DNA of 64,000 nt from Isurus oxyrinchus (taxonomy: Eukaryota): assembly GCA_026770705.1 (NCBI GenBank), contig JANJGN010000783.1:124001-188000 (forward strand). The letters run 5' to 3'. Under the pieces are notes generated by a model. The model ran no database searches and was not told the DNA's origin. It worked only from the letters and a program-made list of their open reading frames with translations. The position numbers and the translations under genes are program-made. Shown piece after piece: positions 1 through 64,000 of the stretch. The number at the start of each line of letters is the position of its first letter. Positions within the stretch are counted from its first letter, which is position 1.

Positions 1-695
1 GACCTGGGTGTCCTCATGCACCAATCGCTGAAGGTAAGCATGCAGGCAGTAAAGAAGGCAAATGGTATGTTGGCCTTCATAGTGAGAGGACAGGAGCAGG
101 GATGTCTTGCTGCAATTGTACAGGGTCTTGGTGAGACCACACCTGGAACATTGTGTGCAGTTTTGGTGTCCTTATCTGAAGAAGGATGTTCTTGCTATAG
201 AGGGAGTGCAGATAAGGTTTACCAGACTGATTCCTGGGATGGTGGGACTGACACATGAGGAGAGATTGAGTTAGTTAGGATTATATTCGCTGGACTTCAG
301 AAGAATGAGGGGGCATCTCATAGAAACCTATAAAATTCTAACAGGACTAGACAGGGTAGTTGCAGGAAGGATGTTCCTGATGGTGAGGGAGTCCAGAACC
401 AGGGGTCACAGTCTGAGGATACGGGTTAGACCATTCAGGACTGAGATGGGAAATTTCTTCATCCAGAGAGTGGTGAGCCTGTGGAATTCGCTACCACAGA
501 AAGTAGTTGAGGCCAAAGCATTGTATGTTTTCAAGGAGTTAGATATAGCTCTTGGGGCGAAAGGGATCAAAGGGTATGGGGAGAAAGCGGGAGCAGGCTA
601 TTAGTTGGGTGATCATCCATGATCATAATGAATGGCGGAGCAGGCTCGAAGGACCGAATGGCCTACTCCTGCTCCTATTATTTACGTTTCTATTC
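1..695 (+). mobile_element. CR1-type LINE 3' fragment (degenerate ORF2 C-terminus plus 3' UTR)
   Basis: Frameshifted translations QAVKKANGMLAFI / LRGHLIETYKILTGLDRV / RTRGHSLRI / FFIQRVVSLWNSLP are typical CR1 ORF2 C-terminal motifs. The 3' tail is 'gaatggcctactcctgctcctatt'. Confidence 0.9.
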
Positions 696-700
696 GATAT

Positions 701-1945
701 CAGTGACGGAGCCGGGGTCGCGTTCGGCACCAGCGGCGGAGCCGGGGTACGCGTTCGGCACCAGCGGCGGAGCCGGGGTACGCGTTCGGCACCAGCGGCG
801 GAGCCGGGGTACGCGTTCGGCACCAGCGGCGGAGCCGGGGTACGCGTTCGGCACCAGCGGCGGAGCCGGGGTACGCGTTCGGCACCAGCGGCGGAGCCGG
901 GGTACGCGTTCGGCACCAGCGGCGGAGCCGGGGTACGCGTTCGGCACCAGCGGCGGAGCCGGGGTACGCGTTCGGCACCAGCGGCGGAGCCGGGGTACGC
1001 GTTCGGCACCAGCGGCGGAGCCGGGGTACGCGTTCGGCACCAGCGGCGGAGCCGGGGTACGCGTTCGGCACCAGCGGCGGAGCCGGGGTACGCGTTCGGC
1101 ACCAGCGGCGGAGCCGGGGTACGCGTTCGGCACCAGCGGCGGAGCCGGGGTACGCGTTCGGCACCAGCGGCGGAGCCGGGGTACGCGTTCGGCACCAGCG
1201 GCGGAGCCGGGGTACGCGTTCGGCACCAGCGGCGGAGCCGGGGTACGCGTTCGGCACCAGCGGCGGAGCCGGGGTACGCGTTCGGCACCAGCGGCGGAGC
1301 CGGGGTACGCGTTCGGCACCAGCGGCGGAGCCGGGGTACGCGTTCGGCACCAGCGGCGGAGCCGGGGTACGCGTTCGGCACCAGCGGCGGAGCCGGGGTA
1401 CGCGTTCGGCACCAGCGGCGGAGCCGGGGTACGCGTTCGGCACCAGCGGCGGAGCCGGGGTACGCGTTCGGCACCAGCGGCGGAGCCGGGGTACGCGTTC
1501 GGCACCAGCGGCGGAGCCGGGGTACGCGTTCGGCACCAGCGGCGGAGCCGGGGTACGCGTTCGGCACCAGCGGCGGAGCCGGGGTACGCGTTCGGCACCA
1601 GCGGCGGAGCCGGGGTACGCGTTCGGCACCAGCGGCGGAGCCGGGGTACGCGTTCGGCACCAGCGGCGGAGCCGGGGTACGCGTTCGGCACCAGCGGCGG
1701 AGCCGGGGTACGCGTTCGGCACCAGCGGCGGAGCCGGGGTACGCGTTCGGCACCAGCGGCGGAGCCGGGGTACGCGTTCGGCACCAGCGGCGGAGCCGGG
1801 GTACGCGTTCGGCACCAGCGGCGGAGCCGGGGTACCCGTTCGGCACCAGCGGCGGAGCCGGGGTACGCGTTCGGCACCAGCGGCGGAGCCGGGGTATGCC
1901 TTCGGTACCAGTGACGGAGCCGGGGTACGCGTTCGGCACCAGCAA
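701..1945. repeat. Near-perfect 31-bp CpG-rich tandem repeat (~40 copies), unit cggagccggggtacgcgttcggcaccagcgg
   Basis: Read directly. The ORF translations repeat every 31 aa (3 x 31 bp). Degenerate copies continue to ~2095. Confidence 0.97.
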
Positions 1946-2129
1946 TAGAGCCGACATTGTATCCGACACCTCTGACACAGCCGGTATCATCAATGCAACT
2001 GCCACGTGTATACAGTATCTTCAGTGTGCCCGACATGTATATCCAGTATACGACATATCCAGTATGCGACATGTATATCGCATATCTAATGACAGTCCTT
2101 AGCCGACACCCCATCTCCGGGACAGCACA

Positions 2130-2480
2130 TGGCCTTGACCCTCCTGGACAGCCCGTGGCCCACCCCCACCCAGGGGACACCCCGCCCCCTCACCACTCCA
2201 GAGAAGCCCTCGGCACCGCCCCTTCTCACCCAGGGACAGCCCTCGGCCCTGTCGCCACCCCCCCCCCCGCCCCCCCACACATGGGGACAGCCCTCGGCCC
2301 CGCCCCCCCCACCCAGGGACAGCCATAGGCTCCGCTCCCCCACCAGGGACAGCCATAGGCTCCGCTCCCGAACCCAGGGACAGCCATAGGCTCCGTCCCC
2401 TACCCAGGGACAGCCATAGGCCCTGCCCCCTACAGATGGACAGACCTTGGCCCCGCCCCCCCGACTCAGCCACAGCCCTT
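2130..2480. repeat. Degenerate ~31-bp minisatellite (cccagggacagccataggctccgctccc)
   Basis: Recurring 'cagggacagcc' core. Confidence 0.7.
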
Positions 2481-2594
2481 GGCCCCGCCCCAGTGATTGT
2501 CCTTTTCCCTATGCCCGGTGACTATGTTCACTCCACTGCCCCCGCAGTGACTCCTCCTAGCCCCGCCCTCAGTGATGCCCCTTTGTCCCGACCC

Positions 2595-5190
2595 CCCCAT
2601 GTGGATTGTCTTTTGCCCCACCACCCCCAGGTGGATTGTCCTTTGCCCCGCCTTCATGTGGATTGTCCTTTGCCCCGGCCCCCCAGGTGGATTGTCCTTT
2701 GCCCCGCCCCCCCCCAGGTGGATTGTCCTTTACCCCGCCCCCCCAGGTGGATTGTCCTTTGCCCCGCCCCCCAGGTGGATTGTCCTTTGCCCTGCCCCCC
2801 AGGTGGATTGTCCTTTGCCCTGCCCCCCCCCAGGTGGATTGTCCATTGCCCCACGCCCCCAGGTGGATTGTCCTTTGCCCCGCCTTCATGTGGATTGTCC
2901 TTTGCCCCGCCCCCCAGATGGATTGTCCTTTGCCCCGCCCCCCCAGGTGGATTGTCCTTTACCCCGCCCCCACCAGGTGGATTGTCCTTTACCCCGCCCC
3001 CCCCAGGTGGATTGTCCTTTGCCCCGCCCCCCCAGGTGGATTGTCCTTTGCCCCCCCCAGGTGGATTGTCCTTTGCCCCGCCCTCCCCAGCAAGATTGTC
3101 CTTTGCCCCGCCCTCCCCAGCTGGATTGTCCTTTGCCCCGCCCTCCCCAGCAAAATTGTCATTTGCCCCGCCCTCCCCAGCAGGATTGTCATTTGCCCCG
3201 CCCCCCCCAGGTGGATTGTCATTTGCCCCACCCCCGCAGGTGGATTGTCCTTTACCCCGCCCCCCCAGGTGGATTGTCCTTTGCCCCGCCCCCCCAGGTG
3301 GATTATCCTTTGCCCCGCCCCGCCAGGTGGATTGTCCTTTGCCCCGCCCCCCAGGTGGATTGTCCTTTGCCCTGCCCCCCAGGTGGATTGTCCTTTGCCC
3401 TGCCCCCCCCAGGTGGATTGTCCATTGCCCCACGCCCCCAGGTGGATTGTCCTTTGCCCCGCCTTCATGTGGATTGTCCTTTGCCCCGCCCCCCAGATGG
3501 ATTGTCCTTTGCCCCGCCCCCCCAGGTGGATTGTCCTTTACCCCGCCCCCACCAGGTGGATTGTCCTTTACCCCGCCCCCCCCCAGGTGGATTGTCCTTT
3601 GCCCCGCCCCCCCAGGTGGATTGTCCTTTGCCCCCCCCAGGTGGATTGACTTTGCCCCGCCCTCCCCAGCAAGATTGTCCTTTGCCCCGCCCTCCCCAGC
3701 TGGATTGTCCTTTGCCCCGCCCTCCCCAGCAAAATTATCATTTGCCCCGCCCTCCCCAGCAGGATTGTCATTTGCCCCGCCCCCCCCCAGGTGGATTGTC
3801 ATTTGCCCCGCCCCCCCCAGGTGGATTGTCCTTTACCCCGCCCCCCCCAGGTGGATTGTCCTTTGCCCCGCCCCCCCAGGTGGATTGTCCTTTGCCCCGC
3901 CCCCCCAGGTGGATTGTCCTTTGCCCCGCCCCCCCAGCTGGATTGTCCTTTGCCCCGCCCTCCCCAGCAAAATTGTCATTTGCCCCGCCCTCCCCAGCAG
4001 GATTGTCATTTGCCCCGCCCCCCCAGGTGGATTGTCATTTGCCCCGCCCCCGCAGGTGGATTGTCCTTTACCCCGCCCCCCCAGGTGGATTGTCCTTTAC
4101 CCCGCCCCCCCAGGTGGATTGTCCTTTGCCCCGCCCCGCCAGGTGGATTGTCCTTTGCCCCCGCCCCCCCAGGTGGATTGTCCTTTGCCCCGCCCCCACC
4201 AGGTGGATTGTCCTTTACCCCGCCCCCCCCAGGTGGATTGTCCTTTGCCCCGCCCCCCCCAGGTGGATTGTCCTTTGCCCCCCCCAGGTGGATTGTCCTT
4301 TGCCCCCCCCCAGGTGGATTGTCCTTTGCCCCGCCCTCCCCAGCTGGATTGTCCTTTGCCCCGCCCTCCACAGCTGGATTGTCCTTTGCCCCGCCCTCCC
4401 CAGCAAAATTGTCATTTGCCCCGCCCTCCCCAGCAAAATTGTCATTTGCCCCGCCCTCCCCAGCAGGATTGTCATTTGCCCCGCCCCCCCAGGTGGATTG
4501 TCATTTGCCCCGCCCCCCCCAGGTGGATTGTCATTTGCCCCGCCCCCCGCAGGTGGATTGTCCTTTACCCCGCCCCCCCAGGTGGATTGTCCTTTGCCCC
4601 GCCCCCCAGGTGGATTGTCCTTTGCCCCGCCCCGCCAGGTGGATTGTCCTTTGCCCCGCCCCCCCAGGTGGATTGTCCTTTGCCCCGCCCCCCCAGGTGG
4701 ATTGTCCTTTGCCCCGCCCCTCCAGGTGGATTGTCCTTTGCCCCGCCCCAGGTGGATTGTCCTTTGCCCCGCCCCCCCCAGGTGGATTGTCCTTTGCCCC
4801 GCCCCCCAGGTGGATTGTCCTTTACCCCGCCCCCCCCAGGTGGATTGTCCTTTGCCCCGCCCCCCAGGTGGATTGTCCTTTGCCCCGCCCCCCCAGGTGG
4901 ATTGTCCTTTGCCCCGCCCCCCCAGGTGGATTGTCCTTTGCCCCGCCCCCCCAGGTGGATTGTCCTTTGCCCCGCCCCCCCAGGTGGATTGTCCTTTGCC
5001 CCGCCCCCCCAGGTGGATTGTCCTTTACCCTGCCCCCCCCCAGGTGGATTGTCCTTTGCCCCGCCCCCCCCAGGTGGATTGTCCTTTGCCCCGCCCCCCC
5101 AGGTGGATTGTCCTTTGCCCCGCCCCCCCAGGTGGATTGTCCTTTGCCCCGCCCTCCCCAGGTGGATTGTTTTTTTGCCCCGCCCCCTCC
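2595..5190. repeat. ~29-30-bp minisatellite (caggtggattgtcctttgccccgcccccc) in IPO4 intron 1
   Basis: Read directly. A variable poly-C length gives mixed reading frames. Confidence 0.95.
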
Positions 5191-5378
5191 CTGGTGATTG
5201 GCGGTTCCCACCCTGCTCACGCGCCGCTGTTTGAAAAGCGCTCGCGCCGCCGCCGCCGCCGGCTGGCAGTTGGCGCTCGAGCGCCGGGAGCAGCAAACGG
5301 CTCAGCCCCGGGCCTGTCCCCTCAGGACCCACACCGCCTGAGAACAGATCCTTCCCCCCCCCCACAATCCCCACCCAC

Positions 5379-5444
5379 CTGCTGAATCAGGGCCGTGTCG
5401 GGCTCCAGCAGGTTGTTGAGGATCTTCTCCAGGAACTCCGCCAT
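5379..5444 (-). CDS. IPO4: Importin-4, first coding exon (MAEFLEKILNNLLEPDTALIQQ); the rest of the gene lies left of the window
   Basis: ATG in good Kozak context (ccgacgATGG) and a phase-0 donor CAG|GTGGGT. The 22-aa peptide matches my recollection of vertebrate importin-4 N-termini (LE.IL..L.EPD...IQQ). It sits in a CpG island. Confidence 0.82.
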
Positions 5445-5689
5445 CGTCGGCCGGCTTCCCTCAGCGTTTGATGCGCCGCCGCCGCCTTTCCCCCTCGCTC
5501 CCCTGCCACCTCTCCCTCCCTCCCTCCGTCTGTCTGTCTGTCCGTCTCTCCCTCTCTGACTTGCTGTCACTGGCGGCCGGCAACGTGCTTCCCTTCCGAC
5601 TGGCTGCCCGCTGCGACCAGGAGGCGCCGCCGGACGCGGCGGGAGGACCTGCCGGGCAGGAGCGCCGCCCTGCGACTGGGAGGATCGCG

Positions 5690-6440
5690 TCAGCCCAGCA
5701 CCCCCCCCAATTATTGGGAGGACCCGCGTCAGCCCCGCCCCCAATTATTGGGAGGACCCGCGTCAGCCCCCGCACCCCCCATTATTGGGAAGACCCGCGT
5801 CATCCCAATGATTGGAAGGACCCGCGTCAGCCCCGCCCCCCATTATTGGGAGGACACGCGTCAGCCCCCCCGCCCCTAATTATTGGGAGGACCGCGTCAG
5901 CCCCGCCCCCAATTATTGAGAAGCTGAAGCAGCCCCGCCCCCAATTAATGAGAAGCAGTGGTAGCCACGCCCCCAATTATTGAGAAGACTGCGTCAGCCC
6001 CGCCCCCAATTATTGAGAAGCTGAACCAGCCCCGCCCCCAATTATTGAGAAGACTGCGTCAGCCCCGCCCCAATTATTGAGAAGACTGCGTCAGCCCCGC
6101 CGCTGTTATTGGGTGGACCGCGTCTGCCCCGCCCCCAAATGAGAAGACTGCGTCAGTCCCGCCCCCAATTATTGAGAAGCTGCGGCTGCCCCGCCCCCAA
6201 TTATTGAGAAGCTGCGGCAGCCCCGCCCCCAATTATTGAGAAGACTGCGTCAGCCCCGCCCCTGATTATTGGGAGGACCGCGTCAGCCCCGTCCGCTGTT
6301 AGTGGGAGGACCGCGACAGCCCCGCCCCTGGTTATTGGGAGGACCGCGTCAGCCCCGCCCCTGATTATTGGGAGGACCGCGTCAGCCCCGCCCCTGATTA
6401 TTGGGAGGACGGCGTCAGCCCCGTCCGCTATTAGTGGGAG
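5690..6440 (-). promoter_or_regulatory. IPO4 proximal promoter region made of ~33-bp tandem units containing a GC box (GGGGCGGGG), a TGACGC CRE half-site and the CAATTATTG palindrome
   Basis: Unit aattattgggaggaccgcgtcagccccgccccc repeated ~20 times, 250-1000 bp upstream of the IPO4 ATG. Confidence 0.6.
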
Positions 6441-6449
6441 ACAGCTCCG

Positions 6450-6825
6450 CCCCGCTGTGGGCGGGAGGACCGGGACTGCGCCCCCCAGTGGGCGGGAGGA
6501 CCGCGACAGCGCCCCCCCCCCCCAACTGTGGGCGGGAGGACCGGGACAGCGCCCCCACTGGGCTGGAGGACCGGGACAGCGCCCCCCTGTGGGTGGGAGG
6601 ACCGTGACAGCGCCCCCGTGTGAGCGGGAGGACCGGGACAGCGCCCCCACTGTGGGCGGGAGGACCGGGACAGCGCGCCCGTGTGGGCGGGAGGACTCTG
6701 ACAGCGCCCCCGTGTGGGCGGGAGGACCGGGACAGCGCCACCCACTGTGGGCGGGAGGACCGGGACAGCGCCCCCCTGTGTGCGGGAGGACCAGGACAGC
6801 GCCCCACTCTGGGCAGGAGGACTGG
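6450..6825. repeat. ~31-33-bp tandem repeat (gtgggcgggaggaccgggacagcgcccccact)
   Basis: Read directly. It shares the 'gggaggacc' core with the adjacent promoter repeat. Confidence 0.85.
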
Positions 6826-7254
6826 AATTCTTGCCTTAACGACAAACGTCTGGTGGAAATGTTGTCCTTTGCTGGTCCTCACCTTTTGCAAATGCAAATC
6901 CTCTAAAGCACGCCTGGGGCGTGTGCACTTGCTGTGCGGGTGTGATAGCAAAGCAGTGCCCAGAGAGTGAGGCCGTGCGGCCCGTCGTGCCTGTGCCAGC
7001 CCTCTGGCGGCTCCCTCCCATCCGTGGCCCTCCCCCTTCTCTTTGGCTGTGGCCCCTGCACTTATGTTTCCGTTTCCCCTCTTCCAGCATTTATCCCATT
7101 TTGAAAGTTACCCCCCCCCCCTCCCCACCGCCCGCCCGCCCTTCCTCCAACGCCTGCCCGGCTCGCGCCCGGCTCCCTTCTCCCACCCATCCACCCAGAG
7201 CAGCATCCGGCACAAGCACGGCGTTCGTTTTCACGCCTGCGCTGGCGAGTCCCA

Positions 7255-10200
7255 CCTCCGCCCTCGCCGCTAGGCCCCTCGACACCTCCTCCGCCCTCAC
7301 CGCTAGGCCCCTCGACACCTCCTCCGCCCTCACCGCTAGGCCCCGCGACACCTCCTCCATCACCGCTAGGCCCCGCGACACCTCCTCCATCACCGCTAGG
7401 CCCCTCGACACCTCCTCCGCCCTCACCGCTAGGCCCCGCGACACCTCCTCCGCCCTCACCGCTAGGCCTCTCGACACCTCCGCCCTCACCGCTAGGCCCC
7501 TCGACACCTCCTCCACCCTCACCGCTAGGCCCCGCGACACCTCCTCCGCCCTCACCGCTAGGCCTCTCCACACCTCCTCCGCCCTCACCGCTAGGCCCCT
7601 CGACTCCTCCTCCACCCTCACCGCTAGGCCCCTCGACTCCACCTCCACCCTCACCGCTAGGCCCCTCGACATCTCCTCCGCCCTCACCGCTAGGCCTCTC
7701 CACACCTCCTCCGCCCTCACCGCTAGGCCTCTCCACACCTCCTCCGCCCTCACCGCTAGGCCTCTCCAAACCTCCTCCGCCCTCACCGCTAGGCCTCTCC
7801 AAACCTCCTCCGCCCTCACCGCTAGGCCCCTCGACACCTCCTCCGCCCTCACCGCTAGGCCTCTCCAAACCTCCTCCGCCCTCACCGCTAGGCCCCTCGA
7901 CACCTCCTCCACCCTCACCGCTAGGCCCCTCGACATCTCCTCCGCCCTCACCGCTAGGCCCCGCGACACCTCCTCCGCCCTCACCGCTAGGCCCCGTGAC
8001 ACCTCCTCCATCACCGCTAGGCCCCTCGACACCCCCTCCGCCCTCACCGCTAGGCCCCGCGACACCTCCTCCATCACCGCTAGGCCTCTCCACACCTCCT
8101 CCGCCCTCACCGCTAGGCCCCGCGACACCTCCTCCATCACCGCTAGGCCTCTCCACACCTCCTCCGCCCTCACCGCTAGGCCCCGCGACACCTCCTCCGC
8201 CCTCACCGCTAGGCCCCGCGACACCTCCTCCGCCCTCACCGCTAGGCCCCGCGACACCTCCTCCATCACCGCTAGGCCTCTCCACACCTCCTCCGCCCTC
8301 ACCGCTAGGCCCCGCGACACCTCCTCCATCACCGCTAGGCCTCTCCACACCTCCTCCGCCCTCACCGCTAGGCCCCTCGACACCTCCTCCGCCCTCACCG
8401 CTAGGCCCCGCGACACCTCCTCCACCCTCACCGCTCGGCCACTCGACACCTCCTCCACCCTCACCGCTAGGCCTCTCCACACCTCCTCCACCCTCACCGC
8501 TAGGCCCCTCGACACCTCCTCCGCACTCACCGCTAGGCCCCTCGACACCTCCTCCACCCTCACCGCTAGGCCTGTCGACACCTCCTCCATCACCGCTAGG
8601 CCTCTCGACACCTCCTCCACCCTCACCGCTAGGCCTGTCGACACCTCCTCCACCCTCACCGCTAGGCCCCGCGACACCTCCTCCGCCCGCACCGCTAGGC
8701 CCCTCGACACCTCGTCCGCCCTCACCGCTAGGTCCCTCGACACCTCCTCCACCCTCACCGCTAGGCCACTCGACACCTCCTCCACCCTCACCGCTAGGCC
8801 TCTCCACACCTCCTCCGCCCTCACCGCTAGGCCTCTCCACACCTCCTCCGCCCTCACCGCTGGGCCCCTCGACACCTCTTCCACCCTCACCGCTAGGCCT
8901 CTCCACACCTCCTCCACCCTCACCGCTAGGCCCCTCGACACCTCCTCCGCACTCACCGCTAGGCCCCTCGACACCTCCTCCACCCTCACCGCTAGGCCTG
9001 TCGACACCTCCTCCATCACCGCTAGGCCTCTCGACACCTCCTCCACCCTCACCGCTAGGCCTGTCGACATCCTCCACCCTCACCGCTAGGCCCCGCGACA
9101 CCTCCTCCGCCCTCACCGCTAGGCCCCGCGACACCTCCTCTGCCCTCACCGCTAGGCCTCTCCACACCTCCTCCGCCCTCACCGCTAGGCCTCTCCACAC
9201 CTCCTCCGCCCTCACCGCTAGGCCCCTCGACACCTCCGCCCTCACCGCTAGGCCCCTCGACACCTCCGCCCTCACCGCTAGGCCTCTCGACACCTCCGCC
9301 CTCACCGCTAGGCCTCTCGACACCTCCGCCCTCACCGCTAGGCCCCTCGACACCTCCTCCGCCCTCACCGCTAGGCCCCTCGACACCTCCTCCGCCCTCA
9401 CCGCTAGGCCCCTCGACACCTCCTCCGCACTCACCGCTAGGCCCCTCGACACCTCCTCCGCCCTCACCGCTAGGCCCCGCAATAACTCCTCCACACTCAC
9501 CGCTAGGGCCCTCGACACCTCCTCCCTCACCGCTAGGCCCGTCCACACCTCCTCCGCACTCACCGCTAGACCCCTCGACACCTCCTCCGCCCTCACCGCT
9601 AGGCCTCTCCACACCTCCTCCTCCATCACCGCTAGGCCCCTCGACACCTCCTACGCCCTCACCGCTAGGCCCCTCAACACCTCCTCTGCCCTCACCGCTA
9701 GGCCCCGCGACACCTCCTCCGCCCTCACCGCTAGGCCCCTCGACACTCCTCCTCCGCCCTCACCGCTAGGCCCCTCCACACCTCCTCCGCCCTCACCGCT
9801 AGGCCTCTCCACACCTCCTCTGCACTCACCGCTAGGCCCCTCGACACCTCCTCCGCCCTCACCGCTAGGCCCCTCGACACCTCCTCCGCCCTCACCGCTA
9901 GGCCCCTCGACACCTCCTCCACCCTCACCGCTAGGCCCCTCGACACCTCCTCCATCACCGCTAGGCCCGTCCACACCTCCGCCCTCACCGCTAGGCCTCT
10001 CCACACCTCCTCCGCCCTCACTGCTAGGCCTCTCCACACCTCCTCCGCCCTCACCGCTAGGCCTCTCCACACCTCCTCCACCCTCACCGCTAGGCCTCTC
10101 GACACCTCCTCCACCCTCACCGCTAGGCCCCTCCACACCTCCTCCGCCCTCACCGCTAGGCCCCTCGACTCCTCCTCCACCCTCACCGCTAGGCCCCTCG

Positions 10201-13200
10201 ACTCCACCTCCACCCTCACCGCTAGGCCCCTCGACATCTCCTCCGCCCTCACCGCTAGGCCTCTCCACACCTCCTCCGCCCTCACCGCTAGGCCTCTCCA
10301 CACCTCCTCCGCCCTCACCGCTAGGCCTCTCCAAACCTCCTCCGCCCTCACCGCTAGGCCTCTCCAAACCTCCTCCGCCCTCACCGCTAGGCCCCTCGAC
10401 ACCTCCTCCGCCCTCACCGCTAGGCCTCTCCAAACCTCCTCCGCCCTCACCGCTAGGCCCCTCGACACCTCCTCCACCCTCACCGCTAGGCCCCTCGACA
10501 TCTCCTCCGCCCTCACCGCTAGGCCCCGCGACACCTCCTCCGCCCTCACCGCTAGGCCCCGTGACACCTCCTCCATCACCGCTAGGCCCCTCGACACCCC
10601 CTCCGCCCTCACCGCTAGGCCCCGCGACACCTCCTCCATCACCGCTAGGCCTCTCCACACCTCCTCCGCCCTCACCGCTAGGCCCCGCGACACCTCCTCC
10701 ATCACCGCTAGGCCTCTCCACACCTCCTCCGCCCTCACCGCTAGGCCCCGCGACACCTCCTCCGCCCTCACCGCTAGGCCCCGCGACACCTCCTCCGCCC
10801 TCACCGCTAGGCCCCGCGACACCTCCTCCATCACCGCTAGGCCTCTCCACACCTCCTCCGCCCTCACCGCTAGGCCCCGCGACACCTCCTCCATCACCGC
10901 TAGGCCTCTCCACACCTCCTCCGCCCTCACCGCTAGGCCCCTCGACACCTCCTCCGCCCTCACCGCTAGGCCCCGCGACACCTCCTCCACCCTCACCGCT
11001 CGGCCACTCGACACCTCCTCCACCCTCACCGCTAGGCCTCTCCACACCTCCTCCACCCTCACCGCTAGGCCCCTCGACACCTCCTCCGCACTCACCGCTA
11101 GGCCCCTCGACACCTCCTCCACCCTCACCGCTAGGCCTGTCGACACCTCCTCCATCACCGCTAGGCCTCTCGACACCTCCTCCACCCTCACCGCTAGGCC
11201 TGTCGACACCTCCTCCACCCTCACCGCTAGGCCCCGCGACACCTCCTCCGCCCGCACCGCTAGGCCCCTCGACACCTCGTCCGCCCTCACCGCTAGGTCC
11301 CTCGACACCTCCTCCACCCTCACCGCTAGGCCCCTCGACACCTCTTCCACCCTCACCGCTAGGCCTCTCCACACCTCCTCCACCCTCACCGCTAGGCCCC
11401 TCGACACCTCCTCCGCACTCACCGCTAGGCCCCTCGACACCTCCTCCACCCTCACCGCTAGGCCTGTCGACACCTCCTCCATCACCGCTAGGCCTCTCGA
11501 CACCTCCTCCACCCTCACCGCTAGGCCTGTCGACATCCTCCACCCTCACCGCTAGGCCCCGCGACACCTCCTCCGCCCTCACCGCTAGGCCCCGCGACAC
11601 CTCCTCTGCCCTCACCGCTAGGCCTCTCCACACCTCCTCCGCCCTCACCGCTAGGCCTCTCCACACCTCCTCCGCCCTCACCGCTAGGCCCCTCGACACC
11701 TCCGCCCTCACCGCTAGGCCCCTCGACACCTCCGCCCTCACCGCTAGGCCTCTCGACACCTCCGCCCTCACCGCTAGGCCTCTCGACACCTCCGCCCTCA
11801 CCGCTAGGCCCCTCGACACCTCCTCCGCCCTCACCGCTAGGCCCCTCGACACCTCCTCCGCCCTCACCGCTAGGCCCCTCGACACCTCCTCCGCACTCAC
11901 CGCTAGGCCCCTCGACACCTCCTCCGCCCTCACCGCTAGGCCCCGCAATAACTCCTCCACACTCACCGCTAGGGCCCTCGACACCTCCTCCCTCACCGCT
12001 AGGCCCGTCCACACCTCCTCCGCACTCACCGCTAGACCCCTCGACACCTCCTCCGCCCTCACCGCTAGGCCTCTCCACACCTCCTCCTCCATCACCGCTA
12101 GGCCCCTCGACACCTCCTACGCCCTCACCGCTAGGCCCCTCAACACCTCCTCTGCCCTCACCGCTAGGCCCCGCGACACCTCCTCCGCCCTCACCGCTAG
12201 GCCCCTCGACACTCCTCCTCCGCCCTCACCGCTAGGCCCCTCCACACCTCCTCCGCCCTCACCGCTAGGCCTCTCCACACCTCCTCTGCACTCACCGCTA
12301 GGCCCCTCGACACCTCCTCCGCCCTCACCGCTAGGCCCCTCGACACCTCCTCCGCCCTCACCGCTAGGCCCCTCGACACCTCCTCCACCCTCACCGCTAG
12401 GCCCCTCGACACCTCCTCCATCACCGCTAGGCCCGTCCACACCTCCGCCCTCACCGCTAGGCCTCTCCACACCTCCTCCGCCCTCACTGCTAGGCCTCTC
12501 CACACCTCCTCCGCCCTCACCGCTAGGCCTCTCCACACCTCCTCCACCCTCACCGCTAGGCCTCTCAACTCCTCCTCCGCCCTCACCGCTAGGCCCCTCG
12601 ACACCTCCTCCGCCCTCACCGCTAGGCCCCTCGACACCTCCTCCACCCTCACCGCTAGGACTCTGGACACCTCCTCCGCCCTCACCACTAGGCCCCTCGA
12701 CACCTCCTCCACCCTCACCGCTAGGACTCTGGACACCTCCTCCGCCCTCACCGCTAGGCCTCTCCACACCTGCTCCGCCCTCACTGCTAGGCCCCTTGAC
12801 ACCTCCTCCGCCCTCACTGCTAGGACCCTCGATACCTACTCCGCCCTCACTGATGGCCCCTCGACACCTCCTCCATCACCGCTAGGCCCTTCAACACCTC
12901 CTCTGCCCTCACCGCTAGGCCTCTCGACACCTCCTCCGCCCTCACCGCTAGGCCTCTCGACACCTCCGCCCTCACCGCTAGGCCTCTCGAAACCTCCTCC
13001 GCCCTCACCGCTAGGCCCCTCGACACCTCCTCCGCACTCACCGCTAGGCCTCTCGACACCTCCACCCTCACCACTAGGCCTCTCGACACCTCCTCCGCCC
13101 TCACCGCTTGGCCCCTCGACACCTCCACCCTCACCGCTAGGCCCCTTGAAACCTCCGCCCTCACCGCTAGGCCTCTCCACACCTCCGCCCTCACTGCTAG

Positions 13201-16200
13201 GCCTCTCCACACCTGCTCCGCCCTCAGCGTTAGGCCCCTCGACACCTCCTCCGCCCTCATCGCTAGGCCCCTCGACATCTCCTCCGCCCTCACTGCTAGG
13301 CCTCTACACACATCCTCCGCCCTCACCGCTAGGCCTCTCCACACCTCCTCCGCCCTCACCGCTAGGCCTCTCCACACCTCCTCCGCCCTCACCGCTAGGC
13401 CTCTCCACACCTGCTCCGCCCTCACCGCTAGGCCCCGCGACACCTCTTCCGCCCTCACCGCTAGGCCCCTCGACACCTCCTCCACCCTCACCGCTAGGCC
13501 CCTCGACACCTCCTCCACCCTCACCGCTAGGCCCCTCGACACCTCCTCCATCACCGTTAGGCCTCTCGACACCTCCTTCGCCCTCACTGCTAGGCCTCTC
13601 CACACCTCCTCCTCCATTACCGCTAGGCCTCTCAACACCTCAGCCATCACCGCTAGGCCTCTCCACACCTCCTCCACCCTCACCACTAGGCCTCTCCACA
13701 CCTCCTCCGCCCTCACCGATAGGCCCCTCAAAACCTCCTCCGCCCTCACCGCTAGGCCCCTCGACACCTCCTCCGCCCTCACCGCTAGGCCTCTCGACAC
13801 GTCCTCCGCCCTCACCACTAGGCCCCTCGACACCTCCTCCACCCTCACTGCTAGGACTCTGGACACCTCCTCCGCCCTCACCGCTAGGCCTCTCCACACC
13901 TGCTCCGCCCTCACCGCTAGGCCCCTTGACACCTCCTCCGCCCTCACTGCTAGGACCCTCGACACCTACTCCGCCCTCACTGATGGCCCCTCGACACCTC
14001 CTCCATCACCGCTAGGCCCTTCGACACCTCCTCTGCCCTCACCGCTAGGCCTCTCGACACCTCCTCCGCCCTCACCGCTAGGCCTCTCGACACCTCCTCC
14101 GCCCTCACCGCTAGGCCCCTCGACACCTCCTCCGCACTCACCGCTAGGCCTCTCGACACCTCCACCCTCACCACTAGGCCTCTTGACACCTCCTCCGCCC
14201 TCACCGCTTGGCCCCTTGACACCTCCACCCTCACCGCTAGGCCCCTTGAAACCTCCGCCCTCACCGCTAGGCCTCTCCACACCTCCTCCGCCCTCACCGC
14301 TAGGCCTCTCCACACCTGCTCCGCCCTCACCGTTAGGCCCCTCGACACCTCCTCCGCTCTCGTCGCTAGGCCCCTCAACATCTCCTCCGCCCTCACTGCT
14401 AGGCCTCTCCACACATCCTCCGCCCTCACCGCTAGGCCTCTCCACACCTCCTCCGCCCTCACCGCTAGGCCTCTCCACACCTGCTCCGCCCTCACCGCTA
14501 GGCCCCGCGACACCTCCTCCGCCCTCACCGCTAGGCCCCTCGACACCTCCTCCACCCTCACCGCTAGGCCCCTCCACACTTCCTCTGCCCTCACCGCTAG
14601 GCCCCTCGACACCTCCTCCACCCTCACCGCTAGGCCCCTCCACACCTCCTCCATCACCGTTAGGCCTTTCGACACCTCCTTCGCCCTCAGTGCTAGGCCG
14701 CTCCACACCTCCTCCGCCCTCACCGCTAGGCCTCTCCACACCTGCTCCGCCCTCACCGCTAGGCCCCGCGACACCTCTTCCGCCCTCACCGCTAGGCCCC
14801 TCGACACCTCCTCCACCCTCACCGCTAGGCCCCTCGACACCTCCTCCACCCTCACCGCTAGGCCCCTCGACACCTCCTCCATCACCGTTAGGCCTCTCGA
14901 CACCACCTTCGCCCTCACTGCTAGGCCTCTCCACACCTCCTCCTCCATTACCGCTAGGCCTCTCAACACCTCAACCATCACCGCTAGGCCTCTCCACACC
15001 TCCTCCACCCTCACCACTAGGCCTCTCCACACCTCCTCCGCCCTCACCGATAGGCCCCTCAAAACCTCCTCCGCCCTCACCGCTAGGCCCCTCGACACCT
15101 CCTCCGCCCTCACCGCTAGGCCTCTCGACACCTCCTCCGCCCTCACCACTAGGCCCCTCGACACCTCCTCCACCCTCACTGCTAGGACTCTGGACACCTC
15201 CTCCGCCCTCACCGCTAGGCCTCTCCACACCTGCTCCGCCCTCACCGCTAGGCCCCTTGACACCTCCTCCGCCCTCACTGCTAGGACCCTCGACACCTAC
15301 TCCGCCCTCACTGATGGCCCCTCGACACCTCCTCCATCACCGCTAGGCCCTTCGACACCTCCTCCGCCCTCACCGCTAGGCCTCTCGACACCTCCGCCCT
15401 CACCGCTAGGCCTCTCGACACCTCCTCCGCCCTCACCGCTAGGCCCCTCGACACCTCCTCCGCACTCACCGCTAGGCCTCTCGACACCTCCACCCTCACC
15501 ACTAGGCCTCTTGACACCTCCTCCGCCCTCACCGCTTGGCCCCTTGACACCTCCACCCTCACCGCTAGGCCCCTTGAAACCTCCGCCCTCACCGCTAGGC
15601 CTCTCCACACCTCCTCCGCCCTCACCGCTAGGCCTCTCCACACCTGCTCCGCCCTCACCGTTAGGCCCCTCGACACCTCCTCCGCTCTCGTCGCTAGGCC
15701 CCTCAACATCTCCTCCGCCCTCACTGCTAGGCCTCTCCACACATCCTCCGCCCTCACCGCTAGGCCTCTCCACACCTCCTCCGCCCTCACCGCTAGGCCT
15801 CTCCACACCTGCTCCGCCCTCACCGCTAGGCCCCCGCCACACCTCCTCCGCCCTCACCGCTAGGCCCCTCGACACCTCCTCCACCCTCACCGCTAGGCCC
15901 CTCCACACCTCCTCTGCCCTCACCGCTAGGCCCCTCGACACCTCCTCCACCCTCACCGCTAGGCCCCTCCACACCTCCTCCATCACCGTTAGGCCTTTCG
16001 ACACCTCCTTCGCCCTCAGTGCTAGGCCGCTCCACACCTCCTCCGCCCTCACCGCTAGGCCTCTCCACACCTCCTCCACCATCACCACTAGGCCTCTCAA
16101 CACCTCAGCCATCACCGCTAGGCCTCTCCACACCTCCTCCACCCTCACCGCTAGGCCTCTCCACACCTCCTCCGCCCTCACTGATAGGCCCCTCAAAACC

Positions 16201-19200
16201 TCCTCCGCCCTCACCACTAGGCCCCTCGACACCTCCTCTGCCCTCACCGCTAGGCCCATCGACACCTCCTCCACCCTCACCGCAAGTTCCCTCGACACCT
16301 CCTCCCTCACCGTTAGGCCCATCCACACCTCCACCCTCACTGCTAGGCCACTCGACACCTCCTCCGCCCTCACCGCTAGACCACTCGACACCTCCTCCGC
16401 CCTCACCTCTAGGCCTCTCCACACCTACTCCGCCCTCACCGCTAGGCCTGTCGACACCTCCTCCGCCCTCACCGCTAGGCCTCTCCACAACTCCTCCGCC
16501 CTCACCGCTAGGCCTCTCCACACCTCCTCCGCCCTCACCACTAGGCCCCTCGACACCTCCTCCGCACTCACCGCTAGGCCCCTCGACACCTCCTCCGTAC
16601 TCACCGCTAGGCCTCTCGACACCTCCACCCTCACCGGTAGGCCCCTTGACACCTCTGCCCTCACCGCTAGGCCTCTCGACACCTCCACCCTCACCGCTAG
16701 GCCCCTCGACACCTCCACCCTCAGTGCTAGGCCCCTCGACACCTCCTCCATCACCGCTAGGCCTCTCGACACCTCCACCCTCACCGCTAGGCCCCTTGAC
16801 ACCTCTGCCCTCACCGCTAGGCCTCTCGACACCTCCACCCTCACCGCTAGGCCCCTCGACACCTCCACCTTCACCGCTAGGCCCCTCGACACCTCCTCCA
16901 TCACCGCTAGGCCTCTCGACACCTCCACCCTCACCGCTAGGCCCCTCGACACCTCTGCCCTCACCGCTAGGCCCCTCAACACCTCTGCCCTCACCGCTAG
17001 GCCTCTCGACACCTCCACCCTCACCGCTAGGCCCCTCGACACCTCCACCCTCACCGCTAGGCCCCTCGACACCTCCTCCACCCTCACCGCTAGGCCTCTC
17101 CACATCTCTTCCGCCCTCACCGCTAGGCCTCTCGACACCTCCTCCATCACCGCTAGTCCCCTCGACACCTCCTCCATCACCGCTAGGCCCCTCAACACCT
17201 CCTCCATCACCGCTAGGCCCCTCGACACCTCCTCCGCCCTCACCGCTAGGCCCCTCGACACCTCCACCCTCACCTCTAGGCCCCTCGACACCTCCTCCAC
17301 CCTCACCGCTAGGCCGCTCGACACCTCCACCCTCGCCGCTAGGCCCCTCGACACCTCCTCCACCCTCACCGCTAGGCCTCTCGACACCTCCTCCATCACC
17401 ACTAGGCCTCTCCACACCTCCTCCGCCCTCACCACCAGGCCCCTCGACACCTCCACCCTCACCGCCATGCCCCTCGACACCTCCACCCTCACCGCTAGGC
17501 CCCTCGACACCTCCACCCTCACCACTAGGCCCCTCGACACCTCCGCCCTCACCGCTTGGCCCCTCGACACCTCCACCCTCACCGCCATGCCCCTCGACAC
17601 CTCCACCCTCACCGCTAGGCCCCTCGACACCTCCACCCTCACCACTAGGCCCCTCGACACCTCCGCCCTCACCGCTTGGCCCCTCGACACCACCACCCTC
17701 ACCGCTAGGCCCCTCGACACCTCTCCCCTCACCGCTAGGCCCCTCGACACCTCCACCCTCACCGCTAGGCCCCTCGACACTTCCTCCACCCTCACCGCTA
17801 GGCCTCTCCACACCTCCTCCACCCTCACCACTAGGCCTCTCGACACCTCCTCCACCCTCATCGCTAGGCCCCTCGACACCTCCTCCCCCTCACCGCTAGG
17901 TCTCTCGACACCTCCTCCGCCCTCACCGCTAGGCCCCTCGACAACTCCTCCATCACCGCTAGGCCTCTCCACACCTCCTCCGCCCTCACCGCTAGGCCCC
18001 TCTTCACCTCCGCTCTCACCACTAGGCCCCTTGACACATCCTCCGTCACCACTAGGCCCCTCGACACCTCCTCCGCCCTCACCGCTAGGCCTCTTGACAC
18101 CTCCTCCGTCACCGCTAGGCCTCTCGACACCTCCTCCGCCCTCACCGCTAGGCCCCTCGACACCTCCTCTATCACTGCTAGGCCCCTCGACACCTCCTCC
18201 ATCACTGCTAGGCCCCTCGACACCTCCTCCGCACTCACCGCTAGGCCTCTCCACACCTCCTCCACCCTCACCGCTAGGCCTCTCGACACCTCCTCCACCC
18301 TCACCGCTAGGCCCCTCGACACCTCCTCCGCACTCACCGCTAGGCCCCTCGACACCTCCTCCGTACTCACCGCTAGGCCTCTCGACACCTCCACCCTCAC
18401 CGGTAGGCCCCTTGACACCTCTGCCCTCACCGCTAGGCCTCTCGACACCTCCACCCTCACCGCTAGGCCCCTCGACACCTCCACCCTCAGTGCTAGGCCC
18501 CTCGACACCTCCTCCATCACCGCTAGGCCTCTCGACACCTCCACCCTCACCGCTAGGCCCCTTGACACCTCTGCCCTCACCGCTAGGCCTCTCGACACCT
18601 CCACCCTCACCGCTAGGCCCCTCGACACCTCCACCTTCACCGCTAGGCCCCTCGACACCTCCTCCATCACCGCTAGGCCTCTCGACACCTCCACCCTCAC
18701 CGCTAGGCCCCTCGACACCTCTGCCCTCACCGCTAGGCCCCTCAACACCTCTGCCCTCACCGCTAGGCCTCTCGACACCTCCACCCTCACCGCTAGGCCC
18801 CTCGACACCCTCCACCCTCACCGCTAGGCCCCTCGACACCTCCTCCACCCTCACCGCTAGGCCTCTCCACATCTCTTCCGCCCTCACCGCTAGGCCTCTC
18901 GACACCTCCTCCATCACCGCTAGTCCCCTCGACACCTCCTCCATCACCGCTAGGCCCCTCAACACCTCCTCCATCACCGCTAGGCCCCTCGACACCTCCT
19001 CCGCCCTCACCGCTAGGCCCCTCGACACCTCCACCCTCACCTCTAGGCCCCTCGACACCTCCTCCACCCTCACCGCTAGGCCGCTCGACACCTCCACCCT
19101 CGCCGCTAGGCCCCTCGACACCTCCTCCACCCTCACCGCTAGGCCTCTCGACACCTCCTCCATCACCACTAGGCCTCTCCACACCTCCTCCGCCCTCACC

Positions 19201-21222
19201 ACCAGGCCCCTCGACACCTCCACCCTCACCGCCATGCCCCTCGACACCTCCACCCTCACCGCTAGGCCCCTCGACACCTCCACCCTCACCACTAGGCCCC
19301 TCGACACCTCCGCCCTCACCGCTTGGCCCCTCGACACCTCCACCCTCACCGCCATGCCCCTCGACACCTCCACCCTCACCGCTAGGCCCCTCGACACCTC
19401 CACCCTCACCACTAGGCCCCTCGACACCTCCGCCCTCACCGCTTGGCCCCTCGACACCACCACCCTCACCGCTAGGCCCCTCGACACCTCTCCCCTCACC
19501 GCTAGGCCCCTCGACACCTCCACCCTCACCGCTAGGCCCCTCGACACTTCCTCCACCCTCACCGCTAGGCCTCTCCACACCTCCTCCACCCTCACCACTA
19601 GGCCTCTCGACACCTCCTCCACCCTCATCGCTAGGCCCCTCGACACCTCCTCCCCCTCACCGCTAGGTCTCTCGACACCTCCTCCGCCCTCACCGCTAGG
19701 CCCCTCGACAACTCCTCCATCACCGCTAGGCCTCTCCACACCTCCTCCGCCCTCACCGCTAGGCCCCTCTTCACCTCCGCTCTCACCACTAGGCCCCTTG
19801 ACACATCCTCCGTCACCACTAGGCCCCTCGACACCTCCTCCGCCCTCACCGCTAGGCCTCTTGACACCTCCTCCGTCACCGCTAGGCCTCTCGACACCTC
19901 CTCCGCCCTCACCGCTAGGCCCCTCGACACCTCCTCTATCACTGCTAGGCCCCTCGACACCTCCTCCATCACTGCTAGGCCCCTCGACACCTCCTCCGCA
20001 CTCACCGCTAGGCCTCTCCACACCTCCTCCACCCTCACCGCTAGGCCTCTCGACACCTCCTCCACCCTCACCGCTAGGCCCCTCGACACCTCCTCCGCTC
20101 TCTCCACTAGGCCTCTCGACACCTCCTCTGCCCTCACCGCTAGGCCCCTCGACACCTCCTCCATCACCGCTAGGCCTCTCCACACCTCCTCCGCCCTCAC
20201 CACTAGGCCCCTCTTCACCTCCACTCTCACCGCTAGGCCCCTCAACACATCCTCCGTCACCGCTAGGCCCCTCGACACCTCCTCCGCCCTCACCGCTAGG
20301 CCTCTCAACACCTCCTCCACCCTCACCGCTAGGCCTCTCGACACCTCCTCCGCCCTCACCGCTAGCCCTCTCGACACCTCTTCCACCCTCACCGCTAGGC
20401 CTCTCCACACCTCCTCCACCCTCACCGCTAGGCCCCTCGACACCTCCTCCACCCTCACCGCTAGGCCCCTCGACACCTCCTCCGCCCTCACCGCTAGGCG
20501 CCTCGACACCTCCTCCGCCCTCACCGCTAGGCCCCTCGGCACATCCTCCATCACCGCTAGGCCCCTCGACACCTCCGCCCTCACCGCTAGGCCTCTTGAC
20601 ACCTCCTCCGTCACCGCTAGGCCTCTCAACACCTCCTCCGCCCTCACCGCTAGGCCCCTTGACACCTCCTCCACCCTCACCGCTAGGCCTCTCCACACCT
20701 CCTCCACCCTCACCGCTAGGCCCCTCGACTGCTCCTCCACCCTCACCGCTAGGCCTCTCCACACCTCCTCCACCCTCACCACTAGGCCCCTCGACACCTC
20801 CTCCGCCCTCACCACTAGGCCCCTCGACACATCCTCCGTCACCGCTAGGCCCCTCCACACCTCCTCCGCCCTCACAACTAGGCCTCTTGACACCTCCTCC
20901 GTCACCGCTAAGCCTCTCGACACCTCCTCCGCCCTCACCGCTAGGCCCCTCGACACCCTCCTCCGCCCTCATCGCTAGGCCCCTTGACACCTCCTCCGCC
21001 CTCCCCGCTAGGCCTCTCGACACCTCGTCCGCCCTCACCGCTAGGTCCCTCGACACCTCCACCCTCACCGCTAGGCCCTTCGACACCTCCGCCCTCACCG
21101 CTAGGCCCCTCGACACCTCCTCCATCACCGCTTGGCCTCTCCGCACCTCCTCCATCACCGCTAGGTCTCTCCACACCTCCTCCATCACCGCTAGGCCTCT
21201 CCACACCTCCTCCGTCACCGAA
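7255..21222. repeat. ~14-kb satellite with 33/30-bp units (ctcaccgctaggcccctcgacacctcctccgcc) and kb-scale internal duplications
   Basis: Read directly. Identical ORF blocks are offset by 2466, 1331 and 1767 bp. Confidence 0.97.
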
Positions 21223-21974
21223 TTGCCAGGCCGTTAATCCCACCCGCAGGGCAGGAATTCCCTCCGATTGAATCTCGTGGAGGCCGAAGCCTTGTCGTTT
21301 CCCGATGAACGCCGGGCACAAAATCTTACTGACCTTCTGATCTCCTCCCACCACCCACCCCCCCCCCCCCCAAACCCCCGCTGCCGCCACCACCACTCAA
21401 GGTCCAGTGGCCTCCAGAACTCCCGCAGCCTCTCCCCCCGAGACCCCTATCGCCCCTCGCCCCCGCCCCCCCCCATCCCCCGACCCCCCCACAACCTCGT
21501 CCTCGTGCCCACCCCCTCCCCCGGCCTCCCCAGGCCTTCCCTGCCCTCCCCATCCTGGGACTGCCCCCACCCCGCCAGCAACCTGCCCCCCCACCCCCCC
21601 CCCCAACCCTGCCCTTCCAAAATTCATTTGGGTCTCTACTTCCTGGACTCAGTCTCCAACAAACCACCTGCGCTTCCTCTTCTGTCCACCTGCGGCGCTG
21701 TTGCTGCCAGGGCCGGAGAGCTGCCGGCCAATCAGATCGGCTGCAGTCGCACCCTGCGGGGCTGGGTGAGGGGGGAGGGTGTGTTCCCCCACTGACTCTC
21801 GGGGATGGAGGGAAGCGAGTGCACCCCCCCTCCCCACCGCGCCACCACCCCTCCCCCCCCCCACCCCACCCCCATCCCCCCACACCCCCTCCCCCCCCAG
21901 CGCCATCCGAAAGATTCGGGGCCACACCTTTCCCTCGCTCCGGACTCCGACCGACTGATCCCTGGGACGCTGGG

Positions 21975-22400
21975 ACCGTCGTACGAGGAGCGATTGGGAC
22001 AACCGGGCCTTTGTTCCCTGGAGTTGAGAAGGATGGAGAGGGGGATCTGATAAAATTCTGACAGGGATGGACAGACTGGACACAGGGAGGGGTGTTTCCT
22101 CCGGCTGGGAGGTGGGGGTGGGGTGTGGGGTGTGGGGGGGAGTCCAGAACAAGGGGTTCACAGTCTCGGGATACGGGGTAGACCATTTGGGACTGAGATG
22201 AGGAGAAATCCCTTCACTCCGAGGGTGGGCGAGCCTGAGGAATTCTCGACTGCGGAAGCTGTGGAGGGCGGGGTCACTGGATATAACTAAGAAGGGGACA
22301 AGATGGATTCCTTGACTCTAAAGGCACCCACGGTGGGTTTGGAGAGTGCGGGAGTGCGGTGTGGAGATGGAGGATCAGCCAGGCGGCCAATGAATCGACT
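21975..22400 (+). mobile_element. Degenerate CR1 LINE 3' fragment
   Basis: Homologous to 250-650 (tacgaggagcgattgg..., agtccagaacaaggggt..., ccatttgggactgagatgaggaga). Confidence 0.75.
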
Positions 22401-22424
22401 CAGCAGCGAGGACAGGCTTGACCA

Positions 22425-22430
22425 TTTATT
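22425..22430 (-). terminator. Polyadenylation signal AATAAA of the Ig light-chain-like gene
   Basis: TTTATT on the + strand, 160 bp downstream of the C-exon stop. Confidence 0.75.
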
Positions 22431-22590
22431 GAGCACATTATCCGTCGCAAACAAGCAACCGGCGCGGGAAGTGGGAAGAGTTCATCTGAGGCGAGGTCGT
22501 TGAGCTGGCTGTGTGTGTGTGGTTCGGGGGGGGAGAGCACATCCCCCACCCCCCACCCAGCCCGCCAAGTTGGAGTCCGCCAGCGGGCGC

Positions 22591-22928
22591 TCACTGGAGT
22601 TCACAGGCCTCCCGCTCGATGGTGCTGACGATGGGCTCGGGGCTGGACTCGTGCTGAAGCTGGCAGGAGTAGCGGGAGTGGGCATCCCACTGCCCCGCGG
22701 GCAGGGTCAGGTAGCCGCTCCAGCTGTAGCTGCCGTCCTTGGCTTGTGCCACCTCCGCCGCGCTGGCGCACAGCTCGCTCTCCGCCTCCCGGCCGTCCAG
22801 TGTCCAGCGGGCGCGCACGTAGCCGGGGTAGAAGCCGTCTGCCAGGCAGCTGAGGGTAACGTTGTCGTGAGTCAGCTGCTCAGCCGGTGGTGGGAGCAGG
22901 TGGACGATTGGCGCCGACAGCTGGCGAC
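22591..22928 (-). CDS. Ig light-chain constant (C1-set) exon
   Basis: Acceptor ccccacAG|GT, phase 1. Translation (S)RQLSAPIVHLLPP..VTLSCLADGFYPG..W..DGSYSWSGYLTL..W..YSCQLQHES..EREACELQ* has the C1-set Cys/Trp/FYP/YxCxxxH motifs and a near-terminal interchain Cys. Confidence 0.95.
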
Positions 22929-23059
22929 CTGTGGGGGTGAGGGGGGGTGGGGGGAGAGAGGAGACATTAGTCGAGTCCCGATACAAAAATAACAACACTG
23001 CCACTCTGCCCCGGTGCTAATCAGCTACTAGAGCCCTCCCGTTACCTCACATCACCCGC

Positions 23060-24335
23060 CCGGTGCGATACGGAGAGCGGAACTGTACACGGTGCTCCCG
23101 GTGTGATACACAGACCGGAACTGTACACGGTGCTCCCAGTGTGATACACAGACCGGAACTGTACACGGTGCTCCCAGTGTGATACACAGACCGGAACTGT
23201 ACACGGTGCTCCCAGTGTGATACACAGACCGGAACTGTACACGGTGCTCCCAGTGTGATACACAGACCGGAACTGTATGCGGTGCTCCCGGTGTGATACA
23301 CAGGCCGGAACTGTACGCGGTGCTCCCAGTGTGATACACAGACCGGAACTGTACGCGGTGCTCCCAGTGTGATACACAGACCGGAACTGTACGCGGTGCT
23401 CCCAGTGTGATACGGAGACCGGAACTGTACGCGGTGCTCCCAGTGTGATACACAGACCGGAACTGTACGCGGTGCTCCCAGTGTGATACGGAGACCGGAA
23501 CTGTACGCGGTGCTCCCAGTGTGATACACAGACCGGAACTGTACACGGCGCTCTCGGTGCGATACGGAGAGCGGAACTGTGCACGGTGCTCCCAGTGTGA
23601 TACGGAGACCGGAACTGTACACGGTGCTCCCAGTGTGATACGGAGACCAGAACTGTACATGGTTCTCCCAGTGTGATACAGAGACCAGAACTGTACACAG
23701 TGCTTCCAGTGTGATACAGAGACTGGAACTGTACACAGTGCTCCCAGTGTGATACACAGACCGGAACTGGACACGGTGCTCCCAGTGTGATACACAGACC
23801 GGAACTGTACACAGTGCTCCCAGTGTGATACACAGACTGGAACTGTACACAGTGCTCCCAGTATGTTAGGGAGACCAGAACTGTACACAGTGCTCCCAGT
23901 GTGATACGGAGACCGGAACTGTACACAGTGCTTCCAGTGTGATACAGAGACTGGAACTGTACACAGTGCTCCCAGTGTGATACACAGACCGGAACTGGAC
24001 ACGGTGCTCCCAGTGTGATACACAGACCGGAACTGTACACAGTGCTCCCAGTGTGATACACAGACTGGAACTGTACACAGTGCTCCCAGTATGTTAGGGA
24101 GACCAGAACTGTACACAGTGCTCCCAGTGTGATACGGAGACCGGAACTGTACACAGTGCTCCCAGTGTGATACGGAGACCGGTACTGTATACAGTGCTCC
24201 CAGTGTGATACGGAGACCGGTACTGTACACAGTGCTCCCAGTGTGATACACAAACCGGAACTGTACACAGTGCTCCCAGTGTGATACAGAGACCGGAACT
24301 GTACACAGTGCTCCCAGTATGTTAGGGAGACTGGG
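23060..24335. repeat. 38-bp minisatellite (~33 copies) filling the J-C intron, unit gaactgtacacagtgctcccagtgtgatacacagaccg; CR1-derived
   Basis: Read directly. The minus-strand unit 'ctgggagcactgtgtacagttccggtct' matches CR1 'ctggagtgctgtgtacagttttggtcc' (LExCVQFWS) at ~29420. Confidence 0.93.
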
Positions 24336-24418
24336 ACTGAGTGCTCCCCCCGGCCCAGTACAGGTGCCATTGCCGTACATAAACTCATGAATTTGACGGT
24401 GGGCTCGAAGATACTCAC

Positions 24419-24772
24419 TGGGTATTAGCAGTTGAACGCCGGTGCCAAAGTGCACTTGGTTGTTGTAAGTGACGGCACAGTAGTAGGCGCCAGTGTCAGC
24501 CTCCGCGATGCTGTTGATGGTTAGGACGTAGCTGTTGGTCTCTGTGTCCCTGGAGGGGAGGTAACGCTCGGTGATGCCCTTGGCCCGATCGATGCTGCCG
24601 CTCGCCCAGTGCACCAGCACCCACTCGGGTCCCTGCGCCCCGCGCCGCCGGTACCAGACGCCCCCATAGTCGCCGATGTTGAGGTGCTCCACCCGGCAGG
24701 ACAAGGCTGCAGTCCCTCCTTTCGGCACGGAGGTGGACAGAGGCTGCTGGAGGACGGGGGTCGGGGCGACGC
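24419..24772 (-). CDS. Ig V-set exon with J already joined (germline VJ), light-chain-like, resembling the elasmobranch sigma-2/sigma-cart type
   Basis: Acceptor tgtctttcAG and donor A|GTGAGT, phase 1-1, 354 bp. Translation GVAPTPVLQQP..LSC..WYRR..PEWVLVH..RYLPSRDTETNSYVLTI..DTGAYYC-AVTYNNQVH-FGTGVQLLIP. No RSS between V and J. The isotype assignment is by recalled similarity only. Confidence 0.95.
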
Positions 24773-24959
24773 CTGAAAGACAGGAAAGTGTGAGCGAAGG
24801 GCAAGGGGTTAGCCCGGTGGGGGGGGAGGCGTGGGGTCTCCGTTCGGAGCTGGAGTGGACGCCTGGAAAGGAAGAGAAAATGGAGGAGGATCGAGAACGG
24901 TGGAAAAAGAGAGAAGGGGGGTGGGGGGGGGGGGGGGTGGGGCGTAGATTGCCCTCCAA

Positions 24960-25910
24960 TGAGAGGCTGAGCGAATTGGGCCGATATTTGCTGGGAGTTC
25001 AGAGGAACGAGAGGCGATCTCACTGAAAGCCGCAGGATTGTGAAGGGGTTTGACGGGGGCGGAGGCTGAGAGATTGTTTCCCCGCTGCTCGCGGGGGGGG
25101 GGTTGGGATCTATAAACATGGGGAGGGGGAGGGGGGTGGGCACAGGCTCAGGATGAGGGGTTGGCCATTTTGGCTAAGGGTTCGGCCATTTTGACTAAGG
25201 GGTCGGCCATTTTGGCTAAGGGGGTCGGCCATTTTGGCTAAGGGGTCGGCCATTTCGGCTAAGGGGTCGGCCATTTTGGCTAAGGAGTCGGCCATTTTTG
25301 ATACGGGGTCGGCCATTTTGGCTAAGGGGTCAGACATTTTGGATACGGGGTCGGCCATTTTGGCTACGGGGTCGGACATTTTGGATACGGGGTTGGCCAT
25401 TTTGGCTACGGGGTCGGACATTTTGGCTACAGGGTCGGCCATTTTGGCTACGGGGTCGGCCATTTTGGCTAAGGGGTCGGCCATTTTGGCTATGGGGTCG
25501 GCCATTTTGGCTATGGGGTCGGCCATTGTGGATACGGGTGGGCCATTTTGGATATGGGGTCGGCCATTTTGGCTATGGGTTCGGCCATTTTGGCTACGGT
25601 GCCGGCCACTTTGGCTATGGGGGTCGGCCATTTTGGACGGAGGTGAGGGGGAATGACTTCACTCGGAGGGCCGCGAATCTCTGGAACTCTCCACCCCAGA
25701 GGGTCGTGGATGCCCCATCGCTGAATATGCCTTAAGGCCGGGACAGGCAGGTTTTCGGTCTCTCGGTTGGGAGGGGTGGAGGGGGGGGGGGCTGCGGTTA
25801 AGGGATACGGGGAGGCGGGCGGAGAACTGGAGTTGACGCCCAAGGTCGGCCACGATCGCATTGGAAGGCGGAGCCGGCTCGAGTGGCCGAATGGCCGTCT
25901 CCTGTGTTCT
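24960..25910 (+). mobile_element. Degenerate CR1 3' fragment, interrupted by the 21-bp array
   Basis: 'gagaggctgagc...gggcacaggctcaggatgagggg' resumes after the array as 'cggaggtgagggggaatgacttcactcggaggg...ctggaactctc' and ends 'ggccgaatggcc...cctgtgttct'. Confidence 0.75.
25156..25637. repeat. 21-bp minisatellite (~23 copies), unit ggggtcggccattttggctaa, most units carrying a YY1-like GCCATTTT
   Basis: Read directly; 7-aa period (AKMADPL) in the ORF track. Confidence 0.93.
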
Positions 25911-27739
25911 ATAGCAACAACACCCCACATTTATATAGCGCCTTAACCCGTCCCCAACGCGCTTCCCGGGGGCTTCGTAAAACCGAGGCCCTGGAGGGGT
26001 TCTTAGGGCTGATTCGTTGGTCGAGGAGGTAGATTTTAAGGAACGTCTGAAAGGAGGGAGAGAGAGAGCAGTGGAGGGGGGGGGGAGGGGGACGGTGAGG
26101 TTGAGGGAGGGAATCCCAGAGACTAGGCCCCCCACCCTCCGCCCCCCACCAGGCAGCTGAAGGCCCGGCCGCCAATGAAACGGGGCTGCTGACAAGAGCA
26201 GAATTCAGGGGAGGCAGGGTCTCAGGGGGTGGTGGGGCTGGAGGAGGGAACAGAGAACGAGATGGGCAAGGGGGCCGAAGGCAAGGGTGAGAAGGTGAAA
26301 ATCGAGGCGTTGCCGGACTGGGAGCCGGGGAGGAGGGGTTCGGTCAGCGAGCACCGTGGGCGACGGGGGGAGTGGGGGGATTTGGAGGGGGGTGGGGGGA
26401 GAGAGGGGGGGAGCCGGTTGCGGGTTAGGACACGTCTGAGTTCGGGTTTGAGGAAGGCCGAACGTGGGAAGCCAGGCCGGAGGGCGTCGGGAGCCGTCGA
26501 GGTCAGGGGTCACGGAGTGGAGGCGTGGGTGAGGGTTTCAGCGGCCGACGAGCTGAGAGAGAGCGCCGGAGCTCAAACGTGGCGCTCAGGTCGGGAACAG
26601 GCTGGCTTCAAGGTTAGAATGGACGAAATGGAGGGAGAGAAAGAAAGAACACAGAGAGAGAGAGAGAGAGAGAGAGAAAACAACCATAACTTGCATTTAT
26701 ATAGCGTCTTTAACACGGTAAAGCGTCCTGAGGTGGTTCACAGGAGCATTTCTAAAGCAAAATAGAACACCAAGCCACATTCAGGGACGTTAGTCCAGAA
26801 TTCCCTGTTATAATGACCGTGAGGCTAATGGCTCTCTCTCTCTCTCTCGCTGTTACTTCTGGAGATTCGTGAAAACAGCACCTCTTCCTTAGCCTCCCTG
26901 TTTTCTTTTTAAATAATTGCTGATTGTCCGTGAACGCCCCCTCAGAAGGTAGTCGCCGGTGTAAGAACCCTGCTAACGGTGGTGATAAGTGTAAAAGCCT
27001 GCCAAAGAGCCTCCCTCACCACCGTTTAACGTTTGCAAGTGTGGAATCTCATTCCTTCGGCTGGTGACATTTTGTGGGGAGATGGCGAAGCTACCCAATT
27101 GTACGTTTTCAAGTTTCATTTCCCTTTACCCTCTCTTCACTTTTGTCTCTCTCTCTCTCTCTGTCTCTGTCTGACTTGACGTTTACATTATCGAGTCGAC
27201 AACACAGAAATGGGCCATTCAGCCCACTCTTCCATGCTGGCCGACATAAGCCTCCCCTCACCCCTCTTCATCTCACCCCAGCGGCGCCTTCTTCCAGTCT
27301 ATTAACCCGGCTTCCCCTTCTGAGTCCCTCTTGTGCTCTGGTTCGGGCACAGCTGGAACATCGAGTCCTGTTGCGATTGCTGCGCTGTAGGAAGGGCGCC
27401 AGTGTTCTCGGCGGGTGGGCGCGGAGAGGGATTTCCCAGATCGGTTCCGGTGGGGGGGGTGTGGGGGGGGGGGGGGTGTTGGGTGGGGTGGATCGGATCG
27501 AGGCGGACACGACTGGGACAGCTTTGGATAAGGTAAACAAGGAAAAGATGTTCCCATTCACTGACAGGGTGAGGATCGGGGAGGGGCACGGATTTAAGAT
27601 TTCGGGCAAGGGGATTTTCAATGGGGTGAGTGGCCTCCTTTATCCGCTATCATGCCTCTATGACTCTCAATTTATGAATACTCGTTTTCAGCGGGTGGTA
27701 CAGGACTTGGGTATTGCTGAAAGTATTCGGTATTCGGGG

Positions 27740-29042
27740 TATTCGGAATGGGCGTGTTAGCGAGAGGCAGCATGGTTTCGGGAAGGGGAGGTCGTGTCTC
27801 ACTAACGTGATGGAGCTTTTGGAGGAAGTGACGAAGATGATCGACGATGGAAGGGCAGTGGATGTTATCTACATGGATTTCTGTAAGGCCTTTGACAAGG
27901 TCCCTCATGGCAGACTGGTACAGAAGGTAAAGTCGCACGGGATCAGAGGTGAGCTGGCAGGATGGATACAGAACTGGCTTAGTCATAGAAGACAGAGGGT
28001 AGCAGTGGAAGGGTGCTTTTCTGAATGGAGAGCTGTGACTAGTGGTGCTCCGCAGGGATCAGCGCTGGGACCTTTGCTGTTTGTGATATACATAAACGAT
28101 TTGGAGGAAAATGTAACTGGGCTAATGAGTAAGTTTGCAGACGACACTAAGGTTGGAGGAGCTGCAGACAGTGAAGAGGATTGTCAAAGGATACAACGGG
28201 ATATAGATCGATTGGAGACTTGGGCGGAGAAGTGGCGGATGGAGTTTAATCCGGACAAGTGCGAGGTAATGCATTTTGGAAGGTCGAATACAGGCAGGAA
28301 TTATACAGTAAATGGCAGAACCCTTAAGTGCATCGACGGGCAGAGGGATCTGGGTGTACAGCTCCACAGGTCACTGAAAGTGGCAATGCAGGTGGATAAG
28401 GCAGCCAGGAAGGCATGTGGCATGCTGGCCTTCATTGGCATTGAGTGTAGGGGCTGGGAAGTCATGCTGCGGCTGTATAGAGCCTTGGTTAGGCCACACT
28501 TGGAATATCGCGTGCAATTCTGGTCGCCACATTACCAGAAGGATATGGAGGGGTTGGAGAGGGTGCGGAGGAGGTTTACCAGGATACTGCCTGGGTCTGG
28601 AGGTTATTAGCTAGGAGGAGAGGTTGGAGAAACTGGGATTGTTCTCACTAGAGCGACGGAGATTGAGGGGCGACTTGATAGAAGTTTACAAAATGACGAG
28701 TGGCCTGGACAGAGTAGATAGTCAGAAGCTTTTCTCCAGGGTGGAAGAGACAATTTACTAGGGGACATGGATTTAAGGTGAGAGGAGAAAACTATAGAGG
28801 AGATGTGCGGGGCAAGTTTTTTACGCAGAGGGTAGTGAGTGTCTGGAATTGGCTGCCAGAGGAGGTGGTGGAAGCAGGTCCGATAGTGGGGTTGAAGAGG
28901 CAGCTTGACAAGTACATGACTAGGATGGGAATAGAGGGGATAGGGACCCCGGAAGTGGGTTTTAGTTTGACAGGCAATATGATCGGCGCAGGCTTGGAGG
29001 GCCGAAGGGCCTCTTCCCATGCTGTACTTTTCTGTGTTCTTT
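27740..29042 (+). mobile_element. 5'-truncated CR1 LINE with reverse transcriptase domain, frameshifted near 28600
   Basis: ORF 27714-28610 has QHGF..GRSCLTN, YMDFCKAFDKVPH, GAPQGSALGPLLF, FADDTK and FNPDKC. ORF2 C-terminus and 3' UTR follow. Confidence 0.95.
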
Positions 29043-29089
29043 ATTTAACACCAAACGTCAAAGGGAAAAATGACTTATACTGCATCAAT

Positions 29090-30610
29090 CGTTCATGCTG
29101 CTACAGCGCAGTAGCGACACGCGTGGTATTCTCCAGCGCCCATCACACAAACGAGGAGTTTAACGTAGAAAATTGTGAGGCCATTCACTTTGGTAAGAAG
29201 AATCAAAAGGCAGACTGTAATGTAAATGGAGAGAGGCTCCAAAAAAGTGCGGCACAGAGGGTTCTGGGTGTTCTTGTGCGTGAAACACAAAAAAGTTAGT
29301 ACGCAGGGGCAGCAAATAATTAAAAAGGCAAATGGAATTTTGGCCCGTACTGCGAGGGGGTTGGAGTTTAAAAATAGAGAAGTCTTGTTACAACTGTACA
29401 GGGTGTTAGTGAGGATGCACCTGGAGTGCTGTGTACAGTTTTGGTCCTCGTATTCAAGAAAGGACATACTGGCATTGGAGGCAGTTCAGAAGAGATTCAC
29501 TAGGCTGATCCCTGGGATGAAGGGGTTGACTTATCGAGAACGGCTGAACAGGTTAGGCCTTTTATTCATTCCAGTTTAGAAGAAGGAGGGGTGATCTTAT
29601 TGAAACGTACAGGATTCAGAGGGGGCTGGACAGGGTAGATGTTGAGAAGGTGTTTCCACTAGTGGGGGAATCTCGAGCTAGGGGACAAAGTTACAGAATA
29701 AGGGGACACTCCTTTGCAACTGAGATGCGAAGGAGTTCCTTCTCTCAGAGGACAGTGGAATGTCTGGAATAATCCACCCCAGAGAGTTGTGGGGGCTGGA
29801 TCACTGAAGGTATTTAAAGAGGAGGTCGAGAGATTTTTGAAGTATCGGGGAGTTGAGGGCTATGAGGAGCTGGAACGAAAGAGGGGTCGAGGCCTAGGGC
29901 AGATCAGCCATGATCTTATTGAATGGTGGGACAGGCTGGAGGGGCCGAGTGGTCTGCTCCTGTTCCTATTTCTTCTGTTCTTAATGTGGGAGATGACTTA
30001 CAGTGCCGGTATGATGTCAGGCATACATCCCATTGACTGGCCAATCATGTCAAACAGCATGTCCCTTCTGCTGTTACAGTGGGCAAGGTACACACTGTAC
30101 CCAACCAGCCCGTTCCTGCAAAACTAAAAAATACAGTGCCCAACTCGATGTTATTCTGTGATTGGACAACACTTGCTAAACAATCCTGAATGCGCTAAGA
30201 ATTACACTCAAATCCAAATTAAGATTATCAGTTATACTCAGCGTGGCTCACTTATGCATGCTAGAGGCTACATATATTCACACACAAGGGAGATAGAAGG
30301 AGCATGTCCATGCGTTGCGCCCTTTCGCAGCTAGGCAAAAACTTGGCGGACAGACATTCCCTGGTTCATTCCCCACAGCAGTGCCTTGACCAATAAAGAG
30401 TCGACCTGGCTGGTTTGAATTTGAACAAAAGCTTGGCAGTGAAATGCTCCCTGGTGCATTCCCCATGGCAATGCCTCCCCCAATCAGAGTCCATTTGTCA
30501 ACCATTCAGCACTCTCTTCTCATGCAGTATAAATTGTTGTTCCCTCTACCATTGGTATTCCTGTGAACTAGCCTGATGAGTGCAAGATGAAAAACTTCGA
30601 CAACATGCAT
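29090..30610 (+). mobile_element. Degenerate Penelope-like element 3' part (GIY-YIG endonuclease remnant plus terminal repeat region), split by a CR1 insertion
   Basis: Translations CYSAVATRVVF (~29100), LANHVKQHVPSAV (~30040), SVIGQHLLNNPECAKNY (~30155) and HLCMLEATYIHTQG (~30250). A duplicated CCAAT block, TATAAA and a hammerhead-like core at 30573-30598 follow. Confidence 0.65.
29155..29982 (+). mobile_element. CR1 LINE 3' fragment nested in the Penelope remnant
   Basis: EFNVENCEAIHFG, KKANGILA, HLECCVQFWS, LEAVQKRFTRLIPG; 3' tail 'ctcctgttcctatttcttctgttctt'. Confidence 0.88.
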
Positions 30611-30811
30611 CAACAATATCCACCTCAAACCATGCTCTGTGGGAGCGAGTTCCACTTTCTCCCCACTCTCTAGGTGAAGAAATTTCTCCTGAATTTCCGG
30701 CTGGGTTTATTAGTGACTATCTAATATTCATAAACCCTTTTTCTAATCTCATTCAATTGTGGAAACGTCTGCCTTATCAAAGGGCCCTTTTATAATTTCA
30801 TCAGGTTCAAT

Positions 30812-33057
30812 TACATTACCATCACTGAATCCCCCACTATCAACATCCTGGTGGTTACCATTGACCAGAAACTGAACTGGGGACAAGCCATATAAATACT
30901 TTGGCTACAAGAGCAGGTCAAAGGCTGGGAATCCTGCGGAGAGTAACTCACCTCCTGTCTCCCCTCCAAAGCCTGTCCACCATCTACAAGGCACCAGTCA
31001 GGAGTGTAATGGGATACTCCCCACTTGCCTGGATGAGTTGCAGCTCCCACAACACTCGAGAAGCTCGACACCATCCAGGACAAAGCAGCCCCACCCACCC
31101 CCCACCCGCTCGATCGGCACCCCATCCACAAACATTCACTCCCTCCAGCCACCGACGCACAGTAGCAGCAGTGTGTGTACCATCTACAAGATGCACTGCA
31201 GCAACTCGCCAAGGCTCCTTCGACAGCGCCGCCCAAACGCATGGCCGCTACCATCTAGAAGGACAAGGGCAGCAAACACATGGGGAACACCCACCACCTG
31301 GAAGTTCCCCCTCCGAGCCCCTCACCATCCCGACTTGGAAATATATCGGCCGTCCCTTCACTGTTGCTGGGTCCAAATCCTGGAACTCCCTCCCTAACAG
31401 CGCTGTGGGTGTACCTACATGACAGGGACAAAATCCTGGAACTCCCTCCCTAACAGCGCTGTGGGTGTATCTACCCCACAGGGACAAAATCCTGGAACTC
31501 CCTCCCTAACAGCGCCGTGGGTGTACCTACACCACACAGGGGACAAAATCCTGGAACTCCCTCCCTAACAGCACTGTGGGTGTACCTACACCACAGGGAC
31601 AAAATCCTGGAACTCCCTCCCTAACAGCGCCATGGGTGTACCTACACCACAGGGGACAAAATCCTGGAACTCTCTCTCTAACAGCACTGTGGGTGTACCT
31701 ACACCACAGGGGACAAAATCCTGGAGCTCCCTCCCTAACAGCACTGTGGGTGTACCTACACCACAGGGACAAAATCCTGGAACTCCCTCCCTAACAGCGC
31801 TCTGGGTGTACCTACACCACACAGGGGACAAAATCCTGGAACTCCCTCCCTAACAGCACCGTGGGTGTACCTACACCACAGGGGACAAAATCCTGGAACT
31901 CCCACCCTAACAGCGCAGTGGGTGTACCTACACCACACAGGGGACAAAATCCTGGAACTCCCTCCCTAACAGTGCCGTGGGTGTACCTACACCACACAGG
32001 GGACAAAATCCTGGAACTCCCTCCCTAACAGTGCTGTGGCTGTACCTACACCACACAAGGGACAAAATCCTGGAACTCCCTCCCTAACAGCACTGTGGGT
32101 GTACCTACACCACAGGGACAAAATCCTGGAACTCCCTCCCTAACAGCGCTGTGGGTGTACCTACAACACAGGGGACAAAATCCTGGAACTCCCTCCCTAA
32201 CAGCACCGTGGGTGTACCTACACCACAGGGGACAAAATCCTGGAACTCCCTCCCTAACAGCACCCCTAACAGCGCTGTGGGTGTACCTACACCACACAGG
32301 GACAAAATCCTGGAACTCCCTCCCTAACAGCGCTGTGGGTGTACCTACACCACAGGGACAAACATCCAGGAACTCCCTCCCTAACAGCGCCGTGGGTGTA
32401 CCTACTCCACACGGACAAAATCCTGGAACTCCCTCCCTAACAGCGCTGTGGGTGTACCTACACCACACGGGACAAAATCCTGGAACTCCCTCCCTAACAG
32501 CGCTGTGGGTGTACCTACTCCACACGGACAAAATCCTGGAACTCCCTCCCTAACAGCACTGTGGGTGTACCTACACCACAGGGACAAAATCCTGGAACTC
32601 CCTCCCTAACAGCGCTGTGGGTGTACCTACACCACAGGGACAAAATCCTGGAACTCCCTCCCTAACAGCGCCTGTGGGTGTACCTACACCACAGGGACAA
32701 AATCTGGAACTCCCTCCCTAACAGCACTGTGGGTCGTACCCTACCACCACAGGGGACAAAATCCTGGAACTCCCTCCCTAACAGCGCTGTGGGTGTACCT
32801 ACACCACAGGGGACAAATCCTGGAACTCCCTCCCTAACAGTGCTGTGGGTGTACCTACACCACACCGGGGACAAAATCCTGGAACTCCCTCCCTAACAGC
32901 GCAGTGGGTGTACTACACCACAGGGGGACTGCAGCGGTTCAAGAAGGCGGCTCATCCACCACCTTCTCAAGGGGGCAATTAGGGACGGGCAATAAACGCT
33001 GGGCCCGGCCCAGCGACCCCCACCCCCCCACCCCAACATCCCCGTGAATGAATAAAA
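30812..33057 (+). mobile_element. LINE (CR1/L2 clade) 3' fragment with an internal tandem amplification
   Basis: ESPTINILVVTIDQKLNW, LSTIYKA.VRSVM.YSPLAW, GSKSWNSLPNS. After the array it resumes 'ggactgcagcggttcaagaaggcggctca' and ends 'gtgaatgaataaaaa'. Confidence 0.85.
31370..32925. repeat. ~56-59-bp tandem array (aaaatcctggaactccctccctaacagcgctgtgggtgtacctacaccacaggggac), ~27 copies
   Basis: Read directly; the unit is a segment of the host LINE. Confidence 0.93.
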
Positions 33058-33599
33058 AGGAACCGGTCAGCCCTCAGCCTTCCCCTTGTGTGGAGGAAGT
33101 GAGCCGCAGCGGGTTTCAAAACCTTCGCCGAATTCTACTGTACGTCCTCGAACAGTCTCTGTGCCGCATTGACAATCACCGGTGGCAGAACAGCACCCTT
33201 CCTCGATCGCCATACAGTTTGTTTTGTCCTTGCAGCCTCGTAACTGCTAACACTTGCCTGCCTTTCGTTGCACTGTAAGTGGGTACGATCTTCATGGTAC
33301 GAGGCCTTGTAAAAGGTTGGGGGGTGGGGGTGGGGGTGCTCATTTCCAAACCTACCCTCGTTCAAAATTAATTTCACCCGAGCTCACCTCCAGGGCAAAT
33401 AATTAGCAACCTCACGGAGGATGCTTTATCCTCTCTTTTCAGAGGACAATGTCAGTTTGGCTTGCACACGCAGCCGAACGGACATGCAGCCCCATGTGGA
33501 ATCAGCAACCCCCCCTCGCGTACCAGGAGCTCCAACCACGTCGGCGGCCAGTGAATGGCTCGAGCATTGCGAAGTGCCTCGGGAAGCTCCCGGGGGAGC

Positions 33600-33815
33600 C
33601 TGGCGCGGCGGCGTTGGGCGCTGGACTGGTGACCTAGAGGGCCCCTGGGGACCCCGGTTCGAACCCCAGCCCAGCAGCTGGGCGGAATTTGGACTCAGCG
33701 ACGCCAGGCCAGGATCTGGAAATCAGAAAGCCCGACGCTGAACGGGAAGCCTCTGCCCGGTCGTCGTGAGAACCCGCCCGGTTCACGAAATCTGCCCTCC
33801 TTGCCCGGCTCTGCA
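33600..33815 (+). mobile_element. tRNA-derived SINE, degenerate and GC-shifted
   Basis: B-box GGTTCGAACCC at ~33656-33666, followed by SINE body-like 'ggaattt...atctggaaatc...ggttcac...aaatctgccctccttgcc'. Confidence 0.55.
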
Positions 33816-35384
33816 CCACCACCACCCCCCCCCCCCCTCCCTCCCTCCCCCCCACCCGAAGGAGGGCATCTCGGGGGCTGGGTAAAAATAAAAATCAGGT
33901 AAAACCGGACGGTGAGGGAAGATGTGAGGGGCGAGCGATCAGGAGCTCACTCAAAAGAGGTCAGAGTCCCGGAGGGAGAGCGGGGTGGAGAGATTCGGGG
34001 ACGGGAATTGCAGACCTGAGGCGCGGCCAACTCTCCCGAGAAACGCCGACTGGGGTGGGGGGGGGGGTGAAGAGAGCGAGGATGGGGGGGGGGGGGCCAG
34101 GGGGGAGGGGGGACAGTTGCCTTCAGCGATTATGGGGGGTGCCAAGCGTCACTCCGACAAGGAGCTGTTTCGACACGATGGCTGGGGTGAAGGCCTGATG
34201 GGTGAAAAGTTGAGGGCAAGGTTGAAACCTAGCTTATTTTTAACGTCAGAGGGCGTCGAGAAGAAAAAGGCAAGACTGACTGACACACAGAGAGAGAGAG
34301 AGAGAAAGCAAAGACACCTTTCATTTCTATAGCACCTTTAACAAAGCTAAACGTCCCAAGGTGCTTCACGGGGACTATTATAAAACAAGACCTGACCCCA
34401 AGCTGCCTTTGGAGATATTGGTCCAGAGCAGCCTCTGTAATAATAATGGTGAGATTGACAGCGCTCGAGAACCACATCTCACCCTTAGCATCCCTTTCAT
34501 TCTCTGCTACGCCACTCCTGCATCGTCCCGTTAATTTTCCATTAAACCGGCCTCAGAAAATTGTTTCAGAGTGTATAACCTATCCACGATGCGATAATGG
34601 TTAATGTCTGCCAGGCAACCCCCTCCGACACCGGGACACATCGTTTTTCTTTTTGTTTAACAAGTGTGGAGTCTCATTCCTTCAGATGGCAAGATTTTAA
34701 GAGGAGTTTTTTTTTAAAAAAAAATGCCAGATTGTCATTTTTCCATGACTGTTTTCTCCCCCTTGCGCTGCACAATCCTTTAATTTCATTGGTTAAGGAA
34801 TTTGAATTGCCCGATTCTGCCAGGTCTTTGCCACCCCGTTGGCCCTCACTGCGCGGTTATGAGCTGAAGTGGGTGGGGAGACGGCAGGGGGCAAATTAAA
34901 CGAGTGGCAGGCAGACACCGTGAGGTGCTCGGCACAGATGATACTGGCCCTTTAAAGAGCATCCCAGGACAGGCGCAATTCTGGGGGCTTGGGGTCCGGG
35001 CTGCTGAAGGCACGGCTGCCAATGGTGAGGCGATTAAAATCGGGGCACGCTCGAGAGGCAGGAATTAGAGGAGACCAAAATATCTCGGAGAGCGGTAGTG
35101 CTGGAGGAGGGCCAGGAGAGAGAGGGATGGGCTAGGGCCATGGAAGGATTTGAAAACAAGGACGAGGCTTTTCAAACTAAGACCCTTGCTTAACCAGGGG
35201 ACAGTGTAGCTAGCGAGCACAGGGGGTGACGGCCGAATAAGACCTGGTTCGGACACGGGGACAGCAGAGTTTTGGATGGGCTGAAGTTTAAGGAGGGTAA
35301 AATGCGGGAGTGTAGCCTAGAGTGCATTGGAATACTCGAGTCTGAAGGTGACAAAGAGACTGGATGAGGGTATCAGCAGTGGAG

Positions 35385-36187
35385 AGAATCTAACCATCTC
35401 CCCCAAGACATTCAATGGCATTACCATCGCTGAATCCCCCACTATCAACATCCTGGGGGTTACCATTGACCAGAAACTGAACTGGGGACCCAGCCATATA
35501 AATACTGGGGGCTACGAGAGCTGGGCAGAGGCTGGGAATCCTGCGGAGAGTAACTCACCTCCTGTCCTCCCCCCCCAAAGCCTGTCCACCATCTACAAGG
35601 CACAAGTCAGGAGTGGGATGGGACACTCCCCACTTGCCTGGATGAGTTGCAGCTCCCACAACACTCGAGAAGCTCGACACCGTCCAGGACAAAGCAGCCC
35701 CCCCCACCACCCCCCGCTCGATCGGCCCCCCCATCCACAAACATTCACTCCCCTCCCACCCACCGACGCACAGTAGCAGCAGCGTGTGTACCATCTACAA
35801 GATGCACTGCAGCAACTCACCAAGGCTCCTTCGACAGCGCTGCCCAAACCCACGGCCGCTTACCGTCTAGAAGGACAAGGGCAGCAGACACATGGGGAAC
35901 ACCCACCACCTGGAAGTTCCTCTCCGAGCCCCTCACTATCCCGGCTTGGAAATATATCGGCCGTTCCTTCACTGTCGCTGGGTCAAAATCCTGGAACTCC
36001 CTCCCTAACAGCGCCTTGGGTGTACCTACACCACAGGGACAAAATCCTGGAACTCCCTCCCTAACAGCGCTGTGGGTGTACCTACACCACACAGGGGACA
36101 AAATCCTGGAACTCCCTCCCTAACAGCACCATGGGTGTACCTACACCACACAGGGGACAAAATCCTGGAACTCCCTCCCTAACAGCA
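35385..36187 (+). mobile_element. Second copy of the same LINE 3' fragment, with ~3 copies of the same ~57-bp unit
   Basis: TFNGITIAESPTINILGVTIDQKLNW..LSTIYKAQVRS; near-colinear with 30812-31500. Confidence 0.85.
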
Positions 36188-36412
36188 GCTCCCTCAGTAC
36201 TGACCCTCCGACAGTGCGGCTCTCCCTCAGCACTGACCCTCCGACAGTGCGGCTCTCCCTCAGCACTGACCCTCCGACAGTGCGGCTCTCCCTCAGCACT
36301 GACCCTCCGACAGTGCGGCTCTCCTTCAGCACTGACCCTCCGACAGGGTGGCTCTCCCTCAGCACTGACCCTCCGACAGTGCGGCTCTCCCTCAGTACTG
36401 ACCCTCCGACAG
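36188..36412. repeat. 33-bp minisatellite (ctccctcagcactgaccctccgacagtgcggct), ~7 copies, probably derived from a Deu-domain SINE
   Basis: Repeat read directly; SINE origin from recalled similarity to 'gacagtgcagcactccctcagtactg'. Confidence 0.8.
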
Positions 36413-36590
36413 CTCGACGCTGCCTCAGCTCCTGGTGCGAGCGGCTCTTTGAAGAGGAGGGGTGCGGGGGGGTGCTCAAAGCCCTGACCTCAGTTAGCAA
36501 CTGAGCCCTGGGTTGACACAAGATCCCATCCCCCAGACCGTCGGCCGCTCACCTAAGCGTACCCCGAGCCGATGCCAAGCATCCACTGAC

Positions 36591-36636
36591 CTGTGAGACA
36601 CAACAGGAAAATGGCGATCCCACACAAGTTCTCCAT
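36591..36636 (-). CDS. Leader (signal peptide) exon of the Ig light-chain-like gene: MENLCGIAIFLLCLT(G)
   Basis: Kozak ACCATGG, a 46-nt exon (typical Ig leader size), hydrophobic core and phase-1 donor G|GTCAGT that joins in frame to the V exon (G+GC = Gly). An octamer lies 129 bp upstream. Not present in the ORF track. Confidence 0.85.
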
Positions 36637-36679
36637 GGTTGGGTTCTGCTGCACGATTGTTGCCTGTGCCTCTGCGCCC

Positions 36680-36772
36680 TCTACTTATTGAGCCCGACTT
36701 TGGGTGGGCCGGACACGGCTCCTTTGCATAATATTCAAACGCAGCCAACCAACAGGGCGCCGGGATGCAAAT
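36680..36772 (-). promoter_or_regulatory. Ig-type promoter: perfect octamer ATTTGCAT (36765-36772, light-chain orientation), inverted variant ATGCAAAG (36722-36729) and AT-rich TATA-like CAATAAG (~36684-36690)
   Basis: Motifs read directly; spacing to the leader ATG is typical of Ig V promoters. Confidence 0.8.
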
Positions 36773-36881
36773 GGCTACGTCTCAAACAATAATTGGCCAA
36801 GGGAGGACCTGGCGATGGCTGGGTGAGGTTGGTTTCGGAGGAGGGGGGGTGGGGGGGCAGAACGTGGCCTGGTTTCGAGAT

Positions 36882-36916
<35 letters not shown>

Positions 36917-37084
36917 GAGCGAGAGAGGGAGAGGGGGGTGAGAGAGCTTATCCATTCGTGGGATGTGGCCATTGTGGGCAAGGCTGGCACTCGTTGCCCC
37001 CCCCCCTCATGAATTGCCCTCCCAGGAGAGGAGTGGGGGTGGGTGGGGTGGGGTGGGGGGGGGCGGTGGGTGGTGGTTGCACAC

Positions 37085-37324
37085 TGGAACATAGGACGTG
37101 GAAGCAAGAGTAGGCCATTCAGCCCTTTAAGCCATTCAATAAGGCCAGGATCCGGCTGTGGCCTCAGCTTTGCCATCTGCCACCCCCCCCTCCCCCCACC
37201 ACCCCCGCCTCCCCCCCCCACCCCGCCCCCCACCTCTCTCTCCGGCCCCCACGACCCTCATCGATCAGAAACCTGTCCGACTCAGCCTCGAGTGTATTCA
37301 GTGACCGGGCCTCCACCCCTCTCC

Positions 37325-37355
<31 letters not shown>

Positions 37356-37640
37356 GGAGGGAGTTCCACAGACTGAGCACCCTCCGAGAGAGGGAAATCC
37401 CTCCTCGTCTCCGTCTCCGATGGGAGACCCCTCGCTCTGAAACTGTGTCCCACTACCACCCCCGCACCACCCCCACCCCCCCACCCCCCTTACTCCCCCT
37501 AGTCTTCCTCTCTCCCACAAGTGGAAACATCCCCCCCCGCCTCGGGGTATCTTCCCAATCAAATCCCCTCAGGAGTTCAGACATTTCGATAAGACATTCC
37601 CCTAAACTCCAGTGGGAACGCGCCCAGCCTGTTCCACCTT
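37085..37640 (-). mobile_element. Degenerate CR1 3' fragment
   Basis: 'gaacataggacgtggaagcaagagtaggccattcagccc' (reverse CR1 tail), 'gggagttccacagact', 'ctctcccacaagtggaaacatc'. Confidence 0.7.
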
Positions 37641-37837
37641 TCCCCACCGTATCCTAAATGCTTTCATCGCGGAGGATGGTTGATCTTCGAGGATGGAGAA
37701 CGTCTTGGAAGAATTTGCGTTTTTTTAGGAAAGACACTGCCCCCTTGAAGGGTCGATGCTCAGACTCCGGTTGCTACTGTTCGGGGAAAAGACAGCATTT
37801 TAGAGGGAAAGGTAATTGAGCAGTTTGAGTCACGGAG

Positions 37838-38515
37838 TCAGCGAGGTCTCCAGCACAGAAAAAGGCCCTTCGGCCCATCGAGTCTGCACCGGTCAAACAA
37901 GTACCTAACCATTCTAATCCCATTTTCCAGCACTATAGGCCCATAACCTTGTATCCCATGGCATTGCAAGTACACACCCAAATACTTCTTAAATATAATG
38001 AGGGTTTCTGCCTCTACCACGCTTTCAGGCAGAGTTCCAGATTCCCACTACCCTCTGGGTGAAAAAAGTCTTCCTCACATCCCCTCTAAACCTCCTGCCC
38101 CTTACGTTAAATCTATGCCCCCTGGTTATTGATCCCTCCACCAAGGGGAAAGGTTCCTTCCTGTCTACCCTATCTAAGCCCCTCATCATTTTATACACCT
38201 CAATCATGCCCCCCCCTCAATCTCCTCTGCTCCAGGGAAAATAACCCCAGTCTATCCAATCTCTCCTCATAACTAAAACTCTCCAGCCCAGGCAACATCC
38301 TGGTAAATCTCGTCTGCTCTCTCTCGAGTGCAATCACATCCTTCCTATAAAGCGGATTCCAGAACGGCACGCAATACTCTAGCTGTGGCCTAACCAGCAT
38401 TTTATCCAGTTCCAGCATAACAACCCTGTTCTTATATTCTCTGCCTTGGCTAATAAAGCAAAGTATCCCATATGCCTTCCTACCCACCTTCTCTACTTGT
38501 CTCGCTACCTTGAGG
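37838..38515 (-). mobile_element. CR1 LINE 3' fragment
   Basis: LVRPQLEYCVPFW..RFTRMLPGLESFSYEERLDRLGLFSLEQRRLRG; IEVYKMMRGLDRVD..TRGHRF..FFTQRVVGIWN. Confidence 0.92.
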
Positions 38516-38737
38516 GTTCCTCCGAGATGACAAACCTCTGGGGTTGAGTTACGAAGGGACAGGGTTAGGACCTCATGGATCAAAGACGCCTCAGACACCG
38601 GCAGCCCGGTTCAGTCTTCTGGGGATCATTGACCCGCGATCTGCCTTTGCCTGCCTGTGGCTGACTCTTATGTTAAGTCATTTATTTAAGTGTTTAGGAG
38701 AAGGGTTGTTGAGGTCTGGGACCTCTGGCCAGAGAAT

Positions 38738-41700
38738 ACTTGGGGTTGGAGCCCGTGGAGTGCAGATATAGAGTTTACTCAGGGTAGTAGACCCTGGAGT
38801 GCAGATTTAGAGTTTACTCGGGGTTGGAGACCCTGGAGTGTAGATTTAGAGTTTACTCGGGGTTGGAGACCCTGGAGTGTAGATTTAGAGTTAACTCTGG
38901 GTTGGAGACCATGGAGCGTAGATTTAGAGTTTACTGCGAGTTGTAGACCCTGTAGTGTAGATTTAGAGTTTACTCGGGGTTGGAGACCCTGGAGCATAGA
39001 TTTAGAGTTTACTCGGGGTTGGAGTCCCTGGAGTGTAGATTTAGAGTTTACTTGGGGTTGGAGTACCTGGAGTGTAGATTTAGAGTTTACTCAGGGTTGG
39101 AGTCACTGGAGTGTAGATTTAGAGTTTAGAAGGGGTTGTAGACCCAGGAGTGTAGATTTAGAGTTTACAAGGGGGTGGAGACCCTGGAGTGTAGATTTAG
39201 AGTTTACTCGGGGTCGGAGGCCCTGGAGTGTAGATTTAGAGTTTACTCGGGGTTGGAGACCATGGAGTGTAGATTTAGAATTTACTCGGGGTCGGAGTCC
39301 CTGGAGTGTAGATTTAGAGTTAACTAGGGGTTGGAGTCCATGGAGTGTAGATTTAGAGTTTACTCGGGGTTGGAGTCCCTGGAATGTAGATTTAGAGTTT
39401 ACTCGGTCTTGGAGACCCTGGAGTGTAGATTTAGACTTTACTCGGGGTCGGAGACCCTTCAGTGTAGATTTAGAGTCTACTCGGGGTTGGAGACCCTGGA
39501 GTGTAGATTTAGAGTTTACTCAGGGGTGGAGACCATGGAGTGTAGATTTAAACTTTACCGGGGGTCGGAGTCCCTGGAGTGTAGATTTAGAGATTGCTCG
39601 GGGTCGGAGTCCCTAGAGTGTAGATTTAGAGTTTACTCGGGGTCGGAGTCCCTGGAGTGTAGATTTAGAGTTTACTTGGGGTCGCAGACACTGGAGTGCA
39701 GATTTAGAGTTTACTTGGGGTTGGAGTCCCTGGAGTGTAGATTTAGAGTTTACTGGGGGTCGGAGTCCCTGGAGTGTAGATTTAGAGTTTACTCGGGGTC
39801 GGAGACACTGGAGTGTAGATTTAGAGTTTACTCGGGGTCGGAGTCCCTGGAGTGTAGATTTAGAGTTTACTCGGGGTTGAAAACCCTGGAGTGTAGATTT
39901 AGAGTTTACTCGGGGTTGAAGACCCTGGAGTGTAGATTTAGAGTTTACTCGGGGTCGGAGACCCTGGAGTGTAGATTTATAGTTTACTCGGGTTTGTAGA
40001 CCCTGGAGTGCAGATTTAGAGTTTACTCTGTGTCGGAGACCCTGGAGTGTAAATTTAGAGTTTACTCTGGGTTGTAGACCCTGGAGGGTAGATTTAGAGT
40101 TAACTCGGTGTCGGAGACCCTGGAGTGTAGATTTAAAGTTTACTCGGGGTCGGAGACCCTTCAGTGTAGATTTAGAGTTTACTCGGGGTTGAAAACCCTG
40201 GAGTGTAGATTTAGAGTTTACTCGGGGTCGGAGTCCCTGGAGTGTCGATTTAGAGTTTACCCGGGGTTGAAGACCCTGGAGTGTAGATTTAGAATCTACT
40301 CGGGGTTGGAGTCCCTGGAGTGTAGATTTAGAGTTTAATCGGGGTTGGAGTCCCTGGAGTGTAGATTTAGTGTTTACTCGGGGTTGGAGCCGCTGGAGTG
40401 TAGATTTAGAGTTTCATCGGGGTTGGAGACCCTGGAGTGTCGATTTAGAGTTTACTCGGGGTCGGAGTCCCTGGAGTGTAGATTTAGAGTTTACTCGGGG
40501 TTGGAGACCTGGGAGTGTAGATTTAGAGTTTAATCGGGGGTGCAGACACTCGAATGTAGATTTAGAGTTTACTCGGGGTTGGAGCCCCTGGAGTGTAGAT
40601 TTAGTGTTTACTCGGGGTTGGAGTCCCTGGAGTGTAGATTTAGAGTTTACTCGGGGTCGGAGACACTGGAGTGTAGATTTAGAGATTACTTGGGGTCGGA
40701 GTCCCTGGAATGTAGATTTAGAGTTTACTCGGTGTTGGAGTCCCTGGAGTGTAGATTGAGAGTTTGCTCGGGGTCGGAGACCCTGGAGTGTAGATTTAGA
40801 GTTTACTCGGGGTTGGAGTCCCTGGAGTGTAGATTTAGAGTTTACTCGGGATCGGAGTCCCTGGAGTGTAGATTTAGAGTTTACTCAGGGTTGGAGTCCC
40901 TGGAATGTAGATTTAGAGTTTACTCGGTGTTGGAGACCCTGGAGTGTAGATTTAGATTTTACTCGGGGTCAGAGTCCCTGGAGCGTCGATTTAGAGTTTA
41001 CTCAGGGTTGTAGACCATGGTTTTTATATTTAGAGTTTACTCGGAGTTGGAGCCCCTGGAGTGTAGATTTAGAGTTTACACGGGGTCGGAGTCCCTGGAG
41101 TGTAGATTTAGAGTTTACTCGCTGTCGGTGTCCCTAGAGTGTAGATTTAGAGTTTACTTGGTGTTGGAGTCCCTGGAGTGTAGATTGAGAGTTTACTGAG
41201 GTTTGGAGCCCCTGGAGTGTAGATTTAGAGTTTACACGGAGTTGGAGCCCCTGGAGTGTAGATTTAGAGTTTACACGGAGTTGGAGCCCCTGGAGTGTAG
41301 ATTTAGAGTTTACTCGGGTTTGGAGCCTTTGGAGTGTAGATTTCGAGTTTACTCGGGGTCGGAGTCCCTGGAGCGTAGATTTAGAGTTTACTCGGGGTTG
41401 GAGTCCCTGGAGTGTAGATTTAGAGTTTACTCAGGGTTGGAGTCCCTGGAGTGTAGATTTAGAGTTTACTCGGGGTTGTAGACCCTGGAGTGTAGATTTA
41501 GAGTTTACTCGGGGTTGGAGTCCCTGGAGTGTAGATTTAGAGTTTACTCAGGGTTGGAGTCCCTGGAGTGTAGATTTAGAGTTTACTCGGGGTTGTAGAC
41601 CCTGGAGTGTAGATTTAGAGTTTACTCAGGGGTGGAGACCCTGGAGTGCAGATTTAGAGTTTACTCGGGATCGGTGTCCCTGGAGTGTAGATTTAGAGTT

Positions 41701-44700
41701 TAATCGGGGTTGGTGTCCCTGGAGTGTAGTTTTAGAGTTTACTCGGGGTTGGAGTCCCTGGAGTGTAGATTTAGAATCTACTCGGGGATGGAGTCCCTGG
41801 AGTGTAGATTTAGAGTTTACTCGGGATTGGAGTCCCTGGAGTGTAGATTCAGAGTTTACTCGGGGTTGGAGCCGCTGGAGTGTAGATTTAGAATTCACTC
41901 GGGGTTGGAGTCCCTGGAGTGTAGATTTAGAGTTTACTCGGGGATGGAGTCCCTGGAGTGTAGATTTAGAGTTTACTCGGGATTGGAGTCCCTGGAGTGT
42001 AGATTCAGAGTTTACTCGGGGTTGGAGCCGCTGGAGTGTAGATTTAGAATTCACTCGGGTTTGGAGCCCCTGGAGTGTAGATTTAGAGTTTACTCGGGTT
42101 TGGAGCCTTTGGAGTGTAGATTTAGAGTTTACTCGAGGTCGGAGACCCTGGAGTGTAGATTTAGAATTTACTCGGGGTTGGAGACCCTGGAGTGTAGATT
42201 TAGAGTTTACTCGGGGTTGGAGTCCCTGGTGTGTAGATTTAGAGTTTACTCTGGGTTGGAGTCCGTGGAATGTAGATTTAGAGTTTACTCGGGGTTGGAG
42301 CCGCTGGATTGTAGATTTAGAGTTTACTCGGGGTTGGAAAGCATGGAGTGTAGATTTAGAGCTGACTTGGGGTTGTAGACCCTGGAGTGTAGATTTAGAG
42401 TTTACTCGGGGTCGGAGACCCTGGAGTGTAGATTTAGAATTAACTTGGGGTTGGAGTCCCTGGAGTATAGATTTAGAGTTTACTCGGGTTTGGAGCCCCT
42501 GGAGTGTAGATTTAGAGTTTACTCGGGTTTGGAGCCTTTGGAGTGTAGATTTAGAGTTTACTCGAGGTCGGAGACCCTGGAGTGTAGAGTTAGAATTTAC
42601 TCGGGGTTGGAGACCCTGGAGTGTAGATTTAGAGTTTACTCTGGATTGGAGTCCGTGGAATGTAGATTTAGAGTTTACTCGGGGTTGGAGTCCCTGGTGT
42701 GTAGATTTAGAGTTTACTCTGGATTGGAGTCCGTGGAATGTAGATTTAGAGTTTACTCGGGGTTGGAGCCGCTGGATTGTAGATTTAGAGTTTACTCGGG
42801 GTTGGAAAGCATGGAGTGTAGATTTAGAGCTGACTTGGGGTTGTAGACCCTGGAGTGTAGATTTAGAGTTTACTCGGGGTTGGATTCCCTGGAGTGTAGA
42901 TTTGGAGATTACTCAGGGTCGGGAGCCCCTGGAGTGCAGATTTAGGATTTACTTGGGGTCGGAGACCCTGGAGTGTAGATTTAGAGTTTACTCGAGTTTG
43001 TAGACCCTGGAGTGGAGATTGAGAGTTTACTCGGGGTTGGAGACCCTGGCGCGTAGATTTAGAGTTTACTCGGGGTTGGAGTCCCTGGAGTGTAGATTTA
43101 GAGCTTACTCGGGGTTGGAGTCCCTGGAGTGTAGATTTAGAGTTTACTCGATGTCGGAGTCCCTGGAGTGTAGATTTAGAGTTTACTCAGGGTTGGAGTC
43201 CCTGGAGTGTAGATTCATAGTTTACTCGGGGTTGTAGACCCTGGAGTGTAGATTTAGAGTTTACTCGGGGTTGTAGACCCTGGAGTGTAGATTTAGAGTT
43301 TACTCGGGGTTGGAGTCCCTGGAGTGTAGATTTAGAGTTTACTCGGGGTCGGAGTCCCTGGAGTGTAGATTTAGAGTTTACTCAGGGTTGGAGTCCCTGG
43401 AGTGTAGATTTAGAGTTTACTCGGGGTTGTAGACCCTGGAGTGTAGATTTAGAGTTTACTCAGGGGTGGAGACCCTGGAGTGTAGATTTAGAATTTACTC
43501 GGGGTCGGAGACCCTGGAGTGTAGATTTAGAATTTACTCGGGGTTGGAGACCCTGGAGTGTAGATTTAGAGTTTACTCAGGGTTGGAGTCCCTGGTGTGT
43601 AGATTTAGAGTTTACTCGGGGTTGGAGCCGCTGGAGTGTAGATTTAGAGTTTACTCGGGGTTGGAGAGCATGGAGTGTAGATTTAGAGCTGACTTGGGGT
43701 TGTAGACCCTGGAGTGTAGATTTAGAGTTTACTCGGGGTTGGATTCCCTGGAGTGTAGATTTGGAGATTACTCAGGGTCGGGAGCCCCTGGAGTGCAGAT
43801 TTAGGATTTACTCGGGGTCGGAGACCCTGGAGTGTAGATTTAGAGTTTACTCGAGTTTGTAGACCCTGGAGTGGAGATTGAGAGTTTACTCGGGGTTGGA
43901 GACCCTGGAGCGTAGATTTAGAGTTTACTCGGGGTTGGAGTCCCTGGAGTGTAGATTTAGAGTTTACTCGGGGTACGAGCCCCTGGAGTGCAGATTTAGA
44001 GTTTACTCGGGGATGGAGTCCCTGGAGTGTAGATTTAGAGTTTACTCGGGATTGGAGTCCCTGGAGTGTAGATTCAGAGTTTACTCGGGGTTGGAGCCGC
44101 TGGAGTGTAGATTTAGAATTCACTCGGGGTTGGAGTCCCTGGAGTATAGATTTAGAGTTTACTCGGGTTTGGAGCCCCTGGAGTGTAGATTTAGAGTTTA
44201 CTCGAGGTCGGAGACCCTGGAGTGTAGATTTAGAATTTACTCGGGGTTGGAGACCCTGGAGTGTAGATTTAGAGTTTACTCGGGGTTGGAGTCCCTGGTG
44301 TGTAGATTTAGAGTTTACTCTGGGTTGGAGTCCGTGGAATGTAGATTTAGAGTTTACTCGGGGTTGGAGCCGCTGGATTGTAGATTTAGAGTTTACTCGG
44401 GGTTGGAAAGCATGGAGTGTAGATTTAGAGCTGACTTGGGGTTGTAGACCCTGGAGTGTAGATTTAGAGTTTACTCGGGGTCGGAGACCCTGGAGTGTAG
44501 ATTTAGAATTAACTTGGGGTTGGAGTCCCTGGAGTATAGATTTAGAGTTTACTCGGGTTTGGAGCCCCTGGAGTGTAGATTTAGAGTTTACTCGGGTTTG
44601 GAGCCTTTGGAGTGTAGATTTAGAGTTTACTCGAGGTCGGAGACCCTGGAGTGTAGAGTTAGAATTTACTCGGGGTTGGAGACCCTGGAGTGTAGATTTA

Positions 44701-47700
44701 GAGTTTACTCTGGATTGGAGTCCGTGGAATGTAGATTTAGAGTTTACTCGGGGTTGGAGTCCCTGGTGTGTAGATTTAGAGTTTACTCTGGATTGGAGTC
44801 CGTGGAATGTAGATTTAGAGTTTACTCGGGGTTGGAGCCGCTGGATTGTAGATTTAGAGTTTACTCGGGGTTGGAAAGCATGGAGTGTAGATTTAGAGCT
44901 GACTTGGGGTTGTAGACCCTGGAGTGTAGATTTAGAGTTTACTCGGGGTTGGATTCCCTGGAGTGTAGATTTGGAGATTACTCAGGGTCGGGAGCCCCTG
45001 GAGTGCAGATTTAGGATTTACTTGGGGTCGGAGACCCTGGAGTGTAGATTTAGAGTTTACTCGAGTTTGTAGACCCTGGAGTGGAGATTGAGAGTTTACT
45101 CGGGGTTGGAGACCCTGGAGCGTAGATTTAGAGTTTACTCGGGGTTGGAGTCCCTGGAGTGTAGATTAAGAGCTTACTCGGGGTTGGAGTCCCTGGAGTG
45201 TAGATTTAGAGTTTACTCGATGTCGGAGTCCCTGGAGTGTAGATTTAGAGTTTACTCAGGGTTGGAGTCCCTGGAGTGTAGATTCATAGTTTACTCGGGG
45301 TCGTAGACCCTGGAGTGTAGATTTAGAGTTTACTCGGGGTTGTAGACCCTGGAGTGTAGATTTAGAGTTTACTCGGGGTTGGAGTCCCTGGAGTGTAGAT
45401 TTAGAGTTTACTCGGGGTCGGAGTCCCTGGAGTGTAGATTTAGAGTTTACTCAGGGTTGGAGTCCCTGGAGTGTAGATTTAGAGTTTACTCGGGGTTGTA
45501 GACCCTGGAGTGTAGATTTAGAGTTTACTCAGGGGTGGAGACCCTGGAGTGTAGATTTAGAGTTTACTCGGGGTCGGAGACCCTGGAGTGTAGATTTAGA
45601 GTTTACTCGGGGTTGGAGAGCATGGAGTGTAGATTTAGAGCTGACTTGGGGTTGTAGACCCTGGAGTGTAGATTTAGAGTTTACTCGGGGTTGGATTCCC
45701 TGGAGTGTAGATTTGGAGATTACTCAGGGTCGGGAGCCCCTGGAGTGCAGATTTAGGATTTACTCGGGGTCGGAGACCCTGGAGTGTAGATTTAGAGTTT
45801 ACTCGAGTTTGTAGACCCTGGAGTGGAGATTGAGAGTTTACTCGGGGTTGGAGACCCTGGAGCGTAGATTTAGAGTTTACTCGGGGTTGGAGTCCCTGGA
45901 GTGTAGATTTAGAGTTTACTCGGGGTACGAGCCCCTGGAGTGTAGATTTAGAGTTTACTCGGGGATGGAGTCCCTGGAGTGTAGATTTAGAGTTTACTCG
46001 GGGTTGGAGACCCTGGAGCGTAGATTTAGAGTTTACTCGGGGTTGGAGTCCCTGGAGTGTAGAGTTAGAGTTTACTCGGGGTCGGAGTCCCTGGAGTGTA
46101 GATTTAGAGTTTACTCGAGGTTGGAGTCCCTGGAGTGTAGATTTAGAGTTTACTCAAGGTTGGAGTGCCTGGAGTGTAGATTTATAGTTTACTCGGGGTT
46201 GTAGACCCTGGAGTGTAGATTTAGAGTTTACTCGGTGTCGGAGTCCCTGGAGTATAAATTAAGAGTTTACTCGGGGTTGTAGACCCTGGAGTGTAGATTT
46301 AGAGTTTAATCGGGGTCGAAGTCCCTGGAGTGTAGATTTAGAGTTTACTCGGGGTTGGAGACCCTGGAGTGTACATTTAGAGTTTACTCGGGGTTGTAGA
46401 CTCTGGAGTGTAGATTTAAAGTTTATTCGAGGTTGTAGATCCTGGAGTGTAGATTTAGAGTTTACTCGGGGTCGGAGACCCTGGAGTGTAGATTTAGAGT
46501 TTACTCGGGGTACGAGCCCCTGGAGTGTAGATTTAGAGTTTACTCGGGGATGGAGTCCCTGGAGTGTAGATTTAGAGTTTACTCGGGGTCGGAGTCCCTG
46601 GAGTGTAGATTTAGAGTTTACTCGGGGTTCGAGCCCCTGGAGTGTAGATTTAGAGTTTACTCGGGGATGGAGTCCCTGGAGTGTAGATTTAGAGTTTACT
46701 CGGGGTCGGAGTCCCTGGAGTGTAGATTTAGAGTTTACTCGGGATCGGAGTCCCTGGAATATAGATTTCGAGTTTCATTAGGTTCGGAGACCCTGGAGTG
46801 TAGATTTAGTGTTTACTCGGGTTTGTAGACCCTGGAGGGTAGATTAAGAGTTTACTCGGTGTCGGAGACACTGGAGTGTAGATTTAGTGTTTACTCGGGG
46901 TTGTAGACCCTGGAGGGTAGATTTAGAGTTTACTCGGTGTCGGAGACCCTGGAGTGTAGATTTAGTGTTTACTCGGGGTTGTAGACCCTGGAGGGTAGAT
47001 TTAGAGTTTACTCGGGGTTGGATTCCCTGGAGTGTAGATTTGGAGATTACTCAGGGTCGGGAGCCCCTGGAGTGCAGATTTAGGATTTACTTGGGGTCGG
47101 AGACCCTGGAGTGTAGATTTAGAGTTTACTCGAGTTTGTAGACCCTGGAGTGGAGATTGAGAGTTTACTCGGGGTTGGAGACCCTGGCGCGTAGATTTAG
47201 AGTTTACTCGGGGTTGGAGTCCCTGGAGTGTAGATTTAGAGCTTACTCGGGGTTGGAGTCCCTGGAGTGTAGATTTAGAGTTTACTCGATGTCGGAGTCC
47301 CTGGAGTGTAGATTTAGAGTTTACTCAGGGTTGGAGTCCCTGGAGTGTAGATTCATAGTTTACTCGGGGTTGTAGACCCTGGAGTGTAGATTTAGAGTTT
47401 ACTCGGGGTTGTAGACCCTGGAGTGTAGATTTAGAGTTTACTCGGGGTTGGAGTCCCTGGAGTGTAGATTTAGAGTTTACTCGGGGTCGGAGTCCCTGGA
47501 GTGTAGATTTAGAGTTTACTCAGGGTTGGAGTCCCTGGAGTGTAGATTTAGAGTTTACTCGGGGTTGTAGACCCTGGAGTGTAGATTTAGAGTTTACTCA
47601 GGGGTGGAGACCCTGGAGTGTAGATTTAGAATTTACTCGGGGTCGGAGACCCTGGAGTGTAGATTTAGAATTTACTCGGGGTTGGAGACCCTGGAGTGTA

Positions 47701-50700
47701 GATTTAGAGTTTACTCAGGGTTGGAGTCCCTGGTGTGTAGATTTAGAGTTTACTCGGGGTTGGAGCCGCTGGAGTGTAGATTTAGAGTTTACTCGGGGTT
47801 GGAGAGCATGGAGTGTAGATTTAGAGCTGACTTGGGGTTGTAGACCCTGGAGTGTAGATTTAGAGTTTACTCGGGGTTGGATTCCCTGGAGTGTAGATTT
47901 GGAGATTACTCAGGGTCGGGAGCCCCTGGAGTGCAGATTTAGGATTTACTCGGGGTTGTAGACCCTGGAGTGTAGATTTAGAGTTTACTCGAGTTTGTAG
48001 ACCCTGGAGTGGAGATTGAGAGTTTACTCGGGGTTGGAGACCCTGGAGCGTAGATTTAGAGTTTACTCGGGGTTGGAGTCCCTGGAGTGTAGATTTAGAG
48101 TTTACTCGGGGTACGAGCCCCTGGAGTGTAGATTTAGAGTTTACTCGGGGATGGAGTCCCTGGAGTGTAGATTTAGAGTTTACTCGGGATTGGAGTCCCT
48201 GGAGTGTAGATTCAGAGTTTACTCGGGGTTGGAGCCGCTGGAGTGTAGATTTAGAATTCACTCGGGGTTGGAGTCCCTGGAGTGTAGATTTAGAGTTTAC
48301 TCGGTGTTGAAAACCCTGGAGTGTAGATTTAGAGTTTACTCGGGTTTGGAGCCCCTGGAGTGTAGATTTAGAGTTTACTCGGGTTTGGAGCCTTTGGAGT
48401 GTAGATTTAGAGTTTACTCGAGGTCGGAGACCCTGGAGTGTAGATTTAGAATTTACTCGGGGTTGGAGACCCTGGAGTGTAGATTTAGAGTTTACTCGGG
48501 GTTGGAGTCCCTGGTGTGTAGATTTAGAGTTTACTCTGGGTTGGAGTCCGTGGAATGTAGATTTAGAGTTTACTCGGGGTTGGAGCCGCTGGATTGTAGA
48601 TTTAGAGTTTACTCGGGGTTGGAAAGCATGGAGTGTAGATTTAGAGCTGACTTGGGGTTGTAGACCCTGGAGTGTAGATTTAGAGTTTACTCGGGGTCGG
48701 AGACCCTGGAGTGTAGATTTAGAATTAACTTGGGGTTGGAGTACCTGGAGTGTAGATTTAGAGTTTACTCGGGTTTGGAGCCTTTGGAGTGTAGATTTAG
48801 AGTTTACTCGAGGTCGGAGACCCTGGAGTGTAGAGTTAGAATTTACTCGGGGTTGGAGACCCTGGAGTGTAGATTTAGAGTTTACTCTGGATTGGAGTCC
48901 GTGGAATGTAGATTTAGAGTTTACTCGGGGTTGGAGTCCCTGGTGTGTAGATTTAGAGTTTACTCTGGATTGGAGTCCGTGGAATGTAGATTTAGAGTTT
49001 ACTCGGGGTTGGAGCCGCTGGATTGTAGATTTAGAGTTTACTCGGGGTTGGAAAGCATGGAGTGTAGATTTAGAGCTGACTTGGGGTTGTAGACCCTGGA
49101 GTGTAGATTTAGAGTTTACTCGGGGTTGGATTCCCTGGAGTGTAGATTTGGAGATTACTCAGGGTCGGGAGCCCCTGGAGTGCAGATTTAGGATTTACTT
49201 GGGGTCGGAGACCCTGGAGTGTAGATTTAGAGTTTACTCGAGTTTGTAGACCCTGGAGTGGAGATTGAGAGTTTACTCGGGGTTGGAGACCCTGGAGCGT
49301 AGATTTAGAGTTTACTCGGGGTTGGAGTCCCTGGAGTGTAGATTAAGAGCTTACTCGGGGTTGGAGTCCCTGGAGTGTAGATTTAGAGTTTACTCGATGT
49401 CGGAGTCCCTGGAGTGTAGATTTAGAGTTTACTCAGGGTTGGAGTCCCTGGAGTGTAGATTCATAGTTTACTCGGGGTCGTAGACCCTGGAGTGTAGATT
49501 TAGAGTTTACTCGGGGTTGTAGACCCTGGAGTGTAGATTTAGAGTTTACTCGGGGTTGGAGTCCCTGGAGTGTAGATTTAGAGTTTACTCGGGGTTGGAT
49601 TCCCTGGAGTGTAGATTTGGAGATTACTCAGGGTCGGGAGCCCCTGGAGTGCAGATTTAGGATTTACTCGGGGTTGTAGACCCTGGAGTGTAGATTTAGA
49701 GTTTACTCGAGTTTGTAGACCCTGGAGTGGAGATTGAGAGTTTACTCGGGGTTGGAGACCCTGGAGCGTAGATTTAGAGTTTACTCGGGGTTGGAGTCCC
49801 TGGAGTGTAGATTTAGAGTTTACTCGGGGTACGAGCCCCTGGAGTGTAGATTTAGAGTTTACTCGGGGATGGAGTCCCTGGAGTGTAGATTTAGAGTTTA
49901 CTCGGGATTGGAGTCCCTGGAGTGTAGATTCAGAGTTTACTCGGGGTTGGAGCCGCTGGAGTGTAGATTTAGAATTCACTCGGGGTTGGAGTCCCTGGAG
50001 TGTAGATTTAGAGTTTACTCGGTGTTGAAAACCCTGGAGTGTAGATTTAGAGTTTACTCGGGTTTGGAGCCCCTGGAGTGTAGATTTAGAGTTTACTCGG
50101 GTTTGGAGCCTTTGGAGTGTAGATTTAGAGTTTACTCGAGGTCGGAGACCCTGGAGTGTAGATTTAGAATTTACTCGGGGTTGGAGACCCTGGAGTGTAG
50201 ATTTAGAGTTTACTCGGGGTTGGAGTCCCTGGTGTGTAGATTTAGAGTTTACTCTGGGTTGGAGTCCGTGGAATGTAGATTTAGAGTTTACTCGGGGTTG
50301 GAGCCGCTGGATTGTAGATTTAGAGTTTACTCGGGGTTGGAAAGCATGGAGTGTAGATTTAGAGCTGACTTGGGGTTGTAGACCCTGGAGTGTAGATTTA
50401 GAGTTTACTCGGGGTCGGAGACCCTGGAGTGTAGATTTAGAATTAACTTGGGGTTGGAGTACCTGGAGTGTAGATTTAGAGTTTACTCGGGTTTGGAGCC
50501 TTTGGAGTGTAGATTTAGAGTTTACTCGAGGTCGGAGACCCTGGAGTGTAGAGTTAGAATTTACTCGGGGTTGGAGACCCTGGAGTGTAGATTTAGAGTT
50601 TACTCTGGATTGGAGTCCGTGGAATGTAGATTTAGAGTTTACTCGGGGTTGGAGTCCCTGGTGTGTAGATTTAGAGTTTACTCTGGATTGGAGTCCGTGG

Positions 50701-53700
50701 AATGTAGATTTAGAGTTTACTCGGGGTTGGAGCCGCTGGATTGTAGATTTAGAGTTTACTCGGGGTTGGAAAGCATGGAGTGTAGATTTAGAGCTGACTT
50801 GGGGTTGTAGACCCTGGAGTGTAGATTTAGAGTTTACTCGGGGTTGGATTCCCTGGAGTGTAGATTTGGAGATTACTCAGGGTCGGGAGCCCCTGGAGTG
50901 CAGATTTAGGATTTACTTGGGGTCGGAGACCCTGGAGTGTAGATTTAGAGTTTACTCGAGTTTGTAGACCCTGGAGTGGAGATTGAGAGTTTACTCGGGG
51001 TTGGAGACCCTGGAGCGTAGATTTAGAGTTTACTCGGGGTTGGAGTCCCTGGAGTGTAGATTAAGAGCTTACTCGGGGTTGGAGTCCCTGGAGTGTAGAT
51101 TTAGAGTTTACTCGATGTCGGAGTCCCTGGAGTGTAGATTTAGAGTTTACTCAGGGTTGGAGTCCCTGGAGTGTAGATTCATAGTTTACTCGGGGTCGTA
51201 GACCCTGGAGTGTAGATTTAGAGTTTACTCGGGGTTGTAGACCCTGGAGTGTAGATTTAGAGTTTACTCGGGGTTGGAGTCCCTGGAGTGTAGATTTAGA
51301 GTTTACTCGGGGTCGGAGTCCCTGGAGTGTAGATTTAGAGTTTACTCAGGGTTGGAGTCCCTGGAGTGTAGATTTAGAGTTTACTCGGGGTTGTAGACCC
51401 TGGAGTGTAGATTTAGAGTTTACTCAGGGGTGGAGACCCTGGAGTGTAGATTTAGAGTTTACTCGGGGTCGGAGACCCTGGAGTGTAGATTTAGAGTTTA
51501 CTCGGGGTTGGAGAGCATGGAGTGTAGATTTAGAGCTGACTTGGGGTTGTAGACCCTGGAGTGTAGATTTAGAGTTTACTCGGGGTTGGATTCCCTGGAG
51601 TGTAGATTTGGAGATTACTCAGGGTCGGGAGCCCCTGGAGTGCAGATTTAGGATTTACTCGGGGTCGGAGACCCTGGAGTGTAGATTTAGAGTTTACTCG
51701 AGTTTGTAGACCCTGGAGTGGAGATTGAGAGTTTACTCGGGGTTGGAGACCCTGGAGCGTAGATTTAGAGTTTACTCGGGGTTGGAGTCCCTGGAGTGTA
51801 GATTTAGAGTTTACTCGGGGTACGAGCCCCTGGAGTGTAGATTTAGAGTTTACTCGGGGATGGAGTCCCTGGAGTGTAGATTTAGAGTTTACTCGGGGTT
51901 GGAGACCCTGGAGCGTAGATTTAGAGTTTACTCGGGGTTGGAGTCCCTGGAGTGTAGAGTTAGAGTTTACTCGGGGTCGGAGTCCCTGGAGTGTAGATTT
52001 AGAGTTTACTCGAGGTTGGAGTCCCTGGAGTGTAGATTTAGAGTTTACTCAAGGTTGGAGTGCCTGGAGTGTAGATTTATAGTTTACTCGGGGTTGTAGA
52101 CCCTGGAGTGTAGATTTAGAGTTTACTCGGTGTCGGAGTCCCTGGAGTATAAATTAAGAGTTTACTCGGGGTTGTAGACCCTGGAGTGTAGATTTAGAGT
52201 TTAATCGGGGTCGAAGTCCCTGGAGTGTAGATTTAGAGTTTACTCGGGGTTGGAGACCCTGGAGTGTACATTTAGAGTTTACTCGGGGTTGTAGACTCTG
52301 GAGTGTAGATTTAAAGTTTATTCGAGGTTGTAGATCCTGGAGTGTAGATTTAGAGTTTACTCGGGGTCGGAGACCCTGGAGTGTAGATTTAGAGTTTACT
52401 CGGGGTACGAGCCCCTGGAGTGTAGATTTAGAGTTTACTCGGGGATGGAGTCCCTGGAGTGTAGATTTAGAGTTTACTCGGGGTCGGAGTCCCTGGAGTG
52501 TAGATTTAGAGTTTACTCGGGGTTCGAGCCCCTGGAGTGTAGATTTAGAGTTTACTCGGGGATGGAGTCCCTGGAGTGTAGATTTAGAGTTTACTCGGGG
52601 TCGGAGTCCCTGGAGTGTAGATTTAGAGTTTACTCGGGATCGGAGTCCCTGGAATATAGATTTCGAGTTTCATTAGGTTCGGAGACCCTGGAGTGTAGAT
52701 TTAGTGTTTACTCGGGTTTGTAGACCCTGGAGGGTAGATTAAGAGTTTACTCGGTGTCGGAGACACTGGAGTGTAGATTTAGTGTTTACTCGGGGTTGTA
52801 GACCCTGGAGGGTAGATTTAGAGTTTACTCGGTGTCGGAGACCCTGGAGTGTAGATTTAGTGTTTACTCGGGGTTGTAGACCCTGGAGGGTAGATTTAGA
52901 GTTTACTCGGGGTCGGAGACCCTGGAGTGTAGATTTAGAATTTACTCGCGGTTGGAGACCCTGCAGTGTAGATTTAGATTTTACTCGGGGTCGGAGACAC
53001 TGGAGTGTAGATTTAGAATTATCTCGGGGTCGGAGACCCTGGAGTGTAGAATGAGAGTTTACTCGGGGTCGGAGACACTGGAGTGTAGATTTAGAGTTTA
53101 CTCGGTGTCGGAGTCCCTGGAGTGTAGATTTAGAGTTTAATCGGGGTTGGTGTCCCTGGAGTGTAGATTTAGAGTTTACTCGGGGTCGGAGTCCCTGGAG
53201 TGTAGATTTAGAGTTTACTCGGGGTTGGATTCCCTGGAGTGTAGATTTGGAGATTACTCGGGGTCGGGAGCACCTGGAGTGCAGATTTAGGATTTACTCG
53301 GGGTCGGAGACCCTGGAGTGTAGATTTAGAGTTTACTCGAGTTTGTAGACCCTGGAGTGTAGATTTAGTGTTTACTCGGGGTTGGTGTCCCTGGAGTGTA
53401 GATTTAGAGTTTACTTGGAGTTGAAGACCCTGGAGTGTAGATTTAGAGTTTACTCGGTGTCGGAGTCCCAGGAGTGTTGATTTAGAGTTTACTCGGGTTG
53501 TAGACCCTGGAGTGTAGATTTAGAGTTTAATCGGGGTCGGAGTTCCTGGAGTGTAGATTTAGAGATTACTCGGGGTCGGAGTCCCTGGAGAGTAGATTTA
53601 GAGTTTACTCGGGGTTGGAGTCCCTGGAGTGTAGATTGAGAGTTTACTCGGGGTTGTAGACCCTGGAGTGTAGATTTAGAGTTTACTGGGGGTTGTAGAC

Positions 53701-56700
53701 CCTGGAGTGTAGATTTAGAGTTTACTCGGGGTTGGAGTCCCTGGAGTGTAGATTTAGAGTTTACTCGGGGTCGGAGTCCCTGGAGTGTAGATTTAGAGTT
53801 TACTCGGGGTCGGAGTCCCTGGAGTGTAGATTTAGAGCTTACTCAGGGTTGGAGTCCCTGGACTGTAGATTTAGAGTTTACTCGGGGTTGTAGACCCTGG
53901 AGTGTAGATTTAGAGTTTACTCAGGGGTGGAGACCCTGGAGTGTAGATTTAGAGTTTACTCGGGGTCGGAGACCCTGGAGTGTAGATTTAGAATTTACTC
54001 GGGGTTGGAGACCCTGGAGTGTAGATCTAGAGTTTACTCGGGGTTGGAGTCCGTGGAGTGTAGATTTAGAGTTTACTCGGGGTTGGAGAGCATGGAGTGT
54101 AGATTTAGAGCTGACTTGGGGTTGTAGACCCTGGAGTGTAGATTTAGAGTTTACTCGGGGTTGGATTCCCTGGAGTGTAGATTTGGAGATTACTCAGGGT
54201 CGGGAGCCCCTGGAGTGCAGATTTAGGATTTACTCGGGGTCGGAGACCCTGGAGTGTAGATTTAGAGTTTACTCGAGTTTGTAGACCCTGGAGTGTAGAT
54301 TTAGAGTTTACTTGGGGTTGGAGACCCTGGAGCGTAGATTTAGAGTTTACTCGGGATTGGAGTCCCTGGAGTGTAGAGTTAGAGTTTACTCGGGGTCGGA
54401 GTCCCTGGAGTGTAGATTTCGAGTTTACTCGGGGTTGGAGTCCCTGGAGTGTAGATTTAGAGTTTACTCAGGGTTGGAGTCCCTGGAGTGTAGATTTATA
54501 GTTTACTCGGGGTTGTAGACCCTGGAGTGTAGATTTAGAGTTTACTCGGTGTCGGAGTCCCTGGCGTATAAATTAAGAGTTTACTCGGGGTTGTAGACCC
54601 TGGAGTGTAGATTTAGAGTTTAATCGGGGTCGGAGTCGCTGGAGTGTAGATTTAGAGTTTACTCGGGGTTGGAGACCCTGGAGTGTACATTTAGAGTTTA
54701 CACGGGGTTGTAGACTCTGGAGTGTAGATTTAAAGTTTATTCGAGGTTGTAGATCCTGGAGTGTAGATTTAGAGTTTACTCGGGGTCGGAGACCCTGGAG
54801 TGTAGATTTAGAGTTTACTCGGGGTACGAGCCCCTGGAGTGTAGATTTAGAGTTTACTCGGGGATGGAGTCCCTGGAGTGTAGATTTAGAGTTTACTCGG
54901 GGTCGGAGTCCCTGGAGTGTAGATTTAGAGTTTACTCGGGGTTCGAGCCCCTGGAGTGTCGATTTAGAGTTTACTCGGGGATGGAGTCCCTGGAGTGTAG
55001 ATTTAGAGTTTACTCGGGGTCGGAGTCCCTGGAGTGTAGATTTAGAGTTTACTCGGGATCGGAGTCCCTGGAATATAGATTTCGAGTTTCCTTAGGTTCG
55101 GAGACCCTGGAGTGTAGATTTAGTGTTTACTCGGGTTTGTAGACCCTGGAGGGTAGATTTAGAGTTTACTCGGTGTCGGAGACCCTGGAGTGTAGATTTA
55201 GTGTTTACTCGGGGTTGTAGACCCTGGAGGGTAGATTTAGAGTTTACTCGGTGTCGGAGACCCTGGAGTGTAGATTTAGTGTTTACTCGGGGTTGTAGAC
55301 CCTGGAGGGTAGATTTAGAGTTTACTCGGGGTCGGAGACCCTGGAGTGTAGATTTAGAATTTACTCGGGTTTGGAGACCCTGGAGTGTAGATTTAGAGCT
55401 GACTTGGTGTTGTAGACCCTGGAGTGAAGATTTAGAGTTTACGCGAGGTTGTAGACACTGGAGTGTAGATTTAGAGTTTACTCGGGGTCGGAGACACTGG
55501 AGTGTAGATTTAGAATTAACTCGGGGTCGGAGACCCTGGAGTGTAGAATGAGAGTTTACTCGGGGTCGGAGACACTGGAGGGTAGATTTAGAGTTTACTC
55601 GGTGTCGGAGTCCCTGGAGTGTAGAGTTAGAGTTTAATCGGGGTTGGTGTCCCTGGAGTGTAGATTTAGAGTTTACTCGGGGTCGGAGTCCCTGGAGTGT
55701 AGATTTAGAGTTTACTCGGGGTTGGATTCCCTGGAGTGTAGATTTGGAGATTACTAAGGGTCGGGAGCCCCTGGAGTGCAGATTTAGGATTTACTCGGGG
55801 TCGGAGACCCTGGAGTGTAGATTTAGAGTTTACTCGAGTTTGTAGACCGTGGAGTGTAGATTTAGAGTTTACTCGGGGTTGGTGTCCCTGGAGTGTAGAT
55901 TTAGAGTTTACTCGGTGTCGGAGTCCCAGGAGTGTTGATTTAGAGTTTACTCGGGGTTGTAGACCCTGGAGTGTAGATTTAGAGTTTAATCGGGGTCGGA
56001 GTTCCTGGAGTGTAGATTTAGAGATTACTCAGGGTCGGAGTCCCTGGAGAGTAGATTTAGAGTTTACTCGGGGTGGGAGACCCTGGAGTGTAGATTTAGA
56101 GTTTACTCGATGTCGGAGTCCCTGGAGTGTAGATTTAGAGTTTACTCAGGGTTGGAGTCCCTGGAGTGTAGATTCATAGTTTACTCGGGGTCGTAGACCC
56201 TGGAGTGTAGATTTAGAGTTTACTCGGGGTTGTAGACCCTGGAGTGTAGATTTAGAGTTTACTCGGGGTTGGAGTCCCTGGAGTGTAGATTTAGAGTTTA
56301 CTCGGGGTCGGAGTCCCTGGAGTGTAGATTTAGAGTTTACTCAGGGTTGGAGTCCCTGGAGTGTAGATTTAGAGTTTACTCGGGGTTGTAGACCCTGGAG
56401 TGTAGATTTAGAGTTTACTCAGGGGTGGAGACCCTGGAGTGTAGATTTAGAGTTTACTCGGGGTCGGAGACCCTGGAGTGTAGATTTAGAGTTTACTCGG
56501 GGTTGGAGAGCATGGAGTGTAGATTTAGAGCTGACTTGGGGTTGTAGACCCTGGAGTGTAGATTTAGAGTTTACTCGGGGTTGGATTCCCTGGAGTGTAG
56601 ATTTGGAGATTACTCAGGGTCGGGAGCCCCTGGAGTGCAGATTTAGGATTTACTCGGGGTCGGAGACCCTGGAGTGTAGATTTAGAGTTTACTCGAGTTT

Positions 56701-59700
56701 GTAGACCCTGGAGTGGAGATTGAGAGTTTACTCGGGGTTGGAGACCCTGGAGCGTAGATTTAGAGTTTACTCGGGGTTGGAGTCCCTGGAGTGTAGATTT
56801 AGAGTTTACTCGGGGTACGAGCCCCTGGAGTGTAGATTTAGAGTTTACTCGGGGATGGAGTCCCTGGAGTGTAGATTTAGAGTTTACTCGGGGTTGGAGA
56901 CCCTGGAGCGTAGATTTAGAGTTTACTCGGGGTTGGAGTCCCTGGAGTGTAGAGTTAGAGTTTACTCGGGGTCGGAGTCCCTGGAGTGTAGATTTAGAGT
57001 TTACTCGAGGTTGGAGTCCCTGGAGTGTAGATTTAGAGTTTACTCAAGGTTGGAGTGCCTGGAGTGTAGATTTATAGTTTACTCGGGGTTGTAGACCCTG
57101 GAGTGTAGATTTAGAGTTTACTCGGTGTCGGAGTCCCTGGAGTATAAATTAAGAGTTTACTCGGGGTTGTAGACCCTGGAGTGTAGATTTAGAGTTTAAT
57201 CGGGGTCGAAGTCCCTGGAGTGTAGATTTAGAGTTTACTCGGGGTTGGAGACCCTGGAGTGTACATTTAGAGTTTACTCGGGGTTGTAGACTCTGGAGTG
57301 TAGATTTAAAGTTTATTCGAGGTTGTAGATCCTGGAGTGTAGATTTAGAGTTTACTCGGGGTCGGAGACCCTGGAGTGTAGATTTAGAGTTTACTCGGGG
57401 TACGAGCCCCTGGAGTGTAGATTTAGAGTTTACTCGGGGATGGAGTCCCTGGAGTGTAGATTTAGAGTTTACTCGGGGTCGGAGTCCCTGGAGTGTAGAT
57501 TTAGAGTTTACTCGGGGTTCGAGCCCCTGGAGTGTAGATTTAGAGTTTACTCGGGGATGGAGTCCCTGGAGTGTAGATTTAGAGTTTACTCGGGGTCGGA
57601 GTCCCTGGAGTGTAGATTTAGAGTTTACTCGGGATCGGAGTCCCTGGAATATAGATTTCGAGTTTCATTAGGTTCGGAGACCCTGGAGTGTAGATTTAGT
57701 GTTTACTCGGGTTTGTAGACCCTGGAGGGTAGATTAAGAGTTTACTCGGTGTCGGAGACACTGGAGTGTAGATTTAGTGTTTACTCGGGGTTGTAGACCC
57801 TGGAGGGTAGATTTAGAGTTTACTCGGTGTCGGAGACCCTGGAGTGTAGATTTAGTGTTTACTCGGGGTTGTAGACCCTGGAGGGTAGATTTAGAGTTTA
57901 CTCGGGGTCGGAGACCCTGGAGTGTAGATTTAGAATTTACTCGGGGTTGGAGACCCTGCAGTGTAGATTTAGATTTTACTCGGGGTCGGAGACACTGGAG
58001 TGTAGATTTAGAATTAACTCGGGGTCGGAGACCCTGGAGTGTAGAATGAGAGTTTACTCGGGGTCGGAGACACTGGAGTGTAGATTTAGAGTTTACTCGG
58101 TGTCGGAGTCCCTGGAGTGTAGATTTAGAGTTTAATCGGGGTTGGTGTCCCTGGAGTGTAGATTTAGAGTTTACTCGGGGTCGGAGTCCCTGGAGTGTAG
58201 ATTTAGAGTTTACTCGGGGTTGGATTCCCTGGAGTGTAGATTTGGAGATTACTCGGGGTCGGGAGCACCTGGAGTGCAGATTTAGGATTTACTCGGGGTC
58301 GGAGACCCTGGAGTGTAGATTTAGAGTTTACTCGAGTTTGTAGACCCTGGAGTGTAGATTTAGTGTTTACTCGGGGTTGGTGTCCCTGGAGTGTAGATTT
58401 AGAGTTTACTTGGAGTTGAAGACCCTGGAGTGTAGATTTAGAGTTTACTCGGTGTCGGAGTCCCAGGAGTGTTGATTTAGAGTTTACTCGGGGTTGTAGA
58501 CCCTGGAGTGTAGATTTAGAGTTTAATCGGGGTCGGAGTTCCTGGAGTGTAGATTTAGAGATTACTCGGGGTCGGAGTCCCTGGAGAGTAGATTTAGAGT
58601 TTACTCGGGGTTGGAGTCCCTGGAGTGTAGATTGAGAGTTTACTCGGGGTTGTAGACCCTGGAGTGTAGATTTAGAGTTTACTGGGGGTTGTAGACCCTG
58701 GAGTGTAGATTTAGAGTTTACTCGGGGTTGGAGTCCCTGGAGTGTAGATTTAGAGTTTACTCGGGGTCGGAGTCCCTGGAGTGTAGATTTAGAGTTTACT
58801 CGGGGTCGGAGTCCCTGGAGTGTAGATTTAGAGCTTACTCAGGGTTGGAGTCCCTGGACTGTAGATTTAGAGTTTACTCGGGGTTGTAGACCCTGGAGTG
58901 TAGATTTAGAGTTTACTCAGGGGTGGAGACCCTGGAGTGTAGATTTAGAGTTTACTCGGGGTCGGAGACCCTGGAGTGTAGATTTAGAATTTACTCGGGG
59001 TTGGAGACCCTGGAGTGTAGATCTAGAGTTTACTCGGGGTTGGAGTCCGTGGAGTGTAGATTTAGAGTTTACTCGGGGTTGGAGAGCATGGAGTGTAGAT
59101 TTAGAGCTGACTTGGGGTTGTAGACCCTGGAGTGTAGATTTAGAGTTTACTCGGGGTTGGATTCCCTGGAGTGTAGATTTGGAGATTACTCAGGGTCGGG
59201 AGCCCCTGGAGTGCAGATTTAGGATTTACTCGGGGTCGGAGACCCTGGAGTGTAGATTTAGAGTTTACTCGAGTTTGTAGACCCTGGAGTGTAGATTTAG
59301 AGTTTACTTGGGGTTGGAGACCCTGGAGCGTAGATTTAGAGTTTACTCGGGATTGGAGTCCCTGGAGTGTAGAGTTAGAGTTTACTCGGGGTCGGAGTCC
59401 CTGGAGTGTAGATTTCGAGTTTACTCGGGGTTGGAGTCCCTGGAGTGTAGATTTAGAGTTTACTCAGGGTTGGAGTCCCTGGAGTGTAGATTTATAGTTT
59501 ACTCGGGGTTGTAGACCCTGGAGTGTAGATTTAGAGTTTACTCGGTGTCGGAGTCCCTGGCGTATAAATTAAGAGTTTACTCGGGGTTGTAGACCCTGGA
59601 GTGTAGATTTAGAGTTTAATCGGGGTCGGAGTCGCTGGAGTGTAGATTTAGAGTTTACTCGGGGTTGGAGACCCTGGAGTGTACATTTAGAGTTTACACG

Positions 59701-62700
59701 GGGTTGTAGACTCTGGAGTGTAGATTTAAAGTTTATTCGAGGTTGTAGATCCTGGAGTGTAGATTTAGAGTTTACTCGGGGTCGGAGACCCTGGAGTGTA
59801 GATTTAGAGTTTACTCGGGGTACGAGCCCCTGGAGTGTAGATTTAGAGTTTACTCGGGGATGGAGTCCCTGGAGTGTAGATTTAGAGTTTACTCGGGGTC
59901 GGAGTCCCTGGAGTGTAGATTTAGAGTTTACTCGGGGTTCGAGCCCCTGGAGTGTCGATTTAGAGTTTACTCGGGGATGGAGTCCCTGGAGTGTAGATTT
60001 AGAGTTTACTCGGGGTCGGAGTCCCTGGAGTGTAGATTTAGAGTTTACTCGGGATCGGAGTCCCTGGAATATAGATTTCGAGTTTCCTTAGGTTCGGAGA
60101 CCCTGGAGTGTAGATTTAGTGTTTACTCGGGTTTGTAGACCCTGGAGGGTAGATTTAGAGTTTACTCGGTGTCGGAGACCCTGGAGTGTAGATTTAGTGT
60201 TTACTCGGGGTTGTAGACCCTGGAGGGTAGATTTAGAGTTTACTCGGTGTCGGAGACCCTGGAGTGTAGATTTAGTGTTTACTCGGGGTTGTAGACCCTG
60301 GAGGGTAGATTTAGAGTTTACTCGGGGTCGGAGACCCTGGAGTGTAGATTTAGAATTTACTCGGGTTTGGAGACCCTGGAGTGTAGATTTAGAGCTGACT
60401 TGGTGTTGTAGACCCTGGAGTGAAGATTTAGAGTTTACGCGAGGTTGTAGACACTGGAGTGTAGATTTAGAGTTTACTCGGGGTCGGAGACACTGGAGTG
60501 TAGATTTAGAATTAACTCGGGGTCGGAGACCCTGGAGTGTAGAATGAGAGTTTACTCGGGGTCGGAGACACTGGAGGGTAGATTTAGAGTTTACTCGGTG
60601 TCGGAGTCCCTGGAGTGTAGAGTTAGAGTTTAATCGGGGTTGGTGTCCCTGGAGTGTAGATTTAGAGTTTACTCGGGGTCGGAGTCCCTGGAGTGTAGAT
60701 TTAGAGTTTACTCGGGGTTGGATTCCCTGGAGTGTAGATTTGGAGATTACTAAGGGTCGGGAGCCCCTGGAGTGCAGATTTAGGATTTACTCGGGGTCGG
60801 AGACCCTGGAGTGTAGATTTAGAGTTTACTCGAGTTTGTAGACCGTGGAGTGTAGATTTAGAGTTTACTCGGGGTTGGTGTCCCTGGAGTGTAGATTTAG
60901 AGTTTACTCGGTGTCGGAGTCCCAGGAGTGTTGATTTAGAGTTTACTCGGGGTTGTAGACCCTGGAGTGTAGATTTAGAGTTTAATCGGGGTCGGAGTTC
61001 CTGGAGTGTAGATTTAGAGATTACTCAGGGTCGGAGTCCCTGGAGAGTAGATTTAGAGTTTACTCGGGGTTGGAGACCCTGGAGTGTAGATTTAGAATTT
61101 ACTCGGGGTCGTAGACCCTGGAGTGTAGATTTTGATTTTATCGGGGTTCGAGTCTCTGGAGTGTAGATTTAGAGTTTACTCGGGGATGGAGTCCCTGGAG
61201 TGTAGATTTAGAGTTTACTCGGGGTCGGAGTCCCTGGAGTATAGATTTAGAGTTTACTCGGGGTTGGAGATCCTGGAGTGTAGATTTAGAGTTTAGACGG
61301 GGTTGTAGACCCTGGAGGGTAGATTTAGAGTTAACTCGCTGTCGGAGACCCTGGAGTGTAGATTTAGAGTTTACTCGGGGTTCGAGCCCCTGGATTGTAG
61401 ATTTAGAGCTTACTCGGGGATGGAGTCCCTGGAGTGTAGATATAGAGTTTACTCGGGGTCAGAGTCCCTGGAGTGTAGATTTAGAGTTTACTCGGGATCG
61501 GAGTCCCTGGAATATAGATTTCGAGTTTCCTTCGGTTCGGAGATCCTGGAGTGTAGATTTAGAATTTACTCGGGGTTGTAGACCCTGGAGGGTAGTTTTA
61601 GAGCTTACTCGGTGTCGGAGACCCTGGAGGGTAGATTTAGAGTTTACTCGGGGTCGGAGACCCTGGAGTGTAGATTTAGAATTTACTCAGGGTTGGAGAC
61701 CCTGGAGTGTAGATTTAGAGTTTACTCGGGGTTGGTGTCCCTGGTGTGTAGATTTAGAGTTTACTCGGGCTTGGAGTCCGTGGAATGTAGATTTAGAGTT
61801 TACTCGGGGTTGGAGCCACTGGAGTGTAGATTTTGAGTTTACTCGGGGTTGGAGAGCATGGTGTGTAGAATTAGAGCTGACTTGGGGTTGTAGAATCTGG
61901 AATGTAGATTTAGAGTTTACTCGGGGTTGGATTCCCAGGAGTGTAGATTTGGAGATTACTCAGGGTCGGGAGCCCCTGGAGTGCAGATTTAGGATTTACC
62001 TGGGGTCGGAGACCCTGGAGTGTAGATTTAGAGTTTACTCGAGTTTGTAGACCCTGGAGTGTAGATTTAGAGTTTACTCGGGGTCGGAGTCCCTGGAGTG
62101 TAGATTTAGAGTTTAATCGGGGTTGCAGACACTCGAATGTAGATTTAGAGTTTACTCGGGGTTGGAGCCCCTGGAGTGTAGATTTAGTGTTTACTCGGGG
62201 ATGGAGTCCCTGGAGTGTAGATTTAGAGTTTACTCGGGGTCGGAGTCCCTGGAGTGTAGATTTAGAGTTTACTCGGTGATCGAGCCCCTGGAGTGTAGAT
62301 TTAGAGTTTACTCGGGGATGGAGTCCCTGGAGAGTAGATTTAGAGTTTACTCGGGGTCGGAGTCCCTGGAGTGTAGATTCAGAGTTTACTCGGGGTTGGA
62401 GTCCTTGGAGTGTAGATTTAGAGTTTACTCCGGGTTGGAGCCGCTGGTGTGTAGATTTAGAGCTGACTTGGTGTCTTAGACCCTGGAGTGTAGATTTAGA
62501 GTTTACTCGGGGTTGGAGACCCTGGAGTGTAGATTTAGAGCTGACTTGGTGTTGTAGACCCTGGAGTGAAGATTTAGAGTTTACGCAAGGTTGTAGACAC
62601 TGGAGTGTAGATTTAGATTTTACTCGGGGTCGGAGACACTGGAGTGTAGATTTAGAATTAACGCGGTGTCGGAGACCCTGGAGTGTAGAATGAGAGTTTA

Positions 62701-64000
62701 CTCGGGGTCGGAGACACTGGAGTGTAGATTTAGAGTTTACTCGGTGTCGGAGTCCCTGGAGTGTAGATTTAGAGTTTACTCGGGGTTGGAGTCCCTGGAG
62801 TGTAGATTTAGAGTTTACTCAGGGTTGGAGTCCCTGGAGTGTAGATTTATAGATTACTCGGGGTTGTAGACCCTGGAGTGTAGATTTTGAGTTTAATCGG
62901 GGTCGGAGTCCCTGGAGTGTAGATTTAGAGTTTACTCGGGGTTCGAGCCCCTGGCGTGTAGATTTAGAGTTTACTCGGGGATGGAGTCCCTGGAGTGTAG
63001 ATTTAGAGTTTACTCGGGGTCGGAGTCCCTGGAGTGTAGATTTAGAGTTTACTCGGGATCGGAGTCCCTGGAATATAGATTTCGAGTTTCCTTAGGTTCG
63101 GAGACCCTGGAGTGTAGATTTAGAGTTTACTCGGGTTTGTAGACCCTGGAGGGTAGATTTAGAGTTAACTCGGTGTCGGAGACCCTGGAGTGTAGATTTA
63201 GTGTTTACTCGGGGTTGTAGACCCTGGAGGGTAGATTTAGAGTTTACCCGGTGTCGGAGACCCTGGAGGGTAGATTTAGAGTTTACTCGGGGTCGGAGAC
63301 CCTGGAGTGTAGATTTTGAATTTACTTGGGGTTGGAGTCCCTGGAGTGTAGATTTAGAGTTTACTCGGGCTTGGAGCCGCTGGAGTGTAGATTTAGAGTT
63401 TATTCGGGGTTGGAGACCCTGGAGTGTAGATTTAGAGTTTACTCGGGGTCGGAGTCCCTGGAGTGTAGATTTAGAATTTACTCGGGGTGGGACACCCTGG
63501 AGTGTAGATTTAGAGTTTACTCGGGGTTGGAGTCCCTGGAGGGTAGATTTAGAGTTTACTCAGGGTCGGAGACCCTGGAGTGTAGATTTAGAGCTGACTT
63601 GGGGTTGTAGACCCTGGAGTGAAGATTTAGAGTTTACGCGAGGTTGTAGACCCTGGAGTGAAGATTTAGAGTTTACGCGAGGTTGTAGACACTGGAGTGT
63701 AGATTTAGATTTTACTCGGGGTCGGAGACACTGGAGTGCAGATTTAGAATTAACTCGGGTTCGGAGACCCTGGAGTGTAGAATGAGAGTTTACTCGGGGT
63801 CGGAGACACTGGAGTGTAGATTTAGAGTTTACTCGGTGTCGGAGTCCCTGGAGTGTAGATTTAGAGTTTAATCGGGGTTGGTGTCCCTGGAGTGTAGATT
63901 TAGAGTTTACTCGGGGTCGGAGTCCCTGCAGTGTAGATTTAGAGTTTACTCGGGGTTGGAGAGCATGGAGTGTAGAATTAGAGCTGACTTGGGGTTGTAG
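38738..64000. repeat. 39-bp satellite (ctggagtgtagatttagagtttactcggggttggagtcc), ~650 monomers with higher-order structure, running off the window end
   Basis: Read directly; 13-aa period (LECRFRVYSGLES) broken by frequent stops. Confidence 0.98.

What the first reader, a model, noticed from the sequence alone, without database searches (positions are those of the whole stretch)
24773..36636. Leader exon and octamer promoter sit 11.8 kb from the V exon
Seen: the only convincing signal-peptide exon I found (MENLCGIAIFLLCLTG, Kozak ACCATGG, octamer at -129) is separated from V by an 11,818-bp intron packed with CR1, Penelope, SINE and minisatellites. Known: leader-V introns of rearranging Ig genes are normally short, and AID hypermutation acts within roughly 1-2 kb of the transcription start. 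Inference: the VJ exon lies far outside the hypermutation window, so the gene would be shielded from somatic mutation as well as from rearrangement, giving a fully invariant chain. The many decayed insertions also suggest the gene has been a fixed single-copy gene for a long time.
Basis: partly seen in the sequence, partly recalled or inferred. Interest (0 to 1): 0.8.

Follow-up and report, generated by a model that had tools for sequence, protein, structure and literature searches.

The report
Shark light-chain gene, 11.8-kb leader intron
A shark antibody light-chain gene that is already assembled in inherited DNA really does splice its signal-peptide exon across an 11.8-kb intron onto the variable exon. 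This puts the variable region far beyond the distance over which antibody hypermutation works in mice, but nobody has yet measured whether it escapes mutation.

Summary

**What is in the window (minus strand):**
- a perfect octamer, ATTTGCAT, at 36772-36765
- a leader exon, ATG at 36636, donor after 36591
- an 11,818-bp intron, 36590-24773
- a germline-joined VJ exon, 24772-24419
- a C exon, 22928-22591, followed by AATAAA

**Transcript evidence.** Assembled contigs from two small runs of the window's own species run from the C exon through VJ. They stop matching at the acceptor and continue with letters that map uniquely, with no mismatch, to the leader exon. No closer leader is used, and neither is the in-frame acceptor 90 bp upstream.

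**What the gene is.** It is a single-copy orthologue found in seven shark species of five orders. Where the model is complete it has the same kind of leader, and CDR1 and CDR2 are more conserved than the frameworks. Its nearest family is the type I / sigma-2 light chain, from which it is separated by a long branch.

**What is not shown.** The claim that the distance shields V from hypermutation rests on the mouse rule of about 100 nt to 1-2 kb from the promoter (PMC2212980). It could not be tested here, because contigs hide rare variants.

The same gene was noted elsewhere in this scan. Interest is moderate.

The parts
36765..36772 (-). Perfect Ig-type octamer ATTTGCAT, ending 129 nt upstream of the ATG
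   Evidence: 2 matches in 64 kb against 0.15 expected. This one has the orientation and position of a light-chain promoter. Function not tested.
36722..36729 (-). Second, inverted near-octamer ATGCAAAG (7 of 8)
   Evidence: Read directly. It lies about 35 nt upstream of the TATA-like AATAAG. Inference only.
36684..36689 (-). TATA-like AATAAG, about 50 nt before the ATG
   Evidence: The longest transcript contig reaches 36649, so the start site lies at or upstream of that base.
36591..36649 (-). Leader exon as seen in RNA contigs. Coding part 36636-36591 (MENLCGIAIFLLCLT plus 1 base), donor GTCAGT at 36590-36585
   Evidence: In one search the 49-letter loose end of the X1 contig maps uniquely, with 0 mismatches over its first 30 letters, to 36601-36630. 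The 10 letters before that are the end of the leader, 36591-36600.
24773..36590 (-). Leader-V intron, 11,818 bp, GT...AG, with a strong polypyrimidine tract at the acceptor
   Evidence: In X1 and X2 no contig joins V to anything inside 24773-30319.
27678..28607 (+). LINE reverse-transcriptase fragment, antisense to the gene, 310 aa without a stop
   Evidence: ORF; RVT_1, 5.4e-27. Depth reaches 1e5 in genomic runs (table 2).
31375..32926 (.). 56-bp minisatellite, 27 copies. A short second array of the same unit lies at 35980-36186
36189..36412 (.). 33-bp minisatellite just downstream of the leader donor
25156..25636 (.). 21-bp minisatellite, 23 copies, 0.4 kb upstream of V
24773..24864 (-). In-frame alternative acceptor (AG at 24864-24863), 90 nt upstream of the used one. 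Not used in the contigs
   Evidence: The X1 and X2 contigs join the leader at 24772.
24419..24772 (-). Germline-joined VJ exon. V-set domain, YYC...FGTG J motif in the same exon, no RSS, donor GTGAGT
   Evidence: Pfam V-set 5e-16. Covered with 0 true mismatches by the X1 and X2 contigs.
22929..24418 (-). J-C intron, mostly a 38-bp minisatellite (23059-24318)
   Evidence: The RNA contigs leave the stretch at the J donor.
22591..22928 (-). C exon. C1-set domain with a C-terminal Cys in ...REACELQ, stop TGA at 22593-22591
   Evidence: Pfam C1-set 6e-19.
22425..22430 (-). Poly(A) signal AATAAA
   Evidence: The 925-nt X1 contig has 510 nt beyond V, which places its end about 10 nt past this signal.

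Best explanation
This is an expressed three-exon, non-rearranging immunoglobulin light-chain gene of a lamniform shark close to the great white.

Shown:
- An octamer-bearing promoter and a phase-1 leader exon at 36.6 kb are spliced across an 11,818-bp intron onto a VJ exon that is already joined in the germline. That exon is then spliced to a single C exon.
- The intron is filled with minisatellites and retroelement pieces.
- The gene is a single-copy orthologue present across shark orders. CDR1 and CDR2 are better conserved than the frameworks, so it encodes a fixed binding surface.

Inferred:
- The transcription start is about 11.9 kb from V, and in mouse AID-driven hypermutation fades 1-2 kb from the start. 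V is therefore probably not hypermutated, and the chain would be invariant.
- I read the long intron as a consequence of lost constraint more than as a purpose-built shield. A gene that does not rearrange and need not mutate can let its leader intron grow to the size usual in a large shark genome.
For: - Sequence anatomy.
- Domains.
- Best leader candidate by scan.
- Octamer enrichment.

Spliced transcript contigs:
- The X1 contig (925 nt) lies on 24417-24782. Its only 2 mismatches fall in the last 10 nt, where the leader end TGTCTCACAG was forced onto the intron end TGTCTTTCAG.
- Its 49-letter overhang equals 36601 onward exactly and uniquely.
- The X2 contig (891 nt) lies on 24417-24773 with 0 mismatches, has 28 more letters 5' and 506 letters 3'.
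- Both leave the DNA exactly at the J donor.
- The runs hold only 84-98 million letters, too little to assemble a shark genome, so the contigs are cDNA.

Orthologues:
- Models with a homologous leader: Carcharodon METLCGIAVFLLCLTG, Mustelus, Heterodontus, Heptranchias, Rhincodon.
- Clade support 100/99, on a branch of 0.91 away from conventional type I chains.
- CDR1 69% and CDR2 65% mean pairwise identity against 61-62% in the frameworks. Conventional type I shows the reverse pattern.

Literature:
- Conventional shark leader intron of 186 bp (PMC2193156).
- Distance rule for hypermutation (PMC2212980).
Against: - No mutation data exist. Contigs show consensus only, and the tissue and cell type of the runs are coded and unknown, so B-cell expression is inferred from the octamer alone.
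- The distance rule comes from mouse. AID can act many kb from a promoter at switch regions.
- The sense strand is mildly G-skewed over the 56-bp minisatellite at 31-33 kb.
- The intron length is as assembled. Minisatellite arrays may be mis-sized.
- CDR2 serines use AGC codons, the hotspot type (read). This fits descent from mutating genes and does not exclude residual targeting.
- Inference: deep error-corrected sequencing of this VJ exon from spleen or epigonal B cells, against germline DNA of the same animal, showing substitutions at the rate seen in conventional kappa or sigma-2 genes of the same cells.
Confidence: 0.8

Rival explanations
1. The long intron does not protect V. Shark AID still reaches the VJ exon, through an intronic promoter or enhancer, R-loop-prone repeats, or a looser distance rule, and the chain is diversified by hypermutation as other germline-joined shark light chains are reported to be.
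For: - Reviews state that germline-joined shark and skate light chains are expressed, and that hypermutation diversifies shark VL (PMC5192425).
- The CDR2 serines are AGC hotspot codons.
- The sense strand is G-skewed at 30-33 kb over a 1.5-kb repeat array.
Against: - In mouse, mutation frequency depends on distance from the promoter and is lost after 1-2 kb (PMC2212980).
- The window holds no second octamer near V.
- The RNA contigs show no intron-initiated form.
- CDR1 and CDR2 are conserved across shark orders, which argues for a fixed specificity rather than a mutating one.
Confidence: 0.17
2. The 11.8-kb distance is specific to this lineage or to this assembly. The ancestral and usual state of the gene is a short leader intron, and the length here is recent repeat bloat or mis-assembly with no functional meaning.
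For: - Much of the intron is minisatellite or very high-copy repeat, including a still-open RT fragment.
- Array lengths are hard to assemble.
- Orthologue intron lengths could not be measured.
Against: - Genomic contigs of a second species (organism B) match the V-proximal intron at 24773-25059, 25620-26084 and 26689-26779 at about 97% identity. The V differences of organism B reproduce those of the Carcharodon protein.
- So at least the first 2 kb upstream of V are shared and hold no leader.
- Three of nine orthologue models lack or mis-model the leader: Cetorhinus is fused to a macro-domain gene, Stegostoma has an aberrant N-terminus, and Chiloscyllium is partial. This is what a distant leader exon would cause.
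- The window contains no N.
Confidence: 0.2
3. Some transcripts use another 5' end: the in-frame acceptor at 24862, or an unrecognised closer leader or promoter in other tissues or stages. V would then sit near a start site in those cells.
For: - A second good acceptor with an open frame lies 90 nt upstream of V (scan note s1-863097).
- Only one sample (X1 and X2 share it) gave RNA contigs.
Against: - Both contigs use 24772 and the 36.6-kb leader.
- No other phase-1 hydrophobic mini-exon with a decent donor exists between V and 40 kb.
- Orthologue proteins start with the same leader and carry no 30-aa insert.
Confidence: 0.08

Closest known systems
Germline-joined light-chain genes of cartilaginous fish (type I / sigma-2 in skates, type II / lambda (NS3), some NS4 kappa genes, one NS5 gene in nurse shark)
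   Same: V and J are fused in the inherited DNA. [quoted passage not shown]
   Different: - Those genes sit in compact clusters. The one leader intron reported is 186 bp, in split NS4 genes (PMC2193156); here it is 11,818 bp.
- This gene is a separate, single-copy orthologue. It shares only 42-45% identity with the conventional type I chain of the same species group and lies on a long branch.
Nurse shark germline-joined NS5 (sigma-2) light chain, the reported preferred partner of the neonatal germline-joined heavy chain IgM1gj
   Same: It is a non-rearranging chain related to sigma-2 and is thought to give a fixed, innate-like antibody (PMC5192425).
   Different: Identity with that gene is not established. 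No nurse shark sequence was retrieved. NS5 genes were defined as one small family, whereas this C domain is far from conventional type I C domains (35-42% identity).
Germline-joined sigma-2 genes of gar, coelacanth and turtles
   Same: They are low-copy with V and J joined in the genome, and they are sigma-2-like (PMC5985310).
   Different: The one bony-vertebrate relative retrieved (a caecilian) is closer to conventional shark type I (45% in V, 52% in C) than to this gene (33% in V, 38% in C). This gene is therefore not simply their orthologue.
Mammalian surrogate light chain (VpreB plus lambda5)
   Same: It is an invariant, non-rearranging light-chain-like partner encoded by ordinary genes.
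   Different: The surrogate chain is split into two proteins with unique tails. Here there is one complete VJ-C chain. Reviews state that no surrogate chain is known in fish (PMC5192425). Function here is untested.
UrIg / UrIg2, non-rearranging VJ genes of elasmobranchs
   Same: They have a single-exon VJ with the canonical split leader (PMC12227049). UrIg2 appears among the PDB matches of the C domain.
   Different: UrIg genes carry several C domains and form homodimers. This gene has one C1 domain and the light-chain C-terminal Cys.

Membership tests
Immunoglobulin light chain | N-terminal V-set domain followed by one C1-set domain | tested here: met
   Pfam V-set 5.3e-16 and C1-set 6.1e-19
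Immunoglobulin light chain | J-type FGXG motif at the end of V, and a C-terminal cysteine for the bond to the heavy chain | tested here: met
   ...YYCAVTYNNQVHFGTGVQLLIP and ...REACELQ stop. Both are conserved in the orthologues.
Immunoglobulin light chain | Split leader: signal peptide on its own exon, spliced in phase 1 to V | tested here: met
   Spliced contigs join 36591 to 24772
Immunoglobulin light chain | Pairs with an Ig heavy chain and is made by B cells | not testable with these tools
   Only the octamer hints at B-cell expression. The run tissues are coded.
Germline-joined (non-rearranging) Ig gene | V and J contiguous in one exon in germline DNA, with no RSS between them | tested here: met
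   The open frame runs uninterrupted from FR1 through FGTG to the donor GTGAGT. Unspliced genomic contigs of a second species cover the same exon.
Sigma-2 (type I, NS5, sigma-cart) isotype | Groups with named type I / sigma-2 chains in V and C phylogeny | tested here: inconclusive
   - Named type I chains (Leucoraja, Heterodontus) are the nearest family outside the orthologues.
- The gene forms its own clade (100/99) on a branch of 0.91, with 42-45% identity.
- Sigma, kappa and lambda reference chains were not in the tree.
Conventional target of somatic hypermutation | V exon lies within about 0.1-2 kb downstream of the transcription start | tested here: not met
   V starts about 11.9 kb from the leader exon's 5' end. 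Rule taken from PMC2212980.
Conventional target of somatic hypermutation | Somatic substitutions in V in activated B cells | not testable with these tools
   Only consensus contigs were available. They match the germline V, which says nothing about rare variants.
Surrogate light chain (VpreB / lambda5) | V-like and J-C-like parts on separate proteins with unique non-Ig tails | tested here: not met
   One transcript carries leader, VJ and C, with no extra tail.

The most novel reading that the evidence does not exclude
Sharks carry a fifth, invariant light chain: a single-copy, pre-joined VJ-C gene kept in at least five shark orders, with a conserved CDR1/CDR2 surface. Its promoter has been moved about 12 kb from V, so AID cannot touch it. 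It would serve as a fixed partner, for germline-joined or nascent heavy chains, as a functional analogue of a surrogate or innate light chain.
Probability: 0.2. Interest if true: 0.8.

Novelty: new variant of a known kind. Interest (0 to 1): 0.5.

Why it matters
Ig V genes almost always keep the leader exon within a few hundred bases of V. Because the promoter sets the hypermutation window, that compactness may be under selection.

This gene is a natural counter-example. It is a transcribed, conserved light-chain gene whose V lies about 12 kb from its promoter. That allows a direct test of whether the mouse distance rule for AID holds in the oldest living lineage that has antibodies. It would also show whether sharks keep a truly invariant light chain, bearing on the long-open question of what stands in for a surrogate light chain in fish.

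There is a practical side too. A distant leader explains why some automatic gene models of the orthologues are truncated or fused to a neighbouring gene.

Tried and rejected
I did not try it again.
- **Two papers were not held**: PMC7094790, the four-isotype paper, and PMC12010099.
- **No joined protein was searched.** V and C were searched apart. Each was given as an unbroken window reference running on into open intron frame, only to set the length window, and scored on the exon part alone. The third search used an alignment of database proteins.
- **The search of protein representatives was not used.** The word search had already named the nearest family.
- **Amblyraja P0004** first looked like a skate orthologue, with 52% identity in V. 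Domain-wise identities show it is a conventional type I chain: 87% in C to Leucoraja type I against 33% to this gene.
- **The caecilian hit** is not closer to this gene than to conventional type I. The idea that this gene is the orthologue of bony-fish joined sigma-2 was dropped.
- **The second octamer** at 6892-6899 has no leader-like exon after it.
- **The bacterial-type promoter scan** is irrelevant here.
- **Mutation frequency** could not be assessed. All four runs are Logan contigs, and read laying has only one call.
Full report
**Observation**

All features lie on the minus strand. The window shows a perfect octamer ATTTGCAT at 36772-36765, an inverted near-octamer at 36729-22, and a TATA-like AATAAG at 36689-84. 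The ATG at 36636 sits in the context ACCATGG. The 46-nt leader coding stretch reads MENLCGIAIFLLCLT plus one base and ends in CAG|GTCAGT at 36591.

The V exon begins at 24772 behind tgtctttcag. It runs in one frame through YYC and FGTG to a GTGAGT donor at 24419. A C exon follows at 22928-22591, ending ...REACELQ, with AATAAA at 22430-25. The leader-V intron is 36590-24773, which is 11,818 bp. Pfam calls V-set (5e-16) and C1-set (6e-19).

The octamer occurs twice in 64 kb, against 0.15 expected. A scan of all phase-1 ATG...GT mini-exons between V and 40 kb ranks this leader first and gives no credible closer one.

**Is the junction used?**

The run search returned four small runs of one sample (X1-X4, organism A). 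They hold 29-40% of the sampled words of a 2.4-kb stretch, about the share that its exons make up. I laid X1 and X2 on 24320-30319.

- **X1.** A 925-nt contig lies on 24417-24782 with only two mismatches. It carries a 49-letter overhang beyond 24782. The first 30 letters of the overhang match the window once, exactly, at 36601-36630 inside the leader exon.
- **The ten bases in between.** They are the end of the leader, TGTCTCACAG. The aligner laid them on the similar end of the intron, TGTCTTTCAG, and this accounts for the two mismatches.
- **X2.** An 891-nt contig lies on 24417-24773 with no mismatch, 28 more letters 5' and 506 letters 3'.
- **Both contigs** leave the DNA at the J donor. The X1 3' length places its end about 10 nt past the AATAAA.

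Runs of 84-98 million letters cannot assemble a shark genome at depth 13-21, so these contigs are cDNA. Neither the in-frame acceptor at 24862 nor any element within 5.5 kb upstream of V is used.

**Second species**

X8 and X11 (organism B) give unspliced genomic contigs at about 97% identity. Their V differences at 24455, 24646 and 24658 reproduce the V>L, R>Q and V>A differences of the Carcharodon carcharias protein P0001. Organism B is therefore most likely the great white shark or a near relative, and the window comes from a close relative of it.

Their contigs also match intron sequence at 24773-25059, 25620-26084 and 26689-26779. The first 2 kb upstream of V are thus shared and hold no leader in that species either.

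**What the gene is**

Searches with V alone and C alone found one close relative per species.

| Species | V identity | C identity |
|---|---|---|
| Carcharodon | 97% | 95% |
| Cetorhinus | 86% | not returned |
| Mustelus | 70% | 72% |
| Heterodontus | not returned | 64% |
| Chiloscyllium | not returned | 63% |
| Heptranchias | not returned | 62% |

Rhincodon was added by the profile search.

Where the model is complete, the leader is homologous: METLCGIAVFLLCLTG, MEVVWQTIIFLLCLTA, MEAMSRMLVFFLCLTG and MEAVQRSLILLLCLTG.

Beyond these, the profile score drops from at least 386 bits to at most 304. The next hits are type I / sigma-2 chains, including the named Leucoraja type I chain. In a maximum-likelihood tree the seven shark proteins form a clade (100/99) on a branch of 0.91 away from conventional type I chains of sharks and rays. 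Identity to the conventional chain of Carcharodon is 45% in V and 42% in C.

Within the clade, CDR1 (69%) and CDR2 (65%) are better conserved than the frameworks (61-62%). Conventional type I chains show the reverse, with CDR1 at 48% and frameworks at 71-75%. This is the signature of a fixed binding surface.

**Intron content**

- Four minisatellites.
- A 310-aa open RT fragment antisense to the gene.
- About 2.6 kb (27.7-30.3 kb) with read depth of 1e5 in genomic runs.
- Two copies of one element, each followed by the 56-bp array.

I did not verify the family names CR1, Penelope or SINE. Some inserts look young, so the repeats themselves do not date the gene. The orthologues do.

**Interpretation**

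The background statements hold. The leader intron of conventional nurse shark NS4 genes is 186 bp (PMC2193156). In mouse, mutations begin about 100 nt from the promoter and extend 1-2 kb, with frequency depending on distance from the promoter (PMC2212980). By that rule, a V exon 11.9 kb from the start lies outside the window.

Three things are not shown.
- Whether the rule holds in sharks at this locus.
- Whether any intronic element restores targeting. The sense strand is mildly G-skewed over the 56-bp array.
- What the mutation frequency actually is.

I therefore accept the structure as proven and rate 'not hypermutated' as likely but untested. I read the long intron chiefly as relaxed constraint in a gene that needs neither rearrangement nor mutation.

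One indirect hint suggests the arrangement is not confined to this species. Three of nine orthologue models lack or mis-model the leader: Cetorhinus is fused to a macro-domain gene, Stegostoma has an aberrant N-terminus, and Chiloscyllium is partial.

**Comparison with what is known**

Germline-joined light chains are well known in cartilaginous fish. One germline-joined sigma-2 chain is reported as the partner of the neonatal IgM1gj (PMC5192425). Joined sigma-2 genes also exist in gar, coelacanth and turtles (PMC5985310). Automatic annotation of related sharks already predicts this exon structure.

Three things are new here.
- Transcript proof of an 11.8-kb leader intron in such a gene.
- Its status as a separate, shark-wide orthologue with conserved CDRs.
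- The testable consequence for AID reach.

**Limits**

- The large representative search was not used.
- The tissue of the RNA sample is unknown.
- The same gene was flagged elsewhere in this scan.

Noticed in passing
window 24862-24864: A second acceptor (ttcctttccag|GCGTCCACTCC, reading G-VHS) lies 90 nt upstream of the used one, in frame and without stops. It looks like a local duplicate of the real acceptor. The RNA contigs do not use it.
   Followed up: partly
window 6880-6900, minus strand: The only other perfect octamer in the window sits in GATTTGCATTTGCAAAAGG, at the edge of a GC-rich minisatellite. No leader-like exon follows it.
   Followed up: partly
window 23055-24998, minus strand: The 38-bp minisatellite of the J-C intron keeps the V reading frame open for 648 codons. 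If the J donor were skipped, translation would read on through the repeat.
   Followed up: no
window 30865-31419 with 31375-32926, and 35321-35773 with 35980-36186: Two copies of the same element (shared peptide SPLAWMSCSSHNTREARH...) are each followed by an array of the same 56-59-bp unit, one of 27 copies and one of 3.6. This is either a repeat family with an expandable tail or a duplication inside the intron.
   Followed up: no
window 7000-21200 and 38690-64000: The gene is boxed in by two very large satellite blocks: about 30-bp GC-rich units on one side and a 39-bp unit on the other. Together they fill most of the window.
   Followed up: no
proteins P0002 (Cetorhinus), P0068 (Stegostoma), P0006 (Chiloscyllium): These orthologue gene models lack the leader. 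One is fused to an upstream macro-domain gene, one has an 85-aa non-signal N-terminus, and one is partial. They are likely annotation errors caused by a distant leader exon.
   Followed up: partly
protein P0004 (Amblyraja radiata): This skate chain has a conventional type I C domain (87% to Leucoraja type I). Its V shares the shark gene's YGG.WYR and HWASGSI motifs in CDR1 and CDR2. The cause is either convergence or an old exchange of V exons.
   Followed up: partly
window 24320-25059 against organism B contigs: Between the two shark species the VJ exon differs at 4 of 354 bases (3 change the protein). The flanking intron differs at about 3-6%, so the exon is under constraint.
   Followed up: partly
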